DNA of 63,802 nt, the filler included, from Nemertoderma westbladi (taxonomy: Eukaryota; Animalia; Xenacoelomorpha): the NCBI GenBank assembly GCA_032718475.1. It is 3 parts of 3 records of this genome, joined end to end, with 100 filler letters (N's around TTAATTAATTAA, not from the genome) between each part and the next. Parts side by side here need not be neighbours in the genome. Positions count along the whole stretch, not along the records: positions 1 to 27,388 come from JAUCBJ010002817.1; 2 more parts are not named here. One strand, given 5' to 3'. This document shows, piece by piece, positions 1 to 63,802 of the stretch; position 1 is the stretch's first letter; each line of letters starts with the position of its first letter. Under the pieces are notes generated by a model. That model was not told the origin of the DNA and did no database searches. It worked only from the letters and a program-made list of their open reading frames with translations. A program made the position numbers and the translations under genes.

Positions 1-1835
1 GGATTTACTGGATTCACAGCAAAATTTTGAAAACTTTGTCCCAAAATCGGGTCCTCCCACCGCGAATTCCTCCACTTCCACAATTTGACCGGGTTTAGGA
101 GAATGGATGTAATTGGTCGATAAGTTTTCTGAATGAATGTGGTTGGTTGATATGTTCTCACTAGACATTCTTTCATTTAAAGTCTTTATCAATGGGCCAG
201 CCCAGTACAGAACCAACCGAATCTGGTTCTGCCAGCGCATGTGGTTAAAGGCAGAGGCGAACTAGGGAGTTTTTGTAAAATTTCCAGGCCTCTGGCGCGT
301 TCAAGCTGATTAATAATTGAACTCCGGGTCGATCGAGTTCATATCAAGGGATGTTATTACGTTTCACAAAGTCATCGTTGTCCCAGTTATACGCAGGTGC
401 TATTTGTAACCGACTATTTCTGACTATACCGACTAATAGTCTACCGACTATTTGTAAAGTTCTTAATCACAACCACCTTAATGTTGTTCAATTTACATAT
501 TTCATTTATATCACCGGGGTCAGATAAAGAAATTTTGTAATAACGAGTTTGTATAACTGATTGCCAGGTTTGTATTACGCTTAGATTTATTTATGTATTA
601 TTTAGGTCTAATTTCATTGGATGACCGTCTGCCTTGCTAAATAACTCCTCTGCAAGGTCTTGATCAATGAAGGATCCAGAGCTTCCTGTATCCATTAGGG
701 CGTTTACGATGACGCTATGGTTGTTGCAGTGTAGTCGAACTTGCAAAACGGGGAATTCTCTAACACCAAGCGATTTTGGGTCCGAGGTCTTTAAAGATGT
801 ATGACGGTTTATATAGGCTGTTCTGGGGGTAATGGTGGCTCATACGTGATGGCTGTACAGACCACTACATTATTGCAACTTTCCTCGTCCATGGAGAACT
901 CGTCCGTATAGAACTCCTGTTCGGTACTTCCCCTCATGTCATAAGGGGAATAATCGGTAAATGGAACCTTTATTTCCACATGGGGGTCTATATCCTTCTG
1001 ATGCTATAGGTAGTGATGTTTTCCATTACACTTAACACATTTGTAGGTGTCCCGTAAATAACACTTGCTTCTATTGTGTCCGGCGCACAAGCACAGGAAA
1101 CATACACTTAAAGAGGTTACAGTTTCTCTCCGCTTTTCCAAAGACATTCCAATAAAGTCTGGACACTGCGGGAGCCTATGGGACTCTTTACTACATAATA
1201 AACAGCCAGCGTTATAGGTCGCTGATTTAATTATCGGTTTTAGTTGTTTCAGGCCTTTACGCTGTTGGTCGCTGCGTTTCTGGCTATCCGAGATATTATG
1301 AGTTTTCACTTTCTTCGGATTCCTCCTCACAGGTTGATAGATCAGTTTGATAAACTTGTTCCCGACGCCTAGTTGGGGTTGTTTTGTCGGATTTTGGATC
1401 TAGGTAACGCTCGCCTCGCTGGGTAATCATCTGCAATGAGGATTCATAATCGAGGTATTCCAGGAATTCATTCATGCCTAAAGCTGGTTTACCGCGAAGT
1501 TTAGCGTTTAGCACTTTGCGGTCCCATCGTGTAGATATACTACCCGTAGGTAGGGCCGCAGAAGTCATACCAACTACAACCGGGTATCATAATATTCGTG
1601 TTTATCTAACCAATCTAGTTGTCTACAGATTTCCTTAATCTCGTCAACATATTCAATCATTTCCGTAGTTAACACACGTTTACGGTTGACCAACTTTTGA
1701 TACAGATATTGGGCTATTGAAGCTTCATCTCCGTACCTGACATGTAAAAGTTTCCATAATTCTTCCAATCCCTGTGGGTGTCCGATATATCTTTGCGCTA
1801 ATTTTTTCGGATAACCTTCCATGCAGTCTATTAAG
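1..1835 (-). mobile_element. Decayed BEL/Pao LTR retrotransposon (family B), gag-protease fragment
   Basis: ORFs 1574-1822, 1296-1568 and 1004-1330 give the BEL gag region (LWKLLHVRYG) and a triple zinc knuckle (CLLC..H..C, CFLC..GH..C, CVKC..HH). A protease motif (VNALMDTGS) lies near 680-710. It is colinear with the 44611-50990 element and broken by frameshifts and stops. Confidence 0.85.
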
Positions 1836-1837
1836 AA

Positions 1838-2156
1838 CTACTACTACAAGGATCGGCATGCTGCATTGCAGCTGCATTTTTAAGAATGCTGTGCCGGCTT
1901 ATCGACAAAATTGCACCGCCACAACTCCCTATCACCCATGACATTTGCTAGATCATCCGCATCTTCAAGGACAGTGTCCTTTAAGATGCGTGTCAAGTCA
2001 TGGGCTGTCCACCATGCTTATTCACTCCATGAGGCTGCCAAAGTACAAGATTATGCACTGGCTGATCCTCACGGCGAAAGCAATGTCCTGCAAAGCGGAG
2101 GCGATTTTGTTCTAGTGTCAAGCTTGGGGGAACCAATGAGACACCTCCAATGTTAT
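1838..2156 (-). mobile_element. 5'-truncated RTE-type LINE, 3' end with (TAG)n tail
   Basis: Near-identical reverse complement of ~26835-27135. The tail reads ctactactac on +. Confidence 0.85.
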
Positions 2157-3462
2157 TCCGTCCCATCGTCCATCGTCATTCCGTCAGGCCGCACACCACT
2201 TGTAACCCCCTGTTGGCCGGTGGTCCCGGTACACTCACTGTCAACTCGTTTCGACTCGTGCTCCGCCCCCTGTACCCATCCTCGTTCCTTTTCCTCTACT
2301 AACCTGCCCGCCATGTGACAGATCTGGTGTAGCCGGCTGGTACTGCTGGGTCGCAGCCTCCCGAATATTTATGCCCGTCTCATTGTGTTCTCTCCCCTCC
2401 CGAACTTTAGGGCATCCCAAGTTTGCTCATCATCGTCGCGTCATAGGGGATCTCGTCGTCAACATGTTGTCATCTCCGGTGATGTTTTCACTGTTCAGCG
2501 TAGTTTTCCACTAGGACAGGATCCCAGTTGGCCTGAGATCCCGGCCATTTGACTTTGGTGATGTTCCCTACGTGCGCGCTGGCTAATGCAATGGCTGACT
2601 GGTGGTTGGACTGACTGACCTGGCCGTAGGCCAGTGAAATAAAAGAGCTTGTTTGGTGAACTTTACTATTAATTGACTGACTGATGAATATGGTGTACCG
2701 GTAGTGATGATAGCACAGCATAGTGGAGGAAAACTATTTCTCCTCTACTACACTGAATAAATGCCAACTGATTGCACAATACATGTGACCATTAATATAA
2801 AGGGGTGAATATATTGCCTACCTACATGCTAATACGTTTCAGTGACCTGTGATCGATACACTCTAAGATGCCACATGCAGCCCTCCCATTGGCTGCCTTA
2901 TCATGCCATAAACCTGCCTCCCTATGGCTTCTGCTAGACTCTGCCCACCGAGGTAGATTGTTAGTCCACTGCCTGGCTAGCCCTATTGAATCATACCTTT
3001 GCTGGTATGCCCAATTGGATACCTTGATGGCCAACTTGGTTAAATCGGCTCCCCCCACACTTTGTGGGTTGGAATTGCTGAGCGGAATGGATCCGCTAAC
3101 AAGACACACTCATTGCGAAAAAATCATTCAAGGAAAAATACAATTTTGCGATTTATATTTATATCGCGACATTAGAGACTACCTGTACTTCACACATGAT
3201 ATCTCGTGAACGAAACAAGATATAAAAAAACTGTTTTTAGATTTGGAATCACCAATACATTCGATTCAGATGGGATGGATATACTTAAAAGGATAATTTT
3301 GGTACATATTATTACTTTAAATAAATTTTAGTAATATTTGAACCCTCAACGATCTCAAATATGTTTGTATGTTATTATATAATGTCGAATTTTATAGTTA
3401 TCCAAAGACAAGCTACTTTCAACTCCTCCCAGTTTCTTAACCTTCTTAGAACAAATCCATCA

Positions 3463-4821
3463 TTAAATATTAATTATCACCATAACTGTACTGTACCTCA
3501 CGTAATCAATCACTTTGATCTTGTCCTTCCACTGAGCATTTAGTACACCTAATGCAACTCCATTACCCTTAACTTCGAAAACGATGTGGCACTTCTTTAG
3601 TTCGGGGATACTTTGTTTATTAAACTTAAGATCGCAAATATCCGATATAACTTGTATTTGTAAAGGGCTTCTTATTGGTCCAATAACTACTATGCTTCTT
3701 AATTTCCTACAATCTCTGACCAGAGAAACGAAGTCTGCTCTGATTGCTTCTCCAATCTGTCTCCCCCAGCACCACAATTTCAAATCTTCTAGACAGTTCC
3801 AGAAACTATAGCGCAGATATTGCAATAGATTCGATAGACCCTCGACTGTTTCCAATCTAGCCACCAAACTCAACATTGACAGAGGAGGGCGCCCTTTTAT
3901 CAATCGAATAACCGATTGGAAGTCAAATGTGCTGATGAAATTCAAATCCATATGAACTGAGAGCTTGGGGTTGGCCATTCTCCATGGGCTGCTGTTGCTA
4001 TCATAGGCGAGAGGTTCAATATCAGCTGATTCTCGTGCATCTATGCGCAGCATCAATCTTATGAGAATGAGAGAAGGACAGTGAGTGAGAATTCTCTGTA
4101 AAACATCCCGATTCAGGTAATTGTAGGTTATACTCAAATTTGTCAACTTCCCTAGAGTGCTGAGTGGTCCCATAGCAGATGGAAAAGGAATTTCTGTAGA
4201 AGCGGCAGAAGAGTCAATTAATCCAAATATATCGAGGTTTCTAAGAGACCTGTGGTTGTTTTTGACGAGACTCCTTATGAGTCGGTCGGTTTCACTTAGA
4301 GGTTTTATACCGATATCATTTAAAGTTAGTTTTTCTAGAACTTTCTGTGAATCCATAAATTCATTCAGACGCTGATAGAACATGATGCTGTTAGGTTTTA
4401 TGTCAAAATATCTTCCGCGTAAAGTGAATTCTGTTAGTTGTGATTCCATGAGATGGGTGATTGATTGAATGAGGTGGTTTATAACTTGTTGCCGAAATAT
4501 GAATCCGCCGAGATATATTGAAACATTTTTCATATGGCGTTCGTATTGCCGTAATACTTCTATCTCATTCCAATCGTTCTGTTGATGACCATTTAAGGTA
4601 ATTGTTCTCCTTCTCCAAAGACTTGCGTCTCTCTGGATCTCATTCCATCGACGACAGGTTTCGCCAGAGGACAAACGGTCGCGTTCTGGTAGGAACCTGA
4701 ACAAATGGAGAAGTAGTTCTTGTGGGAGGAGCGATTGCCAATCAGACCCTTCGCTTTCATCGCTGGAGTGGTATCGTTCTCGCTCTAATTGTTCATCGTC
4801 GCTCTCACTAGAAGAGTACAT
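3463..4821 (-). CDS. F-box protein with degenerate LRR-like C-terminus, single coding exon
   Basis: Intact ~452-codon ORF with first ATG at 4821 (the track starts at an upstream TTG). It has an F-box motif LLPQELLLHLFRFLPERDRLSSGETCRRWNEI followed by LxxLxL repeats (LEKLTL, LRNLDI, LTNLSI, LEDLKL). Confidence 0.85.
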   Translation of the reverse strand: MYSSSESDDEQLERERYHSSDESEGSDWQSLLPQELLLHLFRFLPERDRLSSGETCRRWNEIQRDASLWRRRTITLNGHQQNDWNEIEVLRQYERHMKNVSIYLGGFIFRQQVINHLIQSITHLMESQLTEFTLRGRYFDIKPNSIMFYQRLNEFMDSQKVLEKLTLNDIGIKPLSETDRLIRSLVKNNHRSLRNLDIFGLIDSSAASTEIPFPSAMGPLSTLGKLTNLSITYNYLNRDVLQRILTHCPSLILIRLMLRIDARESADIEPLAYDSNSSPWRMANPKLSVHMDLNFISTFDFQSVIRLIKGRPPLSMLSLVARLETVEGLSNLLQYLRYSFWNCLEDLKLWCWGRQIGEAIRADFVSLVRDCRKLRSIVVIGPIRSPLQIQVISDICDLKFNKQSIPELKKCHIVFEVKGNGVALGVLNAQWKDKIKVIDYVRYSTVMVIINI

Positions 4822-5283
4822 TATCAATAAGCTATTGGATAATGAGAGTAATTACTTTAAAAGTAAGCATCATATTCATAGGTTACAAAACTGTTATGCT
4901 ACTGTATATCACATAGGTATAATAGTATAATAGTTACATAGTTGTGATATTGTAATAGTTACCAATCGTTGTTAATAATTGTGAAAAAATGTTTTAAGAA
5001 TACGTAAAAGAACTATAAAATTATGGGCGTAGGTCTCTTCTATATGTGATGAAAATATCACTACTTTCAAGTATAGAAAGTAATAGGGAAGATTTCCGCA
5101 TTCTTCCCCATTTCCAATATATATATTTGTAGCTATTATTAGGCAGTGTTTCATATATGTTATTGCTACTGTAGCTATTATTTTTAATGGTATAGCTAGT
5201 GATTTACGTACACCGGTAGCTAGTATTTTTAAAAGAAGATGAAGGAAAGAGAGGAAGAACTAGAAAGACAATATCAGAATGTA

Positions 5284-6238
5284 CACCATGACCCGTAATA
5301 TAGTGTCATTTTCTGATGACACGACCCCCCCCCCAAATTTTTCTACAAATTTAATTTAATTTAAAATGTACACTTGAAAATTGAAACACAACTAGTTCAA
5401 CTCACCGTGGTTGTTACCATGAAGCCGGAATTTTCGATTTCGAATTTAAATCTTATTTATAAATGTTTTAAAAAAGTGTCTTTTGCGAAATCGCACCCTC
5501 TGTTTCATTGCCATTCTTCACTTTAGTCGTATTTTTTTTCATATCAATAGAAAGCTTGCGTTGAAAGGATTCCAAATATGTAGCAATATCTGAATTTCGT
5601 TGAGAAACAACTGAGAAATAGGCATTCAAAGGTTTCAAGAATTATTGTTCACTGCAGGCCATTTATTTCTATTTATCTATATTATTTATATTTATCTATA
5701 TAATATCTATTTAATAAATACACAATATTCTGGAACAATTTGTTTATGTATGATTAGCTACGCAGTATAGATATTGTATAGGCATACCGCTGTTGCCTAC
5801 CAACTCATAAAATAAATAACACGTTCTAGAATTTTGTGTATTTATTAAATAGAATAAATGACCTGCAGCGTACAATAATTCTTGCAATCTTTGAACGCCT
5901 ATTTCTCAGCTGTTTCTCAATGAAATTCAGATATTGCTACATATTTGGAATCCTTTCAACGCAATCTTATTGATGTGAAAAAATTACGTCTAAAGTGAAG
6001 AATGGCAATGATACAGAGGGTGCGATTTCGCAAAAGACACTTTTTTAAAACGCTTATATATAAAATTTAAAGGCGAAATCGAAAATTCCGGCTTCATGGT
6101 AACAACCACGGTGAGTTGAACTAGTTGTGTTTCAAATTGCGAGCAATATGATAACGATTTGTAGAAAAATTTGTGGGGGGGGGGGGGGGGGGGTGGTCCG
6201 TGTCGTCAGACAATGACACTATATTACAGGTCATGGTG
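5284..6238. mobile_element. Foldback/MITE-type non-autonomous DNA transposon, ~450-bp inverted arms, TA target duplication
   Basis: ta|CACCATGACC...GGTCATGGTG|ta. The arms are complementary almost to the centre (e.g. gaaacacaactagttcaactcaccgtgg / ccacggtgagttgaactagttgtgtttc). No ORF. Confidence 0.9.
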
Positions 6239-6271
6239 TATGTGAGTCTGTAAAAAATCAAAAGGTACATT

Positions 6272-6660
6272 CATGACCTACTATATATGTATACGACCAT
6301 AAAAGCTGCATTCTACCTACTAAATTTAGTAGGCACACGTTTTTAAAATAATGTTTCATATATTGGAAGGATTTTATAATAAAAGTCTTCTAGAACATTT
6401 TTTTATGATTAGTTTAATAGTAGGCCCTAAATAATATAATTTTGAAATAACTTATTTTAATAGCTATTTTTTGGTAAATGGCAATTCAACATCGTTAGTG
6501 CGTATCTACACCATCTCCTGGAATATTGTGTCTTAATTCAGTGACTTGACCACAAATCTTATTCTACAAATCTTCCTTAATGAGATTGAATGAAATTTGA
6601 AATAGATATTGTTTTACCTCCCTCATCCATACTGGATGCTTCAGAATATTTATTTTCGCC
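6272..6660 (+). repeat. Left long terminal inverted repeat of P/Galileo-like element
   Basis: Starts CATGACCTA and is the reverse complement of 20262-20627 over ~370-390 bp. Confidence 0.9.
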
Positions 6661-6670
6661 TCTAATCCAT

Positions 6671-7257
6671 TGTGACGGGATCAAGGGATTCCGACCGGTT
6701 GTCAGACTACGCGTCACCGTGGTATTGAAATAAAAGAGTTTGTTGTTATCTCTTCGACACTTGGTAGTTAATATCGATAAAATGAATTGATAATATATGT
6801 AATAGCACAGTTGATAGGTCGACAATAGCAGTATACCGGTAGGTAGGATATGTAATATGTAATGACGGTGACGGTAAAAGATGTCACCGGTCTGCACTCA
6901 AACTAATGACTGGAATAACTGAACTGGTATGAATACATTGATAATATATCTAATCATCCCTACATTACCGTGGCCTTTGTCCAGTGGATGCTTTCCCCCG
7001 CTCCTATTGGCTGATAACCTACTACACGCCTCTCAGCTCTGTGGGAGTGCTTCCCCCCCTGTTCCGTTGGTTATTTTCCCTCTCGAGGTGGTTTGACCTC
7101 TAACCTCCCTTTGTGTGGCTTTTGGGGTGTGTGTTATCCCCGTTATTGGGTGTGATACGAGATTGGTTGTTATCGATCTCGTATCTCCAATATTGCTGAA
7201 AAAGGCGCCACTTCCCAACTTTATGGGGGTAATGAGGCGGAATTGAATCCGCTCACA
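6671..7257 (-). repeat. 3' LTR of BEL/Pao family A element
   Basis: TG...CA ends with short inverted termini (tgtgacggga / tccgctcaca). A polypurine tract (GGGGGGGAG on -) is directly adjacent at 7258-7266. No second LTR copy was found in the window. Confidence 0.7.
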
Positions 7258-7972
7258 CTCCCCCCCATGCTATCTTCCCGGTGAGAAGATAGCATCACCT
7301 ATGAGTGCGCTTCAATTCCGCTGGAACCCGATCTACTATCGGGTGTGGGGTGGAGTTCTTTTACTTGGAGTCGGCTTTCCAGGCCGCTCCCTCTGGGTAT
7401 GATATTACTACCCCCTCTTGGTGCAACCCCAACCTATGTTGCACCAAGACATCTGGCATCTCGGTTCGAGACAATTGTACTCCTCTCACACAATTTTAAA
7501 TCCCCACTCCACTCTAAACTGACTCTAACTTCTCTCTACTTTCACTCAAACTCCCCACTCCACTTTCGGACCTCTTTGTCCCTCACTCTGCCTCTTACTC
7601 CCCCCCCCCCCACATTTGAATCGCACCCGTACTCTCTCCACACGCCTCAACACCACCTCTCACTATCTCCCCTGCGTTCTATACTCAACCCTTACTCACA
7701 TTACCCCATTCGGTCCTGACGAGCCTCACCCCCCCCCCCCCTTCCGTGCCGTCGCACTTAAGAAGTGTCAAGTGTGTAGTGCCACGTCTAGTCTCCCGTC
7801 CTCCTGTTGTAGTCGATTGGTCCCCAGTCCCAGTAGCTAGTTGGAAAAGGTTACACGACTATACTACTTACTTTGATTATATTGGGTATTGATTATATGA
7901 TTACATTCTATTGATTACTACATACGTACATACTAATTGCACTTTTATTAAATTTGCACTTAGAAGTTCGTA

Positions 7973-10555
7973 TTACTTCGCATGTGGTGCCTCCCAGGCA
8001 TCCCCACATCTCCCCCTCCAAGTTCTAGTTCGCTCCTCCTGTCTTTGGAACCATCTCAGTTCCTTCCCTCTGTCGTTGTCCTGTCTCGGTCGCTTCCTGG
8101 TTGTCGCCGCTCCCTTGCTCTTGTCCTCCTTAAGGTTCCTCATCCTTGCCGTTACTTCCCTACTGATTCCCGTCGTCGATTCCTTGGGCGCTGGTGTTAT
8201 TAGCTCCCAGTATTGCTTCGCAGGTGGCCCCTCTGAATGCCCCTGCTGCTTCCCCCTAGTGGCGTCCCATAGGATCACGTTCATGGCCCGCGGCAAATGC
8301 TCCGCCAGGAAATCTCTGAACTCTCCCCGGTTCTCTGGCGCCCATCTGTCTAAATACCTCTGTGTATTCATCACTCCCGCATACGATGCCGCAGTTGATA
8401 CATCTTGATAAGTAAACGGAAGCCTCCGTTTGATGATTTCCAGGTGGGCCTCCTGGTTAATATTAAAGAAACCCCACCGGAATTCCTGGGCCTTCATCCG
8501 CCGCCGCGTCAAGACCCCGACATCGGCCCACTCCTCAAAGATCTTAAACTTCTCCTCGTCGTCCATCCAGTCGCACTGGCATCTGTAGTGCCCCCGGAAG
8601 TTGCACTTAGAACACTGGTTGTGCAACCGTGGACACGCCCCCATCCTATGACTCGACTCGCGGCAGTTGAGGCAGCTCATCCCCTTCTGGAATCGATACA
8701 AGCAGCTCCTTTCCTGGTGAGTAAGCCTCCCGCAGTAATCACAGCCGAGTACCAACGCGTCCCGCCCCAAGTCTTCCTTCGCCCCAAGCGATCTCCTAGG
8801 TCTATGGAGCCGCTGGTAAGCAAACTTCTGGACGTTAACGTCTCTGTCCATGTGTATGTCCTCGTCTCGCCTGAGCATCGTCTCTCCGAATACTACCCAT
8901 GGTGCCGTTCCTGGTTGCTCGCCCAACCTGATGGTGCTCCCCGTGAAATCCATCGCCAGGTCCTCATGCACCCAGGCCCGCTTGCCGGGTTTATCCCAGA
9001 AGGCCCTCGCCCCGCTGGCCGTCACAACTCTCCCGCCAACCCAGTCCGTGTCTGAGTGGCCGATTCTCCCGATGGGCGGCATCTCTCCGAACTCGTCGTC
9101 ATCCTCATCCTCCGCTGGGAGTGGCTCCAAACCCGGTATCCCGGTAGACCCACTGTGTCCCTTCCCACCTTGGCTTTCGCCCGTGACTTTCCATCCTTCC
9201 AGTTCCCCTGGCCTTCTCTTCGCGAAATCGCCCTCGGCGCCCACTGGCATGGGCATCGCCTGCAATCTCGATGTCGACTGTTTCGGCAATCCTTCCGCCC
9301 GAGCTCCCTGATGTCCATTGTAAATCGTCCAAGGCCTGGGCCTCGAACCCGTAGCCCTCTCCTCTAGCTTCCGCCTCTCTTTCGTCTGCCTCCCTCCTTT
9401 CTCGTCTAGCGATTTCTTCCAATCGCTTCTCCTCTTGTCTATGTGCCTCTAGATTCTCCCACCTCTGATATTTTGTATCCACCTCCCTGTCGACTAGATA
9501 TCGGCAGTTGTAGTATACCGACTCGCCCTTCAGCCCCGGGTGGTCTGCCAGACCGTCGAAGGCCACTTTGAAGGCTCTTCTGTAGTTCAGGGGTGATCCC
9601 AATAGCAGAAACGCCGTTGGCTCTCTTCCGATAACCACGGCCATGAATGGGTTTAGTAGACCTATCATTATCCAATCCTCCTGCAGGATATATCGCTTCT
9701 GATATATCTTTATCGCTCCTCTCCGGAATTGATACACCTCCTGTTTCCCCGGCCTCGCTCCCCACTTTAGCGAGTTCGCCAACCCTGCTCCGTACTCCTC
9801 CCTGAATTTACCCCAGTCCATTGGCTTGTGGCAGATGAGCCCCATTAGCTGGCCCATCGCCACCGCTCCACAATGTCCTGTGTTCTCTACTAGTCCCAAC
9901 CCGGGTGGCCCTGTCATAGCCATGTAGACCGTTTGCATGTCCAGGAGGTTGGGGTCTCCAGACCGATGATCCTCTCCGCATCGTCGCGGATCGCCGATCC
10001 CACCTTTATCGTCGACTTCTCTCTTACTACGTTCTGCACCGCCCTTGGCAACCGGCTTAACTTCGGCCCGTTCTTCTTCCCATACGTTCCCAGATCGAAC
10101 AGGAATATGTCCCCATTTGGCGCAGCCAAATGCAGAAGTATGGTTCTGGCTGACCCCGCCAACCTTCTCCTCGATCCCTCGTCGTCTTCCACAGTCACTT
10201 CGTCGCCTAGGACCATGTATCCTTCCCTTCTAATGGACTCTATGAAACTCTTCCAGTCCTTTCTCGGTGATTCCCTCGGATACTTCGGTATCCCGAACTT
10301 CGCCTCATCTCCATTCACCACGTAGTGGAAATGCTCGAGGATCGTGTTGTCTAGCGACGGCGTCCTGTAGGTCCCGACCAGCCGCCTCTCGTGCACCTCC
10401 CTGAAACGGTCCTGCAGCGCTCGCGCCTTGTGACCCTTCTCTAACCGCTTGTGGTATCCCCTCGTCTTCTCCTCCGGATGCCTCTCGGTGAAATCTACTA
10501 GTATCTCCTTTCCACCCATTTCCGCGCTTCTCTTTCTAACAAGTTTCTCCGCCAT
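7973..10555 (-). pseudogene. Extra ORF of BEL/Pao element: WRN/EXD-like DEDDy 3'-5' exonuclease fold, coiled coil and 3 CCHC zinc knuckles (two frameshifts)
   Basis: Joins ORFs 9914-10555, 9105-9938 and 7973-9289. TILLHLAAPNGDIFLFDL...LPRAVQNVVREKSTIKVGSAIRDDAERI...LLDMQTV...QKRYILQED parallels the WRN-type exonuclease pattern. The knuckles are CDYCGRLTHQERSC, CLNCRESSHRMGAC and CSKCNFRGHYRCQC. Confidence 0.65.
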
Positions 10556-11064
10556 TTCGAATGCTCCCGATCACTCACCTACAAGGTGGTGCCTTGCCAA
10601 GGCTCAATATAGGTGAGTGATGTAGTTAGGATGGTCTGTATGGTCCGATAATGGTGTATCTCTCTCAGAACGCTAGGTTTTGTGTTATATTTGCCTATTT
10701 TACCCCCTAAAAATACTAGATTTTCCTAAATTCCCTAAATCTGTCAGTTACTTTTATTATCTTCTAGAATATTTTTACCTACTGTTGCTATAATTTGTCG
10801 AATTTTGATTTTAACATTAATTTTAATTCCATAACTGTGCTATTAATACTTCTAATGGATTATTCATTTTAATAACCCCTATGGTTTGTATACAGGATGG
10901 ACTAGCTACTCCTTACTCATACTGTGCTAGTCTGCACCAGGTAACCTCCTGGCCCTGTATCAAACATTCTGACCTACTCTACAGGCTGTGCAGTACAGTA
11001 CTATGTCTCGTGCGGCCTACACAGTCTGTCCTGCTGTACCCACGTGCCCCCTCTCACTTCTCAC

Positions 11065-11510
11065 TACTAACCCTACTAACTCTCTAACTCTACTAACTCT
11101 TACTAACACTCTAACTAACTCCTACTAACTCTTACTAACTCTTACTAACACTCTAACTAAATCCTACTAACTCTCACTAACTCTTACTAACGGTACTACG
11201 TACCCTCTTACTCTCTAACTAACTCCTCTAACGGTACTACATACCCTCTTACTACTAACTAACTCCACTAATGGTACTACGTACCCTCTAACTACTAACT
11301 CTTCTAACGGTACTACGTACCCTCTTACTACTAACTAACTCCACTAACGGTACTACGTATCCTCTTACTACTAACTCTTCTAACGGTACTACGTACCCTC
11401 TTACTACTAACTCTTCTAACGGTACTACGTACCCTCTTACTACTAACTCCTCTAACGGTACAACGTTCCCTCTTACTACTCTTACTAAACTACTTAACAC
11501 TCTAACTTCT
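11065..11510. repeat. Tandem ~36-bp repeat with GGTAC-NNN-GTACC hairpin, plus CTAA-rich repeats, between pol and the extra ORF
   Basis: About 7-8 copies of ctaacggtactacgtaccctcttactactaactctt. Confidence 0.9.
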
Positions 11511-11674
11511 ATCTGCCTACTTACTTACTACTATGTACTATGTACTATTACTTTCCTTTTTCTTACTCTCTTTCTATTATTTTATTATTTTTATTATTTT
11601 TTTTTTATTTGTGTGGGAAGGGCGTCTCGCCCTCAATCCCACCCCCCTCAGTCCAACACTTGGACGACTAAACT

Positions 11675-14600
11675 CTATGGTGCCCCTTCTAGCAGGCAAC
11701 ATTTACCTACAGCCCTCCTGTAGGTCTTCCTGTCTTTCGCTCCTATCTTACTCCCTATCCGCACTACCACCGATCGGACTCTTCCGTCCTCGTCGGAGTA
11801 AGTGTCTACTACTCTTGCTAGCCTCCACTGATTGTTGATGATTGTGTCGTCCGTGACGATCACCAAATCACCTTTCTTTAACTCTCTAGTGGTATTTATC
11901 CACTTGCTCCTCCTATGTAGTGTGGGTAGGTATTCCTCGACCCACCTCCTCCAGTACTCTGCACTTATTGCCTTAGCAACTTTCCAACTCTGTCGGGAGT
12001 GTATGTCATCTGGGTCTACACCCCGCATGTCAATGGTCGCCGGCCTTTCCATCAGGAAATGATTGGGTGTCAGCACATCTAGTGATTCTGGGTCGTCATT
12101 TTCTGGGTATAGCGGTCTGCTATTGATGATACCCTCACACTTAGCTAGCACCGTCCTTAGTATATCTTCTGTCACCATGTGGGTGTTCATCAACTTCGTC
12201 ATCAGACGCTTGGAACTACCCACGAGTCTCTCGACGCATCCTAAAGTATGCGGAGCATACGCCGTCCTCCTTTCCCACTTTACCTGTCGTCTCCTCATGG
12301 CTGCCCTGACTTCCTCTCCTTCCAGGATGTCCAAGGCCTCCGCCAGCTCGTTCTCCGCCCCCACAAAGTTGGTTCCATTGTCAGAATAGATCACTGCGAT
12401 CGTCCCACCTTTGCGGTCTCTGAACCTCTCTAGGGCATTGATGAATGCCGATGCGGTTGCGTCTTGGGCGAGTTCTATTCCTAACGCCCTCGTGTTGTTA
12501 CATACGACGTTGATGCCATAGCGCTTCTCCGTGTGTCGCATCACCTTGATCTTTATCGGCCCGAACATATCTACGCCGCACTGCGTGAATGGCGGGTCAT
12601 GCTGTCTCACCCTACTGGCCGGTAATGGCGCCATCTCCTGTACGGCCCGCTCCTTTCTCGTCTGTCGGCAGGTCTGGCACTGCCCCACTACCGCCTTCAC
12701 CTTCTTTCTTAGCTGCGTGATCCAGAAGGTCCTCCGTATCTCCGTGAGGGTCTGGTTGGTGCCCCCATGCAATATCGACTTGTGGGAGTCCCAAATGATC
12801 TGGTGGACTATCGGCGATCTGTTTGGGATGATTATGGGTTTCGGTGGGATGATGAGGCTGTTGTTATTCAGCACTCTGGAGTTCATTACTAGAATCCCAT
12901 CATCATTGAGTTGTGGCGACAGCGTGATGAGCTCGCTGTTCCGACGAAGATGTTGTTGTTTGCCGATGCGTTCCACTTTGTCGCCGTAGTTCTTTCTCTG
13001 TTCACACCGTATCACGGCCTTGGCCGTTCCCTCCAGATCGATGTTTGGTTTCCTCTTGGAGTCCTTGCCAACTCCCTTGAGAAATTCCCCGAAGGCCCTC
13101 CAGTACGCTACCAACTTCTTGGTCTTGTACCAGCTTGAGCTGTAGCTGATTAGCTTATCTGTTGGGTTGTCGCATGGTTCTTCTAATTTTGGTTGCACCC
13201 CTTTGATTTCCCTCACCATCTGACTATATATCTCTTCACCTTCTGAGTCTTCTCCCTCTTCTTCTGGTGCTACTTCCTCTGAGCCCGGGTCCACCTTCTT
13301 CATTGGTGGCCAGGCCGACCTATCGTTCAGGAACTGTGGCCCGTGCTGCCACAGCACTTCCTTCTTTAAGAAAGTGTGGCATGCCACGACCCTCGATAAC
13401 AAGTCTGCTGGGTTCTCGTCTGTTGGGCAGTAGTACCACCTTTCCAAGTCTGTCGTCACCCTTATTTCATCCACCCTATTTGCTACGAATATAGGGTATC
13501 TCGTCTTCTCATTGTGCAGCCAACCAAGCACTACCATGGAGTCCGTCCAGTAATGTGTTCCCACTATGTTGGGAATAGTGTCCATCAAGTAGGCTGTGGC
13601 CCTTACTCCTAATCTTGAAGCTGTCAACTCGAGTTTGGGACCGATGCTGAATCTGGCGGCGTCGACTTTACTTTGCTGAATGCAAGTCTGGGCTTATAAG
13701 CCCCCTCTCGTTGTACTAGGTAGAGTGCCGCTCCGTATGTTTCCAATGATGCATCAGAGAACATGTGTAGATCCAGATCCGTCATGTCCCCATCCGGGAT
13801 CTACACGTGTGGCATGCTGTACGTCCCCATCTGTTCTAAACTCTCCATCCACTTACTCCACTGCTTGCTGATTTCTTCCGGGACCTCTGTATCCCATTCG
13901 TCCTTTAACTTATATACTTTCTTAAGTATCTGTTTCCCCGTGACTAACAGTGGGAATGCTAGGCCTAGGGGATTGTATATCCTTGCTATGTACGATACAT
14001 AGCCCCTCTTTGTGTGGATGTCCGCGCCCTCCTGGCTCAGTTGATACTTGAACTCGTCTGTCTCCCGGTTCCACACGATCCCCAGTGCCTTCTGCTGAGA
14101 CTCTACTCTCTTGTTCGCCACGTCCTGTCCTTGGCTGTTGTGGGGTTATCCATGGTCGACTCTGGCCGTCTGTCCTCTATGGCTTTCATAAACTCCTCTG
14201 AGCTGGATTGGAACTTGGTCAGGTTAAACCCGTATCCCTTCAGGATGTCGCGAACCTCGCGCCCTGTGTCCAGTAGTTCTTTAACTGTATTTCCAGACGC
14301 CATTCCGTCGTCTACATAGAAGCCGCGTCGAATCATATCGACTGCTTTGGCGCTATACTTCCCCTCTTTCCCCTCTACTGTATCTCTTACAGCCACAGTC
14401 GTTGTAAATGAGGACGACTTGGCCCCCACGTTCTGCACCACCATCTTGTACATCGGTATTATCGACAGTTCCTCGTCGCCGTTGTACCATAGGAAGCGCT
14501 GGCTGTCACTATCCTCCTCCGTCACACAGACTTGGTTGAACATGCCTTCAATATCGCAGGTGAAGGCATGTCTCCCATTTCTAAATCTCAGTAGGACCTC

Positions 14601-17600
14601 GATTCCCGAGTTATAGATATTTGGAGATATTTACCTTTCTTTGGATCTAGAGCCACGTGAAGTGGCAGGTAGTAGGTCCTGTCCGTGTTCGGTTCGTCAA
14701 CCGGAAACTCCACGGCCCATCCTTTCTCGACATACTTCTTTAACATCTTATGGATGTACTCATCCTTCTCGGGGCTCCGTTTCAGCGTTTGCTTCAGTTT
14801 ATGAAGCCTCGTGAGTACCATTCCCTTGTTCTCCGGTAGCGGTAATTTTGGTTGTTTCCACACCATGCCTATGGTGTACCGCCCCTCGTCGCATCTCATC
14901 GACTCCTTCACACTTTGTATCGCTTGTTTATCCTCTACCGAGGTTCCGACCCCGGTCTCCTTTAGTCCCTCAAAGTCCTGTCTGAGCAGTCTCCTGAGCT
15001 GCTCCCCGCTCCTTCATCTTCCATCTCCCTCATAGTTCCCGCGAACATGCACCCTGATGTCTCCGACATCCTAAACGGAATCTTGGTTTTAATTGGGCCG
15101 CTTAGCGCCCACCCGAATGGTGTTAAAATTGCCATCGGGTCACGCTGTCTGTCTTCGCCAAAGACCGTCTGCATTCTCTCGCGGGCCGTCGGGCAGTCCA
15201 TTCCCACTATGATGGATACCTTCCTAACGTCCACCTCTGGTATCGAGAAATTGATACTGTCCAGGAATCTGTATTGTTCGACTTCGATGTTGTTTGGCTG
15301 CCTGGCGTTGATGTTGATCGATTCTATTACCTGGATGGGGTCGATGGTCGCCCCATAATCGCATCCTGGTGCTATCGCTGCTATCTCGCACCATCCCGTC
15401 CTCATCTCCAGGACCTCATCTTTGCTGGAGATGGTTGTTACCGCCATCCTACTTGGCCTCGTCTTTAGTCCTATCTCTTTGGCCACCCAATTCTCCACCA
15501 ATGTGAAGGCTGCTCCACTGTCGACCAGCATCAGCGTGGTTACTGATCGACCGCCTTCTCTGATTACCCTCACTGGAACTACCCTGAGTAGTACCATTCC
15601 TCTTTTCTTCGCCCCTACGGTGCTTGTTGCCATTGTCTGCCCTTTGCCTTGACCGAACTTAATTGGTGTTTCTTTGCATTGATCAGCTCTGTGTCTGCCT
15701 GCCACACATCAATGACAGATTCCACTCTTCCTTGCATATTCTACCTGATCTTGTTTGGGCAACGCTTGCCAATATCTTCAGTTCATGGTCTGATGAAGTG
15801 CGTTCGAATGCAATTGGCATTTGTTGTTTGGATTATAGCCGTCCCTGTACAGTGCGCTGTGTATCGCACTTACGTTCGTACCTAGTTCCCTACTGTTCTT
15901 ATTGTTTGGGTTCGGCCTACTGGGCGTGTTTGTGTTGTTATTTTGCCCCTGTCCGCTCCATGGTATGGCCCTACCCCCGGCTACATGTGGACTAGCAGTC
16001 CCCTGCGTCGCCACATATGGCAGCGATTGTCTAAGCTTTGGCAATGCGTTTGCCATGTTGTGTTCTGGTTTCGGCCTGTTATATTCGGTCTTTGGCCCCT
16101 TCCCCAGACTATCCTCGCTATAGACTGGGTCCGTGATCAACTCGGCTTCATAGTTGATGAAGTTTGACATTTCTTCTAGGCCCGGTTCCGCACCCTTCTT
16201 CTCCCGGGTGGAGAAGGCGATCTTTGTCCATTTATTGCACAGCCAAATCGGCAGTGCCTATCGTGGTGATATTATTAGATGTGTTGAGTTCGTATGGCGT
16301 GTCTAGTGTCTTCAACATGATTAGCGCCTTCTCGACTTTGTTCGCAAACGTCTTTATACTAACGGGGTTATCCTGTAGGCCACCCCATGTTATACCCCTC
16401 AGGGTTTGCCGGATGATCTTGGCCGGGTGCCCGTATTCCCTGTCTAGTGCCCGCCATGCAGTCGTGAAGCCACCCTCGATGCCATGATACTACCTCACGA
16501 TGTCGTACACTGGGCCTCCTGCATATACCTGTAGATATTTTAGGCACTCTGCCTGCGTCAGGTTCTTAGTTAATATCTTGTTGCTGTACATGCCTAGGCC
16601 CCGGCCTACTTCCGTCTAATTTAAATGGCTCTACGGGTGGTAGCTCGATTCTGGTCTTGAGCGCATCGATTAGTGTAGCCATTCCCATCGCCTGTGCTTC
16701 CAATGGGTTCGAAGGATGCTGTACAGATTCTCCCATTGGGTGCGGTCCACCCGTCCGGCCTGTTGCCTTCCGTTGCGTCGGATATACCATTGGGGGGTAA
16801 CGGCCCCCTCCATATTTCCGTGTCGCAAGACCTGTTCTCATCCAGGGGGTTCGATGTTCTTATTTCTGTTTGAGTATATTGTTGATATTGTAATGGGGGA
16901 ATGTCACCCTGTCCCCCCCCCCCCCCCCCCCCACCGATGGTATGTTTGGTACTGGGGTTGATGTTAATATATTGGGGCCCATACACCTATACACCATAAC
17001 TCTCCCCTCCCCTGGATATATGTTATGTCCCTGCATGTTATAGTCATACTGTTCTGCTGGTACCGGTATAGGCCTATCCACTTCTGGCCTACCTACCGGT
17101 ATATACTCCGCGACTTCCGGGTTTAATCCCATTGTCCGTGCTACTCTATCGCCTACACTATCTCTCCCAGCATGGCCTATAGTATGTGCAGTAAGGCCTA
17201 CAGTATGTCCTGCAGTCTGTATGTGTCCCTCCGGACCGAAGTTTAACCTTCTCGAATAGTCTAAGAAGTCCTCCCCGCGACTACCGTACCCTCGATTGGC
17301 AGCTATATCCCGTCGGGAAGTTTCTCTTCGATCCCCTCTCATATTCTCGTCCTCGTACCGGTACACCCTGTACCCCTCTCTCGGCGTATAGTACATCTCG
17401 CCAGGTTGCGTCTCTCCGGGGCGATGGCAATCTCCCAGGGTTCGACCCCACTGGCTCTCCAACTCCATCTCTACTACCGACGGCTCGCTATCCGTCCTCG
17501 CTCTCCGGTCGCTCGTAACGACGCTTCTTCTATTCTCTTCTCTTCTTCTCTCTTCAGTGTAGCGTCCCCGTTCTTGAGATCTCTCGTCGACCTCCCGGTT

Positions 17601-19693
17601 AAACTCCACTGTTCTTCTCCCCTCTTCTGACTGGGCTCGACATCTTGTCGCTCGCCCGCTCACGACGCCAACCTCCCTCTCTAGCCGGTCGCACACCGCT
17701 GGGGATATTCCTAATCCCCCTATTACTCTCCGTCGTCGGGTGCTGCGGTTCACCTAACTCGCCCCGCGCATTGTCCGCCGACGCCTGTGGGACACTCTCT
17801 GCCCCCCCCCTCTTGCCGCTAATCTCTCGTTGTGGGGCGCCTGTCCTGTAGCACCCCCCCCCCCCCCCCACTCGCCACCTATCACTTCACTATCTCTCGC
17901 CTCGCCTCTACGCCCCTGTCTAGTCGACGCACTATCTCTACTGCGGCTGGGTCTATTCACCCCCACCTCTCCCTCTATCACTGCGTGGCCTGGCAGGCTC
18001 CCGTCGGGTCGACTCACCCCCGCTACTCCCTGCGTATTAACTACGTGGCCTTCCAGGCTCCCTTTGGGGTCTCTCACCCCCGCTACCCCCTGCGTACTGA
18101 TTATGTGGCCTTGCAGGCTCTCATTGGCCGGACCACCTACATCTGGCCGCGTTTATATTAATAGCACCATTATTAACATTATTGTCAAAATTATTTGGAT
18201 TATTTGAATTATTCTGTACCGAATTCGGATTATTATTTAAATTATTTTGTATATTTGGATTAGAATCGGGGTTATTTTGTTTGTTTGAATTAAAATTATT
18301 ATTTAGATTACTCTGTGTATTTAAATTTAAATTATTCGAATTACTTTGTATATTTGAATTATTTTCTATATTTGGGTTTAGATTATTATTTGAATTATTT
18401 GGATTATTATGTGCGTTTAAATTAGGGATACTCGGATTTAAATTATTATTATTGGGCAAAATATTATTTCCTGGAATAAAAGTTTGATTAGGGTTGTCTA
18501 CTACGGTACTATTAATATTAACGTCTTCTAACGTAATGTTATTACACCCCCCCCCGCCCGTACGGTTACACCAGTCTTGGGTCTGTCGTCCGGTCCCTGT
18601 AAGTGGGGTATTAACAAACGTTTCCATTACTTCTGGCTCCTCGTAAACACTACCACCCTCACTCTCAGATAATCCCAACTGCGCCAGTTCCAGTCGGTGC
18701 TTCTGTTTGGCTTGATATTCCATAAGCCCCCTTAGCCGGGCATGCATATCATCCCGCATATGCTTTCCCGCCCTCTCTCTTTCTCTATCCTCTCGCAAAC
18801 TCTGGTTCACCAACTCTGTTTCTCTCACCACCCGCTCTCTACGCTCGCTCTCTATGCTTGTTCATCTCTCTCGTCTCTCGCTCCTTACGCTCCTTCTCTA
18901 CTCTCGTTTCTCGCTCCTTACGTTCCTTCTCTACTCTCGTTTCTAGCTCCTTACGTTCCTCTGTCTCTCTCTCTTCTTGTTCTCTACAATTTCTCGCTAC
19001 CCTCTCAGCCCTATCTCTACACTCCCTCGCCAACTCCCTCTCTTTCTCCAACAGCGCAGTTCCATCATCCAACTGCCTCTCTAATTCTTTCTGGTCTAGC
19101 GCCACCATGTCTAATTGACACGCCAGATCTATCTCTAACACCCTTCTTGCTTTCGCGGAGGATGTAGCGGACTTATCGGTCGCAACGGACTCCCGTCGCC
19201 TCTCTGTCCTACTAACTTTCCCCCGCTTTCTGGGGTTCTCGCTAACCGACGAGACCAAATCCTCGGGGTTAACCTCGGGTTCGCCCTCGTACGGATCTGA
19301 CCAACCCACTAACTTAATTCCCCTAGCATCCACTAAATATGGCCCTACGTACACCACTTCAGGCTCCATAACCCCGGATCACCACAGTTCGAATAGTTCG
19401 GTGACAACCCCCCTCGCTCTCTCACTCGCCAGTTCTCCCTGCCCGAAATGGACTAGATATCTGAAATGTTTATTCGACTCACCTAGCCGCTGGCTCAACT
19501 TCCCCTGGTTTACCTTTGCCCCCTCTCTGGCCTCCTTGAGCTGTTTCTTCGTGGCGTTGTAGGTTCCGATGTCCTTGTCGCCGACATCTCCTCCTCCTCT
19601 CCTGGTTCGGCGTCGTACCGGCGGCCCCACCATCGCCGTTCCGGTGTGCCGTCCGTCGCCCTCGGCCAGTGGCTGGCCGGTGACTTCGGTCAT
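11675..19693 (-). mobile_element. BEL/Pao LTR retrotransposon family A gag-pol, frameshifted; 5' LTR missing
   Basis: Domains read in order: gag (coiled coil, Asn-rich tract, zinc knuckles), protease LVDSGA, RT (YYLPLH, DIEGMFNQV, FYVDD), RNase H (FSDAS, WTDS, NPADLLSR) and integrase (HHCC, GVDMFGP, SDNGTNF, ERL, INSRPL) ending at CCLLEGAP. It has several frameshifts and a small RT deletion near 14600. Confidence 0.93.
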
Positions 19694-19777
19694 CCAAACA
19701 ATAAAAGATCACTTTACCAATTGAGGGAAACCATATGGTAAGACAGTCAATAGTCACATGGTCAGACAATCTAATCA

Positions 19778-19910
19778 ATACACAAATCTACTCGCAAAAC
19801 GAGCCATACAAATCTACACACAAAACGAGCCATACAAATCTACACACAAAACAAGCCATACAAATCTACACACAAAACGAGCCATACAAATCTACACATA
19901 AAACGAGCCA
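19778..19910. repeat. 26-bp tandem repeat x5
   Basis: Units of atacaaatctacacacaaaacgagcc. Confidence 0.9.
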
Positions 19911-20230
19911 TTATTGTAGCCATTTTCGACTTATCAACAATTGCTGCTTCCGAATATTACTTTCCTGATGAGAAAACCACAGCATCTTTTCTTCGCCTAA
20001 TCAATCACTGGTGGTTGGTTGCTAATGTCAAACAACGTTATCATCCAATACCAATCGGGGATGCGCTCGTTTAAGGTGATGGAAAAATTGACTTTCTGAG
20101 GAACTTATCTAGCTAGCTAGAAAATATTAACATTTTGTAGCTCGCAAACAAAAAATGCTTTAATCCAATCAAATCCAGCAGCAGCTACGAATATGTCTTG
20201 ACCGGTAGATTACAAACAGATCCATTATAG
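19911..20230 (+). pseudogene. P-superfamily (THAP9/Galileo-like) transposase relic
   Basis: Manual translation gives AIFDLSTIAASEYYFPDEKTTASFLRLINHWWLVANVK...DGKIDFLR...EYVLTGRLQTDPL, which resembles the P-transposase catalytic C-terminal motif (YVL..R.Q.DPLE). Stops and internal deletions are present. Confidence 0.65.
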
Positions 20231-20261
20231 AATTAAATAGACTCAATAAAACACTTTTCAA

Positions 20262-20627
20262 AAGCGAAAATAAGACGCACCCAGTATGGATGAGGGAGGT
20301 AAAACAATATCTACTTCAAATTTCATTCAATCTCATAAAGATTTGTAGAATAATTGGTGGCCAAGTCACTGAATTAAGACACAATATTCCAGGAGATGGT
20401 GTAGGTACGCACTAATGAAGTTGAACTGCCATTTACCAAAAAATAGCTATTAAAATAAGTTGTTTCAAAATTATAATATTTACTATTAAATGAATAATAA
20501 AAAAATGGTCTAGAAGACTTTTATTTTAAAATCCTTCAAATATATGAAAAATGATTTTAAAAACGTGTGCCTACTAAATTTTGTAGGTAGAATGCAGCTT
20601 TCATGGTCGTATATATAATAGGTCATG
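20262..20627 (-). repeat. Right long terminal inverted repeat of P/Galileo-like element
   Basis: Ends ...TAGGTCATG, is followed by GTACTAC, and is complementary to 6272-6660. Confidence 0.9.
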
Positions 20628-20785
20628 GTACTACACTGTATCTATCTACAAATTTGGCTACTACATGGTACATTTTACAAAGTTAAACAAAGACAATAAT
20701 AAATCAGGAAACAACCTTAGTTACAGGAAAATAAATATAGATATTTAATTTCATTTGGTGAAAAAGAAGTGTAACAATAATTATT

Positions 20786-20894
20786 TATTACATGGGAAAA
20801 AAGTAGAACTTTTTTTCATTATAAATAAAGGTTAATAAAGGGTCGAAAGAGTATTGAAAAAAAATGTTCTACGTATTTTTTTTCCCATGTAATA
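20786..20894. repeat. Short inverted repeat (MITE-like)
   Basis: tattacatgggaaaaaagtagaac...gttctacgtattttttttcccatgtaata. Confidence 0.6.
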
Positions 20895-21704
20895 CGTAAT
20901 TTTATTCTTAAATTGGTACTTTTTTGTTGCTCAATTCAATAAAATATAGAGCGAAATACTACAGTACAGTAGTGTTACTCAATAAAATGAACTGCAGTAT
21001 TTTACTATATTGCTTCCATAGTTACTGCTGCGATTCAAATTATTTTACTCTTCAACTCTCGATTTTGCCTTACGTTACAATGTTACAATACTGTAATTTA
21101 GTGTTCTCGAATATTTATTACGTAACTAGAGAGCCGCTTAACTACCTAAACCAATATATTTGGATATTGAGTTTCGTTTTGGAGTTCGTCTTGCAGACAC
21201 TAAAGTTGCAATAACTTTCGAGTGTGTCATTGGATTTTGCTCAAATTACTTGCAAACCTTTTCTACGTCGATGCTCTTTAAATATATGTAATTAAATTTA
21301 AGAAATTCCACCAAAAGTATTTTAATTTACTTTTTTCGCCGGGAAAAAAAATAAATTAAATGCAACCCAATGGGTTACCCAATGAGTGAAAATTTTTCTC
21401 CCGATTTTGTCAAATTCGAGTGAAAAAGTAACAATTTAAGATTAAATATTTTATTATTATTGTGTTTTGTTAACTAGATAATATAATTATTCAACAATAG
21501 CCCGCTTTCCAATATTTAGAAATCGTCCCAAGCCCGGCCCGGCCCGTGTCCATCTCTGCTATATATTCCAATCGGTTCAGTACTGAAATAAGACAATACT
21601 GTATGTTTAATAGACCAAATATACAGTACAGTGTATGTATACACCATAAAATGCTTGCAATGAAATCTCTGATATGCCTCTATTTTTGTGTACATGCTAA
21701 AAAG

Positions 21705-21810
21705 AAGAATGAGCTAGAATGATCTAGAATGACCTAGAATGATCTAGAATGAGCTAGAATGATCTAGAATGACCTAGAATGACCTAAGAATCACCTAGAA
21801 TGAGCTATGA
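21705..21810. repeat. 10-bp tandem repeat (agaatgaNct) x~10
   Basis: Seen directly in the sequence. Confidence 0.85.
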
Positions 21811-21830
21811 GAAGATTATAGAATGCAATA

Positions 21831-22450
21831 CCGACCTACTGTATACCGAGCTATAACAAGATAATATCAATCTATACGAGCAAAATATGAGATAATACAG
21901 AGGTGTATCGACCTATACTGAGCTATAAAAATAATGCATAGCTATACCGTGCTAATTCTATAAGTAAGTAACTATTCTATTCATTTGATTTCAGATTTCA
22001 AATTTCAATGAGTGAAGTGTGAGTGATCAAATTTAAAACGATTTTCCTAATTTTTTCACCATAGACTGGAGGCAAATCCAATCTTAGCGAATTAATATCC
22101 CGCCTCAATGTATGTTACATTCTCAATTTATGGAAATGAGCAGGTTACAGTGGCACGTTATTTTAACCAAACAATAAACTAAACACAATAGAACAGGTTA
22201 CAGTTTTATTTTTTAGAGTAATCAGCATTTATTTGCGCCGAATTTTCCCTGGAGGGAGAGGGATGAACTTTTATTGCGTCCAGTTCAACGAGATCGTATG
22301 AGACGAAATATTTATCATTGTCGTTATATTTATTCAGGCATATTTATTATTATTTTTATAGCTCAGTATAAGTCGATACACCTTAGTATTATCTCTTATT
22401 TTGCTCGGTATAGATTTATATTATCTTGTTATAGCTCGGTATAGGTGGGT
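21831..22450. repeat. ~105-bp inverted repeat pair with ~410-bp spacer
   Basis: 21831-21934 is complementary to 22347-22450. The spacer carries the gagcaggttaca...aaccaaacaataaac motif also found at 60790-61120. Confidence 0.75.
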
Positions 22451-24059
22451 ATTATCCCGACATACAGCCATATTTTAATACACAATAATTATTGCTTTTC
22501 TTCACGAGAGGGAGGATATATTCAATGTGCTAACCCATGATTGACAAGGGGGCGAGTGGAAGACTAATTGACACCATGATTTATGTTGCACTTTGTAGCG
22601 TGTACTAGGTGGGATAAATATTTCTCCATTTGACGCAACACCGCCGCGGCCGCTATGAGGGAGGTGAATACCGCGGCCGCTCCTAAAGCCGCAGGCCATC
22701 GCTAACTATATAGGTTAACTTGGGATTCTGGGGGACTTTTCGATGAAGGAAACGACCAATTTATTTTATTTTCGCACCTGGGGAGCGGCTCGGAATTCTA
22801 AGATATTAGCCACTCTAACATTAGCAAATCTATCCCCTCGACGGACACGGCGGACAAAAAACCGTCATTTTTTCATCAATTTTAAAAATTTTTTGAAAGG
22901 CGCTCTACAGTGGCTCGAAAAAAACCCTAGGTTATTGCTTAACCGACGCCGGGATGCGATAGAAGGGATTAATTAGTGAATTCGTTTTTTTTTTCAAAAA
23001 AGATTACCACACCTTTTTCCCGAAATTGTCCGTCAAAGTTGAAAAAACGGACAAAATGGCTTTGCGGGATCCACTCTATCTCGGCTAATATTAATCGTAC
23101 GGGGACGAAAGTAACGCGGCTGGAAAGGTGAAGAGTGGTACTACCTTTGTATCGAATGGGGGTAAGATATTTATTAATATTTCGGGTGGAAAAAGGGGCC
23201 GTAACTTTGTCCGTTTTTTCCATCTTTTTTACATTACATAATTAATATTTCCAAAATTTTTAATTCGACAACGCTAGTAGGAATCTGCCAATTCTTTTTC
23301 GGAAAGCGTAGAAGACCACAGGGGCTACATTCCTATCGAATGGGGGTACAAAAAATATGTAGGCAAAGGGGTCCAAAAAGGGCCAGAAAATAATAAAAAG
23401 TTTATGGCTAACAACTTTTTTATTTTTGATTCTAGAAGGTTAAAGTACATTTTATACGGTTAATATCGATACGGGGAATCCAAATATTCGATTGGTTTTG
23501 CCGCGCAAATGATATTAAAAAAATGAGGGCCCAAATTAAAATTTCACGCTTCAAACTCGCTTCCCGGGAACTCGTCTAGCTCGAAAAATACATAAGGTCT
23601 GGGAGACTTATTTAAACAGTCTTATAGAGCGTCAAATTATCTATCTTTCAACGGTAGTTACAGCGCCATAGCTATTATATAACTGGAGCGGCAGACGATC
23701 GTGTGAAATATACTACTTATAAAAAAGGGACGAAAAAATTTCTTTTTAATAAATCGCCATTACATTATAATTTAACTTTTTGCGACAAAATTTCCTGTAA
23801 AATGTAGCAAATTAACTCCACTATCTTTTTTCTTAACATTAATAATTAAAATAACGAGTTTTAAGGGTCGAAAAATATCGTGTAATTTTGGCCCTTTTTT
23901 TTCATTTTTTTTTGGGGCCAAAAATACCCCCTCTCAAAAGATAGAAAAAAAAATTACGGCAAAGAATATACCAATTTTATTGAATTTGGAGCACCAGAAC
24001 CGAAGTTAGAGCGAATTTAGTCAAAAATTAAAAATATTTTTTTTGCAAAAAATTAAGAA

Positions 24060-24133
24060 TGGTCAATATGGGGTTTCGAACCCACGAACTTAGGTATCGT
24101 TAACGTGATTGATAACCACTAGACTACGTGACC
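24060..24133 (-). pseudogene. tRNA-derived relic (Val-AAC-like; tRNA pseudogene or SINE head)
   Basis: The minus strand reads GGTCACG TAGTCTAGTGGTTATC...TTAACGA...GGGTTCGAAACCC...TGACCA. A and B boxes are present, the anticodon and T stems are broken, and a T-run follows downstream. Confidence 0.6.
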
Positions 24134-25749
24134 AAGAGAATTCGAAATTTTCGTGTGATTATTTTTAAACATCAATAACTTCTGTTCTACAGGACCGTTT
24201 GATCTGAAACTTTTTTCATTGGATAGAGGATAGATTGTAGTGTGTGAAATAGGATACAACTTTGGAAAAGACGCATGTGCACTTAGTGCATAATGCACTT
24301 AAATAGTACACATTTTTTCGATATTTTAAACACTATTATTTCCAGTTCTATTCATCGTAGAATGTTATTTTTTGGATTAAAATGTAGTTTGGAGTGATTT
24401 CTAACTATAATCGTAACATTTGTTTAACTTTTTATGTATACAAAGTGATTTAAAATGCCCATGAATATGGCCCAAAATCGCAAATGTCGCGATTTATTAA
24501 ATTTGATTTTTTACACTTTTAGTGACTGACACTTGATCATACACCATCGTAGATCGGTAGAGGATAAACATAAGTTTGTTAAATAAGAACCACCATTACG
24601 ATCTGCTAAAGTGCACTTGTACAAATAAATGTCCAAAAGTGCAAATTTTTTAATAAGGTCAAATTATATAGCATTGGGTTCTTTTCTTTGCAGATACTTT
24701 ATTTTCATATTAATATGTTGTTTGGCTCATACTGAGCGCATTAGGGATAAGTGTACAAATAACCGGCCCTTATTAAGGCTTCGATTGGGTTAATAAATAA
24801 AACATAAGGTTGTAATATTCTAAAAAACCAGTGTGATATTAAATGCACTTTAAACAATAAATAGAGATCAATTAACAAATGGACCACACAATAAAAAACT
24901 CGCACAATTTTGTACTTATTATATTGCTTCAAATTAATTCAACAGTGGATATTTGGGGGAAGGGGGAAGTTACAGTGTGCATTCGGGGGAAGTTTGGTGA
25001 ACTGCATTTATGCAGTGAATCCAAACTTCCCCCTTTGAGATATCATATACTTAAGACATGCTAGGGTGACGGGGAAATATTTGTTACTGTCACACTTTGT
25101 TTCCATTTATCCTATCCTTTATTATTACCCCAGTCAGATAAGAGATAATAATCAGTAAAAACCAAACTAAACTGTCTTTCATGCAAACAAATTTCTAATT
25201 AAAGACGGGTGAATGACCATGACCATGGAAATAATTTTAAATATAATCGTATATCAACTATTTGGGGAGGCTTCCAAACCCAGAAAACAATTATTTCGTT
25301 ACATATAATATAGTAAATAACGTTGTATGTTCTTCTTCCTCTCATAATAAAATGTATATGAAATATCTCTGATCGCTGTGCCCTGAACATTTCACAACCA
25401 AAATGTTTCAGTGTGAAAAGTGTAGGCCTACCACACCCCGCCCAAACAGCCGCAAACGCATAGCCAACAAATTTATAAAAAGTTTACATACATGTTGTGT
25501 TCATGACGAGATGAGTGAAAATTGAGCGCGTAATATAAAGTAAAAAATTAAGAGTCGGGCTGGCTCTCCTCCACTTTCTTACCCAATGGATATGTTGTTG
25601 TAATAATCTAATATTGGGGGCGGCTTTCTCTCGGTGGAGTATATCTCCACGTATAATTGATATTTTATAATCATAACGGGTAACTGAGCTTGTGCCCCAA
25701 AACTATCAGTTTCACTCTTTCAGGTTCGATGACATTTGTATAGCAGATA

Positions 25750-27210
25750 CACAGCTCCCCCAGAACCTGAAATAATAAAACTAATTCGGATGTCTGATGG
25801 CCTGCCCACTTCGTCTGTATTGGGTCTTGATATAGTTTCTTGTGGGTTGGGAGAGTCTGTGTAGGGAGTGGATGAAAGGGGGGCCGGAGGTTTAACGGCT
25901 GGCAGCCTTCTCCGACGCAATGGGATGGCCACTGTAATAGGTTCGTCCATCGCGAGGTGGGTTATCTAAAAAGAAAGACAGGCATCTGGCTGTTATCTTT
26001 GTTGACTTCTTCAAGGCCTTTGATTCAGTCCCTCGCTCACGTATGTTCAGCATACTTTCATTATATGGGATTCCTGATGAAATTATTGCAACAATCAGAT
26101 CAGTATACGATGGTTCGACAACGTTTGTGTCTACTGTTGATGGTGACACAGAACCATTTGAAGTGTTATGGGGCGTCCTCCAGGGAGACACACTTGCACC
26201 ATTCTTGTTCATAATTGTTGTTGACTATGTTCTACGCATGTCCTTAGATCATCATAATGATGATGGGGTGATGATAACTCCACCTACTGGCTCCAGAAGT
26301 CGAGGAAATCCTGCCAAGTACCTAACTGATCTAGACTTTGCTGATGACTTAGGAGTACTCTCAGAATCACTAGAGGGAGCCCAACGGCTCCTCAGCTTAT
26401 TAGAACATGCTGCTACTAGTGTTGGTCTTTCTATTAACTCCAGAAAGACCAAAATTTTGACAGTTAACTTTGAAAGTCCTCAGCAAGTCTCTGATCGGAT
26501 GAGCATAAGCTCAAAAGATGGTATGCTTGAGCATGTGGATGACTTCTGTTACCTGGGATCATGGATCCGGAAGTCAGGTGAGGACCTTCGAATACGTAAG
26601 GGAAAGGCATGGGCAGCCTTGAATAGGCTTTCCAGGATTTGGAAGTCACGGAGAATTAAATGGAAACTTAAGGTCCGATTATTTAGAGCAGCAGTAGTTC
26701 CAGTACTCCTCTATGGGAGTCCATGCTGGGCTCTAACTGCTCTGGACACCAAATCTCTGGATGGCACATTCACAAGAATGCTACGCCGGGTTCATTGTGT
26801 CAAGTACAATGCATACATCTCCAACCAGACACTATATAACATTGGAGGTGTCTCATTGGTTCCCCCAAGCTTGACACTAGAACAAAATCGCCTCCGCTTT
26901 GCAGGACATTCGCCGTGAGGACCAGTCAGTGCATAATCTTTTACTTTGGCAGCCTCATGGAGTGAATAAGAGACGCATCTTAAAGGACACTGTCCTTGAA
27001 GATGCGGATGATCTAGCAAATGTCATGGGTGATAGGGAGTTGTAGCGGTGTAATTTTGTCGAAAAGCTGGCACAGCATTCTTAAAAATGCAGCTGCAATG
27101 CAGCATGCCGATCCTAGTAGTAGTAGTAGTAGTAGAGGTGAGCCGGTTTGAGTCTGTCGATGGAGACTGTCTTTCGACTTCCGCCTACCTTGACCATGTA
27201 CGATGTACGA
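25750..27210 (-). mobile_element. Gypsy/Ty3 integrase C-terminal relic with PPT, split by an RTE insertion
   Basis: 27136-27210 encodes YMVKVGGSRKTVSIDRLKPAHL and continues in frame at ~25955 as AMDEPITVAIP. A purine tract GGGGGAG precedes TGT at ~25751. Confidence 0.65.
25960..27135 (+). mobile_element. 5'-truncated RTE-type LINE (RT C-half, 3' UTR, (TAG)7 tail, AGGTG TSD)
   Basis: RT motifs FVDFFKAFDSV, GVLQGDTLAPFLF, DLDFADD, FCYLGS and RFAGH. AGGTG occurs at 25955-25959 and 27136-27140. Confidence 0.92.
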
Positions 27211-27320
27211 GCAAAGAGCATTAAGACCAATCGTGCCAGTGGAGTAGATGGTGTTCCCCCTGAAGTCTTTAAAATAGCTGAGTGTTTAAAGCTCATCTAT
27301 CCCATTATAGTAGACATATG
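27210..27320 (+). mobile_element. Short RTE RT fragment
   Basis: AKSIKTNRASGVDGVPPEVFK matches the 41180-41290 (-) copy. Confidence 0.75.
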
Positions 27321-27388
27321 GCCAGGGATATTTACCAACAACAAAATCTAAAATACACAATAAAAATTTTAACGGATACAACCGATAA

Positions 27389-27488
27389 NNNNNNNNNNNN
27401 NNNNNNNNNNNNNNNNNNNNNNNNNNNNNNNNTTAATTAATTAANNNNNNNNNNNNNNNNNNNNNNNNNNNNNNNNNNNNNNNNNNNN
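27389..27488. other. Assembly gap with artificial TTAATTAATTAA linker
   Basis: 44 N, a 12-mer giving stops in all six frames, then 44 N. Confidence 0.97.
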
Positions 27489-28122
27489 ATATTTACAGAA
27501 GACTACATTTGTAGTGCTTGGGCACTACATAGTGATTGATACTTTTAGACACAATCTGTATGTGATACCAGCTGACCAGAGGTACCGGTACCCAGAATAT
27601 TACTACAGTACGGCCTGACAGTACTGCAGTAGGTACTACACCTTCCACTGTCCGTCTATACCACTTTCCTAATGCAGGAGTTACTGGTACCAGTACAGCA
27701 GTAACAATACAGCAATAGGCTACACTAGCCCGCTCTAGCATTCCAAGGCATTAGAATGATTGACTGTGCCTGTCTCAAAGTCTGGAAATTTCTGAATGCA
27801 GTTCAAAATTTCTGAACGCAGGAATTTTTGTAAATAAAATATAATTGCTGTTTCTAACAGCAGAACAGTTTGAACTCTATTTTAAATACCGGTACCACTG
27901 AACCATTGCCCTGTCAGCCTGTACTCTGCGCTACAACTGTACTCCCTTCACCCGAGTCTAAACACTACACACGCGCACATGCCAGCATGCACATGCCCAC
28001 TTTAAGATTGTTGCTGTGATTGTGACGCTCACCACATGGTGCATTGGCAGATTGGCCTGGAATCTACTCCACTTCACTTCACCCTTTTGAAAACCTGAAT
28101 GAATCTCATCAAAAGGGTCCCT

Positions 28123-29193
28123 GCTAAAATGAAAAGTGCAAGTAACAAGTATTTTTCAAATTAATGAAAACAACTAGACTTGTAGGAATGGTATTTATTT
28201 CAATTATATATAGGTTTTCTGGTACGCCGATTTCAATGGAAGGCTTTTTAAATTCCGCAGTTGAACACATCTACTATTTTTGGCGCTAAAATGAAAAGTG
28301 CAAGTAAACAGCATTTTTCAAATTAATGAAAACAACTAGACTTGTAGGAATGGTGTTTATTTCAATTACATACAGGTTTTCTGGTGCGCTGATTTCAATG
28401 GAAGGCTTTTTAAATTCCGCAGTTGAACGCACCTACTGACCTACCGTTTTTGGTGCTAAAATGAAAAGTGCAAGTAACCAGCATTTGTAAAATTAGTTGA
28501 AACAATAAGAATTGTAGGAATGGTATTTATTTCAATTACATACGTTTTCTGGTACGCCGATTTCAATGGAAGGCTTTTTAAATTCCGCAGTTGAACACAT
28601 CTACTGACATACCATTTTTGGTGCTAAAATGAAAAGTGCAAGTAACCAGCATTTTTCAAATTAGTGAAAACAACTAGAATTGTACGAATGGTGTTTCTTT
28701 CTCTATTACATACAGTTTTTCCTGCTGTTCTGGTACGCCGATTTCAATGGAAGGCTTTTTTAATTCCGCAGTTGACTGGTTGAACATACCTACCATTTTT
28801 GGTGCTAAAATGAAAAGTGCAAGTAAACAGCATTTTTCAAATTAGTGAAAACAACTAGAATTGTACGAATGGTGTTTCTTTCTCTATTACATACAGTTTT
28901 TCCTGCTGTTCTGGTACGCCGATTTCAATGGAAGGCTTTTTTAATTCCGCAGTTGACTGGTTGAACATACCTACCATTTTTGGTGCTAAAATGAAAAGTG
29001 CAAGTAAACAGCATTTTTCAAATTAGTGAAAACAACTAGACTTGCAGGAACGGTGTTTATTTCAATTACATACAGGTTTTCTGGTGCGCTGATTTCAATG
29101 GAAGGCTTTTTAAATTCCGCAGTTGAATACAACTACAATGTTCGGTGCTAAAATGAAAAGTGCAAGAGTAAATAAACATAATTTTTCAAATTT
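28123..29193. repeat. Satellite-like tandem array, 162-181-bp unit x~6.3
   Basis: Units start gctaaaatgaaaagtgcaag at about 28123, 28285, 28455, 28623, 28804, 28985 and 29147. Confidence 0.93.
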
Positions 29194-30539
29194 TGCAGAG
29201 TATATGTAAGCAGCCATACGTTCTACTGTTCTATGTAGTATTGTAAGCTGATATTTTGGTTATTATGTGTACTACCTGATTACAGTATAATTATAATTAC
29301 ATCCCACTGCAGCAGTGGTCATAAATGATACAAATTAATTTATACTGTATAATAATGATTCCTAAGTTTGTGTCACAACCGTTACGGTCATAAGTGCTGT
29401 TATGGCACATTATAGGTTAAGAAGAAACCTTTGTACACCCAATATTACAATTATCACTTTGTGTGGAATCATATTCCAAAATGTAATCTAAATGGAGAGT
29501 AAAAAAGACGACCTTTCGTTCCTTGAATTATCCATGCTATGCTATGCTAATATTCCCATTTCCCACATGTTAATGTCACGACCGTTACGCTGATTACTAC
29601 AACTGGAACATATAGTCAAGTTAAACTATATGACTCAAACAATTGATAAGAACCATACCTAACGATAGATATAAAAGATTATAACCATTACTACCGGGGA
29701 TCTGGAGATATTGGAAAAACTTGTTCTTCAGCGTAACAGTCGTGACATATTTTCCATCCACTCATTACAATATGCTATTAGAAAAATATTTATTAGTTGT
29801 ACATTATTTAACCGACGTGGCTAATTACTACATAGATATAAGATTCTGAAAAACATATGACATTGCCAGTTTGGTAATTATCATGCCATTTTGGTTTGTA
29901 TGTAATTAATGCCAAAAATATTGAATTTTTGGCATTTTTTAAATTACATTTTGCGGACGCCGTAAAAAAAAATTGGCGAGGGTTATGGAACATTTGAAAA
30001 CAGTTTTATGAAGCACAATATGTGTGCTACACACTCAATACAAAATAAATGCAGTTCTAAGTACTTTCATTTTTCACCAAAAGGTTTACTTTTGCTTGGA
30101 ATGGCTGTACAGTACCTAACTCACTAACTGCGTGGTAGAGTATACTGTAGGTAGCCTACCGCTGTACCGTACGTGTACCAGTACTGCAGTACATTATGCT
30201 GGCATGACAGTCAGTAAATGGCTGCAGTGGTACAGCTGTACAGTGTACAATCATAGCATTTACAACAATTTTTTACAGTAGGGCTGTAGGGCCTATCTCA
30301 GTATCTGTAACAGTCTGCTAGTCAGCCAGCTGGCCAGTACCTGCCAGTACTGCAGTACAGTCAGGCAGTCATTGACTAAGTAAATACTGCAGTATTAGGC
30401 CTATGCTTGATATTGAAGCTGTACTACAGTACTTACTTACAGACTTATACTGTTATAATGTAAATAATTTTTCAGATTAGAATATGCTGATATGCACGAA
30501 ATATAATACTTTATTAAACAATTTACTCCGGCAATATTT

Positions 30540-30800
30540 TTACCGGAGCAGGAGCCGGAGGTGCCAAAATGGCCGGAGCCGGAGCCGGATCCGGAGCTCC
30601 GATCAAGCCCTAGATAATAGGGTATGTGTATGTGACCTAGTTGCCGAAACGCGACTTCAGTTATCAGTTCGCCGAAATGCAACTACCAGTTGCCGAAATG
30701 CAACTATAGCAGTGTGAAACGTAATTGTTAAGTTACCGAAACGCGAATTTGAGTTGCCTAAACGTGACAGCCTGACAGCAGACAGTTGTCGAAACGCGAC
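30540..30800. repeat. (GCCGGA)n tract and ~21-bp gttgccgaaacgc repeats, probably DNA-transposon subterminal relics
   Basis: Repeats are seen directly. The origin is inferred. Confidence 0.55.
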
Positions 30801-30965
30801 AGAACCGGTAGGCCTACCGGTAGGCGGTATTGCCAGATCAGCAGATTGCAGAGTGAAAATCATATATTTCTGTATTTTGTAAATATCCCTATCACTGTCT
30901 GACTGTATCAGGACGGGATGTAGGCCTACTGTGTTTTAATATAATAATACAGTACAGCAGTCAGC

Positions 30966-33477
30966 CTAATCCGGAGTGTCAATGTCAAGACCGCCTTCCA
31001 CCGTGTAGTACCCTGTCAGACACCGCTGAATGATGAATTGCTCCGCAACCTATTAGAAGAAATAGCAGCATATCTTAACGACAGACCTCTCATGCGCATT
31101 TCTTCGGAGCCGAAATCCTTAGAAGCACTGACACCTGCACATTTTTTACTGAAAAAGCCAGTAGTAATGTTGCCAGTGTCTAAACCTGTAAACCAGAGCA
31201 GGGTGATGAGTATTTACGCATCAAGTGGCAACTGATGCAGTTACTCTCGGAAAGATTTACCATTCACTTCGAGAGATAGGCCTATTACCAATTACCTTCC
31301 AACCATACAGTTGCGCACCAATGGTTTGCCGAGAAGAAAAATGTCAAAGTCAATGACATGATACTCCTGGATAGGGATTTGCCACGTAAGAAATGGCAAA
31401 CAGGTTGGGTCGGCAAAATCCACATTTCCGACGATGGTCTTGTGCAAGCAGTTGAGTCACAAAACCAAAGCAAAGGGAATCAAATTTGAGTCACAGACTC
31501 TTCATCGCCCTATTGGCCAGATTGGCCGGCTATGCTTATTAGAAATGGCACGGGAGGAGTCTGGAAACTATGGCAAACAGGAAGTGAGACCTGATGATTT
31601 GAACTACCTAATTACCGAATAAACTAATTGTAACACGATTGAGTTCTATGTAGGTAGGTTCTCGATCATGGGAACGGGTATTGGTTAATTCAAATAATTA
31701 GTTGTTGTAGGTATTAGTTGTAGTATTAGATTTATTAATAAATGTACATACGTTTTATTATATAAATAATTAAGTACGCTTTATTAACCAATTTCAATTT
31801 TAACTCTCTTAAGCGCTATTGTTAAAGTATAATTATTAATGTAATAATTTACAAATAGCATAGGCCTAACTATAATATAATCCTCTGATCGAATTGATAG
31901 TTATATGATTAATACTGGAATCCGCCCAGAAAAGACTGGCCTCGGGTTTTCCTTGCGCGCTAGCCACCATCTCCTACTTTCAACCACATATGTTAGTGGT
32001 TAGCGCGGCCAGGGGCTACTCGGGTTTCAGTCCGGTGGCTGAAGAGCCACGGGCGCTGTCTGAAATGAAATCTTAGGGTACCGTACATTAAATTATGTTC
32101 CCCAAAACAATTCAACTAATTTTTGATTTTATTAACCTTGGTCTTATGGTATCTTAAATATTGTACCATAAGAGATGTCCTTACAGCAACATAAAACTTG
32201 CTGATTTAACCTTGGTCTTGCTATGCATCAAGCAATGCATAGCAAGAGATGTCTTACGGGTACAACAATATAAGTATTGTTAGTTAGTACCCCCTTTATT
32301 TAACAAACTGATAAATTATTAATATCAGTTATTAAGGTCAAAATAAATCAAAATTTATGGGAACGGCAATCAATCTATTTTGATTGTCAACTTGGTTCCC
32401 AATGAAAATAATAGTGAAACAAATAATCCAAGATCACAGGAATGGATTATAAAATACCCATAACGCAAGTAATCACAAGATTACGGGAACGGCCAATCAT
32501 TTAGATGGTCTACAATAAAATTTTAAATTAAAATATCAAACCAACTGTCATTAGATTTAATTTTAAAGACTTAGTTATAGCGCAATAAGCCCAGATCTGA
32601 GTGAATGAGCAATACTCTAACTCTACGCTCGTTTACTAAACTGCCACAACTTAAAATTAAATTTAAATAATTTCAATCAAATCAATCAAAGGAACCCGTA
32701 AGGGTTCATTTATTTGTTTCGTTATTACATAATACACGCTCTCAGTATTATAAACCCATCACCAGTTTAGGTACAGTGCGTAATTGGGGTTTTATTGTTA
32801 TTTAGATTATATGGATCGGTGCTAGGTTTGTAGTTCCAATATTTGTTTATAGTATTGTAGTATTTATGAGAAACAGGAAACAGTAGCAAAGCTAGTATAG
32901 TTCCCTGTTGCCGTGGCGAGAATTTATAAATTTAAAGGCGTGGAAACGCAATTCAAGTTATTAATCAATCACATGGAGTGTACCAATTGATACACCTTTG
33001 TGGCACTTTAGTAAACACCAAATAACAGCAACTGATATCCCTGTGTTTGTTCTATGTATGTAGCACCGTATGATTGACAACATCCCGAACAATCTATCTA
33101 TGGGTGTTACAGTAGCAAATTCGAGATAACTTCCATACAATTATTTTTGGCTAACTCGGATCCAGTAAACCCTAAAAAATAGACTGCATGGCTTTGGGTT
33201 TTCCTTGCGCGCTAGCCACCTTCTCCTTCTTTCAACCACATCTGTTGGCAAGTACATGGGAGTGGAGAGGCGTTAGCGCGGCCAAGGGCAACTCGGATTT
33301 CTCGTGCGCTCAAGAGAGCTCCAGTTCGAATCGGGCTGAGGATTTCTGTGCAGCACCGTGTCAGCTGAACCCACGATATTTATTTAGCTACTCCGGTACT
33401 TATTATATCGATATGTGATGATAACAACTTATACTAGAAAGCCAGCAAGCTGGCTGGAAGGAGCCCGGGGGAAGAAT
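30966..33477 (+). mobile_element. BEL/Pao family B integrase C-terminal relic plus long hairpin-rich 3' region ending in a PPT-like tract
   Basis: LNDRPL...EALTPAHFLLK and RPIGRLCLLEMAREESGNYGKQEV match 44611-45240. GGGGGAAGAA occurs at ~33468-33477. The extent of the 3' region is inferred. Confidence 0.7.
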
Positions 33478-34989
33478 CCTATTTACAAGACTATTACAAA
33501 TAAACCTTGTCGGTCAGCAATAAGTAAACCAAACAATTGTCTAAACTATAAGGCGTGGGGCTAGCTGACTTTGTGGCTCGTCCCACATAATAAAAAATGA
33601 AACTTTGCTATGACAACACACCCGGTTCTTTTAAATTTGTGTGATTTCAGTTTTATGCTTGCACCACTATTTGTAAGAAATGTTAAAACTTATCTTACAG
33701 TATGCCAATGTAGTAATGGTATTAAAATATAAATAAATTAATTTGCACTATTAATGCTTCAGCTAAAAAATGATGCTAATCCAATGTAATAATACAAATA
33801 AGAATATTATTTTTAAGAACTTTCTACATATATCCTATACAAAATAATTAGCCCAATGATTCGTGGAATAATAATATAATCCTACTGCAGTGGTATATTT
33901 TATTTTGTTTATTGACAACTCAACTATTTTCTGTCTCTCCCTGAGAGCTGATAAAGGATGTGTAGACTCAGCCAGCAGCCAGCAGCAGGAGGGGCGTATT
34001 CAAAGACAAGAAATTCTGCATTGATGGAATTCTATCTGAGGCAGCCCTGCACTCAACCGTTACTACACAGCTAGGTGCTGCAGCAGCTCAGGGAGGAGTT
34101 GATACTTTACCATTGCTTTTAATTTCGCGACAAAATAATTTCAAAAAACGAAATATATATCGAATACCACACATAGAATCGATCTGAGATTTTGTAACAC
34201 GATTATGAACCACCAAAGCAATTTACTTTTAACATTTCAACAAAATCGACAGGCAGGAATTGCCTGAACCTTGATAATTATCAGTCAGTCGGTCAGTCAG
34301 TCAGTGTTATATATCCTGAGATTTTTACAGTAAGTATCCCGCCTGTCGAGCGGGCTCCTAATTAACAATTATGATCACGGTACTCATTGGCGACAGTTAT
34401 CAGAAGACTATAACAGTGTATAACAGGAAATTTTGAAAGATTTAGATTCAGAATATGAGTTCAACCACGACACCAATGACCCGATGATGATATTGTTAGA
34501 TGAGTCATCGTTTGTTGAACATTATAAATTGCTCAGTAATGTATGCACTATATTACTGACATCTACGCAACCCAACTATAACGACCAACCCTTCACTTTG
34601 TAAGTGTTGCCGTTATTCCCGACACCATGGGGAAAACACCGATGCTGGAGGCGGAATTTTCAGACCACAGGATTCCGGCCAGTCACCGGATATTGGGAGT
34701 GGAGAAGGAGTCCTATCTGAGATGCAAGATTGCAGTCAAGAAAAAGTTGCATTGGTTGGAAATAATCTTTAATGTAACCTTGATCGATACTGAACCTTGT
34801 GACTGAACCTTGATTGAGAATAATTTGGGCTTCCCCATACCAATATACCAAATATTCACAATAATACACGAACATATAAATTCCTACAGTACATTAATTA
34901 ATTACCCACTGTTCGCTTTAGATTTTAACCTAACTAATGTTCCCCATTTTCCCTCGGTCCTAGTCCCGGTACCGTAGTGTCGGCGTTGG

Positions 34990-35490
34990 TCGACCCTGTT
35001 GCGTGTCCGTCCCACCCTTCCCGAACCCCGAAGGGATCGGTCATCAGGAAAGCGGTAAGGCTTGGCTAAGGGTCGGTCAAGTCGGTAGACCCGGTTGCGT
35101 GTCCGTCCCACCCTTCCCGAACCCCGAAAGGATCGGTCATCAGGAAAGCGGTACGACTTGGCTAGGGGTCTGTCAGCCCGTTGTGAGTACCAACTGTCGG
35201 TAGCTTTCTGAGTCACTTTCAGGCTCGTAGTAACGCCGGTCGTGGAACCCACTCCAGGAAGGCAGTTCTCGTCGAACCCTTCCTTCATCTAGTCGGTCGA
35301 TCCGTCGCAAGTCCCCGGTGCCGTCAGCAAGCTTTCCGAGTCCCTTTCAGGCTCGTAATAACTGCCGGTGACCAGGGACCGCTAAGGATCTGTCAGTTCC
35401 CGTCGCAAATCCCTGACACAATCAGCAGGCTTTCCGAATCCTTTTCAGGTTCGTAATAACTGCTGTTGGCCAGGAACCGCTAAGGGCAGT
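34990..35490. repeat. GC-rich compound tandem repeats (2 x ~96 bp, then 3 x ~95-130 bp)
   Basis: gttgcgtgtccgtcccacccttcccgaaccccgaa...x2 and gctttcYgagtcNNtttcaggYtcgtaRtaac x3. Possibly inside an LTR relic. Confidence 0.75.
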
Positions 35491-38400
35491 CCTTGTCCCT
35501 AGGCCTAGCGGGTTACCAAAACTACCTCTACAGGCAGTAGGAAGTTGGCTAGGCCTAATTAGTATCAGGTAAACCTGAGTACTGCTTGATTTTACCTCCT
35601 ACCCTTGGCCCTTAAATATCTGATATGAGTCCCGTGCCCCGTAAGTCGCCCCAATATTCGCCCGTAAATCACCCCCAGTTCATTGAATATACCCAAATTC
35701 CATGTTCCCGCCTTATGAAAAGTTGAAATACCGCGAACAGTAAGAAATACTGTATGATGTTCTTCCATACCACAACCTTACAACGTTGACATAACCTTTC
35801 ACATCTTTAACAGCTTATATCTTATAACTTTAGCATCTATGCTTCCTGGGTACACCCATTTTGGAAAGGACGAAGGGCAACGCGTTCAACCAAATCGGAT
35901 ATATTCAGACGTCATCCGAAACCTCGATGTTGACTGCCCTTTCTACGTCACGCTCCAGTAACATTATTTTTATGTTTATTTCTGTATGGAACATACTGAA
36001 TAACTTAACTACAATGACATGTAAAGGAGCCTGGAGTCGATGCGAATTTCTATTATTATTAAATCCACTGGGCATTCTAAAGCTGGAGATATTACACAAA
36101 CAATTTGATAATATTGTTTGTAACTGTTTAGAAAACATCCCCTTAATTGTTTGATTTTAATTCATCCCCTTAACGCATTCGCATTTGCTTCCCAGTCATA
36201 ATATAACTGAATTTCTACCAACAAAGACCTCGAATAATTACGACGAAGGTGGCTGAACTTACCTTTTATACAAATTTACTTACCACGCCACAGAGCACAC
36301 TAATCATGTGGAGGTCATCGTTAAATGGTGTTGCCGCCCAAACGCTCTCTTGGTGTCCCTAAATGGTCGTGATTTCCATCCAGAAAGGTGGTCACTAAAG
36401 CTTGTTTCCAATCCTGGGGTCCGAATGAGCTACGTGAAAACCTAGATCGATTATCAAGGCGGCTGCGATCAATCCCAACCTTGCAGACACTTCCACGGTC
36501 AGATTTACGGGCAAGCCGTCAATCTCAGATGACGTTCTGCAACTCCACCTTCCAAAACCTAATCCTGAGAGCTACAGTCCCCGGAATCTATAGTCCCTGT
36601 GGTTCCCAGGTCAGAGCGGCGCCAAGCCTTCAAACTCACCACAAGGCATAAGATAAACGGCAAACCTAAACCAGAACTATAATGACATTTATATGGTCTC
36701 GCCTTCTAATCCCTAGATATTTGGAGAAGGCTGAGGTCATTTAGATTACCACGTAGAAATAATATTTTAAATAATATTTTCGAATTTTGTATTCATAAAT
36801 TTCCCTCATCCTTCTGGGAATGGTGTTTGGGAATTAGAAGTCCCAAAAATGTTTATAGTGAAGTGTATTAGTTTTAACATTGAGTTACTATAATGATTTA
36901 ACTCTAGTTACTTATTTCGCCTTGCGCGGTATAATTTCCTTTGAATCAGAATAATTAGAAATAGCGTTTTTCCTATTGTTTCCCTTCCAACCAATTAGAT
37001 ACTTTAACAGGCTTCAGTGGAAACTATAATAATGCCTTTAGTCCAATGCATCTCTGTCTTGTTACTTGACTATGAATTTAGTAGGTGGCATTTCCGCTGA
37101 GTATAGTAAATTATAGAGACCTGAATTATTACCGGTACGGTCTGTATGGTATGGTACAGTGTACGGAACGGATTAGTGTTAATTTGCATTAATTATTTGC
37201 TTGTTATTATTTAAATGTATCAATAACATTGAACATCAAAGATCGCAAAATAAACTGGTTGTTATTCTCAATGATAATACGAGCAGACTGGTGAGTTAGT
37301 CATATACAAATAATTGTTAGTTGTCTCAATCCAACACATTGGTTTGTATGGCATCCTATCAGCCTATTATTGTGCTATAACTACCTCACCTCCGCAATAA
37401 CACTTATTCCAATGACAGTTGGAAAAATACAGTTTTATTAGTCCGGAAAAATAAAGTTTTATTAGTCCGTAGTCAGACATGACCGCGTTATTTTCATAAT
37501 TCAGTTCAAATTCACATTTTCATTGTTGGATATAATTCACAGTAAATCATAAATACAGAGATATTGCTTTTTCCCACAACTTGAAAGGAACAGTTTATAC
37601 TTACGAAACACATTTGTTGTAAAGTCAGTGATATTGCCCGATAAATTGCATCCACACAGCCGAGATACGTATAGTCCTTAATAGTTAAGGTACCCTGCTG
37701 CACGTGCTATATGTATCTCTACAATACATGATTCAGCGTTAAAGTGTTATCTTTAAATTGAAAGCAAGACCATTGTGATTTGTTTGACCCTTTTAAAATT
37801 ACAAATTACCGAATCAAATGCAGCAACAGATGAGGCCTGATAGGCTGAAACCTACGTATAGCGCTGGTTCAACCCCCGATGACGTGCTTTCTCTTTTTTT
37901 CAATTTCTGAACAAAACCATTATATTACATATATAATTTCTTAAATACCTATTTTGTTGTAGAATATCTTGTAGAGTATATTTTTGTCAATAATAAATGT
38001 GTGTTTCATAATAATGATCAACTAGTAACTTTGGTAGGAGGAATTAAAACTTATTCCTATCTCGCATCAAAGGAGGTTTCCAGTTAAGTAGGATAAAAGA
38101 TAGGGTTTGGTTTACTAAACTCTAAAAATTGATTAAAATTTCAGAAAATAAAATCTGTTTAATTGAGCCTCGTGGTGCGCGAAGTCCCCACGAACGTGTT
38201 CTATGCCTAGAGAGTGTAATAATGTAAGGTATGTAGGCAGATGGGAGACCATAATATCGAACAGTAATGCAATCACTAATATCAATATGACAGTATCATA
38301 TTTTCAGTCATGAGACAGTCTCAGTATATTATAAAATTACACAAAAATCAAAACGAGCAGATTTTTGGGATATTAAAGCGTCATGACGCATGTACGTCGC

Positions 38401-39022
38401 AAGTGAATCACATGTGAGCTTTATGTGCCCGAAGTTGTTGAGATATTTATGCGCCATAACTCAAGTAAGGGTCGGCCAATTCGGCCATAACTCTTGAGAA
38501 TCACATCAGATAGCCTGATATAGATTTCCCATTGCCAGTGGTATGGTGACCCATTAAAGCCACTATACACCTTTTAGTTATTAATTTTTGCTTGAATTAA
38601 ATTTCGTTTAATTAATGTTAATTTTCAAATGGAATAGGCCTACAATTTAAAAAAATATTAAACATACTTTTATTTTATTGAGTACCAACTGAGGTTGTTA
38701 ACTCCATTTCAGTCATTTTTCGAAAAAGTGAAAGGCCTGAATTTATACTTTCTTTTTGTTATTGTAACCGATATATGTGATAAATCTTTCTTTATTCTAT
38801 ATAACCTGCTTTTAATAAACTTAGTCTTTTTTATTTTATTAATATGATATTTATAAATATATTATGTACTCCCATCAAATTTTATCTACACATACATTAT
38901 TTTTTGTACATTATTTTAGATAATATATTTTAAGCTGCTGTGAATTTGTATGCTCTATATGACCTACCATAAGTGTACAAGGGTTTTCCATAATTATAAC
39001 TCACTCCACAGTTCGTTTCATT

Positions 39023-40126
39023 ATGTCTGATATCAATGAACACCGCTCCTTGGCTTACTTTGCTGGGGGCCCGTCTCGTATAGCCACCAAAGTTCTCGCG
39101 AAGGTGCAGTCTGAACTCCTGAGTAGGGACCACACTGGAATCAGCCCGTTGGAGATAAATCACAGATCGCCCGAGTACAACAAAATTAACGATGAAGTGG
39201 AAGCGAATCTTCGAGAACTCCTACACATTCCATCCAACTACAAGGTGATCTTTATGCAAGGTGGCGGTCACGGTCAGTTCGCTGCCATACCCTTAAATAT
39301 CCTCCCGACTGATGGAGAGGCGGATTACGTACTCACTGGTTCTTTCAGTCAAAGGGCATTTAAAGAGGGGAAGATGTATGGTAAGGTAAACTTGGCAGCT
39401 CAGACAGATCCATTTACCTCGATCCCTCCAGAGGAATCCTGGGAGATCAGTGATAAATCCTCGTATCTTCACTACTGTGCGAATGAGACTATCGAAGGGG
39501 TGGAATTCCCGTTCGTCCCACAACACCCCAGTGGTGTCATCGTCGCTGATGTGTCCTCCAACTTCCTATCCCAACCCATCGACGTATCTAAGTTTGGGAT
39601 CCTTTACGCCGGGGCCCAGAAAAACGTGGGAGCTGCGGGTTTAACCGTTGTTATAGTTCGGGAGGATTTAATAGGTAAACAGAAACCGTATTGTCCGTCG
39701 ATATTGAATTATAAGTTGTTCTCTGAATATAAGAGTGTGTATCTCACGCCGCCGACTTTCAATATTTATTTGGCTAATTTGGTCTTCCAATGGATTAAAG
39801 AGAAAGGCGGTTTGACCGCTATGCGGGATCTCAGTGACCGTAAGTCGGCATTGTTGTACGATGTTATCGATAGATCTGGTGGTTTTTATCGCTGTCCAGT
39901 GGATGTGACGTGTCGCAGTAGGATTAATGTTGTCTTCCGCGTGGCCGGTGGCGATTTGGAGGTTGGGAAACGTTTTGTGGTGGAAGCCATGCAGCACGGG
40001 TTACATGGGGTGGCTAATTTGTCGTTTATGTCTGCGCTTAGAGCATCTTTGTATAACTCGGTTACTGTCGAAGAAACTGAGAGGTTGGCTGAGTTCATGA
40101 AGGATTTTATGGAAAAGGAGCAGTGA
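39023..40126 (+). CDS. PSAT1: Phosphoserine aminotransferase-like protein (divergent), single coding exon
   Basis: Intact 367 aa with motifs HRS, FMQGGG.GQF, YCANETIEGVEF, ADVSSNFLS, GAQKN (PLP lysine), TPP and RASLYN. Confidence 0.92.
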   Translation: MSDINEHRSLAYFAGGPSRIATKVLAKVQSELLSRDHTGISPLEINHRSPEYNKINDEVEANLRELLHIPSNYKVIFMQGGGHGQFAAIPLNILPTDGEADYVLTGSFSQRAFKEGKMYGKVNLAAQTDPFTSIPPEESWEISDKSSYLHYCANETIEGVEFPFVPQHPSGVIVADVSSNFLSQPIDVSKFGILYAGAQKNVGAAGLTVVIVREDLIGKQKPYCPSILNYKLFSEYKSVYLTPPTFNIYLANLVFQWIKEKGGLTAMRDLSDRKSALLYDVIDRSGGFYRCPVDVTCRSRINVVFRVAGGDLEVGKRFVVEAMQHGLHGVANLSFMSALRASLYNSVTVEETERLAEFMKDFMEKEQ

Positions 40127-40649
40127 AGTCCTGTTTCTCTGTGTTAGTAAGGTGCGGGTGGTGTTGGGTCCTACCGATAGTGATAGTTAATTTGTAATCC
40201 GAGATATACACACTAGGGATGTTGTGAATGTCATATTTTTAAAATCCGCAGATGCGGATGCAGATGTCTGAAGTGACATCCGCACGGATGCGGATGCGGA
40301 TGTCTATTAAAACATATATATTCTTGCCTGGCCTCCTTTTTACATCAAGGTGTTATACCAGCATTGTAATATTATATTCTAATCTTATTTTAATAAACTA
40401 ACAAGAGTCTAAGGTTATAGAACAGTTCCATCTATGCCTATTCATGGCAAAGGCTGCCCAAATGCGTTGTAGGCCATGTGAGTGGTCGTTTGGTCCCCTG
40501 GCCTACGTCATGAAGTCTTGGGACATTATGTCCTGGCGTAATACAGTACAGTAGTTTATTTTGCATCTGGCCAAGTAGTAAGAAATAATTTTGATATTTT
40601 ATACTCGATAATTTTAAGATAAAATAAAAAAAATTGCATTGTAATATTG

Positions 40650-41825
40650 CGTAGAACATAGTCAACCACAATTATGAACAAGAATGGTACAAGTGTATCT
40701 CCATGGAGGACGCCCCATAACACTTCAAATGGTTCTGTGTCACCCTCAACAGTAGACACAAATGTTGTCAAACCATCGTACGCTGATCTGATTGCTGCAA
40801 TAATTTCATCAGGAATCCCATATAATGAAAGTATGCTGACCATACGTGAGCGAGAGACTGAATCAAAGGCCTTGAAGAAGTCAACAAAGATAACATCCAG
40901 ATGCCTGTCTTTCTTTTTTGATAACTCTTCAATTATCCTTCTGAGTGCCAAAATGGGCTCCATGGTCCCACGACCTTTACGAAGCCATTCTGATTTCCAC
41001 GGAGCAGGCTCTCAATGGGATCCCTGATGCGATTTAATAGAATTCTATTGTATAGCTTTGCAGCAATGGAGATCAATGAGATTCCCCGAAAAGAACCATA
41101 GAGTGTTAGGTTGCTCTTCTTGGGAACTGGCACCAGCTTATTTGTTTTCATTTCCTGTGGGATGCTTGTTGTTCGGTACATGTCTACTATGATAAGATAG
41201 ATGAGCTTTAAACACTCAGGTATTTTAAAGACCTCAGGGGGAATACCATCTACTCCACTAGCACGATTGGTCTTAATGCTCTTTGCAGCAGCCTTCACTT
41301 CTGCAAAGGAGATATCGCCAATGGGAATATCTGGGAGTACAGACTCAGACACTTTTACTTCTATAAAGTTATCAGGCAATACCCAGTCATTATTGAGGAG
41401 TTTTTCAAATTGGGCCTTTCAACCATTGAGGCGATTGGTTGGTGATTCAGCCTTAACCTTGGTGGTTGGTTGGCTTTTCCTCCCAGTAAGCAAGTTGATC
41501 GATTTCCATGCCTGGGATGATTGCCTACTGTCATCAGCATCATTGATGGCATCAACCTGTTGGTTTATTCGCTCCTGTAGATTAACAGAGTACTGCCTGT
41601 TCAGGGACCTAGATGCAGCCTTAACTGCTTTCTTGGCCGCTGTAGTCTGTTTGAGTCGGGACTCTTTCTGCGCCTTATAGGGGTCATTTCGGCACCTCTG
41701 AATTTTGTGGTCAGTCCAGGAGGCCCTTTTCCTGTTTCGAGGGTATACAGGAACTGTTTCTGCAGCTGCTAACTTAACTGTTTGTGTGAAGGCAGTATAG
41801 CCCTCGCAGTGATCTGCCGGTTCTC
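40650..41825 (-). mobile_element. Internal RTE LINE fragment (linker plus RT N-half), frameshifted
   Basis: ASGVDGIPPE, FRGISLISIAAKLYNRIL, NQNGF and FVDFFKAFDSV. It overlaps the 25960 copy in sequence. Confidence 0.9.
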
Positions 41826-43274
41826 ACACTTGGCTGTTGCAACAGAGAGGACCAGTCATGCCGCGGCAAGGCAGATTTTGTTGTTCTGCTAGCACGCAGA
41901 CTAAGTCTTATCTTGGCCACAATAAGGCGGTGATCACTGCAGAAGGGTCTAAGTGTAAATGCATTACAGTCTTGTATAGAGCTCCTGTATTTCCTACGAA
42001 AAAGAATATGGTCTATCTGGGACTTGTGACCACTGGGTCCACTATGAGTCCATAGCTTTCAAGTTCGCTTCTTGAACTGGGTTCCAGCCGAAAACAATCC
42101 ATTTCCAGAGATAATTTTCAGATTTACAGATGCCTCACTTAACCAGAGGCGGAAATCCTGAGAGTTGGAGGGGGACATGTCCCCCCCCCCCCTAATATGA
42201 TTAATACTACTTAATTAATTAAATTAACTAATTAATGCTAATAATAAATAATAATTCCCTCTAATATTGATAACACAAGCAATGTAATATAGTGTTGTTT
42301 TTCAATGGTTTGCGTTATGGGCGTATTACTCAATAGTATAGTTACTCAATAGGTAAGCAATGGGGAGGTCCCATATGTAAAATAAAAAGTAAAAAGAAAT
42401 ATAAAATAAAAATATATATAAAAATATAAAAAAAAAATATGAGAAGCGGCCCGGGGAAGAATATCAGGAATCGGGGTGGGTATGGATCTGGAACCACCCA
42501 TAGTGGAAAGGGTGGATGACGAGTCCAAAGAGATACCGTCAATAGAGGAGACAGGATGCGAAGCAACAGCAAGGGAGTGGGTGGAGGAGACTGGGTTCAA
42601 TGCACAGGACCTAGAGATGATGGGATGGAACACAGACGTTCCTGGCGAGTAGTGGTACGAGGATGGGGAAGAGTGGATGGCGAGATATCCGGAGAGATGT
42701 CTGGAAGAGATGCTGATCTAAATAAGGAGTATACCGATACTAGGGTGATCGAACAAGAAGATAAGGAGGATGAGGAATAAACATAAGAAGGTTGATCCAA
42801 AGGGAGAGGAGCCAATGATGAAGGATGATGGAAACAGGGAAGTTAGTGGAGATGTGTTGAATACAGGGCTAGCAGAGTGCGAGTTGGCATTAAATATTAA
42901 ACCATTTTGTGTACCAAGGGTCATCGGGGGCTTTAAAGCCGGCGCACATACTGAGGGGGAGGCCACCAGAGGCGGAATTTACCAGTGACGATAAGATAAA
43001 GGGTGGCATTATGCCACCAAATGATAACAATATGAAGGGTGGCATTCTGCCGCCAGGGGACAATGAGGAATTCTGTGAGATAATGGGAAGGTCGGACCTG
43101 AGAAAGGAAAAGAGGGGGGGGGGGGGGGGGGCAGTAGATGTGGATATGAAACCTACCGATGAAAAGACAACCAAGGGTAGCATTCAACTACAAAAAGATG
43201 AATTTTATGAAGAAATGGCTACTCTCCAAAATGAAGATTTCTATGACAGCAGGGGGCATTCTACTACCCAATGC

Positions 43275-44050
43275 TACCCTACTGGTGAGGATCGAAAGAT
43301 TAGATCTGTAGAGGTTAGAATTGGAGGAAAGATTGGGGCAAAGGATAGGAAGACCTACAGGTGGGTGGTAGGAAAGTGTTGCCTATTGGAGGGAATGCCC
43401 TAATTAGTTGAGTCATCCAATAAATTGGACTGAGGGGGGTGGGAATGAGGTAGAGATGCCCTTCCCACATAAAACATAAAAATAATAAATATAATTACGT
43501 ATGTCTGATGGGTATGAACGTACTAACGTACAATGAGTACACCTGCACCAACGTACATATTATTATTTAGTTTAGAAGGGCATTATGTACATCTGATGGG
43601 TACGAATGTACTAACGTACATAATATTTAGGAGTAGGTAGTTATAATTACGTACGTCCGATGAGTACACTTGTACGAATGTACATAATTTACATACGCAC
43701 TAAAGCTGGGTCAATGGGACCAATAATAGTACAAAATATGTACTATAGTAGAATTAGAAGGATACATAGTACCACACTAAGGGTTAGAAGGGTACACATT
43801 GCATGCGTCTGATGGGCACAATGTGCCAACGTATGTAATAAGTACCAATACCAGGTCAATGGGACCTATAATAGTACGTAATACAATACGAACTAAAATG
43901 GGCACTGAGGGCGCCACGTGAGGAGCTGAGGGGGATATGTAGGCATAGTAGAATAGACAGTGTAGGCCGCACGAACTAGGTTACTATAGTGCATAGCCCT
44001 TAGAGTATTGTTACAGACCAAGAAAGCTGTCTGGTAGGAAGCTAGTATAC
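43275..44050 (+). mobile_element. Second BEL family A relic: integrase C-terminus and post-pol non-coding region
   Basis: IRSVEVRIGGKIGAKDRKTYRWVVGKCCLLEGMP matches the end of the 11675-13627 ORF. The downstream DNA is homologous to 10930-11675 (-). Confidence 0.85.
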
Positions 44051-44194
44051 CTTGACATCTTCATCACCAGGAACAACAGATTTTTTTTAGAACAGTTTAC
44101 AGAACTATGACTGCATTATTACTACAATAGGGGTGTCTGACAATGTGTAGGTTTTACTTTTTTGGTACCGGTATCGCCTAGCTAAAGAATTTCA

Positions 44195-44600
44195 ATGGCC
44201 TCCTCACCCTTGCCAGTTGATTCAGAAGGTTACTTAAAATTGAATCGCTCCTTGTCGGATTAACAAACGATATGTGTTCAGTTCACGCCAAATTGGACAA
44301 AATGAACGACGAACTTAGCTCGTGAGTTACAGCTGTTGAATGCGACAATCGGATATTCGTGAAGAACTTAAAGAAGTGCGTCTTGAGAGTGATTATCATG
44401 AGCAGTACATCCGCCGTGACACAGTCCTGCTCCAGGGTCTACCTGAGGAAAAATCTACCCAATCGGATCGAAGCAAAGTGAAGTTGGTTCTTCTCGGGCT
44501 CGGAATTAAAGTGGAATCGATCGACGTGTTTCATCGACTTGGTTTAGCTAAACAAGCCCTTATCAGACCTTATATGTGGTGCACTCAAACGTTACCTAGG
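44195..44600 (+). pseudogene. LINE ORF1p-like fragment (coiled coil plus RRM)
   Basis: EQYIRRDTVLLQGLPEE...IDVFHRLG fits the L1/CR1/L2 ORF1 pattern EQYSRR..L...G.PE...HRLG. Confidence 0.6.
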
Positions 44601-44610
44601 AGTTAACTAA

Positions 44611-47600
44611 TTATAACAGGAAGTAAGTTAAGTCAGTTGGCTTAACTTCCTGCTTTCCGTAGTTGCCAGATTCTTTGCTTGCCATTTCTAGTAGGCAGCG
44701 GCGTCCAATGGGGCGATTGAGTTTCTGTGGAATGAAATTTAGCTTGCCCTTTTCCCTGAGCACTACTAAATCTACTGATCTTACTAGGCCATCCGCGCTA
44801 ACGTATGTCTCCACGATGCGCACTGTCTACCAATACTTGTGTGGAAGATCAGAGTCTACTACTAAGACCATGTCGCCCACTCTGGCATTGTCTTTTACCG
44901 AAAAGCACTTGTTTCGAAGTTGTATACTGGGGAGGTAAAAGCGCTCAAAGTGGTATACGAATTGGGATGACAGTAATTGTGTCATCTTCCAGGTCTGTCG
45001 CAATAACTCGTCACTGTCTTCTGGTGTTGAGACTGGCAACATCACTACTTTCTTCTTCATCAGAAAGTGGGCTGGTGTGAGGGCCTCTAGTGCTTTGGGG
45101 CTGGTCGAAACGGTCATTAGGGGCCGACTGTTAAGATAGGTGGTCACTTCCTCTAAGATGGTACGGATAATTTCATCCATTAGGTAGGCTTTGCAGGGTA
45201 GTATGTGATGAAAAGCTACCTTTACACTACGAATTAATCTCTCCCAGCTCCCGCCCCACCAGGGTGCGTTTGCAGCATTAATGGACCAACTGGAAGCAGA
45301 AACCTTCAACAGCTCATCAACTTGATCCTGGTTCCATTCTTCTATAGAGCGTGCTATCTCGTTGTTCGCTCCTATAAAGTTCGTGCCTTTGTCGGTCTTC
45401 ATTGTATTGCTGGTGCCATATCGACTGATTTGCCTACGTAAGCACAGGATAAAGCTGTTCATGGAGATATCATTAACCATGTCTAGTTGTATAGCGCGGC
45501 AAGTCATGCAGACGAAGATGATGCACCATCTTTTAACTATGGTTCGAGCCCTCTTGACTTCTATTGGTCCAAATAGGTCTACACCTGTATGTTTAAAGGG
45601 GGGCTCGTAACAGCTTACGCGTTCCTTTGGTAAGGGTGCTTCTAATTGAGTCATAGGCTGGCAATACAGTTTCCTACAGGGTAAACAGCTGCGCAAAACT
45701 TTGTTTAAGGCCTTTCTGGGCTTTACGAGATAATAGCGGGTACTTATTTCACTGAGGATGTGTTCCCTCCCCGCGTGCAACAGGGGATTGTGCACATCTT
45801 GTATTATTTTGTGTTGAATGGCGGGATCGTAGATAATAATAGGGAATATCGTGTCTTGGGAAAGGGGGGCGTTGGTAAGTCGGCCTCCCACTCTGATTAG
45901 GCCGTCGAACATCACACTAGAAAATTTATCGTTCGACTGCATAGCGGGATGCTTCAGGTGGTAGTCATATGTTGATGCCCTTTCCTGTACTTAAGATAAT
46001 CGGAGTAATTGCCTATTTGTGTAATCTTCTTCGTGATCCAGCAACTTACTTTGCGTGAATTTTGCTTTATTACAACGATAATATACATACCGTTTCCATA
46101 TTGTGATGGCGCGGCAAAGCTTGTGCCAGGAACTGTAATGGTCCAAGGCTTTGCTAATGAGCGGTGAAAGGCCGCCAGCCAAATCTGGGACTAAAAGGGT
46201 AATAAGGGCTTCACTGTCTGGGGGGCTTTGTTGGCTTATATTCTCACGTACATGCAGTGAAGATATGTCGATATTTCTGAATAGTTTTGATTTGGACGCT
46301 TTGTTCTTAGACTTAACGATTTCCGCGCCCTTTGCTTGTTGCCTTATTTCTGCGGGCGATAAGTTTGGGGGCCAACTATTCTCAGGGCCTTGCAAAAAGA
46401 CAGGTCCCTGTAACCAACATTTAGTGTCTATCAGTTCCTGGGGGGTGGCACCGCGAGACGCAATGTCAGCGGGATTTAGTAATCCCGGACAGTGTCTCCA
46501 CTAATCAACATTTGTTTCTTTTAATATTCGTGCCACACGATTCGTCACATATACACCGAACTGGCATGTCGTGTTGGTCAGATATTCTAAAACTTTTCAA
46601 ACAATTTCGTAGGTCCCTTTCGTTCCAATAGGGTCCTTTGTGAAGGACCGGTACAGAACCATCAGGCCTTGTCCGACAGGCGTAAGCCAACATAGGTTTT
46701 GGATGTCTAGGTCTTTTCTCTAGAATTTCTAAAGCCTCGGGAACATTCTGACCTATTAACATTTGTATGCCTGGATAGTCTGGGTTAAAACGGGGAATAT
46801 TGTGACTATGTACAAGGGTGTCATTATCCCAGTTATAAGCCTTGGCTTGACTTTTTGCAAAGTTACGGATAGCGACCATTTTAATATTGGAAACTCTATC
46901 TCGGCCACCGGTGTCCTGTGGTGTAGATAGGGATGCTTTATAATATTTTGTCTCGATCGTCAATTGCCAACGCTTCATTATCCCAGATAATGTTAATTTC
47001 ATGTCGTGCCCTTGCTCCCCAGCAAACAAGAATTCTGCTAGTTCTGCATCAATGAAAGTACCTGTACTTCCGGTGTCCATGAGGGCGTTGACTATGACGC
47101 TATTACTTCCAGCATGGAGTCGAACTTGAAGTACCGGAAACTCTCGGACTCTGACATCCTGGAATGGCCAAGCGCTGGAGTCGCTCTCTACCTTGAAGCA
47201 GTCATCCAGCGCAGATTCTTCGTAGGTGAAGGCCTCATATATGCTAACATGGTTGCAGCACTCGTCGTCGTCCGATAACTCATCCGGACGAAAGGCATCT
47301 GGTCCCTCGTCAGATGAGTCATTCTCATAGTCGGTAAAATGCACATATTGATCCGGTTCCTCCTTAGGGGCTCGGTCTAGGTGCAACAAAGGGTGATGGG
47401 ATCCCTGGCACACTGGACAAGTTTTTACATTTACTAATCTACACTTACGTCGCAAATGTCCTGGTCTGAGGCACAAAAAGCATGTTGACAAGTCCAAGAC
47501 TGTCTGCCGTCTCTCTTTCAGGGTTTTCTTTAAGAAGGCATTGCATTTCGCAGGCGGATGTGAGTCTGTTTTACAAAGAGGACACTTAGGGTCAGTGCTG

Positions 47601-50600
47601 GTAGCTGTTATCGTATTGTAAGTTTTAGAGGCTGATTTTCAACTGTCCGTGGATGTTTTCTTTGTGGGGTTAACAAACTTAGGGGGAGGAGCCCTTCGAT
47701 TTGATTTACCTTGACTACTATGCTTGTACTCGTTTTGAGAATTTGCGTCACTATAGTACACACTTTTGCATCCCTCGGCGTCTGTATCAGAGCAATCGGA
47801 GGGACACTCCTCATAATTAGTGACGTAGGCATACCGCCTTTTGGTTGTCGCTTTATCGGTACCCTTTGCGTCAGAACGGGTGCTCTTTTCCCGATTCATG
47901 GTGATGAGATAGGTAGAGGTTTCTGCCTTTTAGAAACTTCTGAATGAGTCCATATCTGGGAAGCATCTATGCTTGAGTTTATAGTTATACGTATATCTAT
48001 CCCATCTGGTTCCCGTGGAGCCCTTGGGCAATGCACTAGAAACAAACTGGACCGTCATAATAGTATCGTATACTTGTTTCTGCCCAAGCCAATCAAGCTG
48101 GCGACAGATTTCCTCCACTTCATCCCTAAACTCTACCATCCCGTTTTGAGTGGATCTGTTTTTAGAGATTAATCTGTCATACATGTTACGTGCCAAACTT
48201 TCTTCGTTTCCATACCGCTCCTTTAAGGTATCCCAAACAGTGTTAATGCCGTCTACATGGCCCACACATCTGCCTGTTGCCTGATGCGGCCATCTGTTTT
48301 GGGGGTCCCTCCAGACAGCTTATTAGGTATCTAAGCTTTTCACGTTTGCTTAGTGGGGACTCGAGAATACTATCTTTACAGAATTCTGCAGAGGGTAGCC
48401 ACTTCAGTTCGTCGCCATCAAATTTTAAAATTTGACCCGAGGAGACACACTGTCGGGCTTCATTCCTAGCCATATATCTGGTTAAGTCAGCTTGTACTCC
48501 CGAAGAATTTAACATAATTTCTGTTAAATGCGAACTTTGGTCGTTCTGATATGCCGTGTTTTCGGCATGGATGCCACTCACATCTGAGGCACGTTTCAGA
48601 ATTTTTACGCCCTGTGACGCTGCTTGCGGGTCTGCTTTCCTATTTATTATTGTGATTGGTCTTGCATTAAGGCTATTTGTTGTTCTAAGTTATCAGTCCT
48701 TAATGCTAGAGACTCGTTTTCATGAGACAAGGAATCCTTTCTTTGTAACAAAGAATCAATGATTTCTCGTGAGTCATTGTTGTCCAGGGGTCTGGGTTGT
48801 CTGACTTCTGGCACACGATTGTGAGTGTTCTGTAGGTTGGGGTCTAACGGGGGTACATAGGCCTCTGTATGTGTAATAAGGTCACCTTGGGGAAGCACCT
48901 CAATGGGAGCGTCTGGCGCAAACCTGACACTACCTCTGGGGTAAGTCCTTCCCTGTCCGTCACTTTGAATTGGCATCCCCCCGCCGGATGACAACGGCGC
49001 TCCTGGTCCCGGATGCCGGGTCCCCACTATTACCGGCGCACTAGCAGCCAAGTGGGTCGATCCGGGAGCCAGGTGCCTGCCATCCGGTAGGTTTCGCTGA
49101 CTATAATAGACGGTTGAGCGAGGATTTATCTCCGCTTTCGTTATTGGGGATATATTTGTGTTGAATGACACCCTTTCATCCCTTGTCTTAGCTAAAGTGC
49201 TAGACAGGTAGTTAGGCTTGGGAGGTTCTGGGCAATCCATACGAGGAATATGGTTCGAGATGGGGCCTATTGGTGGTATAATATCTCTATCGCGGTAAGG
49301 GGTTGCCGCTATAGTTGGGTGTGGAACTACTACTGGGTCAATTGGCTCGGCTGATACACTACACGATGGGGGTGCTACCATCTGGGATGGCTTCCGTTCC
49401 CGTGGATCTATATAGATCTTGAACCCAGGATCATTCGGCTCATCTTCCTCCTGTAACCTACCCAGTGGGGGCCGTGAATCCAGCGATCTCAGGTGGTTTA
49501 AATCAGTTGGCTCTGGGGGCATCCTGTCTTTTATATGGAGGCAGGTCCAGCAGTGCCACTCTAACAGCTCTCTTTCGTAGAGTAGCTACCACTTTCACTA
49601 GCGTCGGTGGGGTTTCCTTCATCCGACGAAGCATAAGTCCCTTTATACTGTCTATCTCATCCTTGGTTTGAACCTAACTTTTCCTTGCGCTGATTTTCAC
49701 TCAACCGTTTCAGTGCTATTTGATTTGGTAGAGCTATGTCGGCTTCTAAGTGTTCATTATTTTGCTGCTCAACTTCTAACTGTAACTCATTACGTCGCTG
49801 TTCAGCCTCTAACCGCAACTCACCACGTCGCCGCTCAGCATCATTTCGTCGCTGGTTTGCGCTCAACTATAATTCCATTCCTAATATTTCCTTATCAGCT
49901 GCATGCTCTTCTACCTGTGCTTGTATGTCTCGCTCGGCTTCTATTCCTTCTAGAACTGTCATTGATTCAGGACTAGAAGGGGCTAAACCCTTTAACCTCC
50001 TACGTAGTTCAGCCTCTCCTATTATAGCTATGTAATACTGTAGGTGTCGTGATAAGGCGTCCATGCCTTCACCCTCGTCGGAATCTTCCGAATCTGTGCG
50101 CAAGTCTCGCGGTACTACTGTACCGGAACAAGCCACATCGACACCAGGGGGAATGGTTAACCAGCTACCACAGCTACTTCTGCTGCTGCTGACTATGGCA
50201 GCTAATTCGGCGTCATGATGTCTACTAGACACTTCCCAGGAGGCGGACAAGACTAGATGGATTCTGCAGACTAGTTCCTTGACTTTAAAGTATGCAGCTG
50301 GGTTAGGTCTAGGGTCAGGCTGTACAGTCTGTAACTCATGTGTAAGGGTTCCTATGCGCTGATTAAATTCAGTTACTTGGCTATAGACCAACGCAGATAG
50401 TTCTCCTGTGCTGCATGGGACTTGGGGAGCCTTTAACTTATATAAGTCAGCCCACGCCATGTCATTAAACCGGAAAAACCTATGAAGTTCCTGATGGTTA
50501 ATGTAAGTTTATCAGATGGTGCAATTCCTCCCCATAGTCTCCCTGTTCAGCAGCTACAGCTCCAGTGGTTATTCTTTGCTGGTAGCTGTCAATCTCCTCC

Positions 50601-50990
50601 AGCAGGCGAGCTAGTCTAGCCTGTGGGTGGACCGGGACTGTCTCGTCCGCTAAGTTCTGAGAAAGGGTGCTGTCGTCCAGAGGATGCAATTCCTCATTGT
50701 TGTTAGGTGAGGGGGCGAACATAATGGGGGATGTGTCCATAACTAACAGTGTTGGTGAACTTCTGTGATTTGTACAGGGTCAGTTGTGAGCGGTTCTACT
50801 TCCTCATTGTTCACAATCCCTCCAGTAAACTGCCTAGTTCTTATACGGGACCTGTGCCAAGATTTCTTACTAGGGATGGGTGGTGCAACTGAGTTAGTAG
50901 TAGGAAGAATTTCAGTAATTGGACAGTTATAGGTGGCGGACGTCGAGCAGATGGCCGGGTCTTGGTATCTGATCTTGAGTCATGTTAAGT
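44611..50990 (-). mobile_element. BEL/Pao family B element, decayed, RT and most of RNase H deleted
   Basis: gag (KFDGDELKW, KLRYLISCLEG, LKERYG, zinc knuckles), protease VNALMDTGS, then a jump to YVTNRV...NPADIASRG, then integrase GVDLFGP / DKGTNF / WERL / LNSRPL. The 5' boundary is approximate. Confidence 0.9.
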
Positions 50991-53900
50991 CAATAGAATC
51001 TTTACACAAGCTAAGTATAGTAGCTACAAATAGATTTTAACTAAGTATTATTTCTGTAAAGCAAAGAATTAATCGTTAGCGGTATTTTCTATTTGCGCCA
51101 CCTAGAGAATAAATAATTTGACTGTTTTGGGAAATACAATGGTTTTTTGCTCCCGCTGGGTGGCTTTATTTTCAACAAATTAAAACGCCCTGCTAAAGGA
51201 AACGGGAGTAACAAGTATCACAGAAGCCTTTATGCAATTCCAGTCTCTCCGCTAGTAGTCGCTGTCTACAGTGATTCCAGTAGATGCTGTCCATTGCTGT
51301 CTACTTAATGATGGTATTCAAGAATGTCAGGTATGAGTTATTGTTTAATGAGAGGTGTGGAGATCTGGGTTCCACAAATTGGATAAGCCAATGAATGTAA
51401 ATAATATCCAACCACCGTTGTGTATTATTGGTGACAGGGATGAATTGTGTCTTGATGTACAAGGCGAGTTAGCAGCAGCAATGCTGGGAACGGAATTTGG
51501 TATGTCGCGACTAGGTAGGTTAGACAAAGGGGTTTTAGTCTGAGTTGAAGCCGTTTGGCGACAAGCTGTCTGGTATGGTATGTCGTCGTGGGGCGAGATG
51601 TAAATCGCCATGGGGTGGATCAAATTGGGGGTCGCAATAAATCACTGGCACTTAAATAATGTGCGAAGTTTGTTTGTCAATCTCAAGCACGAATGCTACT
51701 GAGGTTATTCCTGCAAATAATGTCGTTATAAATAAATATATGTGTCTGAAGTCGCCTGCAATCCAAACAAATTACTATGTTCAGAATGTAATTAGCGTGG
51801 GTGTCTGTTCCCTTGAACTAAATACAAGGATTAATATGCGTCGATATCTGGCCGGTTTTTTACCTGTTAAACAAACAGTTTAATGGCCTAGAGAAGAATG
51901 TAATAATTAAGTAATGATGGTACGTAGGTAGTAAAACGTACTTACGGTATATGGGGGTTTGCAACACTATGTTGCAAGTTTATAATAATAAACAGTTAGT
52001 TAGTACAACAGTAATATGTACGTACAGTAAAACAATAAAAATATATGTACCGGGTTACTTAGTTGCGTCCGTTACACACCGCTTAAATACCAATTAAATT
52101 ATTAAGCTACGGTAATGAGTGTAGTAATTTATCTGCAATTAATCGTTTCACACGCAGTATGTCCTCACACTCCCTCGGGTGTTTTGGATTCACACTGACT
52201 TCGCAAACTGACGACTAATAATGTTAAATTAAACCACAGCCACACAAGCAGACTCTTTAACTCAATTAGTGATTTTCACGAATATGCACCTGCAATAACT
52301 GCATTCGCACAATACTGCACAACAAATTTCACAAATGCTAGTATAATATTGTAACACATCAAACCAAACTACAGTATCACACCAAATAATCGCGGGATTA
52401 TCAATATTATCTTTTGTCAATAACGCTCCCCCTGTTTTGCAACTTTACGCTTCACGTGCCGCCGGCCTACGATTTTACGCCTCCCTCGGGGAACATAGGT
52501 TTTACAGCTCACGTTCGGAGAATTTACACGTTGTGTACAATGTAATGTTTCAAATCCTTTAACAATTCGTCGACAAAGCATTCAGTTCTCAATATCAAAT
52601 AAAATAGAATCATACGCAAATAACACAACACCTGTTCTACGCGCAATTGAAGTAGTTTATTTACACGGAAGCCGCTGTGCGAAGTAGGTATAATAAAACT
52701 GCAGTTTTTATCATAGTCCACCACCACAGCACACTTGATGTTCGAGATGTTAATGTAACTAAATGTAATATAACACTGCCTTAGGGACAATGTTTGGAAG
52801 AGTATTTTACTGTCCGGGAGGCAGTAAATTGGAAGCAAGTATTTTACTGTCAAGGCGTTTATGGGAGGCTAACCTGAAAATGCCTAGCAAGCCGTTATGT
52901 AGTTCTTATGAGTGTTATCAATGCCTCGGGATACCTGCCGCATAGCAGGAACACTCACGAAAGTGTGGGGGTATATATATATTATCTAATATATATATCT
53001 TAATGAGATCTAGAATTAGTTACTGTAAGTATAAAGCCTCAGCACTTACAAACTGCTTCAAAGGGGTGCGATAGTTACGTGTAAACCGTTCCGTTATATT
53101 GTGTTGTTGGCTAGTAAATGTACGTATGACTTACATATATCACAGGTAGGACACTACGTTGGCCTAGTGCGTGATAAGCGCACGGTTTACTCGAATCACT
53201 TGCTTTGCTGGTAAATAATAGTTACTAGTTGGGAATAATATAGCAGTACTATGGACACACACATTCGCATTAAATGAACCGAATCTTATTACTGACAGGG
53301 CGCAATATACACTCACGGTGTGGAAATCGAGTTGGTCTGATCTCTGGTCCAATATATTCATCAACAAGTAATGCAATAATAGTAAATGCAAACATAAGTT
53401 ATAAATTGCAAATGATTAGTGATTAGTTATCAAATTAGCAAGTGATTAGGTAAAATATTGCACGCCACTGTAACTAACGTGGCTTGCTGGGCTATAAAAT
53501 TGATGTAAAGTACCTGAAGATGGTATCAGGTTAAGCCTATCGTGTCAAGGTGGACAGCAGATTATATATGGATACAAACAATGCTCAGTGAAAATAGAAC
53601 AGCCAATAAGACGCAAGAATACCGGCTTCGGTAGTTACCAATGAGAGTTCAGTAATACCACAACTGTTGTTAGGCAACATATAAACAACTTTATGGGCTA
53701 TTCAATACACAAGAAGCACAAATATTATATGCACTGAAACCGAATAATAATCTGATAAAAATATAAGATTTCTGTATACAGTTAGCATTGGCAGCAAAAC
53801 ACGGGTGGTTAAATGGCACCTAATTCTCTACGATAAATCTCTGTGTTTGGTAGGGCAATTTGAAAATGTGTCTTACATTAATGTTTCATGAACTATAAAT

Positions 53901-54663
53901 AAAATAAAACATCTGAATTATATTAAAAACTTTCAAAATAATAGCACCAAATATGTCGTTAGACTTGATTACTGTAAGAAAAAAAAGATACTGACTACTA
54001 CTGGCTACTGATCTAGAGCAAAAACGGCTCTAACGATTTTGATGAAATTTTGCATGGACCGTGATAATAGATTTCTAATGGTACTTGTGAAATCGCGGTT
54101 TAAATTGAAACATCTCAACTTGTTTTATTTCGAAAAATAGCCCCAAAACACGAAAATTGCCATAGGCGCAATGATAAAACACCAGCTGGCACTCATGAAA
54201 TATGTATAGAGATGTCCTGGTCATGCATTCAATAGGAAGGGCAACTAACAAAGAAGTACTTTCTGTGCCAAGTATTATCACTCTACTCTATCCAAATTTT
54301 GCCATTTTTTGGTCAAAAATATGCTGATAATTTTTTTCAAATCAGTTTCTAGAAATTTTGCCAGTACATATTGAACAGCCAATGCAATGCTACCTGAAAC
54401 TGAAAACAGAATTGAAATTCATTGATAAATGACAAAAGTAGTAGCAGTTTATGTGAAAAAATTTCACTTACTGAGAAAAATGGGTTCAAAGTGAAAAGTG
54501 CTAAATTTTGCTTATAATAATCTATATCTCAAGAAGTAGTTCGATCTAGAGCATGAAATCGGTGCCTATACCCACTAATTCGGTCACTGCGGATTCAAAA
54601 ATAACAATCTCAGCCCGTGGTAGCCCAGCAAAGTCACATCCTTCGAAATTGCTACTATACAGT

Positions 54664-56875
54664 CCCGCTCTCAAAAAGCATTCCTTTGATCAAACATTGA
54701 TCAAACATTGATCAAAGTTTGATCAAAATGTGTCCATAGAATATCATTGAAAGTAGCATTGACATTGAAATGACATTGATGGCATATTGAAATGACCTTG
54801 AAATCGATGGACCGAAATTCCAGACTTTCTGTCTCATATTGAAATGACATTGAAATGATTTCAAGGTAACAGTTTACATCGCCCTTCTGCGGCATACCTT
54901 TGAACTCAGATTCCCGCCGAGAACTGGCTTTTGTTAATGGCCAAGCCGCGATGTGATTGACAGGGCGGTGGATGGAGCTTGCTTGACTTTGTGGATGGAC
55001 AGCGATTGGATTTACATGGCGGTGTTGTGGTAGTGTCCCAGACTGAGTTTTGTTCTTGTAGGGCAGGGCCTATTATTACACCAACAACTAGTTCAGAAAA
55101 ACAGCCTTTGGAATATTTTTAATTTATTGTTATATTAGAAATTGTTTCAATGTTCCTTAAATCAGAATCAAGGCCAAAGACCTCCATTGACCTAGCAGCG
55201 CGATGGCTGCCGTTGCATTGCATTTGCTTATACAGTAATTGTGTAAATTCGACAAGCTTCCTGCCTGCCCCTGTCTCTAATTATACTAATAAATGTAAAT
55301 AAATAAATCCAAGCGCCAGCGCCAATCTAAATTTTTCTATCTTCTTTTCCGTTAAGATTTTTCTACCTTCTAAATTTTTAGCAGGTCTTTTAGCGGGTGC
55401 CCCTAAAATACCTTCTAAAAATTTACGTAATTTAATTTTAATACTCTGATAAGGTAATTTTATTGAAAACCTAATTTGTTTTAAAGTACACTATGTTATG
55501 TACAATGTACATCATTAGTTACGTATTTTTTAATTAAGTTTAACGTATTGTAATTATAATTTTTTAAATATTAAAAATCAAATTGGGTTAGTAATACTTA
55601 TTCAATTATGCTCATTCATTTTTAATTAATGGAGGGTTTTAACCATCCGGCCGACAAACCACACTTTTGCTCACAGGTCGTTGTAAGACAAGGCATCAAT
55701 ATAACCCCAGTGAACCCATACCCTCTCTTGGTGTGGACTATTACTATATCATTGTACAAGCTGCGGACCTGCACCACCCCCCCCCCCCCCCCCCCCCCAT
55801 TATAATGTGTTGTAGCCATCCACCCAACCCATTGCGTAACTCAGAATTAAACTCCACACAGCACAGCCCATACCTGCCATTGCTTTCATTACGCCACATC
55901 GCCAAGTGGAGATTCAATTGTAAATTATTATAATCATTATTAGATTGACAACACAGTGTTGTGGTAGTGTACCAGTACCAGACTGAGTCTTGTAATAGGC
56001 CCCACTAACAACTCCGGGCTACGTTCTGAAATACAGCCTCTGGAATATTATTAAATTATTTTCTTTAGAAATTATTCACTAGAAAGCCAGTCTGTCAATT
56101 TAATCGTCCAGTATCAATTCCCGCGGGCTAATACAATTTATTTTCGGGCTAAGGATGCCCTGCCCACTGGCTAAGAACGCTTGCGGGTAAACGATTCCCA
56201 TTTTGTGGGCTAAGAATTCCCGCGGGCTAAGTCATCACCCAACCGAACATACAGTTCACTGTAACTGCTTTACTCGCATCTCTGTAACAACAACCCAAAT
56301 GCTGTGATTCACAGTATGCGATTTCACCGTGCTGTCACCGCAAGTGTATCTGAGAACAGGCCCATTACTGGTACAGCTACAATTAGTTTCCACATACAAT
56401 TACACAATACACTACATACAATAACGTAAACAATACACATACAATTAGTTCAGAATTAAACTCCACACAGCCCCTACCCGCCCTTGCTTTCATTACCACC
56501 ACACCGCCAAGTGGAGATTCAATTGCGGCTGTTATTTTCTGATAATCACTGTAAATTATTATAACCTAGGCGGTCCGGTTTAAATAACGGCTATAGCGTA
56601 CAAACCTATGGTATGATATGGACGTGGTGTCCTGTGGGATCGTCAGACATCCTACAGAGCACATAGAGCATTACACACACAGGGAGAGCGAGAGAGAGAG
56701 AGAGAGGGCTGCTTGATTGACACACGGCCCAGTGGGAATCTAGACTTTGAAGTGCACCGCCTTTGGTAGAACTCAATGGTAGGATTTATAAGCCTGGTTC
56801 ATTTCAATATTTGATCAAACTTTGATCAATGTTTGATCAAAGTTTGATCAATGTTTGATCAAAGGAATGCTTTTT
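54664..56875. mobile_element. Non-autonomous DNA transposon with CCC terminus and 11-bp subterminal repeats (EnSpm/CMC-like); right end runs into gap
   Basis: aaaaagcattcctttgatcaaacattgatcaaa... (54673-54729) is inverted at 56808-56875. Internal duplications: 55020-55145 vs 55955-56075, and 55840-55935 vs 56450-56560. Confidence 0.65.
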
Positions 56876-56975
56876 NNNNNNNNNNNNNNNNNNNNNNNNN
56901 NNNNNNNNNNNNNNNNNNNTTAATTAATTAANNNNNNNNNNNNNNNNNNNNNNNNNNNNNNNNNNNNNNNNNNNN
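56876..56975. other. Assembly gap with TTAATTAATTAA linker
   Basis: Same layout as the first gap. Confidence 0.97.
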
Positions 56976-58282
56976 CCTACTGCTATATTACAGTTTAAGC
57001 AAGTCTAGTAATTCAGTATCACTGTTAGTCTAGTAATTAATTACCGATACTGCTACTCAGTGTAGCATGATATATATATAATATATTAGAATACCGGTAT
57101 GCTTATAGTATATATATAAGTATTATTACAGACTAGGTTTGTCACAGAATACTGGTATATAATTCCAGCACAAATATATATAAATATATAATAGGCCTAT
57201 CGTGGATACCGGTATGCAGTTTACACTTATAGTATATATAAGTATAATTATTAACTAGAATTAATTACAGAATACCGGTATAATTTCAGCCTAAATTTAT
57301 AAATATATAATAGGCCTATCGTGAATACCGGTATGTCAATTATTTTAAATAATTGAATTTCTGAATTTTAAGGGTTACTTGGTTACTTTAACTTACTTTA
57401 TTACCGTTATTTGAGCAGTAGTCCAACTGATATTGAGACCTAATTGTTGTATGGCAGGCCTACTATTTATAAATCAGTTTGAGTTGATTTATAATATATA
57501 TACCCTTATAATGGGTTTTGTCAATATTTGAAATAAATGTTATTATTTCTGGGGAGGAGTCACTACACAGAAGCTGTGCGCTCTCAGTGAAGTGCTACTT
57601 GTTGGACACTAAAACAAATAATTCTAATTTACCTAAGTTAATTAATACTACAAATTACGTACAATTTTGGGTGAGATTACAATCTCTAAATAAACAGAAA
57701 AATTATAAGTACGAATTTTTAGGGTAATTTTACAAGAAGTCTACAAACCAGCCTAACAAAGTGTTAGATTATCTGGTTATTACAACGAACAGGGTACTAC
57801 GGTATTTGAAAATAATAAGTAGTAGTAAATATACTGCGTCGTCCAGATAGGAAAATACCACCGTCTGACGACTTATAGCTGTATCGCTATAAGTACTACG
57901 TTATGTATCACGGAGTGTTCCTACCTAGAAGTTAATTACCGCGGTCTACCAGAACCAACGTGCCTATTAACCACTTTACAACACAAATATACTACCTACA
58001 CACTGATTACCTTCGGAAAGCACTGTACACTAAACCCCAAATTAGGTACAAGTACTTATACAACAAATAATCGGTAGTTAAAAATACTTGAACAGCCAAA
58101 AGAACCACGGTATCTGCTGGAGTGACCGGGGCACAAAATCACCAGTCTTTACCTACGCCAAGCAGCCCTGATGTAGTACCGGGGTTAGTTTAACTATAAC
58201 GGTATATATAACAAGCACAATTACTGTAGGAATTAACTTGGGGATATGAATGTTGCGAATAATCGCATAAACTCTGAATAAT

Positions 58283-58851
58283 AAATATTACGCTACGCGT
58301 ACAGACTACTCAAACAAAATGCAGACCAAATACTGACAGACTACTGTCAAGCCCAAAACAAACTACGGTATATGCAGACTCCGAAATGGTTAGTTAGTAT
58401 GCGTTCTAACCGAGTAGTACGACTTATTCTTTCGAGGGGGTTTACCTCACAGCTCTGGAAGCCCCTACGTTCCCAACTGGCACTTTATCGGACATACACT
58501 CTACACACACCAAAATCTCCTCAGACCTAACAACAGCCAGACAAAATCCAGCCTACAAATTAACTAAGTAAGAAATATTACGCTACCCGTACAAACTACA
58601 CAAACAAAGTACAGACCAAATGCTGGCAGACTACTATCAAGCCTAAATACACTACAGTATATGCAGACTCCGAAATGGTTAGTTAGTTTGCGTTCTAACC
58701 CAGTAGTACGACTTATTCTTTCGAGGGGGTTCACCTCACAGCACTGGCAGCCCCTACTTTCCTAACTAGTACTTTTTCGGACATATGCTCTACACACACT
58801 ACAGTCCCTTCAGACTTAACAACAGTCAGACAACAGTCTAGCCTACAAATT
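58283..58851. repeat. Tandem duplication of a 290-bp unit
   Basis: Units start aaatattacgctac at 58283 and 58573. Confidence 0.9.
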
Positions 58852-60371
58852 GTCTGTACAATCCGAGCAGGTTTACACGCCTTCTGCTCAATATTGGCCT
58901 ACAAATAAATAAAACTTGACAGAAATAAGTAAAATCTCAATAAAAAACCAGGGCGGGCCCTCCCTGATTCAATATTAAGGCCTACCGGTATATAATTATC
59001 AAATCGAATAATACTGCTGTACCTGTACTGCTGTAGGTACCGGTCCGGGTGGTTAGGTAGTCAGGCCTACTGGGTACCGGTTGCCGGTACTTCAGCTTTA
59101 TTGCCTACTGCAATACAGAAGCTATATCTGTTATTGTTCTTACCAGAACAATATTAAACTGTATTTATTGCCTACCCTGCAATCCGAACTTTATATCTGT
59201 TATTGTTCGCGCTTTCAGACCTTTAGCAGTTTAACCTGCCAAATTGGGATGTCTTTTAGATGATAGATCGTCTTTAGCCTATGACAAGTATTTGATACAC
59301 TACATTAGCCGAAGCCAGTCTATGCGCGATCATTCACCCGCTGGATATACCCGGGAGACTGGATTCGGAAGCCTAACCGTATTGCGGGGTGTAGGCCTAC
59401 TGTATTATTCAACTGATCGTAATATATATAATCTCTGACAAATATTATTCACTTTCAGGAAATATTAACAGTTCCTTTAGGACGTGGCGCTTTAAATATA
59501 TAAACAGAGTTATGACTTAAACTAAACACAACGGGATGGCTATAGATTCACGTATATGGCGCATTCTTTAGGAGATGCTTTGTTATCAATCACAATCATA
59601 CACAATACTGCACAATGCTGCACACTGATCTGCCGACCTTCATTAATTTTAGTCACATATAAGGAGAACAACAGACAATACATGTAGGGCCTATAAAATA
59701 GCATTAGATTCACTTCAAACCACTTAATATAAGTCGCAATCGTTATATGTAACCAGTCTCTCTAACCTTTAGTATATCAAGAAGATTGGGGTGTCTGATT
59801 ATTTATCAGTATTCCAAATATAATATTCCATCAACAAATAATGAATAACCGACAGTAAATAGCAGTACAATGTTAAGATATGAATTGTTTAGTTATGAGT
59901 GAGTGAGTAAGGATTGTTTTGTATGATAACAGATATATGTTCTATAATTAAGCCTACTAATGTTGGGCTAAAGACTGAAACACGGAGGTTCCAAAGCCAG
60001 TGTTCTTAGGGTGTGGACAAAATCACATACTGACTCAACTCCACGAGTTTCTATATACAATCTCTAACGCAGAGGCAAAAAACGCTCTGATTGGTCGACC
60101 GAACAAAGAAGGAACAGAGAACAAAGAAAAGGCTCCACGTGTACAGCATCAGCTGTTAGCCGTCGTCATGGTAGCTACACTGTTTCAAGAGGATCCGGCG
60201 CATTGCGTCATAGAATTGCTAATTATGTCCGCTAAAGTACACATACAGAAGAAATGGCTTTTATGTCCTCTAAAACACCAGTACAGTAAGGACACGGCCT
60301 TTTATGCCTGTTAAACCAACTACAGAGTACTTTACGGGGAAAATAACCAGCCAATTCCGCAAAAGCCTTTA

Positions 60372-60640
60372 CAGGTGATCTTCCACAGTAAACCCGTCCA
60401 CTCTGCTTCCCAAAGGAATGCCTTTCCACCACCATGGGTGATCGTCCACAGTAAACCCGTCCACTCTGTCTCCCAAAGGAATGCCTGTTTACCACCATGG
60501 GTGATCTTCCACAGTAAACCCTTCCACTCTGTTTCCTAAAGCAATGCCTGTTCACCACCATGGGTGATCTTCCACAGTAAACTATTCCACTCTGTTTCCT
60601 AAAGGAATGCCAGTTCACCACCTTGGGTGATCTTCCACAA
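60372..60640. repeat. 63-bp minisatellite x~4.3
   Basis: Units of ggtgatcttccacagtaaacccgtccactctg...caccatg. Confidence 0.9.
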
Positions 60641-60789
60641 AGTAAAAGTAAAAAAAAGTAAATTTTCTTCGGCCGCTCGGCCAGAAAATGTTCTCACTAA
60701 ATGATGCATTTTCCACCAAATTAAATCAATTCGTAAATATATTTATAATATAGTTACGATTTATACAGTAGTCTATATAATTATATAGA

Positions 60790-61120
60790 AGTTACCAATT
60801 GAAAGAGAAAAGCAGGTTACAGGGTGGGTTTTTCTAACCAAAACAATAAACAATGATGTTACAAATTGGGGGAAAGGAGCAGGTTACAGAGGTAGGCTTT
60901 TATAACCAAAACAATAAACAATGTTATGTTGTTACCAATTGGGGGAAAGGAGCACGTTATAGAGGTAGTTTTATAATCAATACAATAAACAGTGTTGTTA
61001 CCAATTGGGGAAAAATATGAGCAGGTTAGGGAGGTTTATGACCAACAAAATACAATAAACAGTGTTGTTACCAATTGGGGAAAAATATGAGCAGGTTAGG
61101 GAGGTTTATTATGACCAACA
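60790..61120. repeat. ~65-75-bp tandem repeat x5
   Basis: Units of gttaccaattgggg...agcaggtta...acaataaaca. Confidence 0.8.
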
Positions 61121-62230
61121 AAGTGTACCGGTACCGGTACTTCGAATCCCAATGCCAATAAAAAATAGTTATGAATGATTTTTAGTGAATTTATGATTAA
61201 TTTTAGTGGAGAATGATTAAATTTAATGAAAAAACGCAATAAAAATAGTGGAAGAATGCGATTAATTTAAGTGATAAAAAAATTAATTGTGATTATAAAT
61301 TCGCGCCGCAGACGAAATTCGCTCCGCGCATCGCGATCGCGCTGCTTTATCTTAAAATTCGCATTAATAAGCCACATCCAACATCACAATTTTATTATAA
61401 ATTTGCAACAAAATGCAAATCAAAATTACTAAATTGGTCTGTTGGGAAATATGTTCTGATGTTGATGATGCAGACAAATGCTACGTAATTGACAGATTGG
61501 TAATCAGACAATAATGAATAACATGAGTAAGTATACCCAATTGAATGAAGTAAGAAAACGCGAGCGTAGCGAGCGGAGATTTTTACGATTAGGGTTACCG
61601 GTATTCTGTTATTGATGAGAAGAGCTGAAATGTAGTGTTGCTGAATAAAAAGATATCGAGAGTAACAAAATAGAGTGTTTTCTTAGGGGTATGTCATGTC
61701 ATGGTGACATACCAGCACTCCCTAAATCCGCCACAGGTTACTTACTGTACTGCTGTACTGGTACCATACTACTATACTGTACTGGTACCATACTTGTCTG
61801 TACATTACTTATGTACTTTTACTTTACATATTCTACCCCATTCCTGATTTCCTGTGCTCCGATCAGCTGATTGTCTAAGCAGCAATGTATTATTATTGTC
61901 ACCGCCAGACAGCCAGACCGCTGCCGATATGCAATACAAAGTATTTTTGATTAGTAGGCCTAATACATAGGCCTACTCACTCACCTCACATACTGACATA
62001 GGCCTACGCAAACAGAGTAGAGTACTGGAGTAGGCTACTGGGCTACTGGCTGACTTGCTAACAATTACAGAATTAACAAACACATACCGGTACCCGTAGA
62101 CCAGTAGACGTAGAGCCGTACGCAAACAATTAATACGGTAATACTGTAATAGGCCTAGTCAAAACCCAATATCAGATAATAATTATAAATTTGTAGACCT
62201 GTAGTCCTGTAGACTGTAGCCTATTTTCAG

Positions 62231-63771
62231 ATGTTTCAAAGCTTCGCAATCAGATATGGCAGTATGGCTGAGGGTGAAATTTATAGTGGATTTACGAAAT
62301 ATTTCTTCCGTAAACTCGGACTGCATTGCGGCAAGAACCCCTACGAAGTTATTGTTTTATTCCTTTGTTTATCCATTTGCTTGCTAAGCGTTCCTCCTCC
62401 TAACCTCGCAACCCAACTGTGCGGTACAGCTGCGTGCATCCCTGGAAACCATGGTAACCAGTCGATGACCCCGGGTATCGACTGTGTTATCCTCGCAGTA
62501 ACACGTTGCGTCGCACTGCTCTATCTTTACGCTCAGATACAAAAGATGCGAGTACTTACGTACTGGCCTATATTGGCTGTCTCTTTGGCCATTACAACAC
62601 TCTCCATGGTTCTATTCACCAGCGCAATCTGCCATCTTACCGGGACCGGTAACTCCCTTATGGGGGAACTATTCCCTTTTTATGTTCTTCTAGTAGATTT
62701 TTCCACAACATCTAGATTGTTGCAATACGCGTCGTTTTACCACAACTCGGGTGGTGTAGATTGTTTCGTTTCTTCTATGGCCGAAGGTCTATCCGATATA
62801 GCCCCGGTTGTTACAGTAGACTCTGTTGTTTCCGCACTGGTAGTTGGACTGGGAACCTTTTCCGGGATTCGTACCTTAGAGATTCTCAGCTGCTACGGTT
62901 GTCTCGTCTCATTGGCTAGTTACATCACCTTCGCTACTGTGTTTCCTGCCTGTATAAGTCTGCTTTTCGATATGATTCCCTCTGTAGGGGGGTGTTCTCT
63001 GCTAGTCTGTAAACCGTCCAGGGACAAGAAGGCACCAGAAGAAAAACACCCAAATGTTTTTCGAATAAAAGCGATCATGGGAGTTGGTTTACTTCTGGTT
63101 CACCTCCATCGGCGGTTATTCGCGGATAACTCACAAACCTTCGCCCTTTCGCGGTACATTACCGCGAAAGATGTTGATGATCCCGAGAAGACAGTGTTCC
63201 TAGTCGCAGATTTATTTTATATTAGCAGCGAGAATCTTATAACTCTTTCTTTGGGAATCGCTTTGGTTGTAAAATTCCTCGTATTTGACCAACACTATCC
63301 AACCGATATAGAAGTCGAAATTGCCACTAAGAACGCCAGTTTAGTTGCTAAGGATGCAGGTTCAGTTGCTAAGGATTCAGTTTTAGTTACTAAGGACGCC
63401 GGTTTAGTTGCTAAGGACGCCGGTTTAGTTGCTATGTCCGCCGGTTTGGTTGCTAAGGACGCCGGTTTGGTTACACAAACCGGTAGAGTTATTGTAGCAG
63501 GAGATGCAACTAAAGAAAATAATACAACTCTCCATGTAACTGGTAATCCTTTAGTTTCGTTAAGCGAGTCGAACAGGGATTGCAATGACGTCACTACGGA
63601 ACCGGTTAAATTTATTTTGGGTTCACGGAACAACTCATTCTCTAACGAGGATGGTGCCGGTTCTAGAACTACCGGTACCGATACGTGTTCCAGTAGGACA
63701 GGTATCGGCACCGATACGACTGGTACCCAATCGGAAGAGGCGGCAGACCCCACTGGTTCTACTGAAAATCG
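62231..63771 (+). CDS. HMGCR: HMG-CoA reductase, membrane/sterol-sensing domain and linker (one large exon; catalytic part outside the window)
   Basis: FFRKLGLHCGKNPYEVIV, ILAVTRCVALLYLY, ELFPFYVLLVDFS, VVGLGTFSGIRTLEILSCYGC, TVFPACISL and RIKAIMGVGLLLVHLH follow animal HMGCR. An acceptor-like tattttcag precedes 62231 and a donor-like GTTAGT starts at 63772. Exon ends are inferred. Confidence 0.88.
63326..63472 (+). repeat. Coding 21-bp repeat x7 (AKDAGLV) in the HMGCR linker
   Basis: TKNASLV AKDAGSV AKDSVLV TKDAGLV AKDAGLV AMSAGLV AKDAGLV. Confidence 0.92.
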
Positions 63772-63802
63772 GTTAGTTAGTTAGTTAGTTAAAAAAAATT
63801 AC

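Follow-up and report, generated by a model that had tools for sequence, protein, structure and literature searches.

A predicted exonuclease and zinc-knuckle gene in the env position of a decayed BEL/Pao retrotransposon of Nemertoderma westbladi

Functions have been assigned to only a small number of the accessory genes in animal LTR retrotransposons, and it is still a question how a family multiplies to many copies in the face of small-RNA silencing. In a 63,802-nucleotide stretch of DNA from Nemertoderma westbladi (referred to here as the window; assembly GCA_032718475.1), a long third reading frame (ORF3) lies between a BEL/Pao pol gene and a 3′ LTR, and the question it raises is what the frame encodes and what it might do for the element. 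Known BEL/Pao elements with env-like third genes share with this one the gag-pol order, the Pao RNase H, the polypurine tract (PPT), the LTR and the placement of the third gene after pol (PMC8742986; accessible parts of PMC3118150 and PMC13524379). In those elements the third gene encodes a fusogen, whereas here it encodes a predicted soluble nuclease-knuckle protein, and the present element is at least 13 kb long as against the 4.2–10 kb described for the group in the same sources. The features of the locus are as follows.

6286–6659, strand unassigned: foldback element arm flanking the insertion
6671–7257, minus strand: 3′ LTR of 587 bp (TGTGA...TCACA), single copy in the window
7258–7266, minus strand: PPT of 9 nt, directly after a hairpin at 7267–7295
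7258–7972, minus strand: 3′ untranslated region of 715 bp, with AATAAA at 7949, 24 nt past the ORF3 stop
7973–10555, minus strand: ORF3, ~860 codons in three frame pieces, with breaks near 9950 and within ~9380–9150
8291–8791, minus strand: predicted triple CCHC-knuckle domain, compact, with a helical cap and one additional conserved His (knuckles at 8743–8702, 8674–8633 and 8614–8573)
8800–9640, minus strand: charged low-complexity linker containing the second break, unconserved among relatives
9650–10260, minus strand: predicted DEDDy/EXD2-like 3′-5′ exonuclease domain, split by the first break (ExoI near 10200, ExoII near 9980, ExoIII YxxxE near 9690)
10556–11674, minus strand: pol–ORF3 spacer with a conserved hairpin and AATAAA cluster past the pol stop, 36–40 bp tandem repeats, an AT-rich stretch and a candidate acceptor
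11675–15708, minus strand: decayed BEL/Pao pol with protease, reverse transcriptase (RT), Pao RNase H (Peptidase_A17) and integrase with H2C2 and DUF5641, interrupted by numerous stops and frameshifts
15709–19640, minus strand: decayed gag region with coiled-coil pieces and one broken knuckle at 15717, its extent taken from position
20264–20617, strand unassigned: other arm of the foldback element

An earlier reading of the DNA, made from the sequence alone and referred to as the sequence-only reading, had assigned the carrier to BEL/Pao, and pol bears this out. Its domains run in the BEL/Pao order of protease, RT and RNase H followed by integrase, and Pfam searches recovered the Pao-type RNase H region (Peptidase_A17, E 2.8e-15) and DUF5641 after the integrase, with further E values of 1e-8 and 1.1e-23. 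The PPT and 3′ LTR that had been placed jointly at 7266–6671 are both present, with limits now refined to 7266–7258 and 7257–6671, respectively. A 9-nt PPT before a 587-bp TG...CA LTR agrees with the group's usual PPT of ~10 nt and 3′ LTR of 0.2–1.2 kb. Eight of the ten terminal bases of the LTR form an inverted repeat, and one contig assembled from public DNA runs starts exactly at the LTR end at 6671. There is no second LTR copy in the window, and a search for the 5′ LTR and PBS of the decayed copy found neither. Two candidates for a further LTR were rejected: 20260–19640 as a diverged 5′ LTR, given that 136 of 200 shuffles scored equally high, and the post-pol spacer as a true LTR, which lacks a 9-nt PPT followed by TG, has low depth in its distal bin and shows a weak LTR likeness matched by 5 of 200 shuffles.

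The element sits between the two foldback arms, and a second foldback element with long inverted arms (5282–6240) adjoins the first. An identical hexamer is found at 20225–20220, just inside one arm, and at 6670–6665, directly past the LTR; it resembles a target-site duplication, yet no 5′ LTR adjoins it. Two stable hairpins are present as well. One, at 11600–11660 (about −20 kcal/mol), lies past the pol stop, is kept in a second BEL pol copy and is followed by three AATAAA motifs; a G-rich tract, this hairpin and AATAAA come immediately after pol. The other, at 7267–7295 (about −18 kcal/mol), directly precedes the PPT. A ~70-bp tandem unit at 60786–61118 resembles 19696–19730 on the 5′ side of the element, from which many contigs continue into this unit, and it may be a leader repeat of the element family or a satellite.

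ORF3 opens with an ATG at 10555 in good context (gaaATGG) and closes with TAA at 7975–7973, a minus-strand span of 860 codons between the pol stop (TAG, 11677–11675) and the PPT, just as the sequence-only reading had described it. The three pieces occupy overlapping frames (10570–9914, 10229–9105 and 9448–7973), and a codon-bias scan trained on the element's own pol prefers exactly these frames, in order. Both of the frameshifts previously placed at ~9940 and ~9300–9350 are present, although their positions hold to different degrees: the first falls at ~9950, where a profile match changes frame between ~9962 and ~9947 and where other copies vary in length, while the second is confined by the codon-bias scan only to ~9380–9150 in the non-conserved linker, so that 9300–9350 is possible. 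A sequence motif resembling a splice acceptor (pyrimidines followed by TAG) ends at 10579, upstream of the ATG. An env identity was rejected, in keeping with the initial impression of the frame, since no piece contains a transmembrane segment (best 19-residue Kyte-Doolittle mean 1.31) and the N-terminus is basic and has no signal peptide by inspection.

What the N-terminal half encodes was addressed with a profile of its relatives, seeded with the N-terminal regions of four proteins picked by eye and iterated over 78 proteins, with the window excluded. The profile matches ORF3 piece 1 (E 5.7e-7, model positions 33–123) and piece 2 (E 0.008, model positions 131–224), in order; out of 1136 six-frame segments in the window these two rank first and second, ahead of a third-placed segment at E 2.3. 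When the domain is read through with X at the break, the match improves to E 2.7e-10. A profile of 26 long members, compared with PDB sequences, gave EXD2 (PDB 6K17) at E 4.9e-13, Egalitarian at 5.9e-5, the Trypanosoma brucei RNase D TbRND at 4.7e-5 (mainly via its fingers) and WRN at 0.044. An AlphaFold2 model of one relative, P0019, contains two confident domains and a disordered linker. Foldseek placed EXD2 first with this model, and VIA-align gave Z 15.9 (rmsd 3.1 over 201 residues) to the Nibbler EXO domain, tied with WRN and other DnaQ folds; a BFVD search returned only general DnaQ-fold matches. Other searches gave little or nothing for the domain: Pfam had no match to the window's exonuclease pieces, single-sequence PDB searches had none with both upstream pieces, Pfam DNA_pol_A_exo1 appeared in just 2 of 35 relatives, both below cut-off, and NCBIfam gave nothing relevant. 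As modelled in P0019, to which the window is joined by profile, the nuclease domain of the ORF3 family is a DEDDy 3′-5′ exonuclease fold with EXD2 as its nearest match; both the DEDDy/EXD-type fold and the DnaQ fold expected of it were thus recovered, the second by structure. The nearness to EXD2 is one of sequence and fold likeness. EXD2 itself is a conserved host gene whose product has an N-terminal membrane anchor and is not known to carry knuckles, and the nuclease half of ORF3 is likely to have come from captured host EXD2-like sequence.

The C-terminal half holds the three CX2CX4HX4C knuckles that had been read there, all in the last ORF3 piece. The window's knuckle region is predicted as one folded unit (mean pLDDT 81.6, pTM 0.73, core pLDDT >90), and relatives carry an extra near-invariant His and conserved Gly/Thr positions past the knuckles. 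Pfam gave only E 0.078 on the window knuckles. The knuckle profile, compared with PDB sequences, has TbRND as its best match (E 3.5e-5) and resembles the fingers of TbRND and Lin28, which is consistent with the RNA-binding type proposed for them at the outset. The knuckle-domain model has no Foldseek match at E 0.001 and a best Z of 3.0 among 48,161 chains, and such a missing match is not proof of a new fold.

TbRND (PDB 7C42) has the same general layout as ORF3, a DEDDy domain followed by a CCHC zinc-finger array, and its nuclease domain is a fold match at Z 14.6. It differs in that it is a cellular enzyme that trims guide RNA and in that its linker is short and its four fingers extended, according to the accessible part of PMC7797062, where the fingers are described as needed for RNA binding and as raising cleavage by the DEDD domain. 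In ORF3, by contrast, three knuckles form a predicted compact domain with a helical cap, separated from the nuclease by a linker of 200–400 residues. The two architectures are probably convergent.

The distribution of the family was examined with a full phmmer scan using 333 residues of the knuckle half, which returned 74 representatives at E ≤0.001. The N-terminal nuclease domain is present in 28 of these: 28 of the 31 that have at least 450 residues and none of the 43 shorter ones. Identity among relatives is 15–24%, and the architecture is kept across 28 clusters at <50% identity. The 30 relatives or kin that were looked up derive from ENA, JGI, NCBI and Logan contigs of 2–73 kb with no informative names, and several form clusters of 4–6 near-identical members, as expected of repeats. 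Genomic-context searches for the relatives were empty in viral contigs, metagenome contigs and prokaryote genomes; word-indexed homologue searches found none for piece C, and with profile A2 found only the first member of the query. The ORF3 relatives, as judged from their sequences, are a widespread unannotated family comprising intact (9 of 28) and degenerate members.

All four acidic residues of the active site are kept in those nine, and the set is incomplete in the other 19, five of which are partial domains. With the full set missing from 19 of the 28, much of the family can dispense with catalysis. A tree was built from the window and 24 relatives (four short rows were dropped); its branches are long. 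Three well-supported groups of degenerate members are interspersed there with intact ones, and the window clusters, with support, with the intact P0019 and P0023. Unusual forms are also seen. For example, in P0001 the nuclease domain is cut short and the knuckle domain is present twice, and P0063 has a nuclease remnant behind a long N-terminal extension.

To which of these groups does the element's own nuclease belong? In the window copy, the first ExoI position is Gly, and the ExoI Glu, the ExoII Asp and the ExoIII Tyr-x-x-x-Glu are kept. In ExoIII, for which the reading comes from the window alone, Glu replaces Asp, just as in P0019 and P0023. The altered ExoI (VLGDE) that the sequence-only reading had noted is therefore real, but it is private to a dead copy: sister contigs aligned to 9880–10260 show the canonical ExoI in about 99% of summed depth (runs X1 and X3) and in the single contig of run X5, with ExoI kept in 35 contigs of other copies in X1, 30 in X3 and 1 in X5. 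The window copy thus lacks one of four acidic residues that its element family retains, and the suggestion of a pseudo-nuclease is unsupported, and was rejected, for that family, the other three positions being intact even in the window. The 381 bp of 9880–10260 were also examined by codon position. Among the variable places listed (40 of 60), 26 of the 39 in 9960–10229 are at third positions (p 2e-5). When these are divided by a share of 0.88, a split chosen post hoc, the 26 at which the variation lies among other copies or runs comprise 21 third, 5 first and 0 second positions (p 9e-7), and the 13 at which the window copy is the outlier comprise 7 second, 5 third and 1 first (p 0.45). The pattern is evidence of purifying selection on the nuclease region in the family, with decay of the window copy since its insertion. 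Because sister copies keep ExoI and vary mostly at third codon positions (21 of 26), the family's nuclease is quite probably catalytically active.

Whether ORF3 belongs to pol in other copies was assessed with contigs of public DNA runs of one organism (three runs, two samples), in which summed contig depth is not copy number. Relative to the pol bins, summed depth is 0.59–0.79 in ORF3, 0.05–0.12 in the flanks and ~0.1 in the AT-rich spacer bin, and the LTR bin (6867–7333) has 1.4–3.5 times pol depth. By this measure, ORF3 is repeated on the scale of pol. In addition, T makes up 0.10–0.14 of third positions in ORF3 and its own pol versus 0.21–0.36 in two host genes, a second BEL element and a LINE, all in the window. 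ORF3 lies on the pol strand, and a PPT and LTR terminus are found downstream of ORF3 only. Given depth on the scale of pol and the common avoidance of T at third positions, it is likely that ORF3 travels with pol in other copies.

The explanation that best accounts for these observations, held tentatively and at slightly less than an even chance, is that ORF3 is an accessory gene of a repeated BEL/Pao family whose knuckles bind single-stranded RNA and whose nuclease trims the 3′ ends of host small-RNA guides as a counter-defence. The protein would be made from its own subgenomic or separate RNA, as the good ATG context, the candidate acceptor ending at 10579 and the AATAAA at 7949 suggest; by analogy with TbRND, the knuckles would hold single-stranded RNA and feed it to the active site, where the nuclease domain would trim the 3′ end. 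Given that sister copies conserve the nuclease part, ORF3 is likely to help the element to spread, perhaps by blunting the host's small-RNA defence. Conservation of the nuclease-knuckle fusion in 28 of 31 long relatives supports this explanation, and the folds nearest to the nuclease domain include Nibbler and EXD1, which are piRNA-pathway proteins. For EXD1, this role is noted in PMC5408684. The 15–24% identity of the relatives would suit a conflict gene. Host small RNA is favored over the element's own nucleic acid as target, at a little under even odds, on account of how fast the relatives diverge and how close the domain stands to small-RNA trimmers. Several findings count against the explanation: no contig bridges pol to ORF3 in other copies among 32 listed of >81,000 pieces, spacer depth is about a tenth that of pol, neither a 5′ LTR nor a PBS was found, AATAAA follows both pol and ORF3 with none in the LTR, and the DEDDy ORF3s of bdelloid rotifers have no clear link to copy number (PMC5408684). 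The loss of the acidic set in 19 of 28 relatives is no less compatible with a role in binding or as an adaptor.

A broader version of the counter-defence explanation is doubtful. Under it, ORF3 and its relatives would be a widespread, unannotated family of counter-defence proteins encoded by retrotransposons, in which an EXD2-derived exonuclease, joined to a triple-knuckle domain of undescribed fold, captures host piRNA or siRNA guides and degrades or sequesters them, active forms and dead decoys turning up repeatedly in different animal lineages; if true, it would be an element-encoded mirror image of the host trimmers Nibbler, EXD1 and Mut-7.

An alternative that is possible, though unlikely, is that ORF3 serves as an RNA-binding adaptor for the element's genomic RNA, acting in nuclear export, germline localization or particle loading in the manner of Egalitarian or the CERV protein of Cer1, with the nuclease fold mainly a binding surface. 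One of the best matches is to the exonuclease-fold domain of Egalitarian (E 5.9e-5), for which complexes on localization signals, including I-factor RNA, have been solved. CERV, the product of a spliced mRNA, serves in the export of Cer1 genomic RNA according to the accessible part of PMC10309623. In a tree with long branches, catalytic residues are lost in at least three well-supported clades that keep both domains, and such loss, if repeated, is better explained by an adaptor than by small-RNA trimming. Against an adaptor stands the retention of all four acidic positions in the window's family and in 9 of 28 relatives.

It is less probable that ORF3 is a replication accessory, trimming the element's RNA, primer or cDNA at the 3′ end or proofreading on behalf of RT in the particle. 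DEDDy enzymes act on RNA and single-stranded DNA ends, the knuckles resemble nucleocapsid fingers, and such a role has been proposed for the bdelloid ORF3s (PMC5408684; accessible part of PMC6431247). However, a core replication role fits repeated catalytic loss poorly, gag and pol suffice for the replication of most BEL/Pao elements (PMC8742986), and no fusion to pol is indicated, a weak search for a longer fused form of P0045 (1431–4085 residues) having found none.

There is only a slim chance that ORF3, the PPT and the LTR make up a separate, possibly non-autonomous repeated unit that adjoins a BEL gag-pol here. The missing 5′ LTR, the fall of depth in the pol–ORF3 spacer and the G-rich tract, hairpin and AATAAA directly past pol would suit such a unit. 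So would a second related BEL pol end at 43287–44050 (+), with 79% protein identity over 38 residues, which has the same post-pol hairpin but shares the spacer only to about 10925 and shows no ORF3 remnant; other insertions, however, interrupt this copy ahead of any ORF3. Furthermore, no upstream LTR copy, TIR or poly(A) delimits ORF3, its base composition is that of its own pol, and pol lies together with ORF3 between the two foldback arms, the hexamer being common to 20225 and 6670. That ORF3 is no more than a neutral passenger, a host gene picked up by the element, is scarcely credible, for although its nuclease half probably stems from captured host EXD2-like sequence, both the third-position bias among copies and an architecture maintained across 28 clusters at <50% identity speak against it.

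How much of this is new can be judged against elements of bdelloid rotifers. Juno and Vesta are Ty3/Gypsy-type elements. They and the Terminons have been described to carry DEDDy-type 3′-5′ exonuclease ORF3s with intact catalytic residues, which in Juno and Vesta take the env position and have no transmembrane segment (PMC5408684; echoed in the accessible parts of PMC6338049 and PMC6431247). The earlier statement that no example had been described is thus incorrect for DEDDy ORF3s in general, although those carriers are rotifer-specific lineages and not BEL/Pao, and no fusion to three CCHC knuckles is described there (PMC5408684). The motifs, compared by description, differ too, with DEED in bdelloids (PMC5408684) and D-E-D-E with an ExoIII Tyr here. 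Within BEL/Pao, the only third genes mentioned in the group profile (PMC8742986, ICTV) and the accessible parts of two surveys (PMC3118150 and PMC13524379) are env-like, and exonuclease as a word is absent from the main text of the surveys. No BEL/Pao exonuclease ORF was found in the literature covered, which excludes Repbase, subscription journals and supplements, and a Repbase-level description may exist. What is new, in these terms, is the BEL/Pao carrier, the fusion of the nuclease to a compact triple-knuckle domain without a clear PDB match, and the broad unannotated family. DEDDy ORF3s are extended from bdelloid elements to BEL/Pao, evidence of purifying selection is added that was unreported for the DEDDy ORFs of the bdelloid study, and the family of at least 28 clusters offers naturally intact members suited to direct expression and assay.

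The rest of the window contains other repeats and genes. For instance, a different decayed BEL/Pao element lies at ~44680–50500 (−), with an integrase region 29% identical and its own gag knuckles at 47584 and 47482, and further BEL gag-knuckle or integrase fragments and LINE RT fragments occur at 842–1204 (−), 31026–31474 (+), 25941–26918 (+) and 40556–41418. The N-filled gaps at 27389–27488 and 56876–56975, both outside the element, have a 12-nt palindromic spacer in mid-gap. Finally, long unbroken host-like frames are found at 38963–40126 (+) and 62213–63784 (+), whose motifs resemble those of phosphoserine aminotransferase and of the membrane portion of HMG-CoA reductase, respectively.
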